From IMG/VR virus record IMGVR_UViG_3300025678_000930: a DNA stretch of 64,000 nucleotides; one strand, written 5' to 3'. Every line of letters starts with the position of its first letter. The first letter of the stretch is position 1. Below, piece after piece: positions 1 to 64,000 of the stretch. Both the position numbers and the translations under genes were made by a program. This stretch comes from an uncultured virus (IMG/VR IMGVR_UViG_3300025678_000930). Its lineage: Duplodnaviria > Heunggongvirae > Uroviricota > Caudoviricetes. The notes under the pieces were generated by a model. It had not been told where the DNA came from, did no database searches, and worked only from the letters and a program-made list of their open reading frames with translations.

Positions 1-21
1 GAGGATATCTTTATCAAATAT

Positions 22-957
22 TTGAAAGCAGATGATACAGAGTATATTCGCACAGTCACCAAAAAGACCTTTGCCGCAGCTGTTGCCCGTATCTACGTTC
101 CAGGTATCAAGTTCGACTGTGTTCCTGTTCTAGATGGTGATCAAGGCATAGGCAAAAGTACAATAGTTAAAGACCTTGTAACTGCAGACTATTACTCTGA
201 AACTTTATCCCTTACCGATATGGACGATAAGTCTGGTGCTGAAAAGTTGCAGGGATTTTGGGTGGTTGAAATCGGAGAGCTTGCTGGTATGAAGAAAGCT
301 GATATTGAGAAGGTAAAAGCTTTTCTCTCAACATCCGATGACAAGTACCGTCCGTCTTATGGCAGGGTTGTAGAAAGCCATCCTAGACAGTGCATCATCA
401 TAGCAACGGTTAATGGTGAACGTGGATATCTGCGAGATATTACAGGTAACAGACGCTTTTGGATAATCAAGGTGCATCAGAAAAAACAGAAAAAGACCTG
501 GAATTTTACTGAAGAATATAGGCAGCAATTCTGGGCAGAGGCTAAAGAAATATGGAAGTCCGGCGAAAAGCTATATCTTGAGGGCGACATTTTAGATGAA
601 GCTGAAAAGGCCCAGAAAGGCGCCTTGGAGGCAGATGAGCGCGTTGGTATGGTTGAAGAATACCTGAATACCAGGCTGCCTGATGATTGGGATGACATGG
701 ATTTGTTCGCACGGCGAAATTACCTTTCTGGAAACGAGTTCGGGAGTCCGGTGCATACCGGTAGCCTTGTCCGTACCGAGGTGAGCAACGCTGAAATATG
801 GTGCGAATGCTTCGGCAAAAGTCTGCAGGAACTTAAACCTTCAGACAGCTATGGCATTGCAGCAATGATGTCGCAGATATCCGGATGGGAGAGAACTCAG
901 ACCATTAAGCGTCAGCCCATTTATGGCAGGCAACGACTCTACCAATACGGAGGATAA
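22..957 (+). CDS. VapE/VirE-family P-loop ATPase (phage primase-helicase), 3' part; start lies upstream of window
   Basis: Walker A GDQGIGKST, EIGEL, LRDITGNRRFW; paralog of 56710-59067. Confidence 0.85.
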   Translation: MKADDTEYIRTVTKKTFAAAVARIYVPGIKFDCVPVLDGDQGIGKSTIVKDLVTADYYSETLSLTDMDDKSGAEKLQGFWVVEIGELAGMKKADIEKVKAFLSTSDDKYRPSYGRVVESHPRQCIIIATVNGERGYLRDITGNRRFWIIKVHQKKQKKTWNFTEEYRQQFWAEAKEIWKSGEKLYLEGDILDEAEKAQKGALEADERVGMVEEYLNTRLPDDWDDMDLFARRNYLSGNEFGSPVHTGSLVRTEVSNAEIWCECFGKSLQELKPSDSYGIAAMMSQISGWERTQTIKRQPIYGRQRLYQYGG

Positions 958-1100
958 GAAACACAAGAATGCGTCACAACACAAGATTTTCCCTTATATT
1001 CAAAATGCTTTTTTATAAAGAGAGAAATAAAATCCTGTGAGCACACACGCGCGTAAGTAAATATAGGGAAAAGTTGTGCTACCTTGTGTACTTGTGTCAG
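958..1100. repeat. Short ACACAA(G)/(C)TTGTG repeats around an AT-rich core; candidate replication origin
   Basis: acacaag twice at about 961-985, inverted ttgtg copies at about 1074-1097; located right after the primase-helicase gene. Confidence 0.4.
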
Positions 1101-1113
1101 ATGGGAGGTAAAG

Positions 1114-1401
1114 ATGATTGAGAAATATATAGAGAAAAAACTGGTAGCCGCAGTTAAGAAAATGGGAGGAATTGCACCGAAGTTTGTAAGTCCTGGATTA
1201 AATGGTGTGCCAGACAGAATTGTGCTACTTCCTATGGGAAGAATCGCATTTGTTGAATTAAAAGCACCAGGCAAAATGATGCGTGCTCTGCAAGTAAGAC
1301 GAAAAAGGCAACTAGAGGAGTTAGGGTTTTTAGTTTACTGCATTGATAGTGTAGAGCAGATAGATGAAGTGTTAAAAGAGATGGGAGGTGATGCCAAATG
1401 A
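1114..1401 (+). CDS. VRR-NUC domain nuclease
   Basis: GVPDRIVL...FVELKAPG motif; SD ggaggt before ATG 1114. Confidence 0.85.
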   Translation: MIEKYIEKKLVAAVKKMGGIAPKFVSPGLNGVPDRIVLLPMGRIAFVELKAPGKMMRALQVRRKRQLEELGFLVYCIDSVEQIDEVLKEMGGDAK

Positions 1402-2767
1402 AGTTCATACCCCATGATTACCAGCTATATGCAAGTGCATATATAGAAAAGCACACAATATCAGCAATATTCTTGGATATGGGCTTAGGTTAGGAAAAAC
1501 AGTCCTGACCTTAACAGCCTTAAACAATCTCTTGTTTGATAGTTTTGAAATACACAAAATCCTAATAATTGCACCATTAAGAGTTGCCAGAGACACATGG
1601 CCTACTGAAATTGAAAAATGGGATCACCTAAAAGATTTAACATATTCGGTTGTCCTTGGAAGTGAAAAAGAAAGGAATGCAGCCTTAATGAAAAAAGCTG
1701 ATATCTATATTATAAATCGTGAAAATTTAAAATGGCTTGTGGAAGACAGCTCTTTCCCCTTTGATTTTGACACAATTGTTGTTGACGAGCTTTCATCTTT
1801 CAAGAATTATAAGTCTAAACGTTTCCGTTCTTTAATGAAAGTAAGACCAAAGATTAAAAGAATAGTTGGCTTAACAGGAACTCCTGCGAGTAACGGTTTA
1901 ATGGATTTATGGGCTGAATTTAGACTTTTGGACTTAGGAGAAAGGCTTGGAAGATTTATAGGAAAGTACAGAGAAGACTACTTTATACCGGATAAAAGAA
2001 ACCAGCAGATCATATTTTCATACAAGCCTAAGCCAGGAGCTGAAGATGCAATCTATAAAAAGATTTCAGATATAACAATTAGCATGAAAGGTTCTGATTA
2101 TCTCAAACTTCCTGAACTTGTTATTAATGAAGTAGAGGTTAATCTTTCTGAAAAGGAAATGAAAATTCTTGATGATATGAAAAAGGAATTAGTAACTATG
2201 GTAAAAGATGATGAAATCAGTGCAGCCAATGCTGCTGCCTTGTCAAATAAGCTTTTACAGATGGCAAATGGTGCAGTCTACGATGAGCTTGGTGAAGTAG
2301 TTAATATTCACCACCGTAAGCTTGATGCTTTAGAAGATTTAATCGAAGCTGCAAACGGCAAACCTGTTTTAATAGCTTACTGGTTTAAACATGATATGAA
2401 ACGAATCTCTGAAAGGTTTTCAGTTGAAACCTTGGACACCACTGACTCAATAAGAAGATGGAATAAGGGTGAAATTCCTGTAGCAATAATCCATCCCGCC
2501 TCTGCAGGTCATGGACTTAATCTACAAACCGGTGGCTCTACCCTTATATGGTTTGGTCTCACTTGGAGCCTTGAACTCTACCAACAAACTAATGCAAGAC
2601 TCTGGAGACAAGGTCAACAAAATTCAGTTGTTATTTACCACATAATTTCTAAAGACACAATTGACGAACGGGTAATGAAGGCGCTTAAAAATAAGGACAG
2701 TACACAAGCTGCCTTAATAGATGGAGTTAAAGCAAACCTAAAAACAGGAGGTAAAATTGATGAATGA
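1398..2767 (+). CDS. SNF2-family helicase interrupted by a 5-bp TTAGG duplication in Walker A (31-aa ORF 1398-1493, remainder in another frame)
   Basis: MKFIPHDYQ...FLDMGLG* then GKTV in the frame of 1532-2767; DELSS, GLTGTP, GHGLNLQ and QTNARLWRQGQ motifs intact. Confidence 0.85.
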
Positions 2768-2978
2768 TGTATACGAAAGACTAGCAAATGCAATCATTTT
2801 ACAAGCTGTAAAAGACTATCGAGATTCTTCAAAAAGACTTAAAAAATACCCAAATAAAGATACTGATTTATTTACTATTCAGGAAGTTGAGCAGTTCTTT
2901 CGTTCCGACTGGTACTCAACCCTAACTACAATAGACCCTGAGATTCTTATCCGAAAACTTAAAGAGGAGGTTTTATGA
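2760..2978 (+). CDS. Conserved phage hypothetical protein
   Basis: LANAIILQAVKDYR motif; paralog of 60920-61144. Confidence 0.7.
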   Translation: MNDVYERLANAIILQAVKDYRDSSKRLKKYPNKDTDLFTIQEVEQFFRSDWYSTLTTIDPEILIRKLKEEVL

Positions 2979-3415
2979 TGACAGCAAAAGAATATTTAAG
3001 CAAAGCCTATCGCCTTGATCAAAGAATAAATAGCAAATTGGAACAAGTAGCATCCCTAGAAAACATGGCTGTAAACTGTACTCATGCCATAACTGGGATG
3101 CCCCGTAACCCCAACCCTTCTGTATCTCAGATGGAAGATGCTGTCTGTAAGATTATTGATATAAAAAACAATTTGAAAGATGATCTTGCAAAACTTCTGA
3201 ATTACAAGGTAAGTATTCTTGAGATAATCCAGAGTGTGAATAATCTTGAATACAGATTAATTCTTGAAAAGCGCTACCTCTGTTATCAACCTTGGGAGGA
3301 TATCGCCTACGACTTAAATTATTCTGTAAGCTGGGTGCTTAAGCTTCACCGTAAAGCTCTCAGAGCTGTAGATTCTATTATGGCTGGAAAGGAGAATAAA
3401 AATGGGATGGTATGA
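2975..3415 (+). CDS. DUF1492/RinA-ArpU-like transcriptional activator
   Basis: AKEYLSKAYRLDQRI N-terminus, C-terminal HTH (RYL..WEDIA.DLNYS); upstream of packaging genes. Confidence 0.7.
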   Translation: MMTAKEYLSKAYRLDQRINSKLEQVASLENMAVNCTHAITGMPRNPNPSVSQMEDAVCKIIDIKNNLKDDLAKLLNYKVSILEIIQSVNNLEYRLILEKRYLCYQPWEDIAYDLNYSVSWVLKLHRKALRAVDSIMAGKENKNGMV

Positions 3416-4034
3416 AGCTTTAGAAGATGGAATAACCATCGGTAAGGATAAAAATAATACAAATTGTTATTATCCACCCTGCCACATATGCGGCACAGCA
3501 GTTTATAGCTGGTCCTACACTCGTGGTACTCAGTACATCTGCAAAGACTGTAGGGCTGAGCTTGTAAGGCAGACACGGGAAGAAGGAAATTTAATCAGCA
3601 CTGATAAGAAGAAAAAGAAGCTTGAAAATGCTATAAAGCGAATCTCTAAGGTCACAAACATTTCAGCCTATGAGAATGCAATAAGACTTGTAAAGAAGAA
3701 CCTGAATAAGCCAGGATGGTATCAGAGTACAGAAGAAATTATGGTTGCCCTTGAACTAGTCCGTCGTGGAGTAAAGGCACATCATCAGGTTAAAATCTTT
3801 GATTACAGTGTTGACTTCATTCTCCCTGACATGAAGGTTGCTCTTGAGATTGACGGCAAGATCTTCCATGGCAAAGACAGACTAGAGTATCAAACCAATA
3901 GAGATGAGGCCATTGCTAATAAACTTGGAGATGGCTGGGAGATAATTAGAATCACTACTGACAATATTAATATGAATGTCACCAAATTGATTACAGGAAT
4001 CAATGCCGTTCTTAAAAGAAGAAAACCTTCATAG
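3402..4034 (+). CDS. Zn-finger plus DUF559/Vsr-like PD-(D/E)XK endonuclease
   Basis: CHIC...CKDC; YSVDFILPDMKVALEIDGKIFH...RD. Confidence 0.65.
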   Translation: MGWYEALEDGITIGKDKNNTNCYYPPCHICGTAVYSWSYTRGTQYICKDCRAELVRQTREEGNLISTDKKKKKLENAIKRISKVTNISAYENAIRLVKKNLNKPGWYQSTEEIMVALELVRRGVKAHHQVKIFDYSVDFILPDMKVALEIDGKIFHGKDRLEYQTNRDEAIANKLGDGWEIIRITTDNINMNVTKLITGINAVLKRRKPS

Positions 4035-4043
4035 TGGATAGTA

Positions 4044-4095
4044 AAGTCCACATAAGTCCACTTGAGTGCAGTTGAAATTTTTAGTATTCTATAAT
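4044..4095 (+). promoter_or_regulatory. Putative late promoter with 10-bp-period direct repeats
   Basis: AAGTCCAC at 4044 and 4054, GAGTGCAG at 4064; TATAAT at 4090-4095. Confidence 0.5.
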
Positions 4096-4172
4096 TGAGA
4101 GATTATATTATCTTAGCCACCACTGGAGAAATCCTATGGTGGTTTTTTTATGCCCTAAAGTGAGGTGACAGA

Positions 4173-4529
4173 ATGCCCTACAAACCAAAACGTCCCTGTT
4201 CCTACCCTAACTGTCCTAAACTAACAGATGGTATGTACTGTGAAATTCATAAGAGTCTTGTAAACAAACACTACAATAAGTATCAACGTGACCCTAAGTC
4301 CAACAAAAGGTATGGTCGTGCTTGGAAGAGAATAAGAGACAGATACATCAAAGCCCATCCCCTCTGCGAAGAATGTGAGGAGCAAGGTAGAGTCACACCT
4401 GCAGAAGAAGTACACCACATCCTTCCTCTCTCAAAGGGTGGAGGAAATGAAACAAGTAACCTTATGGCACTTTGTAAATCTTGTCACTCCAGAATTACAG
4501 TCGAGAGCGGTGACCGGTGGGGGAGGTAA
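4173..4529 (+). CDS. HNH endonuclease (terminase-associated)
   Basis: CEEC...EVHHILPLSKGG...NLMALCKSCH. Confidence 0.9.
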   Translation: MPYKPKRPCSYPNCPKLTDGMYCEIHKSLVNKHYNKYQRDPKSNKRYGRAWKRIRDRYIKAHPLCEECEEQGRVTPAEEVHHILPLSKGGGNETSNLMALCKSCHSRITVESGDRWGR

Positions 4530-4633
4530 AATCTCTAAAACTTTTTAAAGCGGACAGCGGCGTGGGGCTTCGTGTGAAAAAATGCGGTTTCAAACGAGGG
4601 AATAGCCTTGGCCCTACAAAGTGAGGTGATTAT

Positions 4634-5185
4634 ATGGCAAAAGACGGTACAAATCGAGGTGGCGCTCGTGTCGGTGCAGGTGCGAAAAAGAAACCACTGG
4701 CTGACAAAATCGCCGAAGGAAATCCGGGAGGCAGGAAACTGACCGTGATGGAATTTCAAGATACAGCAGACCTAAAGGGAATTGAAATGCCCGAACCAAA
4801 TAAAATGCTCGAGGCTATACAAAAAGACGGCAAGGCACTGGTTGCAGGAGAAATCTACAGAAACACATGGCAGTGGCTGAACGAACGCGGGTGTGCTGCT
4901 CTCGTCTCACCACAGCTTTTAGAACGTTATGCCATGAGCGTGGCTCGTTGGATTCAATGCGAGGAAGCGGTAACTGAATATGGATTTTTAGCAAAACACC
5001 CAACTACGGGTAATGCCATTCAAAGTCCATATGTGGCAATGGGTCAGAATTACATGAATCAAACCAACCGGTTGTGGATGGAGATATTCCAGATCGTCAA
5101 AGAAAACTGCACTGGTGAGTACAGTGGTGCTAACCCGCAGGACGATGTAATGGAGCGTCTGCTCACAGCAAGGCGAGGAAAATAA
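4634..5185 (+). CDS. Terminase small subunit, P27 family
   Basis: RGGARVGAG N-terminus; follows HNH; paralog of 62171-62722. Confidence 0.75.
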   Translation: MAKDGTNRGGARVGAGAKKKPLADKIAEGNPGGRKLTVMEFQDTADLKGIEMPEPNKMLEAIQKDGKALVAGEIYRNTWQWLNERGCAALVSPQLLERYAMSVARWIQCEEAVTEYGFLAKHPTTGNAIQSPYVAMGQNYMNQTNRLWMEIFQIVKENCTGEYSGANPQDDVMERLLTARRGK

Positions 5186-5203
5186 ATAAGATAGGAGAAA
5201 AAT

Positions 5204-6382
5204 ATGATTACTTATAAAACAGCAGAAAGTGTATGTGCTGGACATCCGGATAAGCTTTGTGACCTTATTGCTGATAATATTCTGGATGCTTGTATGCGTA
5301 AAGATAAAGCTTCCCGTGTGGCCTGTGAGGTTATGGCTACTAAAGGCAAAATTATCGTGGCGGGCGAAATCACCTGCAACGGTAAAGTAGACATCCGTTT
5401 CATCGTGAAAAATGTACTTCGTGAGGTTGGATACAATCCATGGAAGTTCACAGTGTTTGTTTTTGTACATCATCAAAGTGCAGACATTGCGGCGGGTGTA
5501 GAGACTGCACTTGAAGTGCGAAATGGTATTACTGACCCGTATGGTTCTATAGGAGCCGGGGACCAGGGTACGGTTTACGGTTATGCAACAAACGAAACCA
5601 GTAAGAACCTTCCCCTCCCACTTGTGCTTTCTCATCGTATCGTAAAGCGTATTGATGATTGCCGTAAAGGAAAACTTATCAAAGGAATTTTACCAGATGG
5701 TAAAGCACAGGTAACAGTGGAATATGAGAACGGTAAGCCAAGACGTGTAAAAACGATTGTAGTTTCAGTCCAGCATGATAAAGACAAAACCCAGGAAGAA
5801 CTGAGTTCGGATATCCGAAATAATGTACTTTGGCAGTGCTTTGAGGATTTTCCATTTGATAATGGTACCGAAATTCTTATTAACCCCTCCGGAAGATTTG
5901 TCGAGGGTGGTCCTGCTGCCGACACAGGATTGACTGGCAGAAAAATCATGGTCGATACCTATGGTGGCCTTGCATCCCACGGCGGAGGTGCCCTTTGTGG
6001 CAAGGACCCGACTAAGGTTGACCGAAGTGGTGCCTACATGGCACGGTACATTGCGAAGAATATTGTTTGGAGCGGTCTTGCAGAAAAATGTGAGGTCGCT
6101 CTTTCTTATGCCATAGGAAAGGCAAATCCTGTGGCTGTTGATGTGACTTCCTTTGGTACAGGTAAGATCACCGATGATCAGCTTTCCAATATTGTGCAGG
6201 AAGTGTTTAACCTCAGACCTGCTGCAATCATTGAAAAACTACACTTAAGAAATACCATCTATTCCGATACAGCGGTTTACGGGCATTTTAATTCCAGTCT
6301 GTTCCCCTGGGAGAATGTCAATATGTACACAAATTTGAGAAAGGCGGCTGAATTATATGCAGATAGAAAAATTGAAAACTGA
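5204..6382 (+). CDS. metK: S-adenosylmethionine synthetase (phage-borne)
   Basis: ESVCAGHPDK, GAGDQG, GRKIMVDTYGG, GKDPTKVDRSG motifs. Confidence 0.95.
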   Translation: MITYKTAESVCAGHPDKLCDLIADNILDACMRKDKASRVACEVMATKGKIIVAGEITCNGKVDIRFIVKNVLREVGYNPWKFTVFVFVHHQSADIAAGVETALEVRNGITDPYGSIGAGDQGTVYGYATNETSKNLPLPLVLSHRIVKRIDDCRKGKLIKGILPDGKAQVTVEYENGKPRRVKTIVVSVQHDKDKTQEELSSDIRNNVLWQCFEDFPFDNGTEILINPSGRFVEGGPAADTGLTGRKIMVDTYGGLASHGGGALCGKDPTKVDRSGAYMARYIAKNIVWSGLAEKCEVALSYAIGKANPVAVDVTSFGTGKITDDQLSNIVQEVFNLRPAAIIEKLHLRNTIYSDTAVYGHFNSSLFPWENVNMYTNLRKAAELYADRKIEN

Positions 6383-7592
6383 GTTGTTGATTCCAGCCGA
6401 TTATAATCCTCGTAAAGACTTGAAACCAGGTGACCCGGAATACGAAAAGCTAAAACGCTCCATCGAACAATTCGGTTATGTTGAACCCGTTATATGGAAT
6501 AAAACCACATCTCATGTTGTCGGTGGACATCAGCGTTTGAAGGTGCTACTTGATATGGGTATCACTGAAGTTGAGTGTGTGGTTATCGAGATGAACGAGG
6601 AAAAAGAAAAGGCACTCAATATCGCTCTCAATAAAATAAGCGGTGACTGGGATAAAGACAAATTGATGCTTTTAATTGCTGATCTGCAAGGAGCAGACTT
6701 TGACGTATCCCTCACCGGATTTGAGCCTGCTGAACTGGATGCATTGTTTAAGGATTCACTTAAGGATGGCATTCATGAAGATGACTTCGATGTAGATGCA
6801 GAACTGCAAAAGCCCGCACTCACCAAGCAGGGTGATGTTTGGATGCTTGGGCAGCACAGGCTCGTCTGCGGTGATTCCACTAAGGCTGACACTTTCAATG
6901 TTCTGATGGATGGCAAACTTGCAAATCTAGTGATAACTGACCCTCCGTACAATGTTAACTATGAAGGTTCAGCGGGTAAAATTAAGAATGACAATATGGG
7001 AAATGAAGCGTTCTACGGATTTCTGCTTGATGCGTTTAAGAACACCGAAGTGGCAATGGCGAAGGATGCTTCTATTTATGTATTTCATGCAGATACTGAA
7101 GGTTTGAATTTCAGAAAGGCTTTCGCGGAATCTGGTTTTTACCTCTCCGGTACTTGCATTTGGAAAAAGCAGTCGCTTGTTCTTGGCCGCTCCCCTTATC
7201 AATGGCAGCATGAGCCGGTTCTTTTCGGTTGGAAGAAATCCGGCAAGCACAACTGGTATGCCGATAGAAAACAGACTACTATATGGGAATTTGAAAAGCC
7301 AAAGAAAAATGCTGACCATCCTACAATGAAACCGGTAGCATTGGTAGCCTATCCAATTCTGAATAGCAGTTTGTCTAATTGTATTGTACTTGATCCATTC
7401 GGCGGAAGTGGTTCTACCCTTATCGCCTGTGAGCAAACGGACAGGATATGCTATACCATCGAACTGGATGAAAAGTATTGTGATGTCATAGTAAAGAGAT
7501 ATATTGAGCAAGTTGGAGTCGAAGACAGTGTGTTTTGCATTAGAGATAATAAGAAGCTTTCCTATAAAGAACTATTAGAGATACAGTCATGA
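6357..7592 (+). CDS. ParB-like N-domain plus N4/N6 DNA methyltransferase
   Basis: YNPRK...GGHQR ParB domain; DPPY, HPTMKP, LDPFGGSGST. Confidence 0.9.
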   Translation: MQIEKLKTELLIPADYNPRKDLKPGDPEYEKLKRSIEQFGYVEPVIWNKTTSHVVGGHQRLKVLLDMGITEVECVVIEMNEEKEKALNIALNKISGDWDKDKLMLLIADLQGADFDVSLTGFEPAELDALFKDSLKDGIHEDDFDVDAELQKPALTKQGDVWMLGQHRLVCGDSTKADTFNVLMDGKLANLVITDPPYNVNYEGSAGKIKNDNMGNEAFYGFLLDAFKNTEVAMAKDASIYVFHADTEGLNFRKAFAESGFYLSGTCIWKKQSLVLGRSPYQWQHEPVLFGWKKSGKHNWYADRKQTTIWEFEKPKKNADHPTMKPVALVAYPILNSSLSNCIVLDPFGGSGSTLIACEQTDRICYTIELDEKYCDVIVKRYIEQVGVEDSVFCIRDNKKLSYKELLEIQS

Positions 7593-8233
7593 TAAAAAGT
7601 ATTTCATATTCTCAGGAAGAATTAATTAAAAACATACTGGAACTTCACTCAAAAAGCGGCAGAATAGATTGCGACCCAACCTATTCTAAAGGATATTTTT
7701 ATAAAGATACAGGGATAGAAAAGCCGGGATACAAATTTGATATAAATCCACAAATAGAGGGAGTTGTAGAGGCTAATGCGGAAAAACTCCCTCTTTCTGA
7801 TTGCAGTTTGAATACCATCATATTTGATCCTCCGTTTCTTGCTACTACCGGAAGGAGCTTAAATAAGGTTGATAATAGCAATGTAATCAATAAGCGCTTT
7901 GGAGTATATGATAGTGAATTGGCTTTATTTAGGTTTTACAGAAATGCGATGGAGGAATTTTATAGGATTTTAACACCGGAAGGCATATTGATTTTCAAAT
8001 GCCAAGATAAAGTGAGCAGTGGTAAGCAGTATTTTAGCCACTGCTTTATTTATAATACAGCAATTGAATTGGGTTTCTACCCTATTGATTTTTTTATTTT
8101 ACTATCAAAGAACAGAATCACAGCAAAGTGGCAGCAGAATCAGAAGCATGCCCGTAAATATCATTCATACTTTTGGGTGCTTAAAAAATGTAATAACAAA
8201 ACACTATACAGCGAGGTGATTAAAAATGAGTAA
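7589..8233 (+). CDS. Small amino (N6A/N4C) DNA methyltransferase-like protein
   Basis: IFDPPF motif IV; EFYRIL..EGILIFK. Confidence 0.65.
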   Translation: MIKSISYSQEELIKNILELHSKSGRIDCDPTYSKGYFYKDTGIEKPGYKFDINPQIEGVVEANAEKLPLSDCSLNTIIFDPPFLATTGRSLNKVDNSNVINKRFGVYDSELALFRFYRNAMEEFYRILTPEGILIFKCQDKVSSGKQYFSHCFIYNTAIELGFYPIDFFILLSKNRITAKWQQNQKHARKYHSYFWVLKKCNNKTLYSEVIKNE

Positions 8234-10088
8234 ACTGACCCTCGGCTCGCTTTTCGATGGCAGTGGCGGTTTTCCCTTAGGCGGTTTGCTCTGTGGCATC
8301 GAGCCGTTATGGGCATCAGAAATTGAGCCGTTTCCTTTACGGGTTACAACAAAAAGGCTGCCATTTATGAAACACTACGGTGATGTCTCTTGCCTGGATG
8401 GCAGTAAGATAGAACCGGTTGATATAATTACATTTGGCTCACCTTGTCAGGATATGTCTGTGGCGGGTAAGCGTGATGGCTTGGACGGAGAGCGTTCAAG
8501 TCTTTTTTATGATGCCGTTCGAATTGTAAAAGAAATGAGGTGTGCAACAGATGGTAAATATCCAAGATACATCGTCTGGGAAAACGTGCCGGGTGCTTTC
8601 TCCTCAAACAAAGGAGAGGACTTCAGATGTGTCCTTGAAAGCATCTGTCACATCAAAGATGAAACCTTATCAGTTCCTAAAGCTGATAAATGGAGGCAAG
8701 CAGGAAATGTCATGGGAGATGATTTCTCCATTGCCTGGCGAGTACTTGACGCTCAATACTGGGGAGTCCCCCAACGAAGAAAACGCATCTTCCTTGTCGC
8801 AGATTTTGCAGGTGGGAGTGCCGGAGAAATACTATTTAAGTCAGAAGGCTTGTCTGGGTATTCTAAGGAGAGCTTCCGCTCGTGGCAAGGAACTGCCGGT
8901 TGTTTTGAAAACGGCATTACAGAAACAGGCACAAGCAGTGTGATCTTAAATGACCAAGGTGGTAATCGGATGGATATCACGGAAGATGTCACTTGCACTC
9001 TCCGAGCTGAGGCTCATCACCCACCTTGTGTTATGGATGCGGCGGTATTTGATAATCACGGAAGAGATACTCGCTTTACGGGGCCGATTGATGTTGCACC
9101 GACAATATCAGCCACTTATGGAACAGGCGGTAATAATCAGCCTTTTGTGGTTGGTGATACACCGAAAACCCTCAAAATCCGTTGTGGCTGTGAGGGTGGT
9201 GGTAAAGGTGCACTTATCCAGAATAATAAATCGGCAACACTATCCTGCAATAATGACCAGACGTTATTTGTCCCGAAAGCTTATGGTATCTGCTCTAAAG
9301 ACAGCAATGCCATGAAATCATCTAATCCCAACAGCGGAGTATATGAGGCCGATACTTCACGAACCATTGATGGAAATGGAGGAAATCCTTCCTGCAATCA
9401 AGGTGGTATTGCTATTGTAGAAAGTTATGCTCTGCAAGGCTCCATGATTGGAAGAAAAGATAAGAACGGTCCACAGGGTGACGGGGTTAATGAAAATATA
9501 AGTTTTACATTAAATACTGTAGATAAGCACGCTGTTGTTTTCGCTATTGATAGAGAATCTTTCAACTGTGGTCAAAATTATGCCAGAAATCTTGGGATTA
9601 CAGAAGACGGAATATCATCGACACTAAATGCACAGGGACCAAGTGCTGTGGCAACTCCTATCTACTCTTCAAGCAAGGCATCATTTTTTACTGCCGCTGA
9701 AGAAGAACTAGCAAATACGCTGGTTGCTACTGACTACAAAGACCCTCCGCTTATTAATGATACAGACGGCACCCTATACACGGTTAGAAGATTAACTCCT
9801 ACCGAATGTGCAAGACTTCAAGGTTTCCCGGATTGGTGGTGCAGTAATCTTGCAACAGAAAATCCAACAATGGATGACTTACGCACTTGGTATAACATAT
9901 TTGAAACTCACCGTAAGGTTACGGGAAGTTCAACTAAGCCAAAAACCTTAAAGCAGATATCTAAGTGGCTTAAAGACCCACATTCTGATTCTGCAGAATA
10001 TAAGATGTGGGGCAATGGAGTGGCACTTCCGTGTGTATATTTTGTTTTGTCGGGCATTGTGTTTTTCATACAAGATACCGCCGAATAA
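8226..10088 (+). CDS. DNA (cytosine-5) methyltransferase with long variable region
   Basis: SLFDGSGG, GSPCQ, WENVPG, QRRKR, RRLTPTECARLQGFPD, GNGV motifs. Confidence 0.9.
   Translation: MSKLTLGSLFDGSGGFPLGGLLCGIEPLWASEIEPFPLRVTTKRLPFMKHYGDVSCLDGSKIEPVDIITFGSPCQDMSVAGKRDGLDGERSSLFYDAVRIVKEMRCATDGKYPRYIVWENVPGAFSSNKGEDFRCVLESICHIKDETLSVPKADKWRQAGNVMGDDFSIAWRVLDAQYWGVPQRRKRIFLVADFAGGSAGEILFKSEGLSGYSKESFRSWQGTAGCFENGITETGTSSVILNDQGGNRMDITEDVTCTLRAEAHHPPCVMDAAVFDNHGRDTRFTGPIDVAPTISATYGTGGNNQPFVVGDTPKTLKIRCGCEGGGKGALIQNNKSATLSCNNDQTLFVPKAYGICSKDSNAMKSSNPNSGVYEADTSRTIDGNGGNPSCNQGGIAIVESYALQGSMIGRKDKNGPQGDGVNENISFTLNTVDKHAVVFAIDRESFNCGQNYARNLGITEDGISSTLNAQGPSAVATPIYSSSKASFFTAAEEELANTLVATDYKDPPLINDTDGTLYTVRRLTPTECARLQGFPDWWCSNLATENPTMDDLRTWYNIFETHRKVTGSSTKPKTLKQISKWLKDPHSDSAEYKMWGNGVALPCVYFVLSGIVFFIQDTAE
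8551..8943 (+). CDS. Nested +1-frame protein within the C5-MTase (beta-subunit-like)
   Basis: SD GAGGTG at 8537-8542, 8 nt before ATG 8551; SLSQIL...PEKYYLS.KAC.GILRRA resembles the C-terminal part of MTase 49549-51210. Confidence 0.65.
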   Translation: MVNIQDTSSGKTCRVLSPQTKERTSDVSLKASVTSKMKPYQFLKLINGGKQEMSWEMISPLPGEYLTLNTGESPNEENASSLSQILQVGVPEKYYLSQKACLGILRRASARGKELPVVLKTALQKQAQAV

Positions 10089-10124
10089 AAGAACATTATT
10101 CTCTACATAAAATGCTCGAAATTG

Positions 10125-10158
10125 CTTGCTATTTACAGCGTTCAGAGTGATATATGTA
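10125..10158 (+). promoter_or_regulatory. Bipartite motif CTTGMTAT-N12-GAGTGATATATGTA, copy 1
   Basis: Same motif and spacing at 11283 and 38948; each is intergenic and just upstream of an SD/start. Confidence 0.7.
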
Positions 10159-10187
10159 GTACCGAAAAATGAAAGGCGGTATGAAAA

Positions 10188-10991
10188 ATGAAGATAAATT
10201 ATAACATTACAGGTCCAAAACGAAAATCGCTGGTAGGAGCTATCAGCCTGGAACTAAATGCTCCGACGATATACCTTGGTGCACCTACCTTTGCTTACGA
10301 AGTAGGTGGCTACCACATCGACAAGAATGGAATGCTCGAGGGTGATGACAATTACGGCTTGGTTGCAGACCTACAGGGACTGCATGACTTCAAAGCAATT
10401 ACAGAAGAATATGACACTCCACTTCCAGAACCAGAACCAGTGCCGGAGGATATCCAAATTCCTTACGAAGCTGCTCTTGGCGGAAGGGTCAGCCCTTACT
10501 GCGATTATGAGGAGCCACCCGTATATGTAGAACCTGAGCAAAGTGACGAGGTCGAAACTAACCGGTTGACCATTGATTTGCCAAGGTCGTCTTTCACAGA
10601 TATGGCTCTTGAAAACCTCAAGCGATTAGTAGAAAGCAAAGCGTCCTTAATAAAAAAGGCTTTAGCTACTGATTGCATCCCTATAATAACAAACGAAGAA
10701 ACTATCAGTTTTCCTTGGTTTCAAGGAGAGCTTACTTCGGATGAGGTGAAAGCTTACACCCATTTTGTGACTGCACTCTTTGAGATGGCAAAAACGCAGC
10801 AGAGAGTCAACGCTACCGAAAAGCAAGTAGAAAATAAGAAGTACGCTTTTCGCTGTTTTCTCGTACGACTCGGTTTTGTAGGCTCCGAATACAAAGCGGA
10901 ACGCAAAATTCTGCTAAAGAACTTATCTGGAAACAGTGCCTTCAAAAATGGTGTTCCGGCTAAAGCTGAGGAGGTAATGACTGATGAATAA
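10188..10991 (+). CDS. Conserved phage protein (often labelled virulence-related protein)
   Basis: C-terminal NxKYAFRCFLVRLGF...RKILLKNLSGNSAFK motif. Confidence 0.65.
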   Translation: MKINYNITGPKRKSLVGAISLELNAPTIYLGAPTFAYEVGGYHIDKNGMLEGDDNYGLVADLQGLHDFKAITEEYDTPLPEPEPVPEDIQIPYEAALGGRVSPYCDYEEPPVYVEPEQSDEVETNRLTIDLPRSSFTDMALENLKRLVESKASLIKKALATDCIPIITNEETISFPWFQGELTSDEVKAYTHFVTALFEMAKTQQRVNATEKQVENKKYAFRCFLVRLGFVGSEYKAERKILLKNLSGNSAFKNGVPAKAEEVMTDE

Positions 10992-11211
10992 CTTTCCTTC
11001 AAGAGAAACTGTTGAACGCATCCGCAAGCAATACCCAGCGGGCTGCCGAGTAGAACTTGTTCGTATGGACGATTTTCAAGCACCTCCTATGGGAACGAAA
11101 GGAATTGTCACTGGAGTAGATGACACAGGTAGTATTATGGTTCGCTGGGAGAATGGTTCTTCTTTAAATGTGGTTTACGGAGAGGATTTGTGCAGGAGAA
11201 TCGAAGATTAA
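10984..11211 (+). CDS. DUF4314 protein
   Basis: YPAGCRVELVRMDD..APP.GTKG.V..VDD.G...V.W.NGSSL. Confidence 0.8.
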   Translation: MNNFPSRETVERIRKQYPAGCRVELVRMDDFQAPPMGTKGIVTGVDDTGSIMVRWENGSSLNVVYGEDLCRRIED

Positions 11212-11282
11212 TACGCACACTTTTCGCTTGAAAAAGCGGAGTAAGATTGTGTAAAAAATGACTGTATTTATCGAATAATTGT

Positions 11283-11316
11283 CTTGATATATAAGCCTTT
11301 TAGAGTGATATATGTA
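11283..11316 (+). promoter_or_regulatory. Bipartite motif CTTGMTAT-N12-GAGTGATATATGTA, copy 2
   Basis: Upstream of amidoligase gene. Confidence 0.7.
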
Positions 11317-11358
11317 TATGCCGAAAGGACAAATACACTTTAAAAGGAGCAAGAATCA

Positions 11359-12258
11359 ATGTTAAATAAGAATTTTGGAATTGAAATTGAGTTCACAGGA
11401 ATAACAAGAAACGAAGCCGCCAAGGTTGCTGCCGAATACCTAAACGGAACGGTCACTGACACAGGCGACTATTACGATACCAAGAAGATTACTACTGCTG
11501 ACGGGCGGGTTTGGAAGATTATGAGCGACGGAAGCATTTCTTGCCAGAAGAAACAAGGACGGCAGAAAGTTGCAGCAACAAGAGAATACAGCGTAGAGCT
11601 GGTAAGCCCCATCCTAACCTACCAGGGAGACATTGAAACACTGCAGGAGTTGGTACGCAGGCTACGCAAGGCAGGAGCTTTCACCAACAACTCCTGCGGA
11701 ATACACATCCACTTGGACGGAGCAGACCACACAGCAAGGAGTATACGAAACTTTGTAAACATCATCGCAAGCAAGAACGACCTTTTCTACAAGGCATTGC
11801 AGATTGAACCTTCACGAATAGGATATTGCAAAAAGATGGATGAGATTCTGGTGGAAAAAATCAACCGCAAGAAACCAAAAACGCTGGCACAGATTGAGAG
11901 CCTTTGGTATGAGGGTTATAGCGAAAGTACCAATCGACATTACCATTCAAGCCGATATCATTTTCTTAACCTGCACAGCTTTTTCAACGGAAACCACACG
12001 GTCGAACTCAGAGGATTTAACAGCGAACTTCATGCAGGCAAGATTAGAAGCTACATTGTTCTCGCCCTTGCACTGAACAACCAAGCACTGACACAAAAGT
12101 GTGCCTCTGCAAAGAAACCGCAGGCCGAGAATGAAAAGTTTGCAATGCGAACCTACCTCAACCGCATCGGTTTTATCGGCGAGAAATTCGCAAACTGCCG
12201 TGAACATTTAACCACCCACTTGGACGGCTCGGCAGCTTGGCGATTTCGGGCAGCCTGA
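11359..12258 (+). CDS. Amidoligase (COOH-NH2 ligase type 2) family protein
   Basis: FGIEIE, DGSI, ELVSPIL, SCGIHIH, TVELR motifs. Confidence 0.85.
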   Translation: MLNKNFGIEIEFTGITRNEAAKVAAEYLNGTVTDTGDYYDTKKITTADGRVWKIMSDGSISCQKKQGRQKVAATREYSVELVSPILTYQGDIETLQELVRRLRKAGAFTNNSCGIHIHLDGADHTARSIRNFVNIIASKNDLFYKALQIEPSRIGYCKKMDEILVEKINRKKPKTLAQIESLWYEGYSESTNRHYHSSRYHFLNLHSFFNGNHTVELRGFNSELHAGKIRSYIVLALALNNQALTQKCASAKKPQAENEKFAMRTYLNRIGFIGEKFANCREHLTTHLDGSAAWRFRAA

Positions 12259-12293
12259 GCGGTTGCCTTGCAAAAATAAGGAGGACAAAGACA

Positions 12294-12743
12294 ATGAATA
12301 AAACATTTTATCTTGCCTATGGCTCAAATCTTAATCCTGAGCAAATGGCACACCGTTGCCCCACAGCTAAGCCGGTTGGGCCGGTTGTTTTAAAGGACTA
12401 CCAGTTATTGTTTCGAGGCGGACACGGCGGCTCTGTGGCAACCGTGGAGCCTTTAAAGGGCAAGACAGTGCCATGCCTACTGTGGGAGATTACCCCCACT
12501 GATGAAGCGGCACTTGACCGCTACGAGGGTTTCCCGTTCCTATACCGAAAAGAAATAGTCAAAGTGAAACTTGGAAAAAGAAACGTAGAGACTATGGTGT
12601 ACATCATGAACGATGGCAGACCACTTGGCACTCCGAGCTGCTATTATTACAGCGTCATCTTAGAGGGTTACAAGAGCGCAGATTTTGATATCGGCATTCT
12701 AAAACAGGCAGTAGAGGATTCAAAGGAGGTCGAAAATGGATAA
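12294..12743 (+). CDS. Gamma-glutamylcyclotransferase (AIG2-like)
   Basis: YLAYGSNL...QM..RCP; LDRYEG. Confidence 0.85.
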   Translation: MNKTFYLAYGSNLNPEQMAHRCPTAKPVGPVVLKDYQLLFRGGHGGSVATVEPLKGKTVPCLLWEITPTDEAALDRYEGFPFLYRKEIVKVKLGKRNVETMVYIMNDGRPLGTPSCYYYSVILEGYKSADFDIGILKQAVEDSKEVENG

Positions 12744-12915
12744 GAAGATAAAGGAACAGATACTCGCCATTCGAGACACGGGCGAAACAAATATGTTTGA
12801 TGTGCGGAAGGTGCAGGGAATTGCTCTGCGAGAAGGGTTTAATGAGCTACTTGTTTACCTTTCGGATAATACTGGCGCCTATTCCCGATTCATTTTGACT
12901 GGCGAAGAGAATTAA
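12736..12915 (+). CDS. DUF5049-like small protein (59 aa, not in ORF track)
   Basis: MDKKIKEQILAIRDTGETNMFD...YSRFILTG; SD aaggagg. Confidence 0.7.
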   Translation: MDKKIKEQILAIRDTGETNMFDVRKVQGIALREGFNELLVYLSDNTGAYSRFILTGEEN

Positions 12916-13028
12916 ATAGTTTAAACCAATTAGGAACAGTGCCAAAAATGGCTCTGTTTCTCGTACAGATAGATTTGAAGGCTTGCTTGATGCAGGTCTA
13001 TTTTTATGTGCAAAAGGAGGCGGCGGAT

Positions 13029-14630
13029 ATACGAAAACTCAAGAAATACACACCAACACTGTTTAAGGCGGCTGATTCGGTCTACGATAAGTCCACCGCT
13101 GATTATGCCGTAGCCTTTATCGAGGCACTCTCTCATACCAAAGGTACATGGGCGGGTAAGCCATTTGAACTAATCGACTGGCAAGAGCGGATTATCCGTG
13201 ATGTATTTGGGATTTTAAAGCCGAACGGCTATCGGCAGTTCAATACTGCCTATGTGGAAATACCGAAAAAGATGGGAAAAAGTGAGCTTGCGGCGGCTGT
13301 TGCCCTGTTGCTCACCTGTGGAGATAACGAGGAACGTGCCGAGGTTTACGGCTGTGCTGCTGACCGCAACCAGGCATCCATTGTTTTTAATGTTGCGGCG
13401 GATATGGTGCGGATGTGTCCGGCTTTAGCAAAGCGAGTGAAGATTCTTGACTCTACAAAGCGACTCATCTATCAACCGACGGGCAGTATTTATCAAGTGC
13501 TGTCAGCCGATGTCAGCAACAAGCATGGTTTCAATACCCACGGTGTAGTGTTTGACGAACTTCACACCCAACCGAACAGAAAGCTCTTCGATGTTATGAC
13601 CAAAGGCAGTGGTGATGCAAGAATGCAGCCACTGTATTTCCTTATAACCACTGCTGGAGACAATCAGAATAGTATCTGCTGGGAAGTACATCAGAAGGCT
13701 TTGGATATCATAGATGGAAGAAAAAATGATCCTACTTTCTACCCTGTAATATATGGTGCTGCTTTAGAGGATGACTGGACTGATCCAAAGGTGTGGAAGA
13801 AAGCAAACCCATCGCTGGGAATCACGGTCAGCATGGATAAAGTTAAAGCTGCCTTTGAATCAGCAAGACAGAATCCTGCTGAAGAGAACAGTTTTAGGCA
13901 ACTTAGGCTCAATCAATGGGTCAAACAGGCAGTGCGGTGGATGCCTATGGAAAAATGGGATGCCTGTGCATTTGCCGTTAACCCGGAATCAATGCATGGG
14001 CGAGTTTGCTACGGAGGTCTTGACCTATCGAGCAGTACAGATATTACGGCTTTCGTGCTGGTCTTTCCGCCATTGGATGAGGACGATAAATACACTGTTA
14101 TGCCGTTCTTCTGGATACCGGAGGATAACATTGATTTACGTGTTCGGCGTGACCATGTAAATTACGATGTATGGAAAAAGCAAGGGTTTCTTAAAACCAC
14201 GGAAGGCAATGTGGTGCATTACGGGTTTATCGAAAGTTTCATAGAGGAACTAAACATGAAATACAATATCCGTGAAATAGCCTTTGATAGATGGGGTGCT
14301 ATACAAATGACACAAAACCTTGAGGGGTTAGGGTTTACAGTAGTTCCATTCGGTCAAGGGTTTAAGGATATGAGTCCACCTACTAAAGAATTGATGAAAC
14401 TTACCTTAGAACAGAAAATTGCTCATGGCGGGCATCCTGTGCTTCGGTGGATGATGGATAATATTTATATCCGGACTGACCCTGCAGGAAATATTAAGCC
14501 GGATAAAGAGAAATCAACTGAAAAGATAGATGGTGCTGTGGCTACGATTATGGCGCTTGATAGAGCTATAAGGAATGGAAGTAACAACGGTGACAGTGTT
14601 TATGATAAACGGGGTATTTTTTTCATATAA
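13029..14630 (+). CDS. Terminase large subunit (probable ATA start at 13029; ORF open from 12939)
   Basis: IPKKMGKSEL Walker A, FDELH, GLDLSS, KIDGAVA. Confidence 0.92.
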   Translation: MRKLKKYTPTLFKAADSVYDKSTADYAVAFIEALSHTKGTWAGKPFELIDWQERIIRDVFGILKPNGYRQFNTAYVEIPKKMGKSELAAAVALLLTCGDNEERAEVYGCAADRNQASIVFNVAADMVRMCPALAKRVKILDSTKRLIYQPTGSIYQVLSADVSNKHGFNTHGVVFDELHTQPNRKLFDVMTKGSGDARMQPLYFLITTAGDNQNSICWEVHQKALDIIDGRKNDPTFYPVIYGAALEDDWTDPKVWKKANPSLGITVSMDKVKAAFESARQNPAEENSFRQLRLNQWVKQAVRWMPMEKWDACAFAVNPESMHGRVCYGGLDLSSSTDITAFVLVFPPLDEDDKYTVMPFFWIPEDNIDLRVRRDHVNYDVWKKQGFLKTTEGNVVHYGFIESFIEELNMKYNIREIAFDRWGAIQMTQNLEGLGFTVVPFGQGFKDMSPPTKELMKLTLEQKIAHGGHPVLRWMMDNIYIRTDPAGNIKPDKEKSTEKIDGAVATIMALDRAIRNGSNNGDSVYDKRGIFFI

Positions 14631-14752
14631 GTTATTCTAAAATTATTGCAACAAAAATAAACAATGTTTGCATGGCAGGAAATATATGGTACAATAAATG
14701 CAGGTAATGTTTAGTTTAATAATTTAAGAAACAATAAGGGAGGTATTCTTTT

Positions 14753-16102
14753 ATGAACAAGAAGTTTTGTATGTTAGTTATTGGTATAACGATTATTATA
14801 TCTCTATTAGTTGGAGGCAATGTTTTCGCTGAAAATAATATTACCGTTCAGCTGGATGGCAAAATGCTAAATTTTGATGTACAACCACAGCTTATCGGTG
14901 GAAGAACAATGGTTCCTTTGAGAATGATTTTCGAGTCAATGGGTGCAACTGTAGATTGGAATAATGATACTCAAACTGTGATAGCTTTTAATGAGCATTA
15001 TTATGTGCAAGCAACTATAAATGACACTAATATGAAAGTAAATGGCGAAAATAGGATATTAGATATTCCTCCTCTTTTAGTTGATGGCAGAACACTTGTC
15101 CCTGCACGATTTGTTGCTGAAGCATTTGGTGCAGAAGTTGAATGGGATGCTAAAACATCAACTGTTTATATTCATAATGAAAGCAAAGTTCCACAAAATT
15201 TTACTGACGGTTACGAAAAGGCAGTGTTTTCAAAATTTAATTCTTTTGCCTCTGAAAATGGTCTTGGGGGAACAGAAGTATATATAGATTGCATTATCGA
15301 TAGAACGAGTATTATTGATACTGATGAGGGTAAAATTATTGTTGGATATTTAATTGATAATGATAACAATAATTGGATAGCATTATTAAATGGAACGGTT
15401 TTTGTTAATGAAAAAGAATATAATAGCGTTATTGGAAAACCTCTTGTTTTCTGTGGAATATATGATGGTTATTCAGCAACAGAAAAAATGCCCTACGTTT
15501 ATCTAGACGAACTTTGCGTTAAAGAAACAGGTGAAATTAAATCAGGGATTGGAAAGCTTATGTCTATTGCTGAAAATAATAAAATAGAAACCGAGGTTAA
15601 TCCTAAAGAAAACACAATTATATACGATTTAACAACGGCTTCAGGCATAGAAGATTATTTAACTGAAAACTATTCTTCTGTTGAAACTGCAATGGGCACA
15701 TTTAAGTTTCAAATTAGCGTTGATACACCGTATTTCAGAGACGATTTTTATGATTATGACATAACTTTTAAAGGCGATTTTTATCAATTTTCTGAAATAA
15801 GTTACTTAATAGCAACAACATATACTGAAGAACAGCAAGAAGAGACAAAGCAACAATTAAAGGATTTTATGAAAATAGTTGCTAAGGACTTAATAAGTAA
15901 CGTGAAAAATAAAAAATTAGAGGGTTGTTATTATATTAGCCGCTATAAGTATCCCAATTTAAAAGACATTATTCCTGTTACAGAAAATTTAGAATTAGAA
16001 AGTTATTGTAATTGGACAAATTATGATTGGAAAAATGATTCTAATGATGCATCAGCTTCTACGTTTAGATGGCGCACAAGTCTTGATAAAGAGATATGGT
16101 AA
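14753..16102 (+). CDS. Secreted protein with copper-amine-oxidase N-terminal (stalk) domain; moron 1
   Basis: Signal peptide; GRTMVPLR.IFE.MGA.VDW and GRTLVPARFVAEAFG; AT-rich; own promoter at about 14668-14695. Confidence 0.7.
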   Translation: MNKKFCMLVIGITIIISLLVGGNVFAENNITVQLDGKMLNFDVQPQLIGGRTMVPLRMIFESMGATVDWNNDTQTVIAFNEHYYVQATINDTNMKVNGENRILDIPPLLVDGRTLVPARFVAEAFGAEVEWDAKTSTVYIHNESKVPQNFTDGYEKAVFSKFNSFASENGLGGTEVYIDCIIDRTSIIDTDEGKIIVGYLIDNDNNNWIALLNGTVFVNEKEYNSVIGKPLVFCGIYDGYSATEKMPYVYLDELCVKETGEIKSGIGKLMSIAENNKIETEVNPKENTIIYDLTTASGIEDYLTENYSSVETAMGTFKFQISVDTPYFRDDFYDYDITFKGDFYQFSEISYLIATTYTEEQQEETKQQLKDFMKIVAKDLISNVKNKKLEGCYYISRYKYPNLKDIIPVTENLELESYCNWTNYDWKNDSNDASASTFRWRTSLDKEIW

Positions 16103-16127
16103 TAATAAGAACAGATTATGATATATT

Positions 16128-16166
16128 GATAGTGTTTATGACAATAGAGGGTTGCTTGTTTTTTAG
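16128..16166 (+). repeat. Short copy of terL 3' end (DSVYDNRGLLVF*)
   Basis: Matches the terL terminus DSVYDKRGIFFI* at 14592-14630. Confidence 0.7.
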
Positions 16167-16231
16167 TAAAATATTGATATATTACCAATTTTATAATATA
16201 ATAAAAGAATTATAAAGGAGGGTATTAATCT

Positions 16232-17533
16232 ATGGTTAATAAATTTAAGGCATTAGGAATTTATCTATTGTTATTTGTTTTTTTTCTATCGGGCTGTACT
16301 TCTGAAGAAGAAAAGGCTGCAATTAATGCATTTAAAGAGGCATCAACAAAAGTTGAATCCCTCAACTCAGAACTTGATAAATCAATATTAGATGCTGAAG
16401 CAATAATTGCAGCAAACGAAAAAGCCTTTAACGAAAATGCCATTGGAACACTTGAAACGGCTGTGTCAATAGCAAAGTCATTAAAGGTTACAATACCTGA
16501 AAAACCAAAAGAATTAGAATCAGCAAAAATTGAAATAGAAAAGCTTAACAATACTGATTATACTAATCTACTTAAGCAGATTGCAGATTCAAAAAAAGCA
16601 TATGAAGATAGTATTAAACAATTAAAACAAGTAACTGCACCAGCTGAATCATTTGTTATAGAACGTATACAAGCTATTGGAGGTATAACGGGAATTTCTG
16701 CAGTTACTGAAGATAATGATCCTAATGGAAAACTTGGTAAACAAGGTGGATATACGGCGCAAGTATATTTTTCCTATAACTTAGTAAATCAAGCTGACGT
16801 AATGGGAAATAGTATTATTGAAAAAGGTACAAATTCTGGTGGTAGTTTAGAGGTGTACAATACTGTTGAAGAAGCTGAAAAACGTAATTCTTACTTATCG
16901 ACATTTGACGGTGGTTTGTTTGCCTCAGGTTCTCATAAAGTTGTAGGTACCGTAATTGTTAGAACTTCAGATAAATTAACTGCTTCACAACAAAAAGAAT
17001 TAGAAGCAAAGTTAATCTATAGTCTGATTGAATTAGATTCCATGAATGATGATGAGACAATATTTTCTGTTGGAGAATGTATATACAAGGTTTCGCCGAC
17101 TTGGAAACAAGTAGTAGCTAGCAATGATATAACGTATTTCTATCCTTCTGGAACTACTTCGAATAATGATGGGATGCTAATGGTGCAAAGCGAATACATA
17201 GATATTGAAAATGATTTACTGGACGAATTTTTTGATGGATCTATACAGGGATTAGAAAAATACTTGACAAATATAAAAATTCTTGAACAAAAAAATATAA
17301 AAATAGCAAATTTGGATGGTAGAAAATTATATTTAAGCGGGAACGTAAATGAGGATGTATATGAATTTGATAATGTTATTTTTATAAATAATGGCATATG
17401 TTATACCTTTATTTTTACTCACAAAGATAACATACCTAGTAGCCTTAATAGCGACTTCAATAAGATAGTACAGTCAATAAGCTTTGTTAATAATACTACT
17501 TCAAATATTGTTGTGCCAAAGGTCGGAGATTGA
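16232..17533 (+). CDS. Lipoprotein; moron 2
   Basis: Lipobox FLSGC, coiled-coil region; promoter TTGATA-17-TATAAT at 16174-16202. Confidence 0.7.
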   Translation: MVNKFKALGIYLLLFVFFLSGCTSEEEKAAINAFKEASTKVESLNSELDKSILDAEAIIAANEKAFNENAIGTLETAVSIAKSLKVTIPEKPKELESAKIEIEKLNNTDYTNLLKQIADSKKAYEDSIKQLKQVTAPAESFVIERIQAIGGITGISAVTEDNDPNGKLGKQGGYTAQVYFSYNLVNQADVMGNSIIEKGTNSGGSLEVYNTVEEAEKRNSYLSTFDGGLFASGSHKVVGTVIVRTSDKLTASQQKELEAKLIYSLIELDSMNDDETIFSVGECIYKVSPTWKQVVASNDITYFYPSGTTSNNDGMLMVQSEYIDIENDLLDEFFDGSIQGLEKYLTNIKILEQKNIKIANLDGRKLYLSGNVNEDVYEFDNVIFINNGICYTFIFTHKDNIPSSLNSDFNKIVQSISFVNNTTSNIVVPKVGD

Positions 17534-17668
17534 ATCAGCAATTAAACTTGAAAAATCTTTGAAAGATAATTCTGGAGAACTGAAAACAAAATTTATAACA
17601 TTTGATTTAAAGAGTTATATGCGAGTAATTGAAAACGAAAACAAATATGATGAATATAAATTATATCT

Positions 17669-17922
17669 CCTCCTACTAAGGAGTTGATTAAGCTGACATT
17701 GGAACAAAAAATTGCTCGTGGTGGTCACCCTGTACTCAGATGGATGATGGATAAAATTTATATACGAACTGACCCTGCAGGAAATATTAAGCCAGATAAA
17801 GAAAAATCAACTGAAAAGATAGATGTGCTGTGGCTACTATAATGGCACTCGACCGTGCGATACGCTGTTGCGGAAGAAGTAGCTCCTCGATTTACGATGA
17901 ACGTGGTTTACTAATATTTTAA
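17669..17922 (+). pseudogene. Degenerate duplicate of the terL 3' end (about 85 codons, 1-nt frameshift)
   Basis: PPTKELIKLTLEQKIARGGHPVLRWMMD...KSTEKID / AVATIMALDRAIR...SIYDERGLLIF*. Confidence 0.9.
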
Positions 17923-18008
17923 ATGTAGTATTATATGAAAAGTTTGAAATTTTTTAGAAACTTGTTTATAATTAAATTAAACAAATATACGAAAGAGGTG
18001 TAAACAAA

Positions 18009-18371
18009 ATGCCTACATCTGATATGGAAAAAGTCCTAAATGATATTTATGAAAACTATACTATGATTAAAGATTTACATGATTTAGCATATTCAATGAA
18101 TAGTGAATATAAGTTGTTTTGGGATAACCACCCTGAGGAAACAAAATTCATGCTTCTAAAATCACAGAAACTTATGAGTGTTACACAGGGTGCTAGCAAA
18201 ACTCAAGAAGCCTTGTTCCATTTTGGAACGTTAGGTTTATCCTACGGAGTAAAAAAACTATTTCAAATAGGAAAACCTACGCGAGAAGAAAAATTAAAAG
18301 CAGCAGTTACAAATGAAAATTTCACAGAGGTTTTAAGAGCTCTTAATAATGCTCTTTGGGAGAAAAAGTAA
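18009..18371 (+). CDS. Hypothetical protein; moron 3, gene 1
   Basis: SD gaggtg; promoter TTGAAA-17-TATAAT at 17944-17972. Confidence 0.65.
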   Translation: MPTSDMEKVLNDIYENYTMIKDLHDLAYSMNSEYKLFWDNHPEETKFMLLKSQKLMSVTQGASKTQEALFHFGTLGLSYGVKKLFQIGKPTREEKLKAAVTNENFTEVLRALNNALWEKK

Positions 18372-18500
18372 ATGGCGTTAAGAGTTATAATCAATATTTT
18401 TGAAGGTTTAATTGGAATAGCTATAGGAGTAGCTATTCTTAAAGGGCTTGGCAGTTTAGTGGGTCTCTTAATTGCAACAGTAACTATTAAAAAGAAATGA
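18372..18500 (+). CDS. 42-aa hydrophobic Gly-rich membrane peptide (not in ORF track)
   Basis: MALRVIINIFEGLIGIAIGVAILKGLGSLVGLLIATVTIKKK*; starts directly after the previous stop. Confidence 0.45.
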   Translation: MALRVIINIFEGLIGIAIGVAILKGLGSLVGLLIATVTIKKK

Positions 18501-18510
18501 GGCTAATTAT

Positions 18511-18912
18511 ATGCATAGAGTTCCATTATGGGGTGCAATACTAATTATAATTTTATTGATTTTTGTGGCAGTCAGCGGAGATACTAAAGATATAATAGAT
18601 CAGGAAAAAATATGGACATTAATTGGAATAAATTTTGTTTTAATATTAATCCCTCTAATTAAAGGAGCATATACAAAAAATAATGAACAAGAATATACAA
18701 GCTCCTTTGTAAGTGAGCAGAAAATCAGAACAAAATTACAAGAAAGAGATCCTGAAACTCTATTCGGCATGGCTTTATTAATTCTACAAAATTCTAAATC
18801 CGTGGAAGAAAAAGAGCAGGCTCTTAGTTTGATAATGTATGCTGCAAAAATTGGATATCAACCAGCAGTAGACTTAATTGAAGAACTAAAAACAAATCAA
18901 GGCATTCATTAG
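18511..18912 (+). CDS. Two-TM membrane protein with Sel1-like C-terminus
   Basis: Two hydrophobic stretches; ALSLIMYAAKIGYQPA. Confidence 0.55.
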   Translation: MHRVPLWGAILIIILLIFVAVSGDTKDIIDQEKIWTLIGINFVLILIPLIKGAYTKNNEQEYTSSFVSEQKIRTKLQERDPETLFGMALLILQNSKSVEEKEQALSLIMYAAKIGYQPAVDLIEELKTNQGIH

Positions 18913-18982
18913 CTAACATTATACTATTGAACTTCTTAATAAAGAAGTTTTTTTATGCCCATTTTTAAGGAGAGTGATGTCA

Positions 18983-20239
18983 ATGGGAATACTACAAGGA
19001 ATATTTAAGGCTCGTGATAAGCCTAAGGATAGTCTGAGCGGTAGTCGGTACAGTTTCTTTTTCGGAGGAACTACTGCTGGAAAACCAGTCAATGAAAATA
19101 CGGCAATGCAGATGACGGCGGTCTACTCATGTGTGAGAATACTGGCTGAAACATTAGCCGGACTACCGCTTCATGTTTATAAATACAACGATAGTGGTGG
19201 CAAAGAGAAACATTTACAACATCCGTTATATAGATTGCTCCACGATGAGCCAAATCCAGAGATGACTTCCTTCACGTTCCGAGAAACGCTGATGAGTCAT
19301 CTTTTATTATGGGGCAATGCTTACGCACAGATTATAAGAAATGCACGTGGTGAGGTTATTGCTCTTTATCCTCTCATGCCAAATAAAATGACAGTCGACC
19401 GTGACAAAAGCGGACGGCTTTTTTATTTATATCAGCGAAGTGTAGAGGACGCACCCACCCTTGGCAAAGACAGCCTGGTATATCTCGACCCATCCGATGT
19501 GCTCCATATCCCCGGCTTGGGTTTTGATGGATTGGTGGGATATTCACCGATTGCTATGGCCAAAAATGCCATTGGACTTGCGATGGCTACAGAAGAATAT
19601 GGAGCGAAGTTCTTCGCTAATGGAGCGGCACCCGGTGGTGTGCTGGAGCATCCGGGAACAATCAAGGACCCTCAAAAAGTAAAAGACAGCTGGAACGCCG
19701 CCTATCAAGGTTCAACTAACTCCCATAGGGTGGCAGTGCTGGAAGAGGGCATGAAATATCAGCAAATAGGTATACCTCCCGAGCAAGCACAGTTTCTTGA
19801 AACACGGAAATTTCAGATTAATGAAATTGCCCGTATTTTTAGAGTGCCACCACATATGTTGGCTGACCTTGAGAAAAGTAGCTTTTCAAATATTGAACAG
19901 CAGTCTTTAGAGTTTGTGAAATATACACTTGACCCTTGGGTAGTTCGTTGGGAACAAAATATGTGCCGTTCTCTTCTCATGGCAAGTGAAAAACCCACTG
20001 TATTTATCAAATTTAATGTGGATGGTCTGCTTCGAGGAGATTATGTAAGCCGTATGAGTGGCTACGCAACCGCCAGACAAAATGGTTGGATGAGTGCGAA
20101 TGACATCAGAGAACTTGAGAACCTTGACCGAATACCAGTAGAACTTGGGGGTGATCTCTACCTTATTAATGGAGCAATGACCAAATTACAGGACGCTGGT
20201 GCGTTCGCAAATACAACAAGATTGGAGGAAACCCAATGA
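18983..20239 (+). CDS. Portal protein, HK97 family
   Basis: AVYSCVRILAE.LA.LPL, LLLWGNAY, FSNIEQQSLEF. Confidence 0.93.
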   Translation: MGILQGIFKARDKPKDSLSGSRYSFFFGGTTAGKPVNENTAMQMTAVYSCVRILAETLAGLPLHVYKYNDSGGKEKHLQHPLYRLLHDEPNPEMTSFTFRETLMSHLLLWGNAYAQIIRNARGEVIALYPLMPNKMTVDRDKSGRLFYLYQRSVEDAPTLGKDSLVYLDPSDVLHIPGLGFDGLVGYSPIAMAKNAIGLAMATEEYGAKFFANGAAPGGVLEHPGTIKDPQKVKDSWNAAYQGSTNSHRVAVLEEGMKYQQIGIPPEQAQFLETRKFQINEIARIFRVPPHMLADLEKSSFSNIEQQSLEFVKYTLDPWVVRWEQNMCRSLLMASEKPTVFIKFNVDGLLRGDYVSRMSGYATARQNGWMSANDIRELENLDRIPVELGGDLYLINGAMTKLQDAGAFANTTRLEETQ

Positions 20240-20934
20240 AGAAATTTTGGAACTGGGTCAAGGATGAAAAATCCGATACTCGAACGCTCTACCTCGACGG
20301 CGTGATTGCCGAGGAATCATGGTTTGATGATGATGTCACCCCTAAGGCTTTCAAAGAAGATTTGTTTGCCGGTGAGGGTGACATTGTTATTTGGCTGAAT
20401 TCACCGGGTGGTGATTGCATTGCAGCAAGCCAGATTTACACCATGCTTATGGACTACAAAGGCAAAGTTACCATCAAAATTGACGGCATCGCAGCATCTG
20501 CCGCCTCCGTAATCGCTATGGCAGGAACAACTGTGTTTATGGCACCTACTGCACTGATGATGGTCCATAACCCCTTAACCGTAGCAATCGGTGACAGCGA
20601 AGAAATGCAAAAAGCCATAGCCATGCTTTCAGAGGTAAAGGAAAGCATCATCAATGCCTATGAAATCAAGACCGGCTTATCAAGGACCAAGCTTTCTCAT
20701 CTCATGGATGCGGAAACCTGGCTAAACGCTAATAAGGCAATTGAACTCGGCTTTGCAGATGAAATTTTGGAGGATGAGAAAAAGCACATTCAGCAAGATG
20801 ACTTCACCTATGCTTTCAGCCGAAGAGCAGTCACAAATTCGTTACTTGATAAAGTATGTCCCAAGAAAACACCTGCCCAAAAAAGTACACCCGCTGATTC
20901 ACTGGAAAAGCGGCTCAACAACATCATTCATTAA
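20236..20934 (+). CDS. ClpP-like head maturation protease
   Basis: LNSPGG, GIAASAASVI, MVHNP, ETWLNA. Confidence 0.9.
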   Translation: MKKFWNWVKDEKSDTRTLYLDGVIAEESWFDDDVTPKAFKEDLFAGEGDIVIWLNSPGGDCIAASQIYTMLMDYKGKVTIKIDGIAASAASVIAMAGTTVFMAPTALMMVHNPLTVAIGDSEEMQKAIAMLSEVKESIINAYEIKTGLSRTKLSHLMDAETWLNANKAIELGFADEILEDEKKHIQQDDFTYAFSRRAVTNSLLDKVCPKKTPAQKSTPADSLEKRLNNIIH

Positions 20935-20949
20935 TAGGAGGAAAAGATT

Positions 20950-22158
20950 ATGAACAAGATTTTAGAACTGCGCGAGAAACGCGCCAAAGCATGGGACGCT
21001 ACCAAAGCGTTCTTAGATACCAAGCGTGGCACAGATGGTTTAATTTCTGCTGAGGATGAGGCAACTTACAACAAAATGGAAGCCGATGTAATTGCTCTTG
21101 GTAAGGAAATAGACCGTTTGGAAAAACAAGCTATATTGGATGCGGAACTTAACGCTCCTATGGCTAATCCATTGACAGGCAAGCCAGCCAATCCCAAACT
21201 GGAAGGCAAAACCGGCAGAGCAACCGACGAATACAGGAAAGCATTCTGGAATGCTATGCGTACACGCGCCGGGGAGGGTCTTGATCCCACCGTAAAAAAT
21301 GCTCTTAAAATCGGCACGGATTCGGAAGGTGGATATTTAGTTCCTGACGAATTCGAGAGAACTCTTGTAGAGGCTTTGGAGGATGAGAACATCTTCCGTA
21401 GACTGGCTAAAGTTATCACCACCGCTTCCGGCGATAGAAAAATTCCGGTGGTCGCATCCAAGGGCACAGCCTCATGGATTGATGAGGAAGGCACAATTCC
21501 AGAAAGTGACGATAGCTTCGGTCAAGTATCTATTGGAGCCTATAAGCTGGGTACGATGATTAAGGTTTCTGAGGAACTTCTAAACGATAGTGTATTCCAA
21601 CTTGAACCTTATATTTCAAGGGAATTTGCAAGACGTATCGGTAACAAGGAAGAGGAGGCTTTCTTTATTGGCGATGGCTCTGGTAAACCGAACGGTATCC
21701 TGGCAGCAACAGGAGGAGCGCAACTCGGTGTAACTACTGCGGGTGCAACAGCTATCACTCTCGATGAAGTGCTTGACCTGTTTTATTCATTAAAAGCACC
21801 TTATCGTAACAAGTCTGTATTCATAATGAACGACTCAACAGTAAAGGCAATTCGTAAGCTGAAAGACGGTCAAGGTCAGTACCTATGGCAGCCATCTATC
21901 CAGGCTGGAACTCCGGATACTATTCTTAACCGTCCGCTTTTTACATCTTCCTATGTGCCTGCTATTGCAGCCGGAGCGAAGACGATAGCATTCGGTGATT
22001 TCAGTTATTACTGGGTAGCCGACCGTCAAGGTAGAGTATTTAAAAGACTAAATGAACTCTTTGCAGTAACTGGCCAGGTAGGCTTTGTAGCTACTCAGCG
22101 TGTAGACGGCAAACTCATTCTGCCGGAGGCTATCAAGGTACTCCAGCAGAAGGCTTAA
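20950..22158 (+). CDS. Major capsid protein, HK97 family
   Basis: GGYLVP, VSEELLNDS, FGDFSYY, RVDG. Confidence 0.93.
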   Translation: MNKILELREKRAKAWDATKAFLDTKRGTDGLISAEDEATYNKMEADVIALGKEIDRLEKQAILDAELNAPMANPLTGKPANPKLEGKTGRATDEYRKAFWNAMRTRAGEGLDPTVKNALKIGTDSEGGYLVPDEFERTLVEALEDENIFRRLAKVITTASGDRKIPVVASKGTASWIDEEGTIPESDDSFGQVSIGAYKLGTMIKVSEELLNDSVFQLEPYISREFARRIGNKEEEAFFIGDGSGKPNGILAATGGAQLGVTTAGATAITLDEVLDLFYSLKAPYRNKSVFIMNDSTVKAIRKLKDGQGQYLWQPSIQAGTPDTILNRPLFTSSYVPAIAAGAKTIAFGDFSYYWVADRQGRVFKRLNELFAVTGQVGFVATQRVDGKLILPEAIKVLQQKA

Positions 22159-22170
22159 CGGAGGTGCGGT

Positions 22171-22527
22171 ATGAGCTACAACACTAAGAACTATACCGAA
22201 CAAGGTGGCGGTAAAACCGTCATTGGCGGTATTTTGGAAATTAAGGAGGGCGCTACAGTAACGGGTATCACCGCTACTGCAGCGCCTGCTTCTGAGGCAT
22301 CGCTTGGCGGTATCAAAGCGTCTGCAAAAGGTGTCGGCGAAACAGTAGAAGCTAAAATCGGAGAAGATGCAAAGCTTTACGTACCTTCTTACCCGATAGT
22401 GCCGGAAATACCCGTAGCCGAAAACCAGCCTGCAAGTACAGCCGAGGATCATGCAGATTTACTTGACGATTTCAACTCGCTACTTGCGAAACTGAAGGCC
22501 GTAGGATTAATGGCTGCTGATGCTTAA
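22171..22527 (+). CDS. Head fibre/decoration-like protein
   Basis: YNTKNYTEQGG; FNSLLAKLKAVGLM; follows capsid. Confidence 0.55.
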   Translation: MSYNTKNYTEQGGGKTVIGGILEIKEGATVTGITATAAPASEASLGGIKASAKGVGETVEAKIGEDAKLYVPSYPIVPEIPVAENQPASTAEDHADLLDDFNSLLAKLKAVGLMAADA

Positions 22528-22551
22528 TGATCAGGAAAGGGCGGTGGCGGT

Positions 22552-22860
22552 ATGACACTACTTGAAAAGGTCAAGAAAAATCTCATCCTTCAGCATGACA
22601 ATGACGACGAACTGCTGCAAATATACATTGCCGCCTCCGTCAGTTATGCAGAAAGCTATCAACACCTTCCTGAGAACTTTTATATAGATAACCAGATGAC
22701 TCCTACTACTGAGCAGGCCGTTATTATGCTGTCGTCCCACTTTTATGAGAGCCGGGACGGCAGTACGGGCGGTTTTTTCTCGGATAATGTGCAAGCCGGT
22801 CAGCAGGTCTGGAACACGGTCAATCTTCTTATGAGGCTGGACCGGGACTGGAAGGTGTGA
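22552..22860 (+). CDS. Head-tail connector (gp6-like)
   Basis: VKKNL..H..DDELL; QAVIMLSSHFYESR. Confidence 0.8.
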   Translation: MTLLEKVKKNLILQHDNDDELLQIYIAASVSYAESYQHLPENFYIDNQMTPTTEQAVIMLSSHFYESRDGSTGGFFSDNVQAGQQVWNTVNLLMRLDRDWKV

Positions 22861-22862
22861 CT

Positions 22863-23195
22863 ATGAGCTATGGAAAAATGAATACCTTTATAGACATCAT
22901 CCAGAAAGCTACTGTAAAAGACAGTGAAGGATTTTCGATAGAAACCGACAATACAGTTGTTTCCATCAGAGCATATCGAGAAGGTCGGCACGGCAATGAG
23001 AAATGGGCAAACAGAGCGGCATTTTCAGAAGCCACCGACCTTTTCCGCTTTCGCAGTATCCCAGGTGTAACCATAACCACTTCGATGGTTGTGGTAAACG
23101 GCGAGGGCCGGTTTGAGATTACCTCTGTAGAGGATGTCAAGGGCCGCGGTATGTATATTGAAGTGCTGGCTAAGGAGGTGAAACCCGGTGGCTAA
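22863..23195 (+). CDS. Head closure / head-tail adaptor
   Basis: Synteny; FRFR...FEITSVED motif. Confidence 0.7.
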   Translation: MSYGKMNTFIDIIQKATVKDSEGFSIETDNTVVSIRAYREGRHGNEKWANRAAFSEATDLFRFRSIPGVTITTSMVVVNGEGRFEITSVEDVKGRGMYIEVLAKEVKPGG

Positions 23196-23619
23196 GGCAA
23201 CTATGAGAATGCCGGATGAGTTTCTTCTAAAAGTATCTCGGCTTGGTGAAAAGACGGATGAAATTCTCCCTCGTGTTCTGAAAGCAGGCGGCGATGTTGT
23301 GGAGGAAAAAGTTAAAAGCAACCTCAAACGAGTCATTGGCAATGCTACAAAGGAAGAAAGCCGCTCAACCGGCGAACTGGTTTCAGCGCTCGGTGTCTCC
23401 TCCGCAAAACAGGATAGGGACGGCAACTTCAATGTCAAGGTGGGTTTCTCTGAACCACGGCCGGATGGGAAAAGCAACGCCATGATTGCAGGTGTACTTG
23501 AATACGGGAAAAGCGGGCAACCACCAAAACCATTTCTAAAACCCGCGAAATCAGCGAGTAAAAATGCATGTATTAATGCTATGATTTCGGCATTGGAAAA
23601 GGAGGTCGAAAAAATATGA
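23188..23619 (+). CDS. HK97 gp10-like protein
   Basis: TGEL, LEYG.S.QPPKPFLKPA. Confidence 0.8.
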   Translation: MAKATMRMPDEFLLKVSRLGEKTDEILPRVLKAGGDVVEEKVKSNLKRVIGNATKEESRSTGELVSALGVSSAKQDRDGNFNVKVGFSEPRPDGKSNAMIAGVLEYGKSGQPPKPFLKPAKSASKNACINAMISALEKEVEKI

Positions 23620-23966
23620 GCCTCCTAAGTGAACTGAATGCCCTCATCTCACCCCTCGTTCCTTCGGAGACTGGCGTGTTTTCTGAGCCTGCGCCAGATC
23701 GTTACGCTGTGATCACACCGATGGTTGATACGTTCGAGCTATATACCGACGATAAACCCCGGCATGAAATCCAGGAGGCACGGATATCCCTATTTGACAA
23801 GGAGAGCTATACGGCTCTAAAAAACAAAATTGTCCGTGCTCTGCTGGGTGCGGATTTTACTATAACAGACCGTCGGTATATCGGACATGAGGATGACACC
23901 GGCTATCACCACTATGCCATTGATGTGGCAAAACTATATGAATATCAATTAGAAACGGAGGAATAA
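23616..23966 (+). CDS. Tail completion/terminator-like protein
   Basis: Synteny; EDDTGYHH motif. Confidence 0.6.
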   Translation: MSLLSELNALISPLVPSETGVFSEPAPDRYAVITPMVDTFELYTDDKPRHEIQEARISLFDKESYTALKNKIVRALLGADFTITDRRYIGHEDDTGYHHYAIDVAKLYEYQLETEE

Positions 23967-23969
23967 ATT

Positions 23970-24560
23970 ATGGCTACTATCGGTCTCGATAAACTCTATT
24001 ATGCTACAATCACCGAAAGCGCTGCAGGTGATGAAACCTACGGCACTCCCATTCCGCTGGCAAAAGCGATCAGTGCCGAGCTGTCGGTTGAACTTGCCGA
24101 AGCAACTCTTTATGCGGACGATGGCGCAGCTGAAGTAATAAAGGAATTCCAAAGCGGGACTCTTGCGCTTGGGGTAGATGATATTGGCGCGGCTGCTGCT
24201 GGCGATTTGACTGGCGCGACCATTGATGACAACAAAGTCTTGATTTCAGCAAGCGAGGATGGCGGCGCTCCTGTCGCTGTCGGGTTCAGGGCAAAGAAAC
24301 CAAACGGAAAGTATCGTTATTTTTGGCTATACCGTGTAAAGTTTGGTATCCCCGCCACCAATCTTGCCACAAAGGGCGACAGCATCACTTTCTCAACCCC
24401 AACTATTGAAGGAACTGTGATGAGAAGAAACAAGCTGGACGGCCAGGGCAAGCACCCATGGAAGGCGGAAGTCAATGACGGCGACACAGGTGTTTTAAGT
24501 TCAACCATAACCGGGTGGTTTACTGAAGTGTATGAACCAACTTTCACAGTAACACCGTAA
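23970..24560 (+). CDS. Major tail protein (phi13-like)
   Basis: IGLDKLYYA, LYADD, GFRAKK.NG.YRYFWL. Confidence 0.85.
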   Translation: MATIGLDKLYYATITESAAGDETYGTPIPLAKAISAELSVELAEATLYADDGAAEVIKEFQSGTLALGVDDIGAAAAGDLTGATIDDNKVLISASEDGGAPVAVGFRAKKPNGKYRYFWLYRVKFGIPATNLATKGDSITFSTPTIEGTVMRRNKLDGQGKHPWKAEVNDGDTGVLSSTITGWFTEVYEPTFTVTP

Positions 24561-24574
24561 GGAGGGTCTGATAT

Positions 24575-24958
24575 ATGGATAACGAACGAAGCGCGAAAAT
24601 AGGCATCGGCGGCGTGGAATATGAACTGATTTTGACCACTCGTGCCACCAAGGAAATCGCTCGCAGATACGGAGGCTTGGAAAATTTAGGTGAGAAGCTA
24701 TTAAAAGCCGAGAATTTCGAGCTCGCGCTGGATGAGATCATCTGGCTGATTACGCTCCTCGCAAACCAGTCAATCCTCATCCACAACCTCAAGCACAGGG
24801 ATAAGCCGAAAGAACTCATCACCGAGGAGGAAGTGGAACTTCTAACCTCTCCTTTGGAACTTGCAGCCTATAAGACGGCAATCACCGAGGCGATGTTCAA
24901 AGGAACTGCCCGGGATATTACTTCGGAAGAAGATCCAAAAAACGTGCAAGCCGAGTAA
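24575..24958 (+). CDS. Tail assembly chaperone (gpG-like)
   Basis: Between major tail and tape measure genes; ends with slippery A AAA AAC. Confidence 0.75.
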   Translation: MDNERSAKIGIGGVEYELILTTRATKEIARRYGGLENLGEKLLKAENFELALDEIIWLITLLANQSILIHNLKHRDKPKELITEEEVELLTSPLELAAYKTAITEAMFKGTARDITSEEDPKNVQAE

Positions 24959-25146
24959 ACGAGAATGAACTCTTTACTCGGCTTTTGTATTACGGAACGG
25001 TCCATCTCCACAGGACGGAGGAAGAAACATGGCTTACTCCCCTTGGACTCCTCATGGACTTATGGGAATGCCACAGGCAGTTTCTTGGTCTTTCCAAGCC
25101 AAAGCAGGAAATGTCCATCGATGACATTATTCCCTTTGGAATTTAA
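24937..25146 (+). CDS. -1 frameshift extension of the tail chaperone (gpGT-like)
   Basis: -1 frame from A AAA AAC (24937-24943) is open: KRASRVNENELFTRLLYYG...DLWECHRQFLG...PFGI*. Confidence 0.7.
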   Translation, partial: KKRASRVNENELFTRLLYYGTVHLHRTEEETWLTPLGLLMDLWECHRQFLGLSKPKQEMSIDDIIPFGI

Positions 25147-25170
25147 GTTTTTAGAAAGGAGGCGTTATAA

Positions 25171-27888
25171 ATGGCTGACAACTTTGGACTGAAAATAGGC
25201 ATCGAAGGCGAAAAAGAATTCAAGGATGCTCTTCGCGACATCAACCAGTCCTTTAAGGTGCTCGGGAGTGAAATGAAACTTGTCTCCTCGGAATTTGATA
25301 AGAACGATAAAAGCATACAGGCGGTTACCGCCCGCAATGAAGTTCTATATAAGGCGATCGATGCACAAAGGGAGAAAATCTCCACCCTCGAATCGGCTCT
25401 AAAAAATGCCTCCGAAAGCTTTGGCGAAAACGACCGCAGGACTCAAAACTGGGCAATTCAGCTTAACAATGCCAAGGCTGAACTAAACGGTATGGAGAGA
25501 GAGCTTGAGGAAGCGACAGGTGATGCTGATAAGCTTGGTGAAGGGCTGACGGAAACAGGAAAAAGCGCTGATGATGTCGGCGGTAGATTTGAGAAACTTG
25601 GTGGCACCCTAAAAGGTGTAGGCATTGCTATGGGTGCAGTAGCTGTTGCTGCCGGTGCCGCCGCAATTAAGCTGGGGAAAGAGGTCGTACAGCAATTCGG
25701 TGAGCTGGAGCAAAACCTGGGCGGTAGTGAAGCGGTGTTTGGAAAGTATGCTGACTCTATCCAGAAGACGGGTGAGGAAGCCTATAAAAACATGGGTGTT
25801 TCACAAAGCCAGTATCTCGCTACAGCGAACAAGATGGGCGCACTCTTTCAAGGCTCCGGCATCGAACAGCAGAAGAGTCTTGACCTGACCGAAAAAGCCA
25901 TGCAAAGGGCTGCTGACATGGCCTCCGTCATGGGTATCGATATGCAGATGGCCCTTGACTCGGTGGCCGGTGCCGCCAAGGGTAATTTCACGATGATGGA
26001 TAACCTCGGTGTCGCAATGAATGCCACCAACATCGAAGCATATGCTCTCGCCAAGGGACTTGACTTTACATGGAAGACTGCAACCCAAGCTGAAAAAGCT
26101 GAAGTGGCCATGCAGATGTTCTTCGAAAATACGGAGCAGTATGCAGGGAATTTTGCGAGAGAATCCACTCAGACGGTGACAGGCTCCATTGGCCTCTTTC
26201 AGGCCGCCCTTGGCTCGTTCACGGCCGGACTTGGAAATGCAAATGCGGATATGACGAATCTTACGCAGAACCTTGTGGATGCTTTTCAATCGGTGGTTGA
26301 AAACATAGTGCCGGTCTTGGAGAATATCGTGAATGCTCTTCCTACAGCAACAGGTGCGATTCTTTCTGCAATTGGCGACCTCCTACCGATGCTTCTGGAA
26401 ACAGTAACGGTGTTATTCTCCCAGGTGCTCGGAGCGATACTAAACCTTTTGCCGGAACTGATCCCTACTGCAGTGAGTGCGGTGATGACGATTGTCGGAG
26501 CTATCATAGACAACCTCCCGCTTCTAATTGATGCGGCGGTTCAACTTGTGACCGCGCTTGCATCCGGCATCGGCTCGGCATTGCCGGAACTGATTCCGGC
26601 TGCGATAAGCGCTGTGACTACTGTAGTCCAGGGACTTATTGACAATCTGCCCATGCTGCTTGATGCTTCCCTGCAACTTATACTCGGTTTGGCTCAGGGC
26701 CTGTTGGATGCGCTTCCGCAGCTTATATCCTCACTGCCTGTCATCATCACAGCTATTGTAGACTTTATAATCGGAGCGATACCGCAAATCATCGATGCCG
26801 GTGTCCGTCTATTTATTGCACTGGTACAGAACCTGCCTACCATCATTGTTGAAATTGTAAAGGCTGTTCCCCAGATCGTTGCAGCTCTGGTTGGTGGTTT
26901 CATGGGTTCAATCGGCCAAATCATACAAGTGGGTACGAATCTCATACAAGGTTTGTGGCAAGGCATCTCTGATGCAGGCTCATGGCTTTGGGAAAAAATC
27001 AGCGGATTCTTTGGGGGTGTGGTGAACAAAATCAAGGACTTCTTCGGAATCCACTCCCCCTCAACACTATTCGCAGGACTTGGTGCAAATATGGCCCAAG
27101 GCTTGGGAGACGGTTTTGGTGGTGAAATGGGCGATGTCAGCGAGGATATGCTGTCTGCTACTAAAACTGCGGGTGATGCCACGGGGCTGGCAGCGATAGA
27201 TGCGGTCAAAGAAGGTATTCTAAGCCACATATCGCTTTTGACAGAGCCTATTATGCTTCTTGTTGCGCGTATTGGTGAAATCATAACCGAAAACAGTGCC
27301 TCCATTGGCATCTCCGGTTCCAACATTGCGAGCTTCCTTTCCGTAGGACTTGAAGATGCACAGGAGAGCACGGTTTTAGAGAAAATAAGAGTTTTAATCC
27401 AAAAGATAAAAGAAATCTTTGACGGTTTCCGGCAAGGATTTGTAAGCATCGGGCAGATGATAATGGAGGGTATCGGAGCAGGCATAACAAGCCGCAGCAA
27501 ATGGCTCAACAATCTGGTCAGCAGCTACATCGCGGAAATAAAACGGCGTGTGGAAGCAATGCTTCAAATCAACTCCCCTTCGCAGGTCTTTGCGGAAATC
27601 GGAGGATACATGGCCGAGGGCATGGGCGTAGGATTTGCAAAAGCCATGTCCGGTGTGAAAACCCAGATTGAACGGAGCATACCCATGCAGCTTGATATAA
27701 AGGACTGCTCAAGTTCAACAGCAGACATGGTAAACGGGCTGGTCGGCGGACTGTCTTCGGCGCTTGGTGGCGGACTCTCCCAACAGAAAATTACACTACA
27801 GGTCAACCTTGACGGAAAGACCATCGCCCAGACCATATTTGACCCGCTTAAGGATGTCTCAAAGCAAAGGGGTGTTTCAATTGGATAA
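25171..27888 (+). CDS. Tail tape measure protein
   Basis: 905 aa, Ala/Gly-rich amphipathic repeats; two I.SPS..F motifs. Confidence 0.9.
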   Translation: MADNFGLKIGIEGEKEFKDALRDINQSFKVLGSEMKLVSSEFDKNDKSIQAVTARNEVLYKAIDAQREKISTLESALKNASESFGENDRRTQNWAIQLNNAKAELNGMERELEEATGDADKLGEGLTETGKSADDVGGRFEKLGGTLKGVGIAMGAVAVAAGAAAIKLGKEVVQQFGELEQNLGGSEAVFGKYADSIQKTGEEAYKNMGVSQSQYLATANKMGALFQGSGIEQQKSLDLTEKAMQRAADMASVMGIDMQMALDSVAGAAKGNFTMMDNLGVAMNATNIEAYALAKGLDFTWKTATQAEKAEVAMQMFFENTEQYAGNFARESTQTVTGSIGLFQAALGSFTAGLGNANADMTNLTQNLVDAFQSVVENIVPVLENIVNALPTATGAILSAIGDLLPMLLETVTVLFSQVLGAILNLLPELIPTAVSAVMTIVGAIIDNLPLLIDAAVQLVTALASGIGSALPELIPAAISAVTTVVQGLIDNLPMLLDASLQLILGLAQGLLDALPQLISSLPVIITAIVDFIIGAIPQIIDAGVRLFIALVQNLPTIIVEIVKAVPQIVAALVGGFMGSIGQIIQVGTNLIQGLWQGISDAGSWLWEKISGFFGGVVNKIKDFFGIHSPSTLFAGLGANMAQGLGDGFGGEMGDVSEDMLSATKTAGDATGLAAIDAVKEGILSHISLLTEPIMLLVARIGEIITENSASIGISGSNIASFLSVGLEDAQESTVLEKIRVLIQKIKEIFDGFRQGFVSIGQMIMEGIGAGITSRSKWLNNLVSSYIAEIKRRVEAMLQINSPSQVFAEIGGYMAEGMGVGFAKAMSGVKTQIERSIPMQLDIKDCSSSTADMVNGLVGGLSSALGGGLSQQKITLQVNLDGKTIAQTIFDPLKDVSKQRGVSIG

Positions 27889-28255
27889 AATACGCATTTC
27901 AAATATGGAACGCACTGATACAGTTGTGATGCCACGCGTAAAAACCATCACAGTGGGTGCCAAAGAAGAGTCCAGGCGCGCGGTAATGGTATCCGGCAAG
28001 GTTGTCAAGGATGTGCTCGGACACCGAACCACGATAGCTGCTTCATGGGACTGGATTCCGGCGGATGCAGTAGCGGCTCTTTCTTCACTGCTTAGAAAGA
28101 ACAGCTTCCTTTGGGTGGAATACCCTTCGCCGGAAGGCTTAGCTGCAGGTAGCTTTGAGGTCTCTTATCCGAGCATGAGTGTGTTTTCCTACAAAAATGG
28201 CGAAGCGGTCTGGCATGATGTGAAACTGGATATGACTGCCCAGGAGGTGACCTGA
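27881..28255 (+). CDS. Tail protein (distal-tail position)
   Basis: Synteny after tape measure; TTG start with SD. Confidence 0.55.
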   Translation: MDKIRISNMERTDTVVMPRVKTITVGAKEESRRAVMVSGKVVKDVLGHRTTIAASWDWIPADAVAALSSLLRKNSFLWVEYPSPEGLAAGSFEVSYPSMSVFSYKNGEAVWHDVKLDMTAQEVT

Positions 28256-29835
28256 TGCTTACAATGGCTCCTGCATATAATCCGTACGCTGATGTACGCC
28301 TCTGTGATATCCTCGTATCTTTCCGAATGGTTGACGTAGACGCGGCAGCATTGGCTCTGCCTTTTAGCAGTGGTGAATGCCAGTTATCCCAAATTTGGCA
28401 GACTCATGACCTTGTTGAATATCAAAGCTTGAAGTTGGCATCTCTTGAGCGGGACTACTTTAAGCTTGACGGCACATTCATCCTGCCGAAGGAAGATTTG
28501 ACCGGCCTACAGACCGGCTGGTGGAGCGATGCAATTTCCGGTGAGGATAAAAGCTTTGATGCTCGTCCATCCCTTGGCTTTTCATGGAATGAGAACCAGA
28601 CTAGCGTAGGCTTTACCCTATGTTTCGACGATGCATCCGGGATGTATGCGAGTCTCTTTCGTGTCAGCGCATATGACCTTGAAGGCAACTTGATCCAAGA
28701 AAAGCTTGTAGAAAATAGCTCCGCCAGATGCATTGTGGATATGCCGACAGAAAATTACCGCTATGTGGTTATTGAGTTTTTAGAAACGAGTGAAGCTTGG
28801 CGCCGCATTCGCATTACGGAGGTGTTGTTTGGCATCGTCCAATATTTCGATCGTGAAAACACAGTCTCTGCTTCAATAGAATACGGGTTTTCCCCCATGT
28901 CGGAAAGTCTGCCGGCCTCTGAACTTACATTGGTTTTGGATAACAGCGATGCAGTATGGAACATGGTAAACCCGCGTGGGGTTTATGCTTATCTGCAGCA
29001 GTCACAGCCCCTTGATGTATGGTTTTACGTGGGAACCCCAGACGAGTCTTTTAACTGGAATAAGGAAGAGACCGCTGTCTATATGGGGCGTTATTATTTC
29101 ACAACAGCCGTAGCCGAGGACGACTCCATGACCGCAAAGATAACAGCCCACGATAACATCTACCGTCTTGAAGGAAAGAAATACAGAAACGGGACATCCG
29201 GACAGTGGACAATTTTTCAGGCTATTTCCGCAGTGATTGAATACAGCGGAACGAACCTTGCCTTTGAAATGCCGGAGGAAATCGGTAGTCGTCTTGTGGG
29301 CAAGAATCTACCAAAAGACTGCACTTGCAGGGAGGCAATCCGGCTTTTAACCCAGGCGGCATGCTCTGCCTGCTATGTGAATCGGGAAGGCATGCTAATA
29401 TTCTTTGACCCGCTCATAGACCGCACACCTGTTGACACAATTAATTATGACAATATGTCAGCCATGCCTAAAATCGCAGTGGCTGGCAAGGTGAACCTTG
29501 TGGAGCTGTCTGTTAAAGACGAATATACAGCAGGCGGGGTTGAAACTATTTATGTGGCTTCAGATATAGGCATTGATGAGCAGGAACAAGCTGCCGCCAT
29601 TTCAAACCCCGTTGCCGTCTCGGGAGAAACCGTCGCTGCCTGGCTTCTTGAGATGCTTCAAAGGAGACTCACCTATAATGTGAGCGAACGGGGAAATCCT
29701 GCAAGAGAGATCACGGATGTGGCAGTTATTTGGGATGCCTACGGCGAGAACAGACCGGCAGTGATATCAAGGCAGCGGTTTAATTTTGACGGCGGGCTTA
29801 AATGTGAAACGGAAGCCTGGGGAGGAGGATTTTAA
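28255..29835 (+). CDS. Baseplate/tail hub protein
   Basis: Synteny and size; GNPA.EI.D C-terminal motif. Confidence 0.55.
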   Translation: MLTMAPAYNPYADVRLCDILVSFRMVDVDAAALALPFSSGECQLSQIWQTHDLVEYQSLKLASLERDYFKLDGTFILPKEDLTGLQTGWWSDAISGEDKSFDARPSLGFSWNENQTSVGFTLCFDDASGMYASLFRVSAYDLEGNLIQEKLVENSSARCIVDMPTENYRYVVIEFLETSEAWRRIRITEVLFGIVQYFDRENTVSASIEYGFSPMSESLPASELTLVLDNSDAVWNMVNPRGVYAYLQQSQPLDVWFYVGTPDESFNWNKEETAVYMGRYYFTTAVAEDDSMTAKITAHDNIYRLEGKKYRNGTSGQWTIFQAISAVIEYSGTNLAFEMPEEIGSRLVGKNLPKDCTCREAIRLLTQAACSACYVNREGMLIFFDPLIDRTPVDTINYDNMSAMPKIAVAGKVNLVELSVKDEYTAGGVETIYVASDIGIDEQEQAAAISNPVAVSGETVAAWLLEMLQRRLTYNVSERGNPAREITDVAVIWDAYGENRPAVISRQRFNFDGGLKCETEAWGGGF

Positions 29836-30218
29836 TGGAGTCTTTGCAATATAAAAGGGACAGTGCTGTCCCACTGAATTATGAGGATCTAAATCGGATT
29901 GAGGACTGGACACGATTCCTTGCAGGATTGCTTGCCGAAAATGGTTATGAAATATTCATCAAAACCGGAGTATGGTCGATGGAATCTATCCCGTACCAAA
30001 GGGAAATCGACCGCATACGAAGGAACATTGAGCGCCTGCATCGAGGTTATAGCAGTCTCCCCGACTGGAGGGAGGTCACATATACAAACAGTTTGGATTT
30101 TGTCCAGGTAAATACCCTTGAGTGGGATCTTAAGACGATTTTTACCTGGCTGTCCCGTATGGTGGCGGTGTTTTGCCGCCTTGGTGAATTTCATGTAAGC
30201 GAGGGGGTGATGGCATGA
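29835..30218 (+). CDS. Tail-associated hypothetical protein
   Basis: NYEDLNRIE motif; coupled ORF. Confidence 0.5.
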   Translation: MESLQYKRDSAVPLNYEDLNRIEDWTRFLAGLLAENGYEIFIKTGVWSMESIPYQREIDRIRRNIERLHRGYSSLPDWREVTYTNSLDFVQVNTLEWDLKTIFTWLSRMVAVFCRLGEFHVSEGVMA

Positions 30219-30706
30219 TTGAAGTTAAGGACAGAATCCCATCAAAGCCAAACCGGATCAAGATTATTCCGGAAGGTGGCGGCGCTGCCTATTTTGCTGT
30301 GTGGGAGCGGGCAGACCAGCCCATCCAGGAAGGTACACCCATTAATAAATATCTATTTGACAGCATCGATGAATGGAATCTTTCTCATACAAGCCTTGAC
30401 GATATCGAAATCGATGCCCAACGGGTGACGCTTGATGTAGGTTGGACCACGATAAACTTTACAAGGCCGCTATCCGGCATCCCGCGGGTCTTTGTGTCCC
30501 CGTCGGAAGCTTTTATTATTTCAGTAACGAATGTAACTCAGACGACCTGTCAGATTGCCGCCCGCCAGCCTGTGACAGCTAGCGCATATGCCGCAGCAAG
30601 CAGCGGCGGAGCAGTTACAACAAAAATAACATACATGACGAGTTTTGACTTTGTGGCGGCTGAGGTGGATGTCGTTGCAGTTTATGATGGAGGTGTTAGC
30701 GTATGA
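30215..30706 (+). CDS. Tail fibre-associated protein
   Basis: KDRIP..P; QEGTPINK motif. Confidence 0.5.
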   Translation: MIEVKDRIPSKPNRIKIIPEGGGAAYFAVWERADQPIQEGTPINKYLFDSIDEWNLSHTSLDDIEIDAQRVTLDVGWTTINFTRPLSGIPRVFVSPSEAFIISVTNVTQTTCQIAARQPVTASAYAAASSGGAVTTKITYMTSFDFVAAEVDVVAVYDGGVSV

Positions 30707-32421
30707 TTCCGCTTTTGCAATCAGATTACTATAAATACAGCCAGATGTTTCGGGGTAATTTCTTAAAAGGGGCGACTTTGTTCAAGTCACTCCTTGGCAA
30801 CCCGGAAACGGCAGAGCCGCTTATAAATTCCGGACCTGCCATGGCATCCGTGTTCACCGACTTTTCCAAAAGCGAAGCCAACCGGCAATGCTTTAATGTC
30901 CTGGCAGAGAAGCCCTTTTATGAAGAAGCGATGATGACTTACTTAAAAGACATGGCCGCCACCTCGCATGAAACCAGCGCCGATCTGTTAACTGACACCG
31001 GAAACATGATTGGACTTTTTCGTGACCCCCAGTTCGATCCGTTGTTCCAGGAGAAACCTGACCTGATAAAAAAGGCTTTACTTAAAAGAAATATTTATGA
31101 AGCGCTCAGTGTTGATGACAACTGTGATGTGGCACTTTCAATTGATAAGCTTCGCTCATATTCTTCACTGATTAATGGGGCCTTCACAAATATATATACT
31201 TCCTTTAGCGCCTATTGGAGTACACTGAACGGCACCGACACACCATTCAGCTCCACAGAAAAGTTTAACGGTAATACCCTGCAGTATGACTGGTCGGTGA
31301 TATGCGAGGAAACGGCGGAGGTTTTCATGCCAGCCACATTAAAAACCCGGGTTGGGACATCGTCCACCTATTACTATTATCCCTGCGTGTATAAGTATAG
31401 CATACTGTCAAAAACATGGACCCTCCTTACCGTCTGCTCCACAGATTCCAAACAGACCGCAAACGACAACTACGGAAGGCAGTGCTATGGTATAGCCTAT
31501 GATCCTGACAAGGATATGCTGTACATCTTTTACAAGGCAACCGCATCCACGACTTATATAACCTGTGACATCATGAAGGGTTCGACGGGTGAACCGCTAC
31601 AGATAGGCATCCAGACTGCAAGCATCGGAAACGCCAGCCTGCACAGACCGTTCTTTTGCTGCTTTGACCGTGAAAGCGGTCTTGCCAAGTACGTTTGGCG
31701 TATTGACAATATGTACACAACTGCGGCTAACGGGTGGCTGTACGGTTGCTCAGTCGGCCAAATCGGGCTAGTGTGGGAAGGTAAAGTAGCCCATCCCTAT
31801 TCGGAATATGCAAGGGCATATTCTGGATATACCAGTGAAATGAGCGGCAGCAAGTTTAGTTTTACAAAAGGTGCGTTAGTTGGGGTTTATCAAAAGGGTG
31901 AAAGCACCACTACCTATCCGGCTGTCATGGTGTCTATCTATTCATCGGGGGATAGGTTCATATCAAGCTATCTTGAGTTTTCAGCGAAAACCCCACATAG
32001 CACCCTTAACAGCCCTGATCAAGCAGTGGTCATGGAAAATGGGATGGTTCTACTTTCATGGAACAACATCGATTGGGGCGATGATGGTGGAAGCGCAAGA
32101 GCAGCTGCAGTTATATTAGAAATCTCCGAAGGAGCTCTTATGCGTCATGCCTCGCTCTTTCGTACAACAAGCTATGCATACAACGCGTATTCGTTTCTTC
32201 CCTTTAACAAGATCGCTATTGTAAATAATCAGTATCCGACTGTATGCACTGTTTTTGGGCTTAACGGCTTAGGTGGAATAATCAAGCGAGATTACAACGA
32301 GACCTTTACTGCATTCTATTCTCAACTCGCACCTGCCAGAGGGTCAAGAAGATATAAGCTTCATACTCCCAACAGTAGCACCTGGACTTTGTATGATTTT
32401 GAAACGGAGGTAACCTCATGA
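30703..32421 (+). CDS. Putative receptor-binding/tail fibre protein
   Basis: Long Tyr/Ser/Thr-rich ORF in the tail-fibre position. Confidence 0.45.
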   Translation: MIPLLQSDYYKYSQMFRGNFLKGATLFKSLLGNPETAEPLINSGPAMASVFTDFSKSEANRQCFNVLAEKPFYEEAMMTYLKDMAATSHETSADLLTDTGNMIGLFRDPQFDPLFQEKPDLIKKALLKRNIYEALSVDDNCDVALSIDKLRSYSSLINGAFTNIYTSFSAYWSTLNGTDTPFSSTEKFNGNTLQYDWSVICEETAEVFMPATLKTRVGTSSTYYYYPCVYKYSILSKTWTLLTVCSTDSKQTANDNYGRQCYGIAYDPDKDMLYIFYKATASTTYITCDIMKGSTGEPLQIGIQTASIGNASLHRPFFCCFDRESGLAKYVWRIDNMYTTAANGWLYGCSVGQIGLVWEGKVAHPYSEYARAYSGYTSEMSGSKFSFTKGALVGVYQKGESTTTYPAVMVSIYSSGDRFISSYLEFSAKTPHSTLNSPDQAVVMENGMVLLSWNNIDWGDDGGSARAAAVILEISEGALMRHASLFRTTSYAYNAYSFLPFNKIAIVNNQYPTVCTVFGLNGLGGIIKRDYNETFTAFYSQLAPARGSRRYKLHTPNSSTWTLYDFETEVTS

Positions 32422-32717
32422 AACTAAATGGGATTTTCTGTACCAACTATGCCGCCGGAGAGCGGTTCTGCGCTGTTTTGCACAGCACCACATTGGATGA
32501 GATTAAAAAAATTGATCCGAAAGCTCTGGTTGTGCAGACCGATACCGGGGAGGTTGTTGAAACTTATACGCTTTATGGGAAGCTGTTCTCATATCGTAGC
32601 TTTCCCGAAAGTGGTGTCTTTGAAGTGGAGTTTATGCAAGTACCTCAAGCGGAAATAACTGCGGAGCGGTTGCTTTCGTTTATGGAAGGTCTGAAGGAGG
32701 GGTTTGAAAATGAATGA
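32418..32717 (+). CDS. Hypothetical tail-region protein
   Basis: SD ggaggt; coupled ORF. Confidence 0.5.
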   Translation: MKLNGIFCTNYAAGERFCAVLHSTTLDEIKKIDPKALVVQTDTGEVVETYTLYGKLFSYRSFPESGVFEVEFMQVPQAEITAERLLSFMEGLKEGFENE

Positions 32718-33147
32718 CAGAGATTTGGGACTACTGTTCGGAAAGTCTGTGAAAGTAGCGGGTGACATATCGTCACTCGTTTTTGTTTTCCTTGCACAAA
32801 GCGAGCAACTTGATGATGTAACGGTTACGGAGCATGCTACTCTATTCCCGGTCTGGGATGAAAATTGGACAGGGAAAGCAAAAAGTATTGTAAGTGATGA
32901 AGGAGTTCTATACCGTTCCATCCACGATGTGAGTAGCGGCCAAAATACCAAGCCAAGTGCAACACCGTCAATGTGGACTAAAATCGGCGATCCTGCCGAT
33001 GAATGGCCGACATGGTTTCCGCCTATCGGCGCGCACGATGCTTATGGTATTGGAGACAAGGTATCGCACAACAACAAGCACTGGACATCAAATGTGTCCG
33101 ATAATGTCTGGGAGCCGGGCGTTTACGGCTGGACACAAGCAATTTAA
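32710..33147 (+). CDS. Carbohydrate-binding (CBM5/12-like) phage protein
   Basis: GAHDAY.IGDKVSHN.KHW.S....NVWEPG.YGW. Confidence 0.65.
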   Translation: MNDRDLGLLFGKSVKVAGDISSLVFVFLAQSEQLDDVTVTEHATLFPVWDENWTGKAKSIVSDEGVLYRSIHDVSSGQNTKPSATPSMWTKIGDPADEWPTWFPPIGAHDAYGIGDKVSHNNKHWTSNVSDNVWEPGVYGWTQAI

Positions 33148-33167
33148 TAACTCGGAGGTGAAAGAAT

Positions 33168-33572
33168 ATGAAAAGTTTATGGATTTGGATTCAAACAGGA
33201 TTTGCTGGGCTGGGCGGATTGCTCGGTTGGTATTTAGGGGGTCTTGATGGATTTCTTTACGCACTGATAGCTTTTATAGCGGTTGACTACCTCACGGGAG
33301 TTCTCCGTGCTGTTGTTGAGAAACGTTTGTCCAGTCGGATTGGTGCACAAGGAATAGCGAAAAAAGTGGCAATATTACTTGTTGTCGGTATAGGCCACCT
33401 TGCGGATGTTTATCTACTTGGTGTGACAGGTGCGCCGTTTCGCACAGCGGTCATATTCTTCTATATTTCCAATGAGGGTATTTCCCTTCTTGAAAATACA
33501 GTAGCAATTGGACTACCTGTACCGGACAACTTAAAAACGATTCTCGCACAGCTTAATGGAAAGGGTGAGTAA
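33168..33572 (+). CDS. Holin (toxin-secretion/phage lysis family)
   Basis: TM segments; DYLTG, GIAKK, NEGISLLEN. Confidence 0.88.
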   Translation: MKSLWIWIQTGFAGLGGLLGWYLGGLDGFLYALIAFIAVDYLTGVLRAVVEKRLSSRIGAQGIAKKVAILLVVGIGHLADVYLLGVTGAPFRTAVIFFYISNEGISLLENTVAIGLPVPDNLKTILAQLNGKGE

Positions 33573-33573
33573 T

Positions 33574-34287
33574 ATGAAGTTGCACAAGCTAATACTTACA
33601 AACAATGCCTGCTACAAGGCAGGCCGGACTATTAAACCAAGGGGCATCATGGTGCATTCTACCGGGGCGAACAACCCCTATCTGAAACGCTATGTTGGGC
33701 CTGATGATGGTTTACTAGGAAAGAATCAAGCGGGTAACCATTGGAATCAAGATAAGCCGGATGGGCGGCAGGTCTGTGTCCATGCCTTTATTGGCAAACT
33801 GGCGGATGGCAGTATCGCAACCTATCAGACTCTGCCCTGGAACCACCGAGGCTGGCATGCCGGAGGTTCTGCTAACGATACACACATCGGTTTTGAAATC
33901 TGCGAGGATGGTCTGACCGATACCGCATATTTTTCTGCCGTATACAAAGAAGCCGTGGAACTTTGCGTCTATCTTTGCAAACAGTATGGGCTGACAGATA
34001 AAGATATAATCGGGCATTATGAGGGGTATCAGAAAGGTATCGCTTCAAATCATGGCGATCCTAAAAATTGGTTCCCAAAGCACGGCAAGAGCATGGATAC
34101 TTTTCGTGCTGATGTAAAAGCCGGGCTTGCAGCAGCAGAAGCGCCCACTCCCGTCACACCTACAGCACCGAAAAAATACTACCGTGTGCAGGTAGGTGCA
34201 TACTCCGTTAAGGCAAACGCAGATGCCATGCTTATCAAGCTTAAAGCTGCTGGCTTTAAGGATGCCTTCATCAAGTACAGCGAGTAA
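33574..34287 (+). CDS. N-acetylmuramoyl-L-alanine amidase endolysin with SPOR domain
   Basis: IMVHST, WHAGG, IGFEICE; YYRVQVGAYS.KANA. Confidence 0.9.
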   Translation: MKLHKLILTNNACYKAGRTIKPRGIMVHSTGANNPYLKRYVGPDDGLLGKNQAGNHWNQDKPDGRQVCVHAFIGKLADGSIATYQTLPWNHRGWHAGGSANDTHIGFEICEDGLTDTAYFSAVYKEAVELCVYLCKQYGLTDKDIIGHYEGYQKGIASNHGDPKNWFPKHGKSMDTFRADVKAGLAAAEAPTPVTPTAPKKYYRVQVGAYSVKANADAMLIKLKAAGFKDAFIKYSE

Positions 34288-34332
34288 AGTTACACTGTAT
34301 CAACTAACAGCAATAATCATACATCCATATAG

Positions 34333-34378
34333 CAATGCCCTTGGAGGTCAAAAAAACTTCCGAGGGCATTATTTTTTT
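34333..34378 (+). terminator. Intrinsic terminator after lysin
   Basis: aatgcccttggagg / cttccgagggcatt stem followed by T-run. Confidence 0.65.
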
Positions 34379-34386
34379 CTAAACCG

Positions 34387-34420
34387 TCAGATTTCATTTC
34401 CTCCCGTGGCTACCAGGTAG
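34387..34420 (+). promoter_or_regulatory. Bipartite motif TCAGATTT-N11-GTGGCTACCAGGTAG, copy 1
   Basis: Identical halves and spacing at 38681 and 55426. Confidence 0.75.
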
Positions 34421-34462
34421 AGGGCAACAAATTAAATCGCCCTTTGGAAAGAGGTGAAGGAC

Positions 34463-34681
34463 ATGAAACACAACCTTAAAATCAGTGTTTCAAAAGAGCC
34501 ACAGAAAGGCGGAATCGTTACTTGTCGTAATGTCACCATAAGGGAGCGCATCCTACGTTTCCTCCTTGGAGATAAACAGCGTGTAACCATTCTGATTCCA
34601 GGAGACAGTGTTGAGGAACTCTCCATCTGTGAGACTACGAAAGGAGGAAATGACCTTGAGCAAAGTAAAGTTACTGCTTGA
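34463..34681 (+). CDS. Conserved phage hypothetical protein
   Basis: SD gaggtg; RERILRFLLG...ILIPGDSV. Confidence 0.6.
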   Translation: MKHNLKISVSKEPQKGGIVTCRNVTIRERILRFLLGDKQRVTILIPGDSVEELSICETTKGGNDLEQSKVTA

Positions 34682-34973
34682 TGTGGCAAATGATATGCGA
34701 AGTCTTGCAGACAGCATACAGGCGGTTTGTAATGCAATGACAGAAAGTGATTCTGCTCCCAAAGAAGTGCCTGCCACAAAGACAGAAACAGCAAAAGAGC
34801 CGGATATCCCACTTGAGAAAGTGCGTATGGTACTTGCCGAAAAGAGCCAGCTTGGATTTACCGCCGAAGTGCGAGGAATCATTCAAAAGTATGGTGCCGA
34901 CAAGTTAAGTGCCGTTGACAAGGCTTACTATGCCGACATCTTGAAAGATGCGGAGGTTCTTGGCAATGGGTAA
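34656..34973 (+). CDS. Conserved phage replication-module protein
   Basis: LEKVRMVLAEKS..G...VR.II.KYGA.KLS. Confidence 0.65.
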   Translation: MSKVKLLLDVANDMRSLADSIQAVCNAMTESDSAPKEVPATKTETAKEPDIPLEKVRMVLAEKSQLGFTAEVRGIIQKYGADKLSAVDKAYYADILKDAEVLGNG

Positions 34974-36102
34974 TCACGCAATATTATCTGCATCATCTTC
35001 ACACAGATGGCTTCATTGTTTACCGTCAGCAAGGCTTGAACTTGAGTTTGAGAATACAAGCGGTAAAGCAGCAGACGAAGGATCAGCGGCACATGCGCTT
35101 TCAGAACACAAACTGAAAAAGGCACTCCATATAAGGAGTAAGCGTCCTATATCAGACTATACGACAGATGAGATGGAAGAATGCACAGATGCCTATGTTG
35201 ATTTCGTTATGGAACAGGTGGAACTTGCAAGAAACTTCTGCAATGATCCTATCATCCTTATCGAAAAACGCCTTGATTTTTCCTGCTATGTGCCAGACGG
35301 CTTTGGTACTGGAGATTGTTTAATCATTTCAGATGATAGGCTCCACATAGTGGATTTCAAATATGGCATGGGTGTGCTTGTAGATGCAGTGGACAATCCC
35401 CAGATGAAGCTGTATGCCTTAGGTGCTCTTGAAATCTATGACAGCCTTTATGATATCAACGAAGTGTCAATGACGATTTTCCAGCCAAGAAGAGAAAATG
35501 TCAGCACGTGGACTGTACCGGTAGAGGAGCTTAAATGTTGGGCAGAAGAGGAACTTAAACCAAAGGCAGTAAAAGCCTATAACGGCGAGGGCGAATATAT
35601 ACCGGGTGAATGGTGTACTTTCTGTAAAGCTGCAGTCAGATGCCGTGCAAGAGCCGAAGAAAAGCTGAAACTTGCCCAGACAGAGTTTAAGATGCCACCG
35701 TTACTTACTGACAATGAAATAGAAGAGATTCTGTTCATTCTTCCTGACCTTACTAAATGGGCAAATGAAATAACTGCCTACGCCACAGACGCCGCTGTGA
35801 ATCACGGCAAAGAGTGGAACGGTTTTAAGGTTGTGGAAGGTCGCTCGGTTCGCAAATACAAAGATGAAGATGCCATCGCAGAAAAAGCTGTGTCAAGCGG
35901 ATTTAAAGACATTTACCGTAAGAGCCTTATTCCTATGACAGAGATGCAGAAACTGATGGGTAAAACCAAGTTTGAGGAAATTCTCGGTGACCTCATTTAT
36001 AAACCACCAGGCAAGCCGACTCTTGTTCCTAACTCGGATAAAAGACCGGCTATGAACGTAGCAGATGCAAAAAACGAATTTAACGAAATTATGGAGGATT
36101 AA
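34966..36102 (+). CDS. DUF2800 PD-(D/E)XK exonuclease
   Basis: HAILSASSSHRW..C, FGTGD, VDFKYG, WCTFC. Confidence 0.85.
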   Translation: MGNHAILSASSSHRWLHCLPSARLELEFENTSGKAADEGSAAHALSEHKLKKALHIRSKRPISDYTTDEMEECTDAYVDFVMEQVELARNFCNDPIILIEKRLDFSCYVPDGFGTGDCLIISDDRLHIVDFKYGMGVLVDAVDNPQMKLYALGALEIYDSLYDINEVSMTIFQPRRENVSTWTVPVEELKCWAEEELKPKAVKAYNGEGEYIPGEWCTFCKAAVRCRARAEEKLKLAQTEFKMPPLLTDNEIEEILFILPDLTKWANEITAYATDAAVNHGKEWNGFKVVEGRSVRKYKDEDAIAEKAVSSGFKDIYRKSLIPMTEMQKLMGKTKFEEILGDLIYKPPGKPTLVPNSDKRPAMNVADAKNEFNEIMED

Positions 36103-36107
36103 ATATT

Positions 36108-36659
36108 ATGGCAAACAACACGAATAAAACTAAAGTTATCACAGGTGTAAACACAAGACTCTCTTACTTCCACGGCTGGGAGCCGGTATCTATTAACGGC
36201 GGTGCCGAGAAATACAGTGTGTCCGTTCTCATTCCAAAGGATGATAAGGAAACCATAGATGCAGTAAACGTTGCAATCGATGCAGCTATTGAAGAAGGTA
36301 TAGCAAAGTTTGGCGGTAAGAAACCGAATAAGGCTACCATCAAACTTCCGCTCCGTGACGGTGATGTAGAGCGTGACGATGAGGCATACAAGGGGCATTT
36401 CTTTGTCAATGCCAACAGCATAACCGCTCCGCAGATTGTAGACAAAAGCGTTAAACCTATTATGGACCGCAGTGAGGTGTACAGCGGTTGTTACGGCAGG
36501 GTTTCTCTTAACTTTTATGCATTCAACTCAAACGGCAATAAGGGTGTAGCCTGCGGTCTTGGTAATATTCAAAAGATTAAAGACGGCGAACCTCTTGGTG
36601 GAAAAACCTCTGCAGCAGATGACTTCACTACTCTTGTGGACGATGACTTCCTTGCCTAA
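36108..36659 (+). CDS. DUF2815 single-stranded DNA-binding protein
   Basis: RLSY, KYSVSVLIPK, PLRDGD, acidic DDDFLA tail. Confidence 0.85.
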   Translation: MANNTNKTKVITGVNTRLSYFHGWEPVSINGGAEKYSVSVLIPKDDKETIDAVNVAIDAAIEEGIAKFGGKKPNKATIKLPLRDGDVERDDEAYKGHFFVNANSITAPQIVDKSVKPIMDRSEVYSGCYGRVSLNFYAFNSNGNKGVACGLGNIQKIKDGEPLGGKTSAADDFTTLVDDDFLA

Positions 36660-36731
36660 TAGAAACGGTAACTTACGGTGGTGGAGGTACTCCCTCTGCC
36701 ACCTTTTTTCTTTTAGGAATGGAGGCATGTT

Positions 36732-38672
36732 ATGAAGAACTTGGAGATCGACATTGAAACATACTCGTCTGTCAATTTGCAAAAGAGCGGAGTCTACCGT
36801 TATGTGGAGGCAGATGATTTTGAAATATTGCTGTTTGGATATTCAATTGACGGCGGAGAGGTTATGGTGGTTGACCTTGTGAATGGAGAAAAAATACCGC
36901 AGAAGATACTAGATGCCTTAACCGATGGAAACATAATCAAATGGGCATTCAATGCTCAGTTTGAGCGTGTCTGCCTTTCCCGTTATCTTGGCTATCCCTT
37001 TGGATATTACCTGAATCCTTCATCATGGAGATGTTCAATGGTGTGGTCTGCTTATATGGGACTTCCCCTTTCCTTGGAGGGTGTGGGTGCCGTTCTTGGA
37101 CTTGAAAAGCAAAAGCTGACCGAAGGCAAAGACCTTATAAGATACTTCTGTATACCCTGTGCTCCTACCAAATCCAATGGTGGAAGAACTCGTAATATGC
37201 CAAGTGATGATGAAGAGAAATGGCAGAGATTTAAGGCTTACAACAAGCGTGATGTGGAGGCAGAAACACAGGTACAACAAAGATTGATTAAGTTTCCTGT
37301 GCCGGAAGATATATGGGATGAATACCATCTCGACCAGGAAATCAATGATCGTGGCATTAAGGTAGATATGGATTTTGTAAAACAGGCTATTGCTGCGGAT
37401 GAGATTTCTCACGAAAAACTGGTGTCAGCAATGCAACAAATGACAGAACTTGATAATCCCAACTCAGTACAGCAGATGAAAGGCTGGCTTTCCGAAAACG
37501 GTCTTGAAACAGATACGCTTGGCAAAAAGGCTGTGGCAGAATTATTAAAGGATGCACCGGAGCATTTGGCTGAAGTTCTCAAGCTCCGTCAGCAACTGGC
37601 TAAATCATCGGTAAAGAAATATACGGCAATGGAAAATGCCGTTTGTGCAGATTCTCGTGCCAGAGGTATGTTCCAATTTTATGGGGCTAACAGAACAGGT
37701 CGCTTTGCAGGAAGGCTTGTGCAATTACAGAACCTGCCACAAAACCATATGCTGGATTTAAAAGAGGCACGAGGCATAGTAAGAAGCGGTGATTATGAAA
37801 CGCTTGAAATGCTCTACGAAGATATACCGGACACCCTCTCACAGCTTATTCGTACAGCTTTTATACCAAAGGAAGGCAATAAGTTTATTGTTGCAGACTT
37901 TTCTGCAATTGAGGCTCGTGTGCTTTCATGGCTTGCAGGTGAAGAATGGCGAAACGAAGTATTCGCAAGCGGCGGTGACATTTATTGTGCATCAGCATCA
38001 CAAATGTTTAAAGTTCCTGTTGAAAAGCATGGTGTGAACGGTCATCTAAGGCAAAAAGGAAAAATTGCAGAATTAGCACTTGGATATGGTGGATCTATCG
38101 GTGCATTAAAGGCTATGGGTGCATTGGAGATGGGACTTGAAGAAGAGGAGTTGAAACCCCTTGTTAATGCCTGGAGAGCATCAAATCCAAACATCGTAAA
38201 GTTCTGGTGGGATGTTGATAGTGCTGTTAAGAAATGCATCAAGGAAAATAAGTCACAGAAAACTAATAACATTGAGTTTCATTGCATGAGTGGAATGCTA
38301 TTCATAGTTCTCCCTTCCGGCAGACAGCTTTCCTATGTAAAACCCCGTATCGGTGAAAATATCTTCGGTGGTGAGTCTGTGACTTATGAAGGTGTGGGTG
38401 GAACAAAGAAATGGGAAAGAATCGAAAGTTATGGACCTAAATTTGTAGAAAACATTGTACAGGCAATCTCCCGTGATATTTTGATGCATGCTATGAAGAC
38501 ACTCCGTACTTGCAACATAGTGGCTCATGTGCATGATGAAGTAATCATTGAGGCAGACCCTCGAATGTCGATAGATAGCGTATGTGAGCAGATGGGTAGA
38601 GTTCCTCCCTGGGCAAAGGGGCTACTCCTTAATGCCGATGGTTATGAATGCGATTTTTACAAAAAAGATTAG
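36732..38672 (+). CDS. DNA polymerase family A with 3'-5' exonuclease domain
   Basis: DIETYS; ADFSAIEARV; RQKGKIAELALGYG; HVHDE. Confidence 0.92.
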   Translation: MKNLEIDIETYSSVNLQKSGVYRYVEADDFEILLFGYSIDGGEVMVVDLVNGEKIPQKILDALTDGNIIKWAFNAQFERVCLSRYLGYPFGYYLNPSSWRCSMVWSAYMGLPLSLEGVGAVLGLEKQKLTEGKDLIRYFCIPCAPTKSNGGRTRNMPSDDEEKWQRFKAYNKRDVEAETQVQQRLIKFPVPEDIWDEYHLDQEINDRGIKVDMDFVKQAIAADEISHEKLVSAMQQMTELDNPNSVQQMKGWLSENGLETDTLGKKAVAELLKDAPEHLAEVLKLRQQLAKSSVKKYTAMENAVCADSRARGMFQFYGANRTGRFAGRLVQLQNLPQNHMLDLKEARGIVRSGDYETLEMLYEDIPDTLSQLIRTAFIPKEGNKFIVADFSAIEARVLSWLAGEEWRNEVFASGGDIYCASASQMFKVPVEKHGVNGHLRQKGKIAELALGYGGSIGALKAMGALEMGLEEEELKPLVNAWRASNPNIVKFWWDVDSAVKKCIKENKSQKTNNIEFHCMSGMLFIVLPSGRQLSYVKPRIGENIFGGESVTYEGVGGTKKWERIESYGPKFVENIVQAISRDILMHAMKTLRTCNIVAHVHDEVIIEADPRMSIDSVCEQMGRVPPWAKGLLLNADGYECDFYKKD

Positions 38673-38680
38673 TGAAAACA

Positions 38681-38714
38681 TCAGATTTCACCTCCCGCCG
38701 TGGCTACCAGGTAG
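38681..38714 (+). promoter_or_regulatory. Bipartite motif TCAGATTT-N11-GTGGCTACCAGGTAG, copy 2, overlapping a terminator-like hairpin
   Basis: CACCTCC/GGAGGTG stem plus T7; the right arm is also the SD of the next gene. Confidence 0.75.
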
Positions 38715-38727
38715 GAGGTGTTTTTTT

Positions 38728-38943
38728 ATGAACGTTTTTGAAGTGAAAGATGGCTGTCCTATCAAGGGTGAGATTGAACAGATAACAGATGAGCAATTAC
38801 AAAATGAATATGACTTTTATATAGCTGAGATGATTGTCGGAATGCTACATAAAGATGGAAAGATTACAGATGATGAATTACACAAAATATCAGCATTAAA
38901 CCGTCAGAAATTCTCTCCAAAGTTAGCTGAGATTATGTCATAA
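38728..38943 (+). CDS. SHOCT-like small protein
   Basis: ML..DGKITDDEL.KI..LNRQKFSP; precedes recombinases. Confidence 0.65.
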   Translation: MNVFEVKDGCPIKGEIEQITDEQLQNEYDFYIAEMIVGMLHKDGKITDDELHKISALNRQKFSPKLAEIMS

Positions 38944-38947
38944 AACC

Positions 38948-38981
38948 CTTGCTATTAGTGACCTTTTGAGTGATATATGTA
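38948..38981 (+). promoter_or_regulatory. Bipartite motif CTTGMTAT-N12-GAGTGATATATGTA, copy 3
   Basis: Directly upstream of the recombinase operon. Confidence 0.7.
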
Positions 38982-39001
38982 ATGACAGAAAGTGAGGTGA
39001 G

Positions 39002-40570
39002 ATGATGAAAAAGATAACAAAAATAAATGAATTGGAGAGACCGCTATTATCTAAAACGAAGCTTCGAGTTGCAGCCTATGCTAGAGTTTCAACAGATAGT
39101 GATGAACAGCTTGTAAGCCTTAAAGCACAGCGAGAGCACTATGAAACTTATATTAAATCCAACTCAGAATGGGAGTTTGCAGGTCTCTATTATGACGAAG
39201 GTATATCAGGAACCAAAAAGGAAAAACGACCAGAACTTCTTCGCATGATACGTGATTGTGAGAATGGGAAGATAGATTTTATTGTTACTAAATCAATTAG
39301 TCGGTTTGCCCGTAACACAATGGACTGTCTAGAATTGGTAAGAAGTTTGATGGATATCGGTGTCTATATTTATTTTGAGAAAGAAAATTTAAATACAGGT
39401 GACATGGAGAGCGAACTTATGCTTTCTATCCTCTCGGGTTTTGCAGAAGAAGAGTCTGCGTCAATATCACAAAATACCTCATGGTCAATCAATAAGAAAT
39501 TTAAAAATGGTAGTTACATTATTGGCAGCCCTCCTTATGGTTATGCCAATGTAAATGGTGAGATGGTTATTGTTCCAGAGGAAGCTGAAATAATAAAACG
39601 CATTTTTGCAGAATGCCTTTCAGGTAAAGGTGGAAGTATCATAGCAAAAGGCCTGAACAGGGATAAGATTCCTGCAAGAAGAGGCAACCATTGGAGTTCA
39701 GGTACGATAATTGAAATGCTCCGGAACGAAAAATACAAAGGTGATGTCCTTTTCCAGAAGACATATACGGACAGCAACTTCAACCGTCATATTAACAATG
39801 GCGAGAAGGATCAGTTTTACTGTAAGAATCACCACGAACCTATTATCAGCAGAGAAGTATTCTCTAAGGCTCAAAAGCTGATAGCAGAAAGAGCAAAGAA
39901 TCGTAATAAATCCATTGCTAAGAATACTTATCAAAACAGATATGTATTGAGTGGAAGAATAATCTGTGGAGAGTGTGGTTCCAAGTTTAGAAGAAAAACA
40001 AACTATTCTGTTGGCAGAAGTTATATAGCCTGGAGTTGCATAGGTCACATTGAAGACAAGAACAGTTGCTCCATGTTATTTTTGCGTGATGGAGAGATAA
40101 AAGCAACATTCGCAACGATGATGAATAAGCTAGCATTCAGCAGAAAGATAATACTGGAGCCACTTTACGATTCAATAAACAAAATTGACGAAGAATGCGA
40201 CCTTGAAAGAATTGATGCCATAGATAAGCGCATGGAACAATTAACCGAAGAACGCAATACTCTTATTGGTCTTATGACAAAAGGGTTTCTCGAACCAGCA
40301 CTTTTTAACAAGGAACGAAATGTCCTAGATATAGAGATAAAAAATCTTACTGCTGAGAAGACAAACTTAGTAATGTCATTTACCAATGGCACTTCACAGG
40401 CGGACGAGGTAAAGGCACTTCTTGATTATGTGTCGAAAGAAAAGTTTGATGGTAATTATACAGATGAGGCATTTGAAAAGTTTGTTGAAAACATAACTGT
40501 AGATTCAAGGGATGAACTAATATTTAAAATGAAGTGTGGTCTTTCCCTTAAAGAAAAGGTGGTGAGATAA
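39002..40570 (+). CDS. Large serine recombinase 1
   Basis: AYARVST catalytic Ser, KSISRFARN, Zn-ribbon CGECG. Confidence 0.92.
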   Translation: MMKKITKINELERPLLSKTKLRVAAYARVSTDSDEQLVSLKAQREHYETYIKSNSEWEFAGLYYDEGISGTKKEKRPELLRMIRDCENGKIDFIVTKSISRFARNTMDCLELVRSLMDIGVYIYFEKENLNTGDMESELMLSILSGFAEEESASISQNTSWSINKKFKNGSYIIGSPPYGYANVNGEMVIVPEEAEIIKRIFAECLSGKGGSIIAKGLNRDKIPARRGNHWSSGTIIEMLRNEKYKGDVLFQKTYTDSNFNRHINNGEKDQFYCKNHHEPIISREVFSKAQKLIAERAKNRNKSIAKNTYQNRYVLSGRIICGECGSKFRRKTNYSVGRSYIAWSCIGHIEDKNSCSMLFLRDGEIKATFATMMNKLAFSRKIILEPLYDSINKIDEECDLERIDAIDKRMEQLTEERNTLIGLMTKGFLEPALFNKERNVLDIEIKNLTAEKTNLVMSFTNGTSQADEVKALLDYVSKEKFDGNYTDEAFEKFVENITVDSRDELIFKMKCGLSLKEKVVR

Positions 40571-40987
40571 ATGGCCTATGTACCATACGGATATACAATT
40601 ACGGATGGGGTTGTTACTGTCGATGAAAAGTCAGCAGGTCAAGTAAAGGAGTTCTTTGAAAAATACATATCAGGACTTTCCCTTACAGTGGCTGGCGAAC
40701 AGGCAGGTATTGAAAAGACTCATTCAGTGATGGGACGTATTTTGAAAAATGTCCTTTATCTCGGAAATGATATATATCCAGCAATCATAGATAAGGGAAC
40801 ATTTGATAAGGCGGAGGAAGTTAGAAATAAACGTGCGAAAGACTTAGGGAGAATTGTGGAACTTGCAGTTTTTACCTCTCCTCCTCCTATGGAAAGATTC
40901 AAGATGGGAAAAGTAGAAGGTAAACTTCCAGTGGAGCCTATTGCACGAGCAGAGTGCTTATATAATCTGATAGAAAGCGAGGGATAA
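40571..40987 (+). CDS. Small recombinase-domain protein (no catalytic domain)
   Basis: PYGY...IL.N..YLG...YPAII; between two large serine recombinases. Confidence 0.75.
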
Positions 40988-40988
40988 A

Positions 40989-42551
40989 GTGACTGAAAAA
41001 AGTATAACTGTAATTCCAGCACGAAAAAGATTTGGAAACACAGTTGCAAAAGAAAAAATAAAGAAACTGCGTGTCGCTGCCTATTGCCGTGTTTCTACAG
41101 AAACAGAAGAGCAGAATTCAAGCTATGAAGTGCAAGTAGATCATTACACGGAGTTTATAAAGAAAAATACTGAATGGGAGTTTGCAGGCATATTTGCAGA
41201 TGACGGCATATCTGGCACTAATACCAAAAAACGTGAAGAGTTCAACCGTATGATAGACGAGTGCATGGAGGGTAAAATAGATTTAGTTATTACCAAGTCC
41301 ATTAGTCGATTTGCCCGTAATACTCTGGATTGCCTAAAGTACATTAGACAACTTAAGGAGAAGAACATATCGGTATTTTTCGAGAAGGAAAACATCAATA
41401 CAATGGATGCCAAGGGTGAAGTACTGCTCACTATTATGGCATCTCTAGCACAGCAAGAAAGTCAGAGCCTTTCGCAGAACGTTAAACTGGGACTTCAATA
41501 CCGATATCAACAAGGAAAGGTACAGGTCAACCACAAGCGTTTCATGGGGTACACAAAAGACGAAGACGGCAACTTAATAATAGTTCCTGGAGAGGCAAAA
41601 ATCATTAAACGAATTTATAGAGAATACCTTGAGGGCAAAAGCCTGGCGGGTATTGGTAGGGATCTTGAAAAGGATGGTATTTTAACAGCCGCCGGAAAAC
41701 CAAAGTGGAGACCAGAAACCTTAAAGAAAATTCTTTCGAATGAGAAATACATCGGTGATGCACTTTTGCAAAAGACCACTACAGTTGATTTTCTTACAAA
41801 GAAGAGAGTCAAGAATGAAGGTCATCTCCCACAGTATTATGTTGAAAATAGCCATGAGGCTATCATTCCGAAAGAACTCTTTTTACAAGCACAGGAAGAA
41901 CTTCATCGCCGGAATAACATTTACACAGGCACAGACAAGAATAAAAGAATTTACAGCAGTAAATACGCTCTGAGTACCATAACCTTCTGTGGTGATTGCG
42001 GTGATATTTATAGACGAACATATTGGAATGTTCACGGTAGAAAAGAAATTGTTTGGCGATGTGTAACAAGAATCGAGCAAGGCCCCGAAATATGCAAGAG
42101 CCGAACAGTAAAGGAAGGCGATTTATATGATGCTGTTATGACTGCCATTAATAGATTACTTGCTGGCGGTGATAACATGATAAAAACACTGGAAGAAAAC
42201 ATCCATGCGGTAATTGGTGACACCACAGAGTATCAAATTTCAGAGATTAACACCTTGCTTGAAGAAAAGCAGAAGGAACTAATCAGCCTTGCTAATAAAG
42301 GAAAAGACTATGAACACTTGGCAGATGAGATTGATAACCTGCGTGAAAAACGTCAGACCCTTCTTGTGGAAGATGCATCATTAAGTGGTGAGAATGAGAG
42401 GATTAACGAGCTGATTGAATTTATCCGCAACAATAAATACCGAACCCAAAGATATGATGATGTACTTGTAAGAAAGTTAATACAGAATGTTACTGTTTAC
42501 GATGACCATTTTGTAGTATGCTTTAAATCTGGCATTGAAGTTGAAGTATGA
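40989..42551 (+). CDS. Large serine recombinase 2
   Basis: [21 protein letters not shown]. Confidence 0.92.
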
Positions 42552-42695
42552 AAAAAGGAACTTAGATGGCCCATGACTCAGGAGTAGAGTTGTGGGCTTT
42601 TCTTTTGGTATATAATTTATGCAATATTAAAAAAACTATTGTTATTATCAACCAAATGGTTTATAATGTAATTTAGTGTAAATTGGAGGTGCTGT

Positions 42696-42920
42696 ATGAC
42701 TACGGCAGATATGATTAAGCAACTATGTGAACAAATGAATATTAGCGTTGCGGAACTTGCTAGACGTATTGGTCAGACTCCACAGAATTTCAATAAGAAA
42801 TTAAAACGTGAAACTGTAACCTTGGATGAGTTGAAGGCTATAGCCGATGTATTGGATATTAAGTTTGAGCAGGCATTTATTTTGCCTGATGGCAATGAAA
42901 TAAAGACAGGCAATGAGTAA
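42696..42920 (+). CDS. XRE-family HTH regulator
   Basis: ISVAELARRIGQTPQNFNKKL. Confidence 0.8.
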   Translation: MTTADMIKQLCEQMNISVAELARRIGQTPQNFNKKLKRETVTLDELKAIADVLDIKFEQAFILPDGNEIKTGNE

Positions 42921-42935
42921 AGGAGGCGGTCTAAT

Positions 42936-43622
42936 ATGATGATTAGTCCAGAAAGTTATTACGAAGAGTGTCTTAAAGGAAAAACTAAAGAACAGATAAT
43001 GACCGCTATACGGGGACATAAGCAGGAAATAGGACGTCTAAAAAATTCAATGGAAAACCCGCATGTTGGCATTAAAACTGTTATGCATCCAAGTGAAGAT
43101 ACCCGCCTACACTGGAATCGTGAATATTTAGAGAGAGCCAAGGAAGCCTATGCTGAAGCTGGTGGAACGTATACCTTATCAAAGTCAGAAGAAAAGGCCG
43201 CTGACTTTGTTGCAAATATAGATGCCATCAGCAAGATAACCTTTAGCATTGGAGGTTACTTTGGTGGCCACCAAAATTATATTGTAGAACTAACTGGTGA
43301 ATTGAAAGCCTATACAAAATTATGGGAAGATGAAGAACCTCTCTCGTTATGGGATGATGATAACCAGGAGCCTTGTATAAAGGATACTTTTATAGCTGCA
43401 CTTAAAGATCTTCATATCGGTGAATGGCGAAGACGATATTCAACTAAACGTTTTGGATATACGGTGTGTGATGGTACGCAGTGGGAGTTGGAATTTAAAT
43501 ATAGCAATGGCCATAAACCTGTAAGATTTGATGGAGATAACTCGTACCCCTATAACTTCGATAAGTTTCAGATGTTATTTGGTATCGATGTTACTGAGGA
43601 GGACGAGGATGAGGATGAGTAG
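42936..43622 (+). CDS. Hypothetical protein
   Basis: SD aaggagg; DGTQWELE motif. Confidence 0.6.
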   Translation: MMISPESYYEECLKGKTKEQIMTAIRGHKQEIGRLKNSMENPHVGIKTVMHPSEDTRLHWNREYLERAKEAYAEAGGTYTLSKSEEKAADFVANIDAISKITFSIGGYFGGHQNYIVELTGELKAYTKLWEDEEPLSLWDDDNQEPCIKDTFIAALKDLHIGEWRRRYSTKRFGYTVCDGTQWELEFKYSNGHKPVRFDGDNSYPYNFDKFQMLFGIDVTEEDEDEDE

Positions 43623-43649
43623 ATTTGATTGGGTAAAGGAGGGACAACT

Positions 43650-45251
43650 TTGGAGATAAACAACATGAAAGCTTTATCTTATGAAGAGTTACGATCATTA
43701 TATAAAAAATTCTTACATAGCCAGAACCTTTCCAAAGCAACAATCAATACTGCTTATGGTGACACCTTTTACCTCTGGAGGAAAGGGAGCAAAGACCTGT
43801 TCTGGAATGCGGTGACTGCTACTGATTTTGAGAATGAGGCAAGGGATGAATTAATAACAGCTCTTTCTGAGAACTCGACAGGCAATGTTAAATCACTTGT
43901 TAGTGGTTACATGTCTCATCTTAGAAGATTTCGATTGTTTTTGTCATTGGATGAGACTGTGTCCCCAGTTGAATATAAACAACAGACCACAGTAAAGCCA
44001 AAACGTGCGAGCCGTGAAATAATAATCAACAAAATGTATGTCGGAACCTATTTGTCAGAGGGAGATAATATAGGGCATGAAATCATAAACCTATACAAAG
44101 CAGATGATGGGAAAAATTATATTTATCTAAATTCTCAAGGCACAATAGAATCATCTCATGGAGAAAGTTGTATAACCGTTTTGTTGGTACGGAAATTTGC
44201 CTCAAAAACATATAAAATACTGGCGAAGGCAGAGGGTATTACAATTCTTGATTTCGCCGATAGCAAACTTCCGCGAATAGAAAGATATAAAGGACAAGTT
44301 GCATTGGGACTAACCTACGGTGGAGTAAGTCTTGTTGATTTATTTAATGAAAATTCCTATCGTGGTAGTCTTGAAGAAGAAAAAAATGCTTATACCACAT
44401 TTGTCGCTGATAGGGTTATTAAGCCAAAAAATCATATTTATATTACAGACGATGAATTTGTTAGTGGAGATAACACTTTTTTCATTCGTACAAATAAAGG
44501 ATTTGGCAAACAAACATTAAGAGAGTTCTACAACGAAAATGAAAAGCCGGATTCCTTTGCTGATTTGAATCAGATAATTGAGGCCAAAGAGCTATGGGAA
44601 GATACTAATACGAACCAAGCAATTTCTGAATTGCCAAAGCTTCAAAAAGATCCATATTTCAATTTCCTTAAAATAATTAAGCAGGAAGACAATGAACTCG
44701 CTTTTTCCAATATGCTTGCTTACTTTTTCAATATAAATAGAGAAGCTTTTTCTAAGTTTGCGCATGAAGTTTTATCTATCAAGATACAAACAGATTTCAC
44801 CATAGAGAGAGAAAAGAGAAATATTGACCTGCTAATCTCTGACAAAAACAATGCCATTGTAATAGAAAATAAAATCAAATCAAGCATCAATGGTATTGAT
44901 GACCGACACGATATTTACAGTGATAAGGTACAATCACAGCTTAAAAAATACTATCAATATGTCACAACTGATGATGAGTATCGCAAGAAATCTGTGAGTT
45001 GCTTTATTTTTTCACCTAATTACAATCACATTGAACTAAGCAAGTTTTCGTGCGGTGAAAAGTATACTGTCATTTATTACAGAGAAATTTATAATTTCTT
45101 TATTGAAAACAGGAGCCTGTTTGATGATGTGACTTATTTTGAAGATTTCATTAATGCAATGCATAAGCACACAAAGGACTACGATAATGATTTAGAAGAA
45201 GAAATGCAAAGAAGATTTCTAAATACTATTTACAAAGCAAAAAAGGAGTAA
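43650..45251 (+). CDS. PD-(D/E)XK nuclease domain protein (possible defence)
   Basis: C-terminal RE..NIDLLI...IVIENKI...QL.KY. Confidence 0.7.
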   Translation: MEINNMKALSYEELRSLYKKFLHSQNLSKATINTAYGDTFYLWRKGSKDLFWNAVTATDFENEARDELITALSENSTGNVKSLVSGYMSHLRRFRLFLSLDETVSPVEYKQQTTVKPKRASREIIINKMYVGTYLSEGDNIGHEIINLYKADDGKNYIYLNSQGTIESSHGESCITVLLVRKFASKTYKILAKAEGITILDFADSKLPRIERYKGQVALGLTYGGVSLVDLFNENSYRGSLEEEKNAYTTFVADRVIKPKNHIYITDDEFVSGDNTFFIRTNKGFGKQTLREFYNENEKPDSFADLNQIIEAKELWEDTNTNQAISELPKLQKDPYFNFLKIIKQEDNELAFSNMLAYFFNINREAFSKFAHEVLSIKIQTDFTIEREKRNIDLLISDKNNAIVIENKIKSSINGIDDRHDIYSDKVQSQLKKYYQYVTTDDEYRKKSVSCFIFSPNYNHIELSKFSCGEKYTVIYYREIYNFFIENRSLFDDVTYFEDFINAMHKHTKDYDNDLEEEMQRRFLNTIYKAKKE

Positions 45252-45534
45252 AGAGACCGTCGTCTGTGGAGATATATTATTTTCAAAGATGTCATCAGAT
45301 GGAAAATGATATTACAGCAAATAAAATATTGGTATTGCCTTGGATTTGTTCATACTCATCGGATAAGTTCCTTTGCTTTATTAAGTCCGAGAGCTTTTCG
45401 GATGCTTTTAAATCAGAGATTTTTTCATCTGTATGGCTAATATCGAACAGGAAAGCTTTAAAAGAGTTGTTGAGACAAAATGCAGATTAGTAAAAAGTTT
45501 CTCGAATAATATTGAATTATAGAAAGGGATCGTT

Positions 45535-46347
45535 ATGGAGTATATAATAAAAGAATTTTTGCTTTTTTTAACATACAGCTTTATTGGCTGGGTATGTGAG
45601 GTAATATATTGTTCGTTTCCGGATAAAAAGTTTGTGAACAGAGGGTTTTTAATAGGCCCATATTGTCCTATTTATGGCTTTGGAGCACTTGCAGTCATAA
45701 ATATTTTGACACCTTTTTCAGATAATCCTATAATAGTTTATTTTCTTGCAGTGATTATAACTAGTCTTTTGGAATATGTTACGGGATACTTATTAGAACG
45801 AATATACCATTTAAAATGGTGGGATTATTCAAATTATAAGTTGAATATTCATGGAAGAGTCGTATTACATAATTCGTTGATTTTTGGAGGATTATCATTA
45901 ATCGCAATATATTTTCTAAATCCTATTTTACTTAATATGATTAACAAGTTGCCATTAAGCATGCGTTACACATCAAGTTTAATATTACTATCCATATTCT
46001 TGACTGATAATATAATATCTACTCTAAATGCTTTAAAATTGAATACCAACCTATCGAAGCTTCATATGATTGCGGATGAAATCAAAGAGACGATGTCAGA
46101 GAAACTTTTTATAAAATTAAAATCAATACAATCTGACGAAGAACTGTCTCAGATTAGGGTATTAACAAATAAAATCGATGAGCTTAACCAAAAATTTAAT
46201 GATATATCAAAACAAAATAAAGAGTTTGTGAAAAGAGTATTTGCTGCTTTCCCCAATATAACGTCAAAATTACATAAAGAAACACTAATTAATTTAAAAG
46301 CAGTAAATAAAATGAACACAAACAAGAAAAATAAAAAAAGCAATTGA
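45535..46347 (+). CDS. Multi-TM membrane protein (putative ABC permease, CmpB/DUF1113-like)
   Basis: YSFIGW.CE, NRGFL.GP.CPIYG.G, WWDYS. Confidence 0.75.
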   Translation: MEYIIKEFLLFLTYSFIGWVCEVIYCSFPDKKFVNRGFLIGPYCPIYGFGALAVINILTPFSDNPIIVYFLAVIITSLLEYVTGYLLERIYHLKWWDYSNYKLNIHGRVVLHNSLIFGGLSLIAIYFLNPILLNMINKLPLSMRYTSSLILLSIFLTDNIISTLNALKLNTNLSKLHMIADEIKETMSEKLFIKLKSIQSDEELSQIRVLTNKIDELNQKFNDISKQNKEFVKRVFAAFPNITSKLHKETLINLKAVNKMNTNKKNKKSN

Positions 46348-46357
46348 TAGTATAAAA

Positions 46358-46396
46358 AATAAAGCACATGGGTGAATAACCCGATGTGCTTTATTT
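46358..46396. terminator. Bidirectional terminator between convergent genes
   Basis: aataaagcacat...atgtgctttatt inverted repeat. Confidence 0.7.
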
Positions 46397-46400
46397 TGCC

Positions 46401-46850
46401 TTATTCAACATCAATTGTAATGCTGTTGTTTGGCTTTTCTTCTTTAGGAACTACAACTTTAAGTAAACCATTTTCCAGTTTTGCTTTAATACCATCTGGC
46501 TTGGCATCTTCCAAATAAATTGAACGACTCATAGAACTATAACGTCTCTCTCTGTGGATGAAATTCTTTTTCTTTGATTCACTGTTTTCATCCCTAGTAA
46601 TAGAAATCATAAGTTTTCCATCGTTAAGTTCAACATTGATGCCTTTTTTATCTATACCTGGCACTTCAGCCTCAATTAGGTATTCATTGCCATTATCTTC
46701 GACATCAACTTTGAAAGTGTCATGTGTGAGGGTTCTTCTAAAAGGCCAGTCATTGGAAAAAAAGTCATCAAGTACGTTGTAGAAGTCCTCAAAGCCAGTG
46801 TTTGTAGAGATTTCTTTGTTCTTTTTGTTAAAAGGTACTAATCCAGCCAT
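46401..46850 (-). CDS. Hsp20/alpha-crystallin small heat-shock protein
   Basis: FKVDV, AEVPG, RER.Y..MSRS, A.LENGLL.V.VPK. Confidence 0.92.
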   Translation of the reverse strand: MAGLVPFNKKNKEISTNTGFEDFYNVLDDFFSNDWPFRRTLTHDTFKVDVEDNGNEYLIEAEVPGIDKKGINVELNDGKLMISITRDENSESKKKNFIHRERRYSSMSRSIYLEDAKPDGIKAKLENGLLKVVVPKEEKPNNSITIDVE

Positions 46851-46882
46851 AAATAACAACTCCTTTTCAATTTATTTTTTTG

Positions 46883-46909
46883 TTAGCACTCTCGTTTATT
46901 GAGTGCTAA
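46883..46909 (-). promoter_or_regulatory. CIRCE element (HrcA operator)
   Basis: Perfect TTAGCACTC-N9-GAGTGCTAA between the minus-strand sigmaA promoter (TTGACA 46942-46937) and the Hsp20 start. Confidence 0.95.
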
Positions 46910-47007
46910 TTATTATATAACACAGAATGTTCCGCTTGTCAATATATTTTTGAGAATTTTTTTATTTAAATTTGACTTTGATATTTTTCCATAAACGAGA
47001 GTCAATC

Positions 47008-47152
47008 TTGGATATGTTTCCATTTACGAGCGTGGATATGTTCCTAAGTTCGAGAGTAGGTAAAAATATAACTAAAACACCGTTTTGACAGCTATCAACA
47101 CCTCTCGAGCCACGTTGAGACGGTCGTATTGATGTCAAGGGTTGAGAAATAA
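47008..47152 (+). pseudogene. rlmD: rlmD/rumA 3'-end fragments; probable att junction between the tandem elements
   Basis: LDMFP (47008), VDMF (47032) and HVETVVLMSRVEK* (47111-47152) match the C-terminal motif of RlmD. Confidence 0.7.
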
Positions 47153-47597
47153 AAGTGTAAAAGTGCTTGATATAAAGGGATTTCCGTGATTTTGAACTCA
47201 TATTCAAGTTGGGTTCTAGGTCACGGATTCTTTTATTGTAAGAACTTATCCAAAACCGAAAAACTGTAGGGTTGTGTGGATAGAATTACTTTTTGCTTTG
47301 TGAGTTGACGAAATTACTGTCAAAAAGTTGGCGAGTTGATAATATTACTGTAAGATAAGAGTTGAGTAGCAATAAGATTGCGGCATAACAAAGTCAGAAC
47401 TACTTTAATGTGTAGAATAAAAATCCTCTGCGATATTTTGTATCGATACGCAGGGGATTTTTGCTTTTTAAAAGAGTTTAGAATGATTGGTGAAAATAAA
47501 ATTCACAATAACAGAAAATTACTTCTGGTAAAACCGCGTATATTTTGATAGAATATAATGTGTAATTCTTAATATTAGTATATAATTCGTTGGAGGT

Positions 47598-47822
47598 GTG
47601 AAGGTGCAAATAACATATAAGAAACTATGGAAATTGTTGATTGATCGTGACATGAGCAAGCAGCAACTTAAAGAGGTAGCTGGCATAAGCTCTGCATCAA
47701 TTGCTAAACTTGGCAAAGGAGAAAACATTACAACGGATGTATTACTTAAAATATGTGAAGCATTAGATTGCCAAATTGAAGATATTTTAGAAACTGTCCA
47801 AAATCACGATGATAAAAAATAA
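47598..47822 (+). CDS. Cro/C1-type HTH regulator (HTH_26)
   Basis: YKKLWKLLIDR.M...L...AGIS...IAKL.K.E. Confidence 0.85.
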   Translation: MKVQITYKKLWKLLIDRDMSKQQLKEVAGISSASIAKLGKGENITTDVLLKICEALDCQIEDILETVQNHDDKK

Positions 47823-47842
47823 GATACTTGGAGGATTGAGTT

Positions 47843-48769
47843 ATGGCACTGAACAAAAATATTACCTTATTTAAAGGAAGAACAGTAAATACCAAAGCAT
47901 CAGAACAATATGTTCATGTGAAGTTTATCTATCCAGATGTTAATAAGGAATGGGATGGTTGGGTTCCTGTTGAATATCGTAGGACTGGAGTAGCAATTGC
48001 TTCAGATGATACCGAAGCCTTGGAACAACACTTAAACAGTATATATGAACAAATGCACCCGTCTAATTATTCTTCTTGGAAAGAAACACAAGATAAATTA
48101 TGGGAGGCTACTCGTTCTGTAGAAACCAAAGATATTTTTTATATTTTAAGCGATGGAAAATGGCATTGCCGTAATTGCGATATTTCAAACCCCAATTTTG
48201 CTCGAAGAATTCAGGACCTAAAGGAAATGGGATATACATTAGCAACTCATGTAAATTATCGCTGCCCAGTTTGTGGAAACAATAGGAGTACTCGCCTTAT
48301 TTTATTACCTATTAACAGGGTTGAACTCGCAGGAAATGGATATGAAACATGGTCTCCGGCATTAAGAGCAAGAATAATAAGAGTTCTTGGAGGAGTGGAG
48401 GTTTATGAAAACACCCCAAACCAACATTGCTTACCAGACCATAAATTTTCGGAAATTAGATGGGATGCTGATACCAAGTCTGAAAATCCTGACACAATGA
48501 CAGATCAGGAGATTAGAAGTAAATTCCAGTTGTTAAATAATCAAAGAAACCAACAAAAGAGAGAAGTCTGTAGAAATTGTTTTCAAACTGGAGAAAGAGG
48601 AATCATTTTTGGAATACCATATTTTTATGAAGGTGATTCGAAGTGGGACCCGTCAATTCCACAAAAAGGAAAAGAAGCGGAGAAGGGTTGTATAGGATGT
48701 CCTTGGTATGATATTGAAACCTGGAGGAAAAAAGTTATTAAGAGACTTATGGAAGAAGGAAATAAATAA
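47843..48769 (+). CDS. Cys-rich HNH-type putative restriction endonuclease, subunit 1
   Basis: CRNC, CPVC, PDHKF...FQLL...N..K..VC.NC, GCIGCPWYD. Confidence 0.6.
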   Translation: MALNKNITLFKGRTVNTKASEQYVHVKFIYPDVNKEWDGWVPVEYRRTGVAIASDDTEALEQHLNSIYEQMHPSNYSSWKETQDKLWEATRSVETKDIFYILSDGKWHCRNCDISNPNFARRIQDLKEMGYTLATHVNYRCPVCGNNRSTRLILLPINRVELAGNGYETWSPALRARIIRVLGGVEVYENTPNQHCLPDHKFSEIRWDADTKSENPDTMTDQEIRSKFQLLNNQRNQQKREVCRNCFQTGERGIIFGIPYFYEGDSKWDPSIPQKGKEAEKGCIGCPWYDIETWRKKVIKRLMEEGNK

Positions 48770-49470
48770 TGGATATAAATGATTTTCGTGATACACTAAC
48801 TTCTGGTTCATTACAAGCGGAGTATTTTGAGTTATTAAGTGATCAGACATATCATTGTCGAAAATGTGCACAAAGAATTATTGGTTCTGAACAGCTAGCC
48901 GGAGGCGGTGGTGTACAGGGGTTACAGCGAGGAACTAAAAATCGTCCAGGAATCGTTATTGATACAATTTCCGAGTATTGTGAGGATTGTGGTAAACGAA
49001 CAAAATGGGACAGATGGACAGGTGAATTTCAGCAAGCCAATTCTGCTTCTGGTATCCCAAAGAAGTTACAAAATAGAGTGTTAGACCACTATAGTTATGA
49101 AGATACAATTGAACAGAGAAGAAGACAAGCTCATGAACTTGTAATTGACCATCGAATTCCAATGGAGAGATGGGGAGAAAGTGAAGAGACTAATGATGTA
49201 AATATGTCCATAGATGATATTCAAAGAAAATTTCAATTACTTAAAAAGGATTCTTCAGGAAATCACAATTTATTGAAATCACGTGCCTGCGAGCAATGTA
49301 TTCAAACCGGAAAACGTGGATACCCAATGGGGATAAAGTATTATTATGTGGGTGATGAAGATTGGCCTTCAGACTGTCCAACTACTGGAAGAGAAGCAGA
49401 AAGAGGATGCATTGGTTGCGGATGGTACGATTTTGAAGCCTGGAGAAGAGGGCTAAACTCAATAATTTAA
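48769..49470 (+). CDS. Cys-rich HNH-type putative restriction endonuclease, subunit 2 (paralog)
   Basis: IDHRIP...FQLL...N..K.RAC.QC, GCIGCGWYD. Confidence 0.6.
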   Translation: MDINDFRDTLTSGSLQAEYFELLSDQTYHCRKCAQRIIGSEQLAGGGGVQGLQRGTKNRPGIVIDTISEYCEDCGKRTKWDRWTGEFQQANSASGIPKKLQNRVLDHYSYEDTIEQRRRQAHELVIDHRIPMERWGESEETNDVNMSIDDIQRKFQLLKKDSSGNHNLLKSRACEQCIQTGKRGYPMGIKYYYVGDEDWPSDCPTTGREAERGCIGCGWYDFEAWRRGLNSII

Positions 49471-49548
49471 AATAAAAGATTTGTGGATTATTATACTTGA
49501 TATACTTCAAATTATTAGGTAATCTATGAGAAAAAAAAGGAGTATTAA

Positions 49549-51210
49549 TTGATGGATATAAAAAGAGTTGGAAGTATCTGTTCTGGTATTGAGGCAGCGT
49601 CAGTTGCTTGGGAACCATTGGGACTTAGTTTTGACTGGTTTTCTGAAATAGCAGACTTCCCTTCAAAGGTGTTGAAAAGAAAATATCCAGGTATCCCTAA
49701 TTTAGGAGATATGAATGATATACCTGAGAAAATTACACAGGGTGAAATAACAGCACCTGATATGATTTGTGGTGGAACGCCTTGTCAGGCATTCTCATTA
49801 GCAGGATGGAAAAACGGACTCAATGATGACCGAGGAAATTTAACATTAAGATTTGTGGATATCATTGAGGCTAATGATGAAGTTAGGTTAACTTCTGGCA
49901 AGGATAGAACCATAGTTTTTTGGGAGAATGTTGAAGGGGTATTAAAGGATAAGACTAACGCATTTGGCTGCCTATTATCTTCATTAGCTGGATTAACTGA
50001 TGTAATTAGTGGGAAAAAATGGCCTAATTCAGGAGTAATTCATGGACCCAAAAGAAATGTTGCTTGGAGAGTTTTAGATGCAAAATTCTTTGGGTTGCCA
50101 CAACAAAGAAAAAGGCTTTATGTCATGGCAGGCGGAACTGACTTTTACCCTGAAAATGTTTTATTTGAAAAACATGAACATGATTTGGCTGAGTACCCAT
50201 CATCACAGTTAGCATTTGAAAAAGATGGACATAAATTTGAAGTTTTTAGAGAATATACAGACTGCTTGTATTCTGCCTATGGAACGAAGTGGAATGGAAA
50301 TGCTGCGGCATACAATGGTTCATTGTTTGTTGTTCAGGATGATAGAATCAGAAGACTATCCCCATTAGAAACGGAACGACTAATGGGATTCCCGGATAAT
50401 TACACAGATATAAAGGGTGCTAGGAAAACAAATAGATACCAAGCAACGGGAAACTCATGGGCAGTACCAGTTGTTGAGTGGATTGGGAAACGATTATTAG
50501 ATTACAATCAAGATGAATATAATTTGGCGGAAAACTCACTTAGCATAATGAAGAGACGTCATGATATTGAAGGTGAAGGATTTTATCTTGATTTAGGAAA
50601 AGATATTGTTACCATTAATCAAGAATTATCAATAAACTGTACATCGGTCCCAGAGGTGAGCCATTTTTCGGATATGAAATCCATTGTATCGCCTGATGCT
50701 CCAGAAGATATATATATTTCTCCTGTAGGATGCTATGGTATTGTGAGAAGAAAGCAAGAAAGAAACTTAAATATAAATCCTCGTTTGGAAGAGGTTCTAC
50801 TTTTAATTTCTTCACAGATGACACCAGAGGAAATTGAGAAACGTTCAAGAGTACAAAAAAGAGGAAGATTTAGTGATGTAATAGACGAGCTAGAGGATGG
50901 TTCTGCTGATGATATAGAAGACGAAAATAATGAAGAAAAAACTGTCGAAAGTGGTCAATTGAATATTTTTGACATAGAAATGCAAAAGAAAATTAACTGG
51001 GAATTACTATCTTACGGATTTGTAGTAAAAGATAGGAAGGTGTATGCTTTACAAAAAGGAAATGATGAAATTCGATTGTGGGTTTCTAAAGAAACAGAAC
51101 TAAAATTACCAAACGAAAGTGTGGAGAAAGTCATTACTGAAAATGAAGGTGATATTTATCATGGAACATATGATGAATTAATGAAAATATTAATGAGTCT
51201 TATGTTGTAA
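49549..51210 (+). CDS. DNA (cytosine-5) methyltransferase with C-terminal extension
   Basis: SICSGIEA, GGTPCQ, WENVEG, QQRKR, RRLSP.E.ERLMGFP, GNSWAVPV. Confidence 0.9.
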   Translation: MMDIKRVGSICSGIEAASVAWEPLGLSFDWFSEIADFPSKVLKRKYPGIPNLGDMNDIPEKITQGEITAPDMICGGTPCQAFSLAGWKNGLNDDRGNLTLRFVDIIEANDEVRLTSGKDRTIVFWENVEGVLKDKTNAFGCLLSSLAGLTDVISGKKWPNSGVIHGPKRNVAWRVLDAKFFGLPQQRKRLYVMAGGTDFYPENVLFEKHEHDLAEYPSSQLAFEKDGHKFEVFREYTDCLYSAYGTKWNGNAAAYNGSLFVVQDDRIRRLSPLETERLMGFPDNYTDIKGARKTNRYQATGNSWAVPVVEWIGKRLLDYNQDEYNLAENSLSIMKRRHDIEGEGFYLDLGKDIVTINQELSINCTSVPEVSHFSDMKSIVSPDAPEDIYISPVGCYGIVRRKQERNLNINPRLEEVLLLISSQMTPEEIEKRSRVQKRGRFSDVIDELEDGSADDIEDENNEEKTVESGQLNIFDIEMQKKINWELLSYGFVVKDRKVYALQKGNDEIRLWVSKETELKLPNESVEKVITENEGDIYHGTYDELMKILMSLML

Positions 51211-51280
51211 GCAAGCAGATTTGAATTTAAAATAAGACTTGATTTATCATTTAGGTGAATTTTGTGATATTTAGGGGGAA

Positions 51281-53170
51281 GTGCTTATGGCAGATAGTCG
51301 TTCATTCACAGAATATGTGAAAAATACATTTGATAATCAATTCTGGGCAGTGGCCGAAGATTATCTGCGTGAGAATTTCGATCCCCTAGATATAAATCTA
51401 TATAAAATTCATAAAGCTGGTGAACCAGAAATTGCAGATGTTCAAGTTGAACACGTCTGGGTTGATAATTTGCCACAAATGGAAATTCAGTTTGATGTGG
51501 CCTTGTCCGTTATATTTGAAATCCCAGAGGCTGACTACCATTATGATGATTCAGAAGAAAAGAAAATATGGATAATGGTTCGTTGCCGAGGGGACCTTGC
51601 TTGTAATCTGCAAGACTTTGAGATATATGATGTATCTAGCTACAATGGGAAAAATCGTGTTAAAAATCCGATGGATGATTCTCTTGTACCCTTTATTCCA
51701 TATGAGAAATTAGAAGAGGTAGCCACTACCTTTTTAAAGGAATACTATCCAGAAGCACTAAAGATTACTCTGCGTGGTCAGCCACCTGTTTGGGTTGACC
51801 CTAATGTTCTAGCTGAAAGACTAGGGTTAACAATCAAATCTCAGCATATAAGCGAAGACGCATCGGTTTTCGGACAGATATATTTTGTAGATACTGATGC
51901 TGAAATGTACGATGCAAATACAAAATGTAATGTTACAGTGCACATCGACGGAAGAACTATCGTTGTGGATCCCAAAATGTATTTGCTCCGAAGTCTTGGC
52001 TCTGTCAATAATACGATTGTGCATGAATGTGTACATTGGGTTGAACATCGAAAGGTGTTTGAACTTGAAAAACTTTATAACACTGAGGCCTCCAGCATTA
52101 GTTGTGAAGTGGCCGGAGGTGCCGCTTCAAAAGTATCACGAAAATCTACTGAATTTATGGAAAGACAAGCTAATCAGCTTACTCCCAGAATTCAAATGCC
52201 AGCAGAACCTTTCAGAATTAAAACGAATGAATATATCTCAAAATTTATGCGTGAAACCAATGCAAGACATACTGTTGATGTGATGGAAAAAGTTATTACT
52301 GCATTAGAGATAAATTTTGGGGTATCAAGGCAAGCTGCAAAAATTCGTCTTGTTGAATTAGGCTTTGAGGAGGCTATTGGAACATATACATATCTTGATG
52401 GCCATTATGTAAAACCTCACGGCTTTCGTAAAGGTTCCATCAAGGTTAATCAGACATTTTCTTTAAGTGCACAGGATGCAGCTATTCAGCGTTTTGTAAA
52501 TCCGGAACTACGTGCATTAACAGAAGGTGGGGATTATCTCTTTGTAGACAACCATTTCGTGTATAATGCACCACTTTATGTGGAGCGTGATGAAAATGGT
52601 AAGTTGGATTTAACTGGATATGCCCGTTCTCATATGGATGAGTGTTGTCTTGTATTTGATATGAGCATTACTAGCAGGGTCGAGAATACATATCACACTG
52701 CATGTTTTTTAAACCGTGAACCAAGTGATATTACATTTGAAATTAAGTATCATAATGGGTTTGAAAATGCACCACAGGAACGCCAAGTTGCTATGCGAAA
52801 GAAACAGCAAGCTGAAGCTATGGAGATTCGTCGCAAAATGACTGATGATCCTGAGCAATGCATGGAACTTCTCCTTGAATGGCGTAATATGACATATACA
52901 GACCTTGGGTTAGAAATTGACCGTGACCCAAAAACTATAAGCCGCACAGTAAAGGGTGCAACAAAACCAACTGTGGAAACAGCTGTGCTTATATGTTTTG
53001 GCCTTAAACTGCCCCCTGTTATTAGCGAAAAGCTTATGGAGGTATTGAATTGCAAGTTTAGTCCAATTAAAAATGAACACCAATGGATGAAAGAGGCTTT
53101 AGTTCTAAAATATCCTGAACCGTTATGGGCGGTTCAAGAGTATTTATCTCAATATGGCGTGGAAATTTAA
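51281..53170 (+). CDS. ImmA/IrrE-family metallopeptidase with C-terminal HTH
   Basis: TIVHECVHW (HExxH), E.QAN; C-terminal MTY.DLG...DPKTISR. Confidence 0.8.
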   Translation: MLMADSRSFTEYVKNTFDNQFWAVAEDYLRENFDPLDINLYKIHKAGEPEIADVQVEHVWVDNLPQMEIQFDVALSVIFEIPEADYHYDDSEEKKIWIMVRCRGDLACNLQDFEIYDVSSYNGKNRVKNPMDDSLVPFIPYEKLEEVATTFLKEYYPEALKITLRGQPPVWVDPNVLAERLGLTIKSQHISEDASVFGQIYFVDTDAEMYDANTKCNVTVHIDGRTIVVDPKMYLLRSLGSVNNTIVHECVHWVEHRKVFELEKLYNTEASSISCEVAGGAASKVSRKSTEFMERQANQLTPRIQMPAEPFRIKTNEYISKFMRETNARHTVDVMEKVITALEINFGVSRQAAKIRLVELGFEEAIGTYTYLDGHYVKPHGFRKGSIKVNQTFSLSAQDAAIQRFVNPELRALTEGGDYLFVDNHFVYNAPLYVERDENGKLDLTGYARSHMDECCLVFDMSITSRVENTYHTACFLNREPSDITFEIKYHNGFENAPQERQVAMRKKQQAEAMEIRRKMTDDPEQCMELLLEWRNMTYTDLGLEIDRDPKTISRTVKGATKPTVETAVLICFGLKLPPVISEKLMEVLNCKFSPIKNEHQWMKEALVLKYPEPLWAVQEYLSQYGVEI

Positions 53171-53190
53171 AAAAAATTTTTGATAAAAAC

Positions 53191-53205
53191 GGACATGGCA
53201 TGTCC
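53191..53205. promoter_or_regulatory. Palindrome GGACATGGCATGTCC (putative operator)
   Basis: Near-identical copy GGACATGGCGTGTCC at 54608-54622. Confidence 0.55.
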
Positions 53206-53220
53206 TAATAGGAAATATCA

Positions 53221-53252
53221 GCAGACCTGTGCTAATGCACGGGTCTGTTTTT
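53221..53252 (+). terminator. Intrinsic terminator
   Basis: cagacctgtgc / gcacgggtctg stem plus T-run. Confidence 0.7.
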
Positions 53253-53281
53253 GGTTCAAAAACAATTTGCAATTAAAATCT

Positions 53282-53320
53282 ATTTGAACCATTGACAAAT
53301 GTGGGTTCAAATATTATAAT
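53282..53320 (+). promoter_or_regulatory. Consensus sigmaA promoter overlapped by an inverted repeat
   Basis: TTGACA 53292 -17- TATAAT 53315; ATTTGAACC-N13-GGTTCAAAT. Confidence 0.75.
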
Positions 53321-53355
53321 ATAAACAAAGATATTTGAACGGAGGTAATATTTAT

Positions 53356-54303
53356 ATGTCACGCCAATATGACGAATCAATAGAAGGCAAATTTGATTAT
53401 AACGGTGAGTGGTATTCTCTTATTGAAGATATTAATTCCCTGGAGGATCTTATTGAAGCCATGCGCATTAGGGAACTCCTTGTGCAGTGTGAAAATCAAT
53501 TCGAACCTGACAGCGGACATCCTTGCTTCTGGATGCTCCGTCAGCAGGATGAATACATTGAGGAATATCTTGAAAAATTCGGGGACTTTGATAAGACCAT
53601 CATGAATACTAACATCGCGTTTCTTTTGAAAAAATACGATATGCGTATGGGAGAACTTGAGCAGCTTCTAAAAATTAGCAGTGGCTATATTTCCCGAACG
53701 GTAAAACCCAGTTCCGATAAGAAGCTTAGTATTGATGTTGTCTGGAAGATAGCCAAAATCTTCGATATTAGTCTATCTGACTTGCTTGGAACTGACTTGT
53801 CCATTCCAAAGAGCAACACTGATATGGTAGCGAAATTCCTTATAAAGCTATGTGAGCAGACCAAGGAAAACATTATTGAGTGGGAATCTGAGGGTGGGGT
53901 TATGACAGTCCTCAATGATAAATATAAGGAAATGGGTCTTGTTACTGAAGAGAACGAAGACAAAGTGGTGTATCACCCGCAGCACTTAAACCCCGACTAC
54001 AAATGGATTCTTACTGATGACATCTTTGTTTGCAAAAATATTGACGCAAAGAAAGGATTAGCTATCATTTCGTACTCGGATGCCGATAAGGAAAAACTCC
54101 AAGGGTATGACTTTATATTCGTTTGGTCTGATAAAGACGGGCATCATTGGGAAAAGGCATTCTACACCGTTGATGACCCGTTTGGAACTCTAAAAAAACA
54201 CGCTGCCCAACTGTATAAGCACGTCCAAGTGACGGAACTTGATGCAAAGGTTGCACCAGCAGTTCGAGGTCTTATTGCCGACTACCTGAAGGGAGGGTCT
54301 TAA
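53356..54303 (+). CDS. XRE-HTH-containing regulator
   Basis: MRMGELEQLLKISSGYISR...VVWKIAKIF.IS. Confidence 0.7.
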   Translation: MSRQYDESIEGKFDYNGEWYSLIEDINSLEDLIEAMRIRELLVQCENQFEPDSGHPCFWMLRQQDEYIEEYLEKFGDFDKTIMNTNIAFLLKKYDMRMGELEQLLKISSGYISRTVKPSSDKKLSIDVVWKIAKIFDISLSDLLGTDLSIPKSNTDMVAKFLIKLCEQTKENIIEWESEGGVMTVLNDKYKEMGLVTEENEDKVVYHPQHLNPDYKWILTDDIFVCKNIDAKKGLAIISYSDADKEKLQGYDFIFVWSDKDGHHWEKAFYTVDDPFGTLKKHAAQLYKHVQVTELDAKVAPAVRGLIADYLKGGS

Positions 54304-54486
54304 ATGATAAAACGCCCTATCCTTAGTTTCAGCAAAGAGCGACCAACGCCGCAGAGAGTGTTCGATGTTATAGTCGAGGGTAATAATATCGATTTAGAAA
54401 TAAAAAACGATAAGAAGAAAATCGTAACAATCCCATGGGACGAAGTGGTGTCTCAGGTCGAAGCTGCAAAGGCAGCCAATAAGTAA
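54304..54486 (+). CDS. Small hypothetical protein
   Basis: Coupled to the previous gene; followed by strong hairpin at 54532-54590. Confidence 0.55.
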   Translation: MIKRPILSFSKERPTPQRVFDVIVEGNNIDLEIKNDKKKIVTIPWDEVVSQVEAAKAANK

Positions 54487-54886
54487 GCAGAAGCTACCGC
54501 AATCTGCCCCGTAACCAATCGAGGAGCAAACCGCCGGAGTTATCTATTAAGCCTATAAAAGGCAGAAATAGATAACTCCGGCTTTTTTTATTTTCATGGT
54601 TTTGATAGGACATGGCGTGTCCATTTCCAAAAAAAAATCCGTGTTAAATTAGTTTATAGATAAGCAGCAATGCTTTCTAAATAAAATCTCAATGTCCGAG
54701 ATGCGCATTAGGACGGCGGGATGCATAAGAGTTCAGAACACAGTGATAAAGACTGTGTTTGGAATGAAGATGCACCCACCGTGATTTCGTGTGCCCATTT
54801 TAAGGACAAGCGGAGTCTGTGGTCATCTTCACCGCAGGCTCTTTTTGTATTCCGCCGCCCAATGCCGGGACGGAAAGGAATACTTA

Positions 54887-55435
54887 ATGAAGATTCGAGT
54901 TTTGTACGAAGAAAACATCAAAAACGGCCACAAGTTCTACACCACAATTGATATTCCGGATGATGATTACAGTATCATGCTGGATATCGACTATGAGCAG
55001 CGTCTTGCAGAGGCAAAACCAGAAAAGAAGGCAGAAGTAAAGCGTTGTGAGACTGTACAGGAAATGTTAGACCTTATGAACAGTAAGGAATACAACAACT
55101 GGCGCAGGTTTCATAGGCATCTTGGCGATCCGAAGACTCCTTATCGCAAGGAAGATGAATCTGAAGATGAAACGGATGTAATGGATACCTTCGCTGATGA
55201 TTCACAGGAGGCTGAGCGTAATCGCCTCTACGAGTATGAAGATATTTGCCAATGGATACATAAGGCACTTGGTAAAAAGAAAGATTGGGCGGATATGTTC
55301 ATCGCAGTACGCATTGATGGCATACCAATCCGTGAATATGCTCGCTCTATCGATGCTGATGAAAATAATATCAGCCAAAAGTTAAAGCGTGCAGAGAAAA
55401 AACTTAAAGAATTTTTTGAAAACCATCAGATTTGA
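54887..55435 (+). CDS. Sigma-70 region-4-like (ECF-type) phage transcription factor
   Basis: C-terminal HTH IREYARSI...ENNISQKLKRA.KKL; SD gaaagga. Confidence 0.6.
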   Translation: MKIRVLYEENIKNGHKFYTTIDIPDDDYSIMLDIDYEQRLAEAKPEKKAEVKRCETVQEMLDLMNSKEYNNWRRFHRHLGDPKTPYRKEDESEDETDVMDTFADDSQEAERNRLYEYEDICQWIHKALGKKKDWADMFIAVRIDGIPIREYARSIDADENNISQKLKRAEKKLKEFFENHQI

Positions 55436-55459
55436 CCAAATCCTGTGGCTACCAGGTAG
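55426..55459 (+). promoter_or_regulatory. Bipartite motif TCAGATTT-N11-GTGGCTACCAGGTAG, copy 3
   Basis: Overlaps the stop of the sigma-like gene; upstream of BRO gene. Confidence 0.75.
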
Positions 55460-55500
55460 GAGGTCAAGACCTCCAAAAAAATATTAAGGAGGTAATTCTA

Positions 55501-56280
55501 ATGGAATTACAAATTTACAAAAATGCAGAGTTTGGCTCTGTACGCACTACAACTATTGGTGGGCAACCGTATTTTGTCGGTAAGGATGTGACAGATATCC
55601 TCGGGTACCAAAACGGTAGTCGAGATATAAACCGCCATGTTGATGAAGAGGACAGGCAGAAAGCAATGTTTTTCGATGGAACGCAGGATAAGGAAACTAT
55701 CATTATAAATGAATCTGGTTTATACAGCCTTATTCTCTCAAGCAAGATGCCAAATGCTAAAAAGTTCAAGCGTTGGGTTACAAATGATGTACTCCCTGCT
55801 ATTCGTAAACATGGTATCTACGCAACAGATGATTTAATTGCCAATCCCGACCTTGCAATAGCTGCTTTTACTGCTCTTAAAGAAGAACGTGAGAGAAACA
55901 AAACCCTTACGGCAGCAGTTGCAGTACAACAGCAGCAGATTGCTGAGATGAAACCGAAAGCCACTTATTATGATGTGGTTCTTAAATGTAAGGATGCCGT
56001 AAACATCTCTGTTATTGCCAAGGACTATGGCTGGAGCGGTATTCGCATGAATGAGTATCTCCATGACAAGGGAATTCAGTTTAAGCAAAGTGATACTTGG
56101 CTTTTGTATCAGAAACACGCAGACAAAGGTTATACAAGAACCAATACCCATGTTTATGAAGACAGTAATGGCTTTGAGCATACCAAGGTTCACACAAAGT
56201 GGACGCAAAAAGGCAGGCTCTTTATCTATGAACAGCTAAAGGCTGACGGTATCTATCCGCAGATTGAGATGGAGGTGTGA
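55501..56280 (+). CDS. Antirepressor, BRO-N plus ANT/KilAC
   Basis: FVGKDV..ILGY, INESGLYSLI, FKRWVT..VLP; WTQKGRLFI. Confidence 0.9.
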   Translation: MELQIYKNAEFGSVRTTTIGGQPYFVGKDVTDILGYQNGSRDINRHVDEEDRQKAMFFDGTQDKETIIINESGLYSLILSSKMPNAKKFKRWVTNDVLPAIRKHGIYATDDLIANPDLAIAAFTALKEERERNKTLTAAVAVQQQQIAEMKPKATYYDVVLKCKDAVNISVIAKDYGWSGIRMNEYLHDKGIQFKQSDTWLLYQKHADKGYTRTNTHVYEDSNGFEHTKVHTKWTQKGRLFIYEQLKADGIYPQIEMEV

Positions 56281-56281
56281 T

Positions 56282-56713
56282 ATGGGAATCGATATGAAAA
56301 ACTCTGAAGGTTACATGGACTTAGTGCCATATCAAGCACTTACCAATATTGAAAGAGAGGATAAGGCGGTATCAAAACCCGCCTTCCGTCCTTTGGTTTA
56401 TATATGCGCCCCTTTTAATGGAGCTATTACGGAAAACACATTAAAAGCCACCCATTTTGCAGAATTTGCTTTTAATTGTGGATGTATCCCACTGACCCCA
56501 CACCTTCTATTTCCTTTCATGGATGACAGCAACGAGAAAGAGCGTGACCTCGCTATTTTCATGGATATCATCCTTATGGGAAAATGCCAGGAAGTGTGGG
56601 TACTCGGTGATGTTATTTCAAGGGGTATGAGTATTGAAATAGAAAAGGCAAAGAAACGCAGGCAGACGGTTAGATATTTCAATAAAGATTTTGAGGAGGT
56701 AGAGGCTCTATGA
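56282..56713 (+). CDS. DUF4406-like protein
   Basis: VYICAPF.G, PLTPHL, C.EVWVLG..IS.GM..EI. Confidence 0.7.
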   Translation: MGIDMKNSEGYMDLVPYQALTNIEREDKAVSKPAFRPLVYICAPFNGAITENTLKATHFAEFAFNCGCIPLTPHLLFPFMDDSNEKERDLAIFMDIILMGKCQEVWVLGDVISRGMSIEIEKAKKRRQTVRYFNKDFEEVEAL

Positions 56714-59067
56714 AGATAGCATACGGCAACAGCCGAATGGATAAAAAGTGGAAAAACAGTGATATCAGCTGGGAGGATTTCTGCTCCCGTGTTAAGACCA
56801 CACAGCGTACCACCGAAACCGTGGAAGAATACCGAAAGATGAAAAAGGGTGGGCAGGATTCAATCAAAGATGTCGGTGGTTTTGTCGGTGGTCACTTAAA
56901 AGACGGTAGACGAAAAAAAGGCAACGTGCTGTCACGCTCTGTGCTAACCCTTGATATGGATTATGGCACAAGCAGTATATGGGGTGAACTCTGCACTTTC
57001 TTCCCATATCAGTGCTGTATTTATTCTACCCATAAGCATACCCCAGAAAATCCAAGGCTTAGGCTGATCATTCCCCTATCCCGCGATGTGGGAGAGGAAG
57101 AATATGCTGCAGTCAGCCGTATGGTCGCAAAGGAGGTAGGCATTGACCTTTTTGATGACACTACCTATGAACCGGAAAGACTGATGTATTGGCCGTCTAC
57201 ATCGAGAAACGGCGAGTTTGTATATGAAGAAAAAGACGGCTCACTCCTTGACCCGGAAGTGTTTCTTAATAAATATGATGATTGGCATGACACAAGCACA
57301 TGGCCTGTATCCTCAAGGCAATCAGAGGTAATAGAACGTTCATTAAAAGAACAAGCTGACCCGCTTTCCAAGGAAGGTGTGGTCGGCACTTTCTGCCGTA
57401 CCTATTCAGTAACAGATGCGATTGATAAGTTTCTGAAAGATGTATATGAGCCTTCAGCAATGACAGGCAGATATGATTATATGCCGGCTGACTCAAGTGC
57501 AGGTGTCATTATCTATGATGATAAGTTTGCTTATTCCCACCACGCGACAGATCCAGCAAGCGGGAGACTTCTTAATGCTTTTGATCTTGTCCGTATTCAT
57601 AAGTTTGGCAATCTGGATGACAGAGCATCGGAGGCTACATCACCGAGTAAGTTGCCATCCTATGTTGCTATGTGTGAGTTCGCAATTAAGGATGATGAAG
57701 TAAAGGCTCAGTTTGCCAAAGAGCGTATGGATCAAGCAACGGCTGAGTTTACTGAGGATACTTGGCAGACGGCACTCGAACTTGATAAACAAGGCAGGAT
57801 TAAGGATACCCTAGACAACATTGTCCTTATAATCCGAAATGACCCGGAGCTTCAGTCCCTTGCCTTTAACAAACACCGTGACGGAATCGATGCAAGAAAC
57901 GGTCTGCCTTGGAATCAGATGAAAGAAGGATGGAATGACTCGGACAACGCCGCCCTAAAAGTGTATATATCTAATAAATATGGGGTCTACTCCCCAACTA
58001 AGACGAAAGATGCCATTCTTGCTGTGGCAGCAGAGCGGGCCTATCATCCTATAAAAGAATATCTCGACAACTTGTCGGAGTGGGATGGTATCGACAGAGT
58101 TGAAACCTTACTTGTTGATTACTTCGGAGCAACGGACAATTCCTATACAAAGGCCGTTACAAGAAAGACAATGGTTGCTGCGGTAGCACGCATTTATCAT
58201 CCTGGAACAAAGTTTGATAGTGTACTTATCCTTAATGGTCCACAGGGAATCGGTAAATCAACCTTCTTTGCAAAACTTGCCGGAGACTGGTTTTCAGATA
58301 GCTTGACTTTAACGGATATGAAGGATAAATCCGGCCCTGAAAAATTGCAGGGATATTGGATGTTGGAACTTGGGGAGCTTGCCGGGATGCGCAAGACCGA
58401 TGTTGAAGTTGTGAAATCCTTTATATCAAGGTGTGATGACAAGTACCGCGCCAGCTATGGTGTCAATGTTGAAAGCCATCCCCGTCAGTGTGTAATTGTA
58501 GGTTCTACCAATGCAGAGAGTGGATTCCTTCGAGATATCACAGGCAACAGAAGGTTCTGGCCGGTTCGTATCAGCGGTAACGGTAAAAAGAAAGCCTGGC
58601 AGATGTCTGTTTATGATGTTGAGCAGATATGGGCAGAAACACTGGTGCTTTATGAAAAGGGCGAAAAACTCTATCTTGAAGGTGATGATGTAAATTTAGC
58701 TACCAGTGAACAAGATGATGCCATGGAAAGTGATGAGCGTGAAGGGTTGGTTCGAACTTATCTTGATACGCTTTTGCCAGAGAATTGGGATACCATGTCA
58801 GCCTACGAGCGTAGAAATTTCCTGAACGGTAGTGAATTTGGCGGCGAATCTCATGTAGGTACTGTGGAACGTACCCTTGTTTGCAATATGGAAATCTGGT
58901 GCGAGTGTTTCGGCAAGGATGCGGCTGCCATGAAACCTGCAGACTCTTATGCCATTGCAGGCATTATGAAGAAGATCGGTGAATGGAACAAGTACACCGG
59001 GAACAAGAACGGAACAAGCAATTTTCCGATTTACGGCAAGCAACGTTGTTACGAGCGAAAAAGGTAA
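56710..59067 (+). CDS. Primase-like N-domain plus VapE/VirE ATPase
   Basis: LDMD, YSTHKH..PRLR; GPQGIGKST; RDITGNRRFWP. Confidence 0.85.
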   Translation: MKIAYGNSRMDKKWKNSDISWEDFCSRVKTTQRTTETVEEYRKMKKGGQDSIKDVGGFVGGHLKDGRRKKGNVLSRSVLTLDMDYGTSSIWGELCTFFPYQCCIYSTHKHTPENPRLRLIIPLSRDVGEEEYAAVSRMVAKEVGIDLFDDTTYEPERLMYWPSTSRNGEFVYEEKDGSLLDPEVFLNKYDDWHDTSTWPVSSRQSEVIERSLKEQADPLSKEGVVGTFCRTYSVTDAIDKFLKDVYEPSAMTGRYDYMPADSSAGVIIYDDKFAYSHHATDPASGRLLNAFDLVRIHKFGNLDDRASEATSPSKLPSYVAMCEFAIKDDEVKAQFAKERMDQATAEFTEDTWQTALELDKQGRIKDTLDNIVLIIRNDPELQSLAFNKHRDGIDARNGLPWNQMKEGWNDSDNAALKVYISNKYGVYSPTKTKDAILAVAAERAYHPIKEYLDNLSEWDGIDRVETLLVDYFGATDNSYTKAVTRKTMVAAVARIYHPGTKFDSVLILNGPQGIGKSTFFAKLAGDWFSDSLTLTDMKDKSGPEKLQGYWMLELGELAGMRKTDVEVVKSFISRCDDKYRASYGVNVESHPRQCVIVGSTNAESGFLRDITGNRRFWPVRISGNGKKKAWQMSVYDVEQIWAETLVLYEKGEKLYLEGDDVNLATSEQDDAMESDEREGLVRTYLDTLLPENWDTMSAYERRNFLNGSEFGGESHVGTVERTLVCNMEIWCECFGKDAAAMKPADSYAIAGIMKKIGEWNKYTGNKNGTSNFPIYGKQRCYERKR

Positions 59068-59281
59068 AGGTAGTTCCTTGTTCTTTGGTTGTTTCCTATA
59101 GTTGTTTTCTTAAAACCGTAGCAAATACCGATACTTCGGCTTAACGGGAATAACAGGAACAAGACTTTTACTACTTAGTAATAAATAAAAAAGTAATAGT
59201 AGAAATGTCGTGTGTGCGCGCATATAGGAAAAATCGTTCAAAGTTGTGCCTGTTGTTCCCCAATAAGAAATGGAGGACATT

Positions 59282-59569
59282 ATGCAAGAAAAATATATAG
59301 AGCAAAAATTGATAGCAGCAGTTAAAAACATGGGAGGCATTGCCCCGAAGTTTGTAAGTCCTGGATTTAATGGTATGCCAGACCGCCTTGTGCTGCTTCC
59401 TATGGGCAGAATCGCATTTATTGAATTAAAAGCACCGGGTAAAATGATGCGTCCCCTGCAAGTAAGGCGAAAAAGACAACTGGAAGCGTTAGGTTTTTTA
59501 GTTTACTGCATTGATAGTGTAGAGCAGATTGATGAAGTGTTACAAGAGATGGGAGGTGATGCCGAATGA
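59282..59569 (+). CDS. VRR-NUC domain nuclease
   Basis: Near-identical to 1114-1401. Confidence 0.85.
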   Translation: MQEKYIEQKLIAAVKNMGGIAPKFVSPGFNGMPDRLVLLPMGRIAFIELKAPGKMMRPLQVRRKRQLEALGFLVYCIDSVEQIDEVLQEMGGDAE

Positions 59570-60923
59570 AGTTCATACCACATGATTATCAGCAGTATGC
59601 AATTGATTTTATCGAGAGCAAGGCAATATCTGCAATATTCCTTGATATGGGCTTAGGTTAGGAAAAACTGCAATTACTCTCACTGCATTGTTTGACCTTT
59701 GTCTTGATAAATTTGAAATAAGAAAAGTCTTGATTATAGCCCCATTAAGAGTTGCATCTCAAACATGGCCTGCAGAAATAAAAAAGTGGGATCACCTCAA
59801 AGGCTTATCATACTCTGTGGCAGTAGGAACGGAAAAAGACAGAATCAATGCCCTTATGAAAAGAGCCACCATTTATATCATCAACCGTGAAAATGTAGAT
59901 TGGCTTGTAAACAAGAGCGGAATCCCCTTTGACTTCGATATGATTGTCATTGATGAGTTATCCTCTTTTAAGTCCTATGGTGCAAAGCGGTTTAAAAGCC
60001 TTCTGAAAGTAAGACCATCTGTAAGAAGGATTGTAGGTCTTACGGGAACACCTTCAAGTAACGGACTTATGGATTTATGGGCAGAGTTTCGTGTCCTTGA
60101 TTTAGGTCAGAGGCTTGGAAGGTACATAACCCACTACCGAAGTGCCTACTTTGTGCCGGATAAGCGTAATGCTGAAATTATCTTTTCATATAAGCCACTG
60201 CCGGGTGCTGAAGAAAGGATATACAGCCAAATCTCTGATATTACGATTTCCATGAAGTCTGCAGATTACCTCAAAATGCCTGAATGCGTCATAAATGAAG
60301 TGCCTGTGTATCTGAGTGAAAAGGAATGGATCATTTATTCTGATTTCCGAGATGAAATGGTTGCAAATTTAGGTGATGAGGAAATTGATGCAGTAAATGC
60401 GGCAGTTCTTTCTGGCAAACTCCTGCAGATGGCCAATGGTGCTGTTTATGATGATAAAAATAAAGCTCATCTTATTCATGATAGAAAACTTGATGCCTTG
60501 GAGGACTTGATTGAAGGTGCAAATGGGAAACCTGTGCTGGTTGCCTACTGGTATAAGCATGACCTGGAGCGTATCCAGAAGAGATTTTCTGCTAGGCAGA
60601 TAAAGACATCGAAAGATATTGAAGATTGGAATAACGGCAATATCCCAATAGCCGCTATTCATCCGGCAAGTGCAGGACACGGACTTAATCTTCAAAGTGG
60701 AGGTTCAACCCTTATATGGTTTGGACTTACCTGGTCTTTGGAGTTGTATCAGCAAACTAATGCCCGTCTTTATAGGCAAGGTCAAAATGAAACGGTTGTG
60801 ATACACCACATTATTGCTAAAGACACCATAGATGAAGATGTTATGACTGCACTTACAAGAAAAGAAAAAACACAAACCTCTTTAATTGATGCTGTAAAAG
60901 CAAAATTGGAGGTGGTGCGATGA
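59566..60923 (+). CDS. SNF2-family helicase interrupted by the same TTAGG duplication (31-aa ORF 59566-59661, remainder in another frame)
   Basis: FLDMGLG* then GKTA in the frame of 59688-60923; other helicase motifs intact. Confidence 0.85.
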
Positions 60924-61144
60924 CCGACCCTTATGAACAACTTGCAAATGCCATTATTCTGCAAGCTGTCAAGGATTATAGGGATGCACTAAAGAAACTG
61001 AAAAAACGTCCCCGCTATGATCCTGCGAAGGACATGATATCCGAGGTGGAGAGGTTCTTCCATTCTGATTGGTATAGAGAACTTACCTCTGTTGATGGGA
61101 ATTTCCTAATTGAAAAATTAAGATCGGAGGTAAGAAGATTATGA
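60920..61144 (+). CDS. Conserved phage hypothetical protein
   Basis: LANAIILQAVKDYR. Confidence 0.7.
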   Translation: MTDPYEQLANAIILQAVKDYRDALKKLKKRPRYDPAKDMISEVERFFHSDWYRELTSVDGNFLIEKLRSEVRRL

Positions 61145-61566
61145 AAGTAAAGGAATATTTACACCAGGCTTATAGGCTTGATAAAAGAATACAATCTGAC
61201 ATCGAGGAAATGGAGTGCCTCAGAGAAATGGCAACAAGTGTATCATCTCCAAGTTGGGATGAAAAGGTGCAAACTTCACGAAATACGGATGCCAAGTTTG
61301 TAAGATGCTTAGAGCGGATTATAGATTTGGAAAGTAAAATAAATGCCGAGGTGGATAACCTTGTAGCACTCAAAGAGCAGATAAGGTGTGTTATAAACGA
61401 GGTTGCAGACACGGATGAACGCATGGTTCTACGCTATCGTTATGTGCATAACTTCACCTGGGAGCAAATCGGCGATGAACTTAATGCCGACAGAACAACA
61501 GTTTATAGGTGGCACAATGCAGCACTTAACCATGTGACTCTTCCTGAAGATCCTATTAAAATTTAG
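61141..61566 (+). CDS. DUF1492/RinA-like activator
   Basis: KEYLHQAYRLD.RI; RY...TWEQIG.EL HTH. Confidence 0.7.
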   Translation: MKVKEYLHQAYRLDKRIQSDIEEMECLREMATSVSSPSWDEKVQTSRNTDAKFVRCLERIIDLESKINAEVDNLVALKEQIRCVINEVADTDERMVLRYRYVHNFTWEQIGDELNADRTTVYRWHNAALNHVTLPEDPIKI

Positions 61567-61703
61567 TTTGCACATTCTGCAACACTTTGCAACAAGATAC
61601 CACAGTTGCATTTATGTTATTATATAATCAGCAAAATAGAATAGATTCCAAGCCTTGTGGGTTCGTCCTGCAGGGCTTTTTCTATGCCCAAAAGCGAGGT
61701 GAA

Positions 61704-62075
61704 ATGATGCCCTACAAACCAAAGCGTCCTTGTGCTTATCCCGGTTGCGGTCGGCTTGCTGAACGTGAACAATACTGTGCCGAGCATCAAAAGGCAATGG
61801 ACAAACATTACAACCAACATGAACGTGACCCAGTCTCCAATAAACGATATGGTCGTGCTTGGAAACGCATCCGTGACCGTTACATCAAGTCGCATCCCCT
61901 TTGTGAGGAGTGCGAGAAACAAGGTAGACTCACCCCTGCCGAAGAGGTACACCACATCCTCCCCCTCTCCAAAGGCGGAGGTAATGAGAAGAGTAATCTC
62001 ATGGCTCTCTGTAAATCCTGTCACTCAAGAATCACTGCTGAGAGCGGTGACCGGTGGGGGCGGTCAAATCTCTAA
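61704..62075 (+). CDS. HNH endonuclease
   Basis: Paralog of 4173-4529. Confidence 0.9.
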   Translation: MMPYKPKRPCAYPGCGRLAEREQYCAEHQKAMDKHYNQHERDPVSNKRYGRAWKRIRDRYIKSHPLCEECEKQGRLTPAEEVHHILPLSKGGGNEKSNLMALCKSCHSRITAESGDRWGRSNL

Positions 62076-62170
62076 AACTATTTTAAGCGGACAGCGGCGT
62101 GGGGCTTCGTGTGAAAAAATGCAGTTTCAAACGAGGGAATAACCCCAACCCTGCAAAGTGAGGTGATTAT

Positions 62171-62722
62171 ATGGCAAAAGACGGTACAAATCGAGGTGGC
62201 GCTCGTGTCGGTGCAGGTGCGAAAAAGAAACCCCTGACTGAAAAAATCGCCGAAGGCAATCCAGGCGGCAGGAAACTGACCGTGATGGAATTTAAGGAAA
62301 CAGCAGACCTAAAAGGACTTGAAATGCCCGAGCCAAATAAAATGCTTGAGGCAATACAAAAGGACGGCAAGGCTCTGGTAGCAGGAAAAATCTTCAGAAG
62401 TACATGGCAGTGGCTGAACGAACGCGGGTGTGCGGTTCTTGTATCACCTCAGTTATTAGAACGCTATGCCATGAGTGTGGCTCGTTGGATTCAATGTGAG
62501 GAAGCAGTCACGGAATATGGATTTTTAGCAAAACACCCGACTACGGGTAATGCCATTCAAAGTCCATATGTGGCAATGGGTCAGAATTACATGAGCCAAA
62601 CCAACCGGTTGTGGATGGAGATATTCCAGATTGTAAAAGAAAACTGCACCGGTGAATACAGCGGAGCAAATCCGCAGGACGATGTTATGGAGCGTCTGCT
62701 AACAGCGAGGCGAGGAAAATAA
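62171..62722 (+). CDS. Terminase small subunit, P27 family
   Basis: Near-identical to 4634-5185. Confidence 0.75.
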   Translation: MAKDGTNRGGARVGAGAKKKPLTEKIAEGNPGGRKLTVMEFKETADLKGLEMPEPNKMLEAIQKDGKALVAGKIFRSTWQWLNERGCAVLVSPQLLERYAMSVARWIQCEEAVTEYGFLAKHPTTGNAIQSPYVAMGQNYMSQTNRLWMEIFQIVKENCTGEYSGANPQDDVMERLLTARRGK

Positions 62723-62741
62723 ATATGATAGGAGAATAAAT

Positions 62742-63920
62742 ATGATTACTTATAAAACAGCTGAAAGTGTCTGTGCCGGACATCCCGATAAGCTTTGCGA
62801 CCTCATTGCTGACAATATTCTAGATGCTTGTATGCATAAGGATAAAGCTTCACGTGTGGCCTGCGAGGTCATGGCTACCAAAGGCAAGATTATCGTAGCG
62901 GGCGAAATCACCTGCAGCGGTAAAGTGGACATCCGTTTCATCGTAAAAAATGTACTTCGAGAGGTCGGATACAATCCGTGGAAATTCACAGTATTTGTAT
63001 TCGTGCACCATCAAAGCGCAGACATTGAAGCGGGTGTTAATAATGCACTTGAAGCAAGAAATGGTATCAATAATCCATATGGTTCTGTCGGCGCCGGAGA
63101 CCAAGGTACGGTTTACGGTTATGCAAGCAATGAAACCAGTAAGAACCTGCCCCTGCCACTGGTACTTTCCCATCGCATCGTAAAGCGCATTGATGACTGC
63201 CGCAAAGGAAAACTCATCAAAGGAATTCTGCCGGACGGAAAAGCACAGGTCACGGTAGAATATGAGGATGGTAAACCAAAGCGTGTGAAAACCATTGTAG
63301 TTTCAGTCCAGCATGATAAGGACAAAACCCAGGAAGAATTGAAGTCGGATATCCTTAGTAATGTACTTTGGCAGTGCTTTGAGGATTTTCCATTTGATGA
63401 TGATACTGAAATCCTTATTAATCCCTCAGGCAGATTTGTCGAAGGTGGTCCCGCTGCCGACACAGGCTTGACCGGCAGAAAAATCATGGTCGATACCTAC
63501 GGTGGCCTTGCATCCCACGGGGGAGGTGCCCTTTGCGGTAAGGACCCGACCAAGGTTGACCGAAGTGGTGCATATATGGCACGCTACATTGCAAAGAACA
63601 TTATTTGGAGCGGTCTTGCAGAGGAATGTGAGGTCGCTCTTTCTTATGCCATAGGAAAGGCAAATCCTGTGGCGGTTGATGTGACTTCCTTTGGTACAAG
63701 CAAACTCGCAGATGATCAGCTTTCCTATATTGTGCAGGAAGTATTTAACCTCCGACCTGCTGCAATCATCGAAAAATTACACTTAAGAAATGTCATCTAT
63801 TCCGATACGTCGGTTTACGGACATTTTAATTCAAGTCTGTTCCCCTGGGAGAATGTCAATATGTACACGAATTTAAGAAAGGCGGCTGAAATATATGCAG
63901 ATAGAAAAACTGAAAACTGA
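62742..63920 (+). CDS. metK: S-adenosylmethionine synthetase (phage-borne)
   Basis: Same motifs as 5204-6382. Confidence 0.95.
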   Translation: MITYKTAESVCAGHPDKLCDLIADNILDACMHKDKASRVACEVMATKGKIIVAGEITCSGKVDIRFIVKNVLREVGYNPWKFTVFVFVHHQSADIEAGVNNALEARNGINNPYGSVGAGDQGTVYGYASNETSKNLPLPLVLSHRIVKRIDDCRKGKLIKGILPDGKAQVTVEYEDGKPKRVKTIVVSVQHDKDKTQEELKSDILSNVLWQCFEDFPFDDDTEILINPSGRFVEGGPAADTGLTGRKIMVDTYGGLASHGGGALCGKDPTKVDRSGAYMARYIAKNIIWSGLAEECEVALSYAIGKANPVAVDVTSFGTSKLADDQLSYIVQEVFNLRPAAIIEKLHLRNVIYSDTSVYGHFNSSLFPWENVNMYTNLRKAAEIYADRKTEN

Positions 63921-64000
63921 GTTGTTGATTCCAGCCGACTATAATCCACGTAAAGACTTGAAACCCGGTGACCCTGAATACGAAAAGCTGAAACGTTCCA
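63895..64000 (+). CDS. ParB/N4-N6 methyltransferase, 5' part (runs off window)
   Basis: MQIEKLKTELLIPADYNPRKD, same as the N-terminus of 6357-7592. Confidence 0.85.
   Translation, partial: MQIEKLKTELLIPADYNPRKDLKPGDPEYEKLKRS

Follow-up and report, generated by a model that had tools for sequence, protein, structure and literature searches.

Both SNF2-type helicase genes in the window, by which is meant the whole 64,000-nt stretch of uncultured-virus DNA analyzed here, are interrupted within the Walker A motif by a 5-nt gap that opens with a stop codon, and gaps of 4-10 nt recur at this point in related phage helicases. Established here are the junction's conserved anatomy, the selection acting on the coding pieces to either side, the constraints on codons and the diversity of gap lengths. 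Judged from comparative sequence data, the junction is a real, widespread and selected recoding site, at which functional recoding of some form very likely takes place. The form that we favor, with a probability of roughly 0.6, is a programmed and very short translational bypass, or “stop-hop”, in which peptidyl-tRNA-Gly would be carried across the 4-10 nt of the gap.

Two helicase genes with a gap in Walker A

The two genes (A, 1398-2767; B, 59566-60923) are recognizable as SNF2-type SF2 helicases by matches to PF00176 (E 6e-14 and 5e-10) and PF00271 in both copies. The downstream piece of A displays the Pfam domains SNF2-rel_dom, Helicase_C and DEAD, and there is a match to PHROG 62, “DNA helicase”, with an E value of 6e-160. 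In both genes the Walker A codons read GGC TTA GGT TAG GAA AAA, and the anatomy reported in an earlier note on this DNA is borne out: a 31-codon ORF ending in DMGLG is followed, beyond the gap, by an intact frame of more than 400 codons (423 in A, 419 in B) that resumes at Lys-Thr (Table 1). The TAG-containing TTAGG duplication that the note placed in the Walker A motif of both helicases is likewise present, with TTAGGTTAGG at 1485-1494 and 59653-59662 and no third match in the window; the chance expectation is 0.06 per window, and two matches are reached in 1 of 100 shuffles. On intact homologues the domain profiles extend across the junction, and the DEAD/ResIII matches begin at residues 3-8, which assigns the 31-codon piece to the ATPase core.

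Table 1. Features of the two gapped helicase genes and of the genes preceding them (positions in the window)
Feature	Position	Strand	Remarks
Small nuclease gene 5′ of helicase A	1084-1401	+	PHROG 93 “endonuclease”, E 2e-29; stop overlaps helicase start
Helicase A, first coding piece	1398-1490	+	ATG at 1398; 31 codons, ending in DMGLG, the first half of Walker A
Helicase A, first Gly codon GGC	1482-1484	+	GGC in 88/88 gapped loci (start-codon sample)
Helicase A, Leu codon TTA	1485-1487	+	
Helicase A, proposed take-off codon GGT (Gly)	1488-1490	+	GGT in 83/88, GGC in 5/88 gapped loci
Helicase A, 5-nt coding gap TAGGA	1491-1495	+	Stop TAG (1491-1493) overlaps proposed landing GGA (1493-1495)
Helicase A, second coding piece	1496-2767	+	From AAA ACA (Lys-Thr of Walker A) onward; 423 codons; stop at 2767
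Stem-loop spanning the gap, copy A only	1487-1511	+	Predicted MFE -20.9 kcal/mol over 70 nt; z = -3.3
Small nuclease gene 5′ of helicase B	59270-59569	+	PHROG 93, E 2.3e-29; about 90% DNA identity to the copy near A
Helicase B, first coding piece	59566-59658	+	ATG at 59566; 31 codons, ending in DMGLG; take-off GGT at 59656-59658
Helicase B, 5-nt coding gap TAGGA	59659-59663	+	Stop TAG (59659-59661); landing GGA (59661-59663)
Helicase B, second coding piece	59664-60923	+	From AAA ACT onward; 419 codons

The helicases are diverged yet open, as had been claimed. Their alignment is colinear and gapless, 27-48 of 60 bases are identical from one 60-base segment to the next, and the proteins are identical at 291 of 423 aligned positions, with a dN of 0.27 and a saturated dS. 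The nuclease genes that precede them have 49-57 of 60 bases identical per segment; the VRR-NUC match of the A-side nuclease gene is weak (E 0.019, under Pfam's cut-off). On its 5′ side each helicase is accompanied by this small nuclease gene and a VapE-type primase, and on its 3′ side by a sigma-like regulator, an HNH endonuclease, a small terminase subunit and a SAM synthetase. A Vsr-like gene at 3402-4034, near A, is without counterpart at copy B. The nearest virus record (G001) is a repeat of copy A.

Distribution of the gap among related helicases

Three samples of related loci were drawn. When the downstream piece of A served as query in a protein-based search, 80 IMG/VR loci were returned at 68-100% identity, of which 79 include the junction; 64 are intact, and 15 are broken at exactly the Walker A codon, by 4, 5, 6 or 7 extra bases. 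A 16-base junction pattern retrieved at least 105 viral and at least 120 genomic stretches, from which six viral-contig matches and most of the 120 genomic ones were discarded as chance matches. Because such a pattern fixes the sequence of the junction itself, the third sample was drawn by a start-codon pattern about 90 nt upstream of it and comprises 103 loci, 92 with a short first ORF (gapped) and 11 intact. At least 34 gapped loci reside in Bacillota genomes (Clostridia, Negativicutes, Tissierellia and Bacilli), several of them from cultured isolates; the cultured, non-pathogenic carriers include Geosporobacter ferrireducens IRF9, Mobilitalea sibirica DSM 26468 and Acidaminococcus fermentans.

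Of 416 sequences, 313 were placed by a frame-aware classifier, which accepts a locus only if its first ORF is open and has a start codon, its gap measures 0-18 nt, Lys-Thr/Ser stands at the resume point and the downstream frame is open. The unique sequences among those placed number 237, 75 intact and 162 gapped. One classifier match (L218), a chance match in a catalase-peroxidase gene, was dropped. Among the 162 unique gapped loci the gap measures 5 nt in 105, 4 nt in 25, 6 nt in 20 and 7 nt in 8, with rare lengths of 8 nt (1), 9 nt (2) and 10 nt (1), so that all three frame classes are represented, in 29 sequence forms. The description of the lesion as one and the same TTAGG duplication is therefore true of A and B and fails as a general account: the exact duplication is one of the 29 forms and occurs in 5 of the 60 unique junctions tabulated, a set that omits loci identical to those fetched by the junction pattern and in which TTA and TAGGA are consequently under-represented. 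Most forms (TGAGC, TAGC, TGAAAAGGC and others) are not repeats. Confinement of the doubled form to this assembly, which the earlier note had considered, is at odds with a gap found at 162 unique loci.

Four GenBank phage records carry a gap, namely Erysipelothrix phage phi1605 (5 nt), Ruminococcus phage NatCom_38182 (9 nt), Christensenellales phage NatCom_6392 (5 nt) and “IMGVR 15682261” (5 nt), and in their annotations the helicase appears truncated, split into two CDSs or as one CDS whose N-terminus is in the wrong frame. The helicase is among the marker genes of Heliusvirales, a widespread order of gut phages (PMC11283538), and gapped copies of this marker are miscalled in public records in each of these ways. 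The words frameshift, recoding and stop codon are absent from the main text of the paper that defines the order (PMC11283538), and a full-text search of the literature outside subscription journals returned no report of a Walker A gap in a phage helicase.

Codon constraints and RNA structure at the junction

The Gly codons of the interrupted motif are sharply restricted in gapped genes. Among 88 gapped loci of the start-codon sample, 83 have GGT and 5 have GGC immediately before the gap, and none has GGA or GGG; two codons earlier, Gly is encoded by GGC in each of the 88, whereas all four Gly codons occur at both positions in intact genes. The intervening Leu codon is TTA in 36, TTG in 31, CTC in 20 and CTG in 1 of these loci and in none of them CTT, the commonest Leu codon at this position in intact genes (30 of 66). 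When 60 unique gapped genes are compared with 72 unique intact ones, the third positions of the two Gly codons have entropies of 0.00 and 0.41 bits in the former against 1.77 and 1.73 bits in the latter, while neighboring four-fold sites are nearly saturated in gapped and intact genes alike (1.5-1.96 bits). Fisher tests of the codon differences, uncorrected for phylogeny, give p values from 2e-24 to 7e-8.

The codon following the putative take-off site is a stop in 54 of the 60 gapped junctions (TGA 31, TAG 22, TAA 1) and a sense codon in the other six (CCA 3, TGG 2, AGG 1); TCG occupies this place in an Acidaminococcus lineage. Within their own ORFs, CCA, AGG and TCG rank as minor codons, with frequencies of roughly 2-7 per 1000, and TGG is the only Trp codon. 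By codon identity, the junctions appear to supply the stop or slow codon that bypassing requires at take-off. The triplet directly before Lys is GGA, GGC or GGT in 33 of the 60 junctions, AGC or AGT in 24 and GAC in 3. The non-Gly triplets (27 of 60), which match Gly at two of three positions, count against a hop; in the shortest gaps (T-AG-C, T-GA-C), imperfect landing sites of this kind are imposed by the stop codon that they overlap. Where the Leu codon is TTA, the +1 frame has TAG directly before the take-off codon, and hence any change of frame in the 4- and 7-nt forms would have to take place at that one codon.

Two of these constraints, the invariant GGC two codons upstream and the missing CTT, are not explained by the hop model. 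The alignment fold hints at a 3-bp helix that would pair the invariant GGC with the take-off codon; such pairing, worth 0 to -0.2 kcal/mol, is not credible alone as an explanation. Joint re-pairing of two tRNAs, with Leu and Gly shifting together on the duplicated TTAGG, was likewise rejected, as the Leu codon and the gap sequence are unlinked.

A stem in A, pairing 1487-1495 with 1503-1511, had been noted from the sequence together with the lack of an equivalent in B, and the folds agree (z = -3.3 in A, -0.8 in B). The T4-like role that had been suggested for it does not carry over to other gapped genes. The 60 gapped genes have no consensus structure (alignment fold -0.1 kcal/mol), and the median fold z is -0.03 in gapped versus 0.18 in intact genes. 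Thus, the stem-loop of copy A is a lineage-specific feature and probably not part of the mechanism. That the gapped-gene folds revealed neither a conserved RNA structure nor another stimulator at the junction counts against a hop.

A hop across the gap and its alternatives

In the mechanism proposed here, a ribosome would translate the 31-codon piece until the Gly codon GGU arrives in the P site, the A site then being occupied by a stop codon or, in a few lineages, by a minor sense codon. Slow decoding in the A site would lead the peptidyl-tRNA-Gly to release GGU, the mRNA would slip forward by 4-10 nt, and the tRNA would re-pair on GGN or else on AGY or GAC. Decoding would then restart at the Lys codon and yield a single polypeptide with an unbroken GLGKT P-loop, whereas terminating ribosomes would leave a free 31-residue peptide. 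Since some ribosomes would terminate at the gap, the site may also limit helicase output. GGY codons are decoded by tRNA-Gly(GCC); the restriction to GGY therefore points to one tRNA, for which wobble-paired GGU may be the preferred codon to leave. It is the hop itself that we infer, as we do its efficiency and its purpose. Synthetic stop-hops are inefficient, and where a sense codon stands in the A site, a hop would have to compete with normal decoding. It also counts against this reading that 11 of the 15 gapped records examined are integrated proviruses and that none has terminal repeats.

The principal argument for a hop lies in the protein that would result. Skipping the gap gives GLGKT in every form, and no other reading gives one protein throughout. 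In the 4-nt forms a hypothetical +1 shift would leave Ser, Asp or Gly ahead of Lys, in the 5-nt forms a hypothetical -1 shift would introduce LG, LS, FG, SS or LR, and readthrough is usable in the 6- and 9-nt forms only. A hop is favored because frameshifting or readthrough would place these variable residues in the most conserved motif of the enzyme. Close relatives, moreover, differ in gap length across frame classes (5 versus 6, 5 versus 9 and 6 versus 7 nt). Three mechanisms had been offered at the outset, and the hop from GGU-UAG to GGA is the one that fits the comparative data; a -1 shift, the second of them, cannot serve the 4-, 6-, 7-, 9- and 10-nt forms. Any single fixed -1 or +1 programmed frameshift was rejected on similar grounds, given that the gaps span all three frame classes and that a slippery site is absent.

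A more flexible version, in which each lineage employs conventional recoding suited to its own gap (-1 for 5 and 8 nt, +1 for 4, 7 and 10 nt, stop readthrough for 6 and 9 nt), seems unlikely. The resulting helicases would carry between one and three additional residues within or ahead of the P-loop, and a GxGKT ending would still be possible: the window's own form would become DMGLGLGKT by a -1 shift, the 6-nt forms G-X-G-K-T by readthrough and most 7-nt forms G-E-G-K-T by a +1 shift. Stop codons in the A site do stimulate +1 shifting, as in prfB. This scheme fits poorly, however, with the 4-nt forms (TAGC at 17 and TGAC at 5 unique loci), where Ser or Asp would come between Gly and Lys, and with the TGAGC and TGAGT forms, where L-S-K-T would destroy the G-K-T core. 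Neither a slippery heptamer of the X XXY YYZ type nor a CUU-U type site lies at the junction, tRNA-Gly moved by +1 onto GUU would pair at one base only, and the switches of frame class among close relatives would oblige the mechanism to change repeatedly. Reassignment of the stop codon was discarded outright, since readthrough of TAG in copy A reaches a TGA three codons on and the other genes in the window are open under table 11.

Conceivably, the two pieces could instead be made as separate polypeptides, a 31-residue peptide and an internally started helicase, with or without non-covalent reassembly. The gaps are purine-rich and resemble Shine-Dalgarno sequences (TAGGA, TGAGG, TAAGG), and annotators of GenBank records have called two CDSs. 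Such an arrangement is nevertheless very unlikely, as no suitably spaced ATG, GTG or TTG follows the gap, the first in copy A being the TTG at 1532, 12 codons past Lys-Thr. An internal start there would leave the Lys-Thr codons untranslated, yet these are conserved, and we know of no reassembly of a P-loop split between Gly and Lys.

The third mechanism offered in the earlier note was reversible contraction of the repeat. In a DNA-level switch of this kind, the duplicated TTAGG would contract and expand by slipped-strand mispairing or recombination, the gene being off in the prophage and on in a subpopulation. The window's own gap is indeed an exact tandem duplication, and contig data hide minority alleles. 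The strongest argument against such a switch, and one that outweighs the contigs, is the scarcity of the exact duplication among the unique junctions and the non-repeat nature of most gaps, so that reversible contraction fails as a general mechanism. In addition, there is no series of one, two and three copies, two being the most found, and these in one junction form. Intact alleles that share the N-terminal module carry other Gly codons and are thus not simple contractions. The contigs of three independent DNA runs, from three studies, have no single-copy allele and zero indels, one contig spanning the junction with 0 gaps, although minority alleles would be invisible there; one possible RNA run gave a single contig, situated away from the junction. 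A DNA-level switch is therefore highly improbable.

Selection on both coding pieces

Substitution rates were estimated from 122 full-length unique gapped genes, using 1500 random pairs and the filter 0.1 < dS < 2.5. The median dN/dS is 0.18 for the downstream piece (212 pairs) and 0.21 for the upstream 30 codons (178 pairs); by this measure, both flanks of the gap are under purifying selection, and the downstream ratio is far from the value near 1 that had been considered at the outset. At the point where decoding would resume, the 60 unique gapped genes encode Lys in every case and Thr in 59. The 31-codon and downstream pieces are colinear with intact homologues, with zero residues missing or added. 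The 50 full-length genes of the 60-gene set form 31 clusters at 80% amino-acid identity, every frame being open, and a second SNF2 gene is missing from four of five CheckV-complete gapped records.

As an open downstream frame is demanded by the classifier, the four unclassified loci of the start-codon sample were inspected separately. One is truncated and three are damaged further, one by a nonsense codon, one by an insertion or rearrangement and one by a second frameshift, so about 3 of the 92 gapped genes in that sample look decayed. Decay in general, which would make the helicase a dispensable pseudogene whose lesion spread by recombination or hitch-hiking, could draw on these three genes, on the provirus status of most records and on the movement of the junction by recombination, but is scarcely plausible in view of a dN/dS of about 0.2 on both sides with dS saturated, the open frames of the 31 clusters, the Lys-Thr kept at the resume point, the synonymous-site constraints peculiar to gapped genes and the position of the gapped gene as sole SNF2 gene in four of five complete records. 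The earlier note's view that the lesion is not random decay is upheld by the downstream ratio and by the many related gapped loci.

Movement of the junction between phages

In a FastTree phylogeny built from 83 gapped and 65 intact downstream pieces (148 in all, loci fetched by the junction pattern included), the two kinds of gene are interleaved, with 20 state changes, at least 13 of them forced by well-supported branches. Nearly all gapped genes nonetheless have one type of N-terminus, MKF-PH. Sister pairs in which patches have been swapped account for this combination. Two gapped loci (L039 and L152) differ from an intact one (L016) between about -150 and +250, a patch where identity is 50-76%, and the block of approximately 4.2 kb around it has 92-100% identity per 50-nt segment; in other sister pairs, similarity breaks at the junction itself. 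As read from these alignments, gapped junctions move between phages as recombination patches of roughly 400 nt.

A very distant SNF2 helicase (L132, L140 and L172) has only the junction bases in common with the main family: the last 20 nt before the gap are identical at 19-20 of 20 positions to three of four members compared and at 17 to the fourth (L212), and the 4-nt gap is shared along with 7 of the next 10 nt (5 of 10 for L212). With similarity restricted to these bases, the signal looks compact and portable.

No gapped-specific flanking gene family, homing endonucleases included, was found within about 1.4 kb on each side of 12 gapped and 62 intact loci, and a homologue of the nuclease gene lies upstream in all 12 gapped and in 57 of the 62 intact loci. 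In a whole-genome comparison of one gapped and one intact phage, about 4.2 kb is shared at high identity, for which reason extra genes cannot be attributed to the gap. It could be, though we regard the idea as doubtful, that the junction acts as a recoding cassette complete in itself, about 25-30 nt long, and spreads by local gene conversion among phage SNF2 helicases; lying in the gene's most conserved DNA, the insert would confer immunity to a sequence-specific nuclease directed at the codons of Walker A (for instance a homing endonuclease, or a defense of the host or of a rival phage), and the hop would pay the cost of the insert. Such an element would be the counterpart in miniature of the T4 gene 60 cassette, lacking an endonuclease. 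The interleaved tree, the swap of a patch of some 400 nt and the distant helicase with similarity at the junction alone all fit this proposal, in which a drive or immunity role for the gap is only a hypothesis.

Comparison with known recoding systems

To our knowledge, bypassing known from the bench is essentially that of T4 gene 60; one Streptomyces phage terminase and yeast mitochondria have supplied supporting data. A related principle operates in prfB, the gene for release factor 2, where a stop codon in the A site causes the P-site tRNA to re-pair forward in a +1 frameshift, so that output follows termination efficiency. The prfB shift moves one base, onto an overlapping codon, and requires a closely spaced Shine-Dalgarno sequence; the helicase shift would cover 4-10 nt, and an element of the Shine-Dalgarno type is not evident.

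In T4 gene 60, 50 nt are bypassed (20 nt in one clade), and both a take-off stem-loop and a nascent-peptide signal are required (10.1101/2022.08.31.505936; PMC5009743). The bypassed insert travels with a homing endonuclease, as the MobA cassette, and protects the phage from it (10.1101/2022.08.31.505936). The helicase junction resembles gene 60 in its Gly take-off codon followed by a stop, in the Gly landing codon that 33 of the 60 junctions offer and in the proposed union of two ORFs into one phage replication enzyme; it also appears to be a horizontally moving element inserted within a highly conserved coding stretch. It differs in its much shorter gap of 4-10 nt, in having no conserved structure and in having no gapped-specific endonuclease gene within 1.4 kb. 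Membership in the T4 gene 60/MobA cassette family was rejected, as the host gene is an SNF2 helicase rather than a topoisomerase and the gap spans 4-10 rather than about 50 nt.

The large terminase gene of Streptomyces phage phiHau3 has coding gaps of 10 and 7 nt after UUA, and a junction peptide is reported from mass spectrometry in E. coli (PMC10732093). The same study describes three genes among 100 analyzed, ties the trigger, a rare sense codon, to host development and proposes stem-loops and an internal Shine-Dalgarno sequence as stimulators (PMC10732093). Like the terminase, the helicase has a short gap in a phage enzyme gene that starts with a slow-to-decode codon, and the argument is the same in both cases, namely that a frameshift would add residues at a conserved junction. 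Unlike the terminase, the helicase has a trigger that is mostly a stop codon, a distribution over 162 unique gapped loci and hosts among the Bacillota.

The closest likeness is to the synthetic stop-hops constructed in E. coli by Weiss, Dunn, Atkins and Gesteland in 1987, in which a stop lies between two matching codons and nine bases yield one residue, the peptidyl-tRNA re-pairing a few bases downstream when the A-site codon is slow (PMC5009743). The 6-nt helicase forms GGT TGA GGT and GGT TAA GGC have exactly that layout. According to the 2016 recoding review, in-frame stop hopping is not known from nature, and short stop-hops are described there from synthetic constructs only (PMC5009743). 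If the hop is real, the helicase junctions would offer an abundant natural set of minimal hop sites, replicated by evolution, with 29 forms, three stops and several landing codons serving as a ready-made mutational scan of the rules for take-off and landing. In contrast to the engineered sites, these are natural, conserved, located in an essential motif and variable in gap length from 4 to 10 nt, and would thus represent a short stop-hop of a kind almost unknown in natural genes.

Codon usage and the start of the helicase genes

The gapped helicase genes, which carry a coding gap of 4-10 nt at the Walker A junction, are constrained in the codons beside that gap. All 88 gapped genes compared use GGC for the Gly codon two codons 5′ of the gap, and none uses CTT for the Leu codon that follows it; in intact genes, which have no gap, both the Gly and the Leu codon vary freely. 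Neither the hop model, a short translational bypass by peptidyl-tRNA-Gly, nor any RNA structure tested accounts for the invariant GGC and the absence of CTT.

Upstream of the helicase start is a long Shine-Dalgarno-like sequence, GGAGGTGAT, which resides within the 3′ end of a nuclease gene whose stop codon overlaps the helicase ATG, an arrangement that most gapped loci keep. In metagenomes of three studies, many contigs stop or branch near positions 1379-1382, 1411 and 1432 of the window, and depth is highest at 1387-1427. The helicase start region (about 1380-1432) is common to several co-occurring phage variants.

Positions of selected features in the window
Feature	Position	Remarks
Shine-Dalgarno-like GGAGGTGAT and helicase start	1375-1400 and 59543-59568	also in most gapped loci
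Invariant GGC Gly codon	1482-1484 (helicase A), 59650-59652 (helicase B)	seen in all gapped loci
Vsr-like endonuclease fold gene	3402-4034	3′ of helicase A; DUF559 / REase_MTES_1575, PHROG 9529
Two large serine recombinases, tandem	39002-40570, 40989-42551	within 34948-46859
S-adenosylmethionine synthetase, full-length	5204-6382 and 62742-63920	one per phage segment

Exchange and disruption at the junction

Among close relatives, the loci L039 and L152 differ from L016 by a sharp-edged patch of ~400 nt (50-76% identity, from about -150 to +250 relative to the junction) that contains their gapped junction, within a block of roughly 4.2 kb that is otherwise 92-100% identical. This patch is a local gene conversion, and its donor is not among the sampled loci. 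Three IMG/VR loci (L132, L140 and L172) encode an SNF2 helicase far removed from the main family, with the N-terminus MNLYPHQVKAL... It has the same junction with a gap of 4 nt, and only about 30 nt of its sequence is in common with that family. Here, either the bare signal was transferred or the junctions converged. In another IMG/VR locus (L356), which has the 9-nt form, unrelated sequence breaks the gapped gene about 45 residues in; this break is an insertion or rearrangement a short way 3′ of the junction.

Gapped helicases are mis-annotated in four GenBank records (PV036457, MF172979, PV036450 and PV036419): two give a 31-residue "hypothetical protein" followed by a second CDS, one a truncated helicase begun at an internal start, and one a single CDS with its first ~30 residues read in the wrong frame.

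Layout of the window

No equivalent of the Vsr-like gene lies close to helicase B; this gene may represent a mobile, free-standing nuclease. In both phage segments, the S-adenosylmethionine synthetase gene lies directly 3′ of the small terminase gene; in the phage A segment, it also adjoins N6/N4 and C5 DNA methylase genes. Between the phage A lysin and the replication genes leading to helicase B, the interval 34948-46859 includes a DUF2800 nuclease, an Enc34-type SSB, a family A DNA polymerase and a PDDEXK_4 nuclease, as well as an HSP20 gene on the opposite strand. Overall, the window looks like a tandem pair of related prophages or a chimeric assembly.

Follow-up and report, generated by a model that had tools for sequence, protein, structure and literature searches.

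Comparative sequence analysis indicates that the ORF at 8551–8943, read in the +1 frame wholly inside the gene for a C5 cytosine DNA methyltransferase (MTase A), is a real and conserved gene under selection, with a Shine-Dalgarno sequence and an ATG start codon of its own. Judged from the profile comparisons given below, the last ~80 residues of its product are homologous to an in-frame domain that follows motif X in a second C5 methyltransferase (MTase B) encoded in the same window (the whole stretch of 64,000 nucleotides that was analysed). We think it rather probable that 8551–8943 is a separate, overprinted gene for an accessory module whose product is a free chain that docks on MTase A, which would make A a two-chain enzyme. 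The features concerned are the following:

8226..10088, + strand: MTase A, C5 cytosine DNA methyltransferase, 620 aa, frame 0 (PF00145 E 7.9e-42, TIGR00675 E 7.3e-36)
8536–8538, + strand: TGA stop that closes the +1 frame upstream and overlaps the Shine-Dalgarno GAGGTG
8537–8542, + strand: Shine-Dalgarno sequence GAGGTG, 8 nt before ATG 8551
8551..8943, + strand: nested gene, 130 codons plus stop (from the ORF, ATG and frame conservation, synonymous suppression and an AF2 model)
8707..8940, + strand: nested residues 53–130, homologous to the B-type fused domain (from hhalign, AF2 and codon-position entropy)
49549..51210, + strand: MTase B, C5 cytosine DNA methyltransferase, 553 aa (PF00145 E 1.8e-39), complete core at residues 1–325
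50587..50829, + strand: in-frame domain of B, residues 347–427, homologous to the nested protein and encoded in a single frame (from BLASTP, profile and hhalign)
50956..50970, + strand: QLNIF, an internal QxxLF-like motif at B residues 470–474, after an acidic linker and before a folded tail of ~80 aa

Host enzymes and start signals of the nested gene

Both host enzymes are members of PF00145 (144.3 bits for A and 136.5 bits for B, with a cut-off of 22), and both have motifs I, IV (PCQ), VI (ENV), VIII (QxRxR), IX and X. All ten motifs are present in MTase A, with starts at 8253 (I), 8442 (IV, PCQ), 8580 (VI, ENV), 8772 (VIII, QRRKR), 9786 (IX, RRLTP...) and 10011 (X, GNGV); its motif IX, RRLTPTECARLQGFPD, lies at residue 521 and its GNGV at residue 596.

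Homologues were sampled using only the non-overlapping C-terminal half of MTase A as query, so that the sample is independent of the nested frame. This gave 80 loci plus the window, from which 65 genes that are full-length in one frame were kept and 16 that are contig-truncated or in two pieces were left out; removal of sequences at least 95% identical in nucleotides left 51 homologues with 64–95% amino acid identity to A, which share kinship and are not independent of one another.

The original prediction of a 130-codon +1 ORF with its own Shine-Dalgarno sequence was confirmed: the ORF runs from ATG 8551 to the stop at 8943 with GAGGTG 8 nt upstream, and is overprinted on codons 109–239 of MTase A (the ORF listing gives 8542..8943, which is 133 aa counted from a GTG and 130 aa from ATG 8551). 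Its +1-frame product includes the stretch LSQILQVGVPEK. Across the upstream TGA and the Shine-Dalgarno sequence (8536..8542), frame 0 reads GAA ATG AGG (Glu-Met-Arg); the GAA and ATG codons are invariant in 51/51 homologues, and 50/51 use AGG for the Arg, a codon that accounts for only 12.6% of Arg codons outside the overlap. The nested gene's ATG is likewise kept in all 51, preceded by GAAATGAGG, and we infer that the gene is translated from its own Shine-Dalgarno sequence and ATG.

Selection on the +1 frame

The +1 frame is open for 131–157 codons in 51/51 homologues between the same boundaries, namely an upstream +1 stop at codon 103 (105 or 106 in 3 of 51) and a downstream stop at 237–261; outside the overlap these 51 genes total 11–33 +1 stops each. 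The openness of the nested ORF alone is nonetheless weak evidence, since the +1 frame fairly often stays open when synonymous codons are shuffled with the frame-0 protein fixed (median P 0.066, 0.001–0.56 per sequence, 2.3 stops expected) and since unconserved +1 open runs of 36–211 codons occur elsewhere in the same MTase genes. One such run in the window, a second +1 ORF at 8950–9315 (121 codons), was considered as a nested gene and rejected: it has no synonymous suppression, and similar runs vary in place and length among the homologues.

Synonymous variation, on the other hand, is suppressed inside the overlap, as had been anticipated. Over 1129 pairs with <75% amino acid identity, synonymous-codon identity is 0.42 in codons 1–103, 0.68 in codons 104–238 (0.85 in codons 200–238) and 0.41 in codons 239–620. 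The entropies of the three codon positions are 0.96/0.42/0.41 in codons 198–238 versus 0.51/0.27/1.38 outside, and within codons 198–238 frame-0 identity is only 0.31–0.48 while synonymous identity is 0.84–0.94. By these codon statistics, selection acts mainly on the +1 frame once about codon 198 of MTase A (8818) is reached, and selection on the nested gene is as clear as on the enzyme that surrounds it. In a set of 74 complete loci that was found with a nested-containing query, the exceptions are an early stop in the nested frame in three (L005, L036 and L056) and a frame change in one (L007).

The family is much wider than these close relatives. A phmmer search of the nested protein against 1.84 billion representatives gave 3475 matches at E<=1e-3, of which 1141 reach E<=1e-10. 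In 5/5 distant phages that have an annotated MTase CDS (P1, Omega, Vibrio 1.033.O, TC7 and Bcep22) the module sits in the +1 frame of that gene; a sixth, MA12, has the module in a region without annotation. As in the rest of the family, the window's +1 ORF has a start of its own shortly ahead of motif VI and ends ~40 codons beyond motif VIII; its product has the C-terminal signature LSxIL...(K/R)Y(Y/F)LS...GILRRA...RGKxLP. Phages with the nested gene span Bacillota, Proteobacteria and Actinobacteria and, among everything examined, the module was seen only in or on C5-MTase genes.

The module in its nested, fused and split forms

When the nested protein is modelled alone by AF2, residues 1–80, which overlie motifs VI–VIII of frame 0, are predicted to be disordered, and only residues 90–130 are confident (mean pLDDT 61.9), with helices at 98–111 and 117–129 (8842–8937). 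The product would have a disordered, Ser/Lys-rich N-terminal half, its sequence mostly dictated by frame-0 motifs VI–VIII, and a small folded C-terminal module made of a short helix, a KYYLS turn and two helices. Searches of Pfam, NCBIfam and PDB sequences with the nested protein or its profile gave no match, and the protein does not match PF00145 at E<=1; its sole PHROGs match is phrog_16143, "DNA methyltransferase" (E 1e-7), and its ESM Atlas matches are clusters named only "hypothetical protein". The exact protein is absent from ~15 billion predicted proteins. Our literature search, of partial coverage, found no description of the nested gene family; actinophage methylases carry out-of-frame HNH insertions (PMC11855218), and the accessible part of that report does not mention the nested gene.

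The end of the nested protein had been aligned by eye with the segment of MTase B after motif X, and formal comparison bears this out. BLASTP of the nested protein against B gives 33.1 bits with 15/46 residues identical (E 2e-6 for the pair). In a tblastn search of the six-frame window the only match with E<1 besides the protein itself is B (50626–50763, E 1e-4; the next is 5.0), and a profile of the 51 nested homologues finds, among 700 six-frame ORFs of at least 40 aa, only itself and B (E 5.3e-5; the next is 0.8). Alignment of the nested family (54 sequences) with the B family (36 sequences) by hhalign has a probability of 94.3% (E 1e-7, 81 columns) and pairs nested residues 53–130 with B 347–427. 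The AF2 model of B has pLDDT 73–92 in blocks across residues 320–430, and its helices at 376–379, 392–405 and 411–421 match those of the nested model at aligned positions. We rejected the idea that the B domain is a relic of an overlap; the other two + frames in this region are full of stops, and the N-terminal half of A has no match there.

Nested and fused forms are mutually exclusive in the loci examined. All 11 B-type loci for which DNA was available carry the fused domain and have no nested ORF, with 4–11 +1 stops in the equivalent stretch, and the distant relative L177 has no fused domain and an open +1 run of 129 codons. A third arrangement is found in split relatives (44 of the 150 best representatives and 8/74 loci), where the half that carries the TRD and motifs IX and X begins with the module in the same reading frame; examples are loci L016, L024, L027, L035, L039, L042 and L073 and proteins P0001, P0004 and P0016. 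The two genes of these split relatives overlap by ~130 codons. In split C5-MTases of the M.AquI type, alpha carries motifs I–VIII and beta motifs IX–X. The split relatives of A resemble this type, being divided after motif VIII with a second chain that opens with the nested module, whereas in the window one chain of MTase A holds every motif and the module of ~130 aa is all that is separate.

The beta chain of M.EcoHK31I, according to what Lee, Kam and Shaw are said to have reported in 1995, supplies motif IX, which alpha lacks. That enzyme is a heterodimeric C5-MTase whose second polypeptide is encoded wholly inside the MTase gene in another frame, and whose alpha and beta chains must associate for activity, as described in PMC2836561. 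The window resembles it in that 8551–8943 lies wholly within 8226–10088 with an offset of +1; it differs in that motif IX is retained in A and absent from the nested protein, which carries instead the small module that B has after motif X. The nested gene is therefore not a strict M.EcoHK31I equivalent, and the original prediction, which had observed a motif-IX-like segment in both main ORFs and had for that reason held back from the same division of roles, was right on both counts.

An annotated relative exists in Streptococcus phage MM1 (GenBank AJ302074.2). Its ORF13 ("putative DNA methylase") encloses, in the +1 frame, the 141-aa ORF14 ("putative methyltransferase"), which is a homologue of our protein both by BLASTP (E 2e-7) and by profile (E 1.2e-13, searching 3 sequences). 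MM1 ORF14, which is known as an annotation only, begins with a QMTLF motif and stops soon past the ...YFLS turn, so that most of the two-helix end is missing.

The family was also compared with Dcm of E. coli and with 80 loci of the Dcm family. Within Dcm the profile of the nested family matches solely residues 282–339, just after motif VIII and ending ...AKYILTP, which is where the split relatives have the module; at an hhalign probability of 11.6% (E 0.0026, single comparison) this match lacks significance. We raise as a hypothesis that the module could be the canonical post-motif-VIII segment of single-chain C5-MTases.

Possible roles of the module

With the same module fused to the end of the second MTase in the window, these methyltransferases probably possess it as a detachable part. 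In this MTase lineage it would serve as an accessory with three modes of attachment: as a free small chain (the window's A and most relatives), as the N-terminus of the TRD/IX/X chain (split relatives) or fused after motif X (MTase B). The free chain would dock on MTase A and be needed for full function, whether in DNA engagement or in recruitment. The earlier proposal of a two-chain enzyme in A and a fused version in B gains support, as the selected gene, the homology to the B domain and the exclusion of nested and fused forms all fit it.

Structure prediction of A with nested residues 45–130, a check that had been suggested, gave a complex score of 0.56 (runs 0.64, 0.56 and 0.52), while the best of three controls scored 0.00; partner pLDDT is at least 59 and the runs agree in at least 46% of contacts. 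This passes a mark that is reached by 116/157 solved complexes and 2/215 mismatches, but it is a weak pass, in that the mark is reached with a score <=0.60 by only 18 of the 157 solved complexes and by both of the passing mismatches. The model hints that the nested protein binds MTase A. The module is not obviously an essential piece of the core, because the core of B alone, leaving the extra domain aside, can be aligned with M.HhaI in full (model residues 1–328, Z 16.4, 249 residues, rmsd 3.8); a fold search with the whole B model gave matches to the MTase core 1–325 only and is uninformative about the fold of the extra domain.

This completeness of the B core and the weak complex prediction, together with the lack of a match in Pfam, NCBIfam or PDB sequences and the QxxLF-like motif at the free end of many relatives, would also suit a real nested protein that is not an MTase subunit and has another job, such as regulation of MTase expression, binding of DNA or of a phage or host factor, or, in relatives, service as a clamp tether only. 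We consider this unlikely, however, given that every occurrence of the module examined lies in or on a C5-MTase gene, that there are two distinct ways in which it is covalently linked to parts of an MTase, and that no locus examined has both the nested and the fused form.

Less probable again, and in our view improbable, is that the +1 ORF is reached by programmed frameshifting and not by independent initiation. MTase ribosomes might shift +1 to make a truncated protein of motifs I–VIII plus the module, or ribosomes that start at 8551 might return to frame 0, giving a module+TRD/IX/X chain as in the split relatives. Some relatives do have the module in frame with the C-terminal half, 7 of the 150 best representatives join an MTase N-terminal part to nested sequence, and nucleotide conservation is very high towards the 3' end of the overlap. 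But those joined proteins are without motifs VI–VIII and may be sequencing or assembly errors, a +1-frame stop lies directly upstream in 51/51, no slippery site was seen when the local sequence was read by eye, and the invariant ATG and the SD-like GAGG, kept by a rare Arg codon, point to independent initiation. That the ORF is an untranslated by-product of MTase protein constraints and codon usage that resembles B by chance is very improbable: no more than ~2.3 +1 stops are expected from frame 0 alone, long +1 runs are also seen elsewhere, and parts of the +1 peptide are imposed by the frame-0 peptides of motif VI and after motif VIII, but the codon periodicity turns to the +1 frame in codons 198–238, the boundaries, ATG and Shine-Dalgarno sequence are fixed in 51/51, and the homologous B domain is encoded in a single frame.

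A further and more tentative suggestion about what the module does comes from short motifs. Eukaryotes have clamp-coupled maintenance methylation. The consensus for binding the bacterial sliding clamp is QL[S/D]LF or QxxLF (PMC12309361). A QxxLF-like motif lies downstream of RG[RK]FS in 80/116 B-family proteins, as against 15/5800 shuffled tails, and one is present in 38/125 nested-family representatives, 4–17 residues from the N-terminus (one at 45), against a background of 1 match in 27,148 other residues. In the nested protein's own clade Q..[LIM][FL] is found at the N-terminus in 0/51, and the window reads MVNIQDTSSGKT. It is possible, though we would not favour it at present, that the module and a QxxLF peptide at its free end together tether phage cytosine methyltransferases to the sliding clamp. 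MTase B would have this tether built in, as module, acidic linker and QLNIF; in many relatives of A the nested protein would be an N-terminal QLSLF-type peptide, a disordered linker and an MTase-docking module; and the window's nested protein would be a derivative that lost the peptide. If true, the tether would couple phage DNA methylation to the replication fork, so that new DNA would be protected at once from host restriction, and it would be a bacterial counterpart of the eukaryotic system. Our literature search, which had partial coverage, found no report in which a phage DNA methyltransferase is connected with a clamp-binding motif.

Gene callers of the standard kind place no more than one gene on any stretch, and the nested protein is for this reason missing from almost all annotations; even coliphage P1 dmt carries an unannotated copy. 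Few long overlapping genes on one strand in bacterial viruses are as well supported as the nested gene, and the overlap is for this reason useful for studying how one DNA sequence serves two proteins, and the presence of nested and fused forms of one module in the same window is a natural experiment on the module's role. Cytosine methyltransferases are among the chief means by which phages and mobile elements evade restriction, and they also serve as reagents. If real, a subunit or clamp tether that has been overlooked would change the view of their activity, specificity and timing, and would explain failures when the annotated ORF alone is cloned.

The nested +1 frame of MTase A

The C5 cytosine methyltransferase MTase A has a complete set of C5-MTase motifs, and the ORF nested in its +1 frame is very probably a real gene. 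An ORF listing agrees with the coordinates and description in the original prediction, and inspection of the sequence upstream of ATG 8551 finds a TGA, then GAGGTG and an 8-nt gap before the ATG. The window is a virus record with its phage genes on the + strand:

8226–10088, + strand: MTase A, 620 aa
8542–8943, + strand, +1 frame of A: nested ORF, 130 codons counted from ATG 8551
First block, + strand: small terminase, SAM synthetase, ParB-type N6 MTase, small MTase-like ORF, C5-MTase A, large terminase, portal, capsid
Further on, + strand: DUF2800, ssDNA-binding protein, PolA, two serine recombinases, C5-MTase B
Beyond B, + strand: VapE, SNF2, then a second small terminase and a second SAM synthetase

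Both phage-borne SAM synthetase genes (5204–6382 and 62742–63920, +) encode all three MetK Pfam domains and lie directly 3′ of a small-terminase gene; the first is immediately upstream of the three-gene MTase cluster and possibly supplies it with methyl donor. The 214-aa ORF at 7589–8233 (+), which separates MTase A from the ParB-type N6 MTase, has a DPPF motif, which is typical of amino-MTases, and no Pfam match at E ≤ 1e-5. The large serine recombinase genes are in tandem (39002–40570 and 40989–42551, +) between the PolA module and the MTase B region. The window ends are alike (1001–2500 versus 59169–60668, 62–74% identity, offset 58,168 nt) and share VapE, SNF2, TerS and MetK modules, and the record seems to contain two related phage modules, not one wrapped genome.

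The length of the nested ORF is by itself no evidence of a gene; homologues of A contain unconserved +1 open runs of 36–211 codons, and when codons are shuffled synonymously with the MTase protein held constant the nested stretch stays open with a median P of 0.066. The query used to fetch relatives was restricted to A's C-terminal half, which lies outside the overlap, so that loci were not picked by their nested frame. It returned 80 loci, to which the window was added; 65 of these have a full-length gene in a single frame, and the 16 that are contig-truncated or two-piece, including L016 and L096 with their frame changes, were set aside. Collapsing sequences with nucleotide identity of 95% or more left a final set of 51 with 64–95% protein identity to A. 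The original prediction had named an open +1 frame in homologues and suppressed synonymous variation as checks, and both came out in its favor. In 51/51 sequences the +1 frame is open for 131–157 codons with the same boundaries, while the remainder of each gene has 11–33 +1 stops. All 51 keep the nested ATG, preceded by GAAATGAGG, whose Arg codon is AGG in 50 of them, compared with an AGG share of 12.6% among Arg codons beyond the overlap. Where the two members of a pair encode the same residue (1129 pairs with protein identity under 75%), they share its codon 68% of the time within the overlap (codons 104–238 of A), rising to 85% in codons 200–238 and 94% in codons 211–225, versus 42% in codons 1–103 and 41% in codons 239–620. 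Nucleotide entropies by MTase-frame codon position are 0.51/0.27/1.38 upstream, 0.60/0.48/1.50 downstream and 0.96/0.42/0.41 in codons 198–238; this last is a +1-frame periodicity, and thus the +1 frame is more strongly selected from just past motif VIII. Upstream of that stretch both frames of the overlap are constrained. A second set of loci, biased because it was found with a nested-containing protein, keeps at least 127 open +1 codons in 70 of 74 complete loci; the exceptions have an early stop (L005, L036 and L056) or a frame change (L007).

A 121-codon open run in the same +1 frame (8950–9315, +) begins two codons past the nested stop. It was considered as a further nested gene and rejected, since synonymous-site suppression is absent there and the position and extent of +1 runs differ among homologues; composition probably accounts for it.

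Nested, fused and split forms of the module

The second C5-MTase, MTase B (49549–51210, +, 553 aa), carries after motif X the domain that the end of the nested protein had been said, by eye, to resemble. That pairwise match scores 33.1 bits, and within the window the nested sequence matches B and nothing else; the family profile, compared with all 700 six-frame ORFs of the window, likewise picks out B alone (E 5.3e-5). Profile against profile, nested residues 53–130 align with B residues 347–427 over 81 columns (94.3% probability, E 1e-7), which bears out the resemblance. Independent AF2 models place helices at matching aligned positions (83–86, 98–111 and 117–129 in the nested protein; 376–379, 392–405 and 411–421 in B). 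The domain in B is coded in a single frame and so is not a side effect of an overlap. B residues 1–328 align with M.HhaI as a whole (Z 16.4, 249 residues, rmsd 3.8), so the core is complete and the fused domain is something added to it. The C-terminal part of B is common to 512 proteins at E ≤ 1e-3, and PF00145 is present in 120/120 of the matches listed. An extra domain of ~80 aa follows the QLNIF peptide of B (residues 475–553, window 50971–51207), with confidently predicted strands and two helices; it is present in B and its closest relatives and absent from most B-family members.

The nested and fused forms replace each other: among 12 loci found with B, all 11 of B type have the fused domain and 4–11 +1 stops where A has the nested gene, and the distant relative L177 has no fused domain and a 129-codon open +1 run. 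The best 150 representatives consist of the small protein alone (93), the module joined in frame to a following TRD/motif IX/X half (44, six of which extend into a motif I), an MTase N-part preceding the module (7) and other layouts (6). At some loci, L024, L027, L035, L039, L042 and L073 among them, the N-half ORF terminates shortly beyond the overlap and the +1 ORF reads on; these are split enzymes whose second chain starts with the module. That the module occurs in three arrangements is, taken as a whole, an argument for its being part of the enzyme. The split relatives resemble M.AquI, and in them the module occupies the place of the post-motif-VIII segment of single-chain enzymes; in E. 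coli Dcm the nested profile matches this segment and no other (residues 282–339; hhalign 11.6%, E 0.0026, not significant). In the split-type relative P0148, motifs IX and X are separated by an in-frame HNH/AP2-like endonuclease segment.

A clamp-binding-like peptide

In the B family, the sequence beyond the module runs from a basic RG[RK]FS stretch through an acidic linker to a Q[LMIV]x[LIM][FL] peptide, which occurs in 80/116 proteins versus 15/5800 shuffled tails and is 3–6 residues from the C-terminus in many of the examples listed; in the window's B it is QLNIF (470–474), followed by a further folded tail. Of 125 nested-family representatives, 38 carry the same peptide 4–17 residues in from the N-terminus, except for one at 45, for example ...IQLSLFGKT..., and it occurs once in the other 27,148 residues of these proteins; the ORF14 protein of phage MM1 starts ...QMTLFE. 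The bacterial clamp-binding consensus is given as QL[S/D]LF, more generally QxxLF, in PMC12309361. The window's nested protein aligns at this position as MVNIQDTSSGKT, and the clamp-type motif was found in 0/51 members of its clade. By our own reading of the codons, the peptide in nested genes is partly shaped by the other frame's hydrophobic strand before motif VI; that of B has no overlapping frame. For the family, module plus peptide might tentatively be regarded as a putative clamp tether. Within the literature covered, we found no paper linking a clamp-type motif to a phage DNA methyltransferase. In Pseudomonas phage TC7 (L163 1–606), a 'putative DNA polymerase III beta subunit' gene lies two genes upstream of the nested-module C5-MTase.

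Spread of the family and the role of the nested chain

A phmmer search of 1.84 billion representatives with the 130-aa protein gave 3475 matches at E ≤ 1e-3 (1141 at E ≤ 1e-10); the stand-alone versions are unnamed and mainly from very short contigs. The exact nested protein of the window is absent from a collection of about 15 billion predicted proteins. By tblastn the protein is matched in 145 phage records, with host genera that include Vibrio, Mycobacterium, Escherichia (P1), Pseudomonas and Burkholderia. Five of these records with an annotated MTase CDS were opened (P1 dmt, Omega gp127, Vibrio 1.033.O, TC7 and Bcep22), and in all five the match falls in that CDS's +1 frame; in a sixth phage, MA12, the region has no annotation. 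One GenBank record, that of MM1, does annotate the nested gene: ORF14, a homologue of the nested protein, is placed inside ORF13. Phage P1 isolate OP279344.1 (L160 898–3939) has a 1013-aa dmt with what reads in translation as an intein-like insertion of ~330 aa just ahead of the catalytic Cys of PCQ, and a 164-codon nested +1 ORF (2222–2716) absent from the record's annotation. Many relatives (L010, L011, L013, L015, L018, L020, L022, L024 and others) are circularly permuted C5-MTases, in which the gene begins past motif I and a segment with motif I comes after motif X without a change of frame; they retain the nested +1 ORF (143–205 codons in those examined).

The layout is that of M.EcoHK31I: according to PMC2836561, its beta chain is encoded wholly inside the alpha gene in a different reading frame, and the two chains must associate. 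The division of labor differs, however: A keeps motif IX, as originally noted, and the nested protein does not have it. The out-of-frame HNH insertions that PMC11855218 describes in actinophage methylases are distinct from the nested family. A literature search of partial coverage found no description of the nested family or the fused form.

Complex prediction for A with nested residues 45–130, using a separate alignment for each, scored 0.56 (runs 0.64, 0.56 and 0.52; best of three controls 0.00), with partner pLDDT at least 59 and contact agreement between runs at least 46%. In calibration the mark was reached by 116/157 solved complexes and 2/215 mismatches; only 18 of the 157, and both passing mismatches, scored 0.60 or under, so a pass at this level is weak. 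Of the proposed profile and complex comparison, the homology to B stands and the complex with A gains weak support. The suggestion of a two-chain MTase in A and a fused version in B is supported by that homology, by the mutual replacement of nested and fused forms and, weakly, by the predicted complex. On balance we favor a reading in which MTase A has a small accessory chain, translated on its own and probably acting as an accessory subunit, and B is the fused form.
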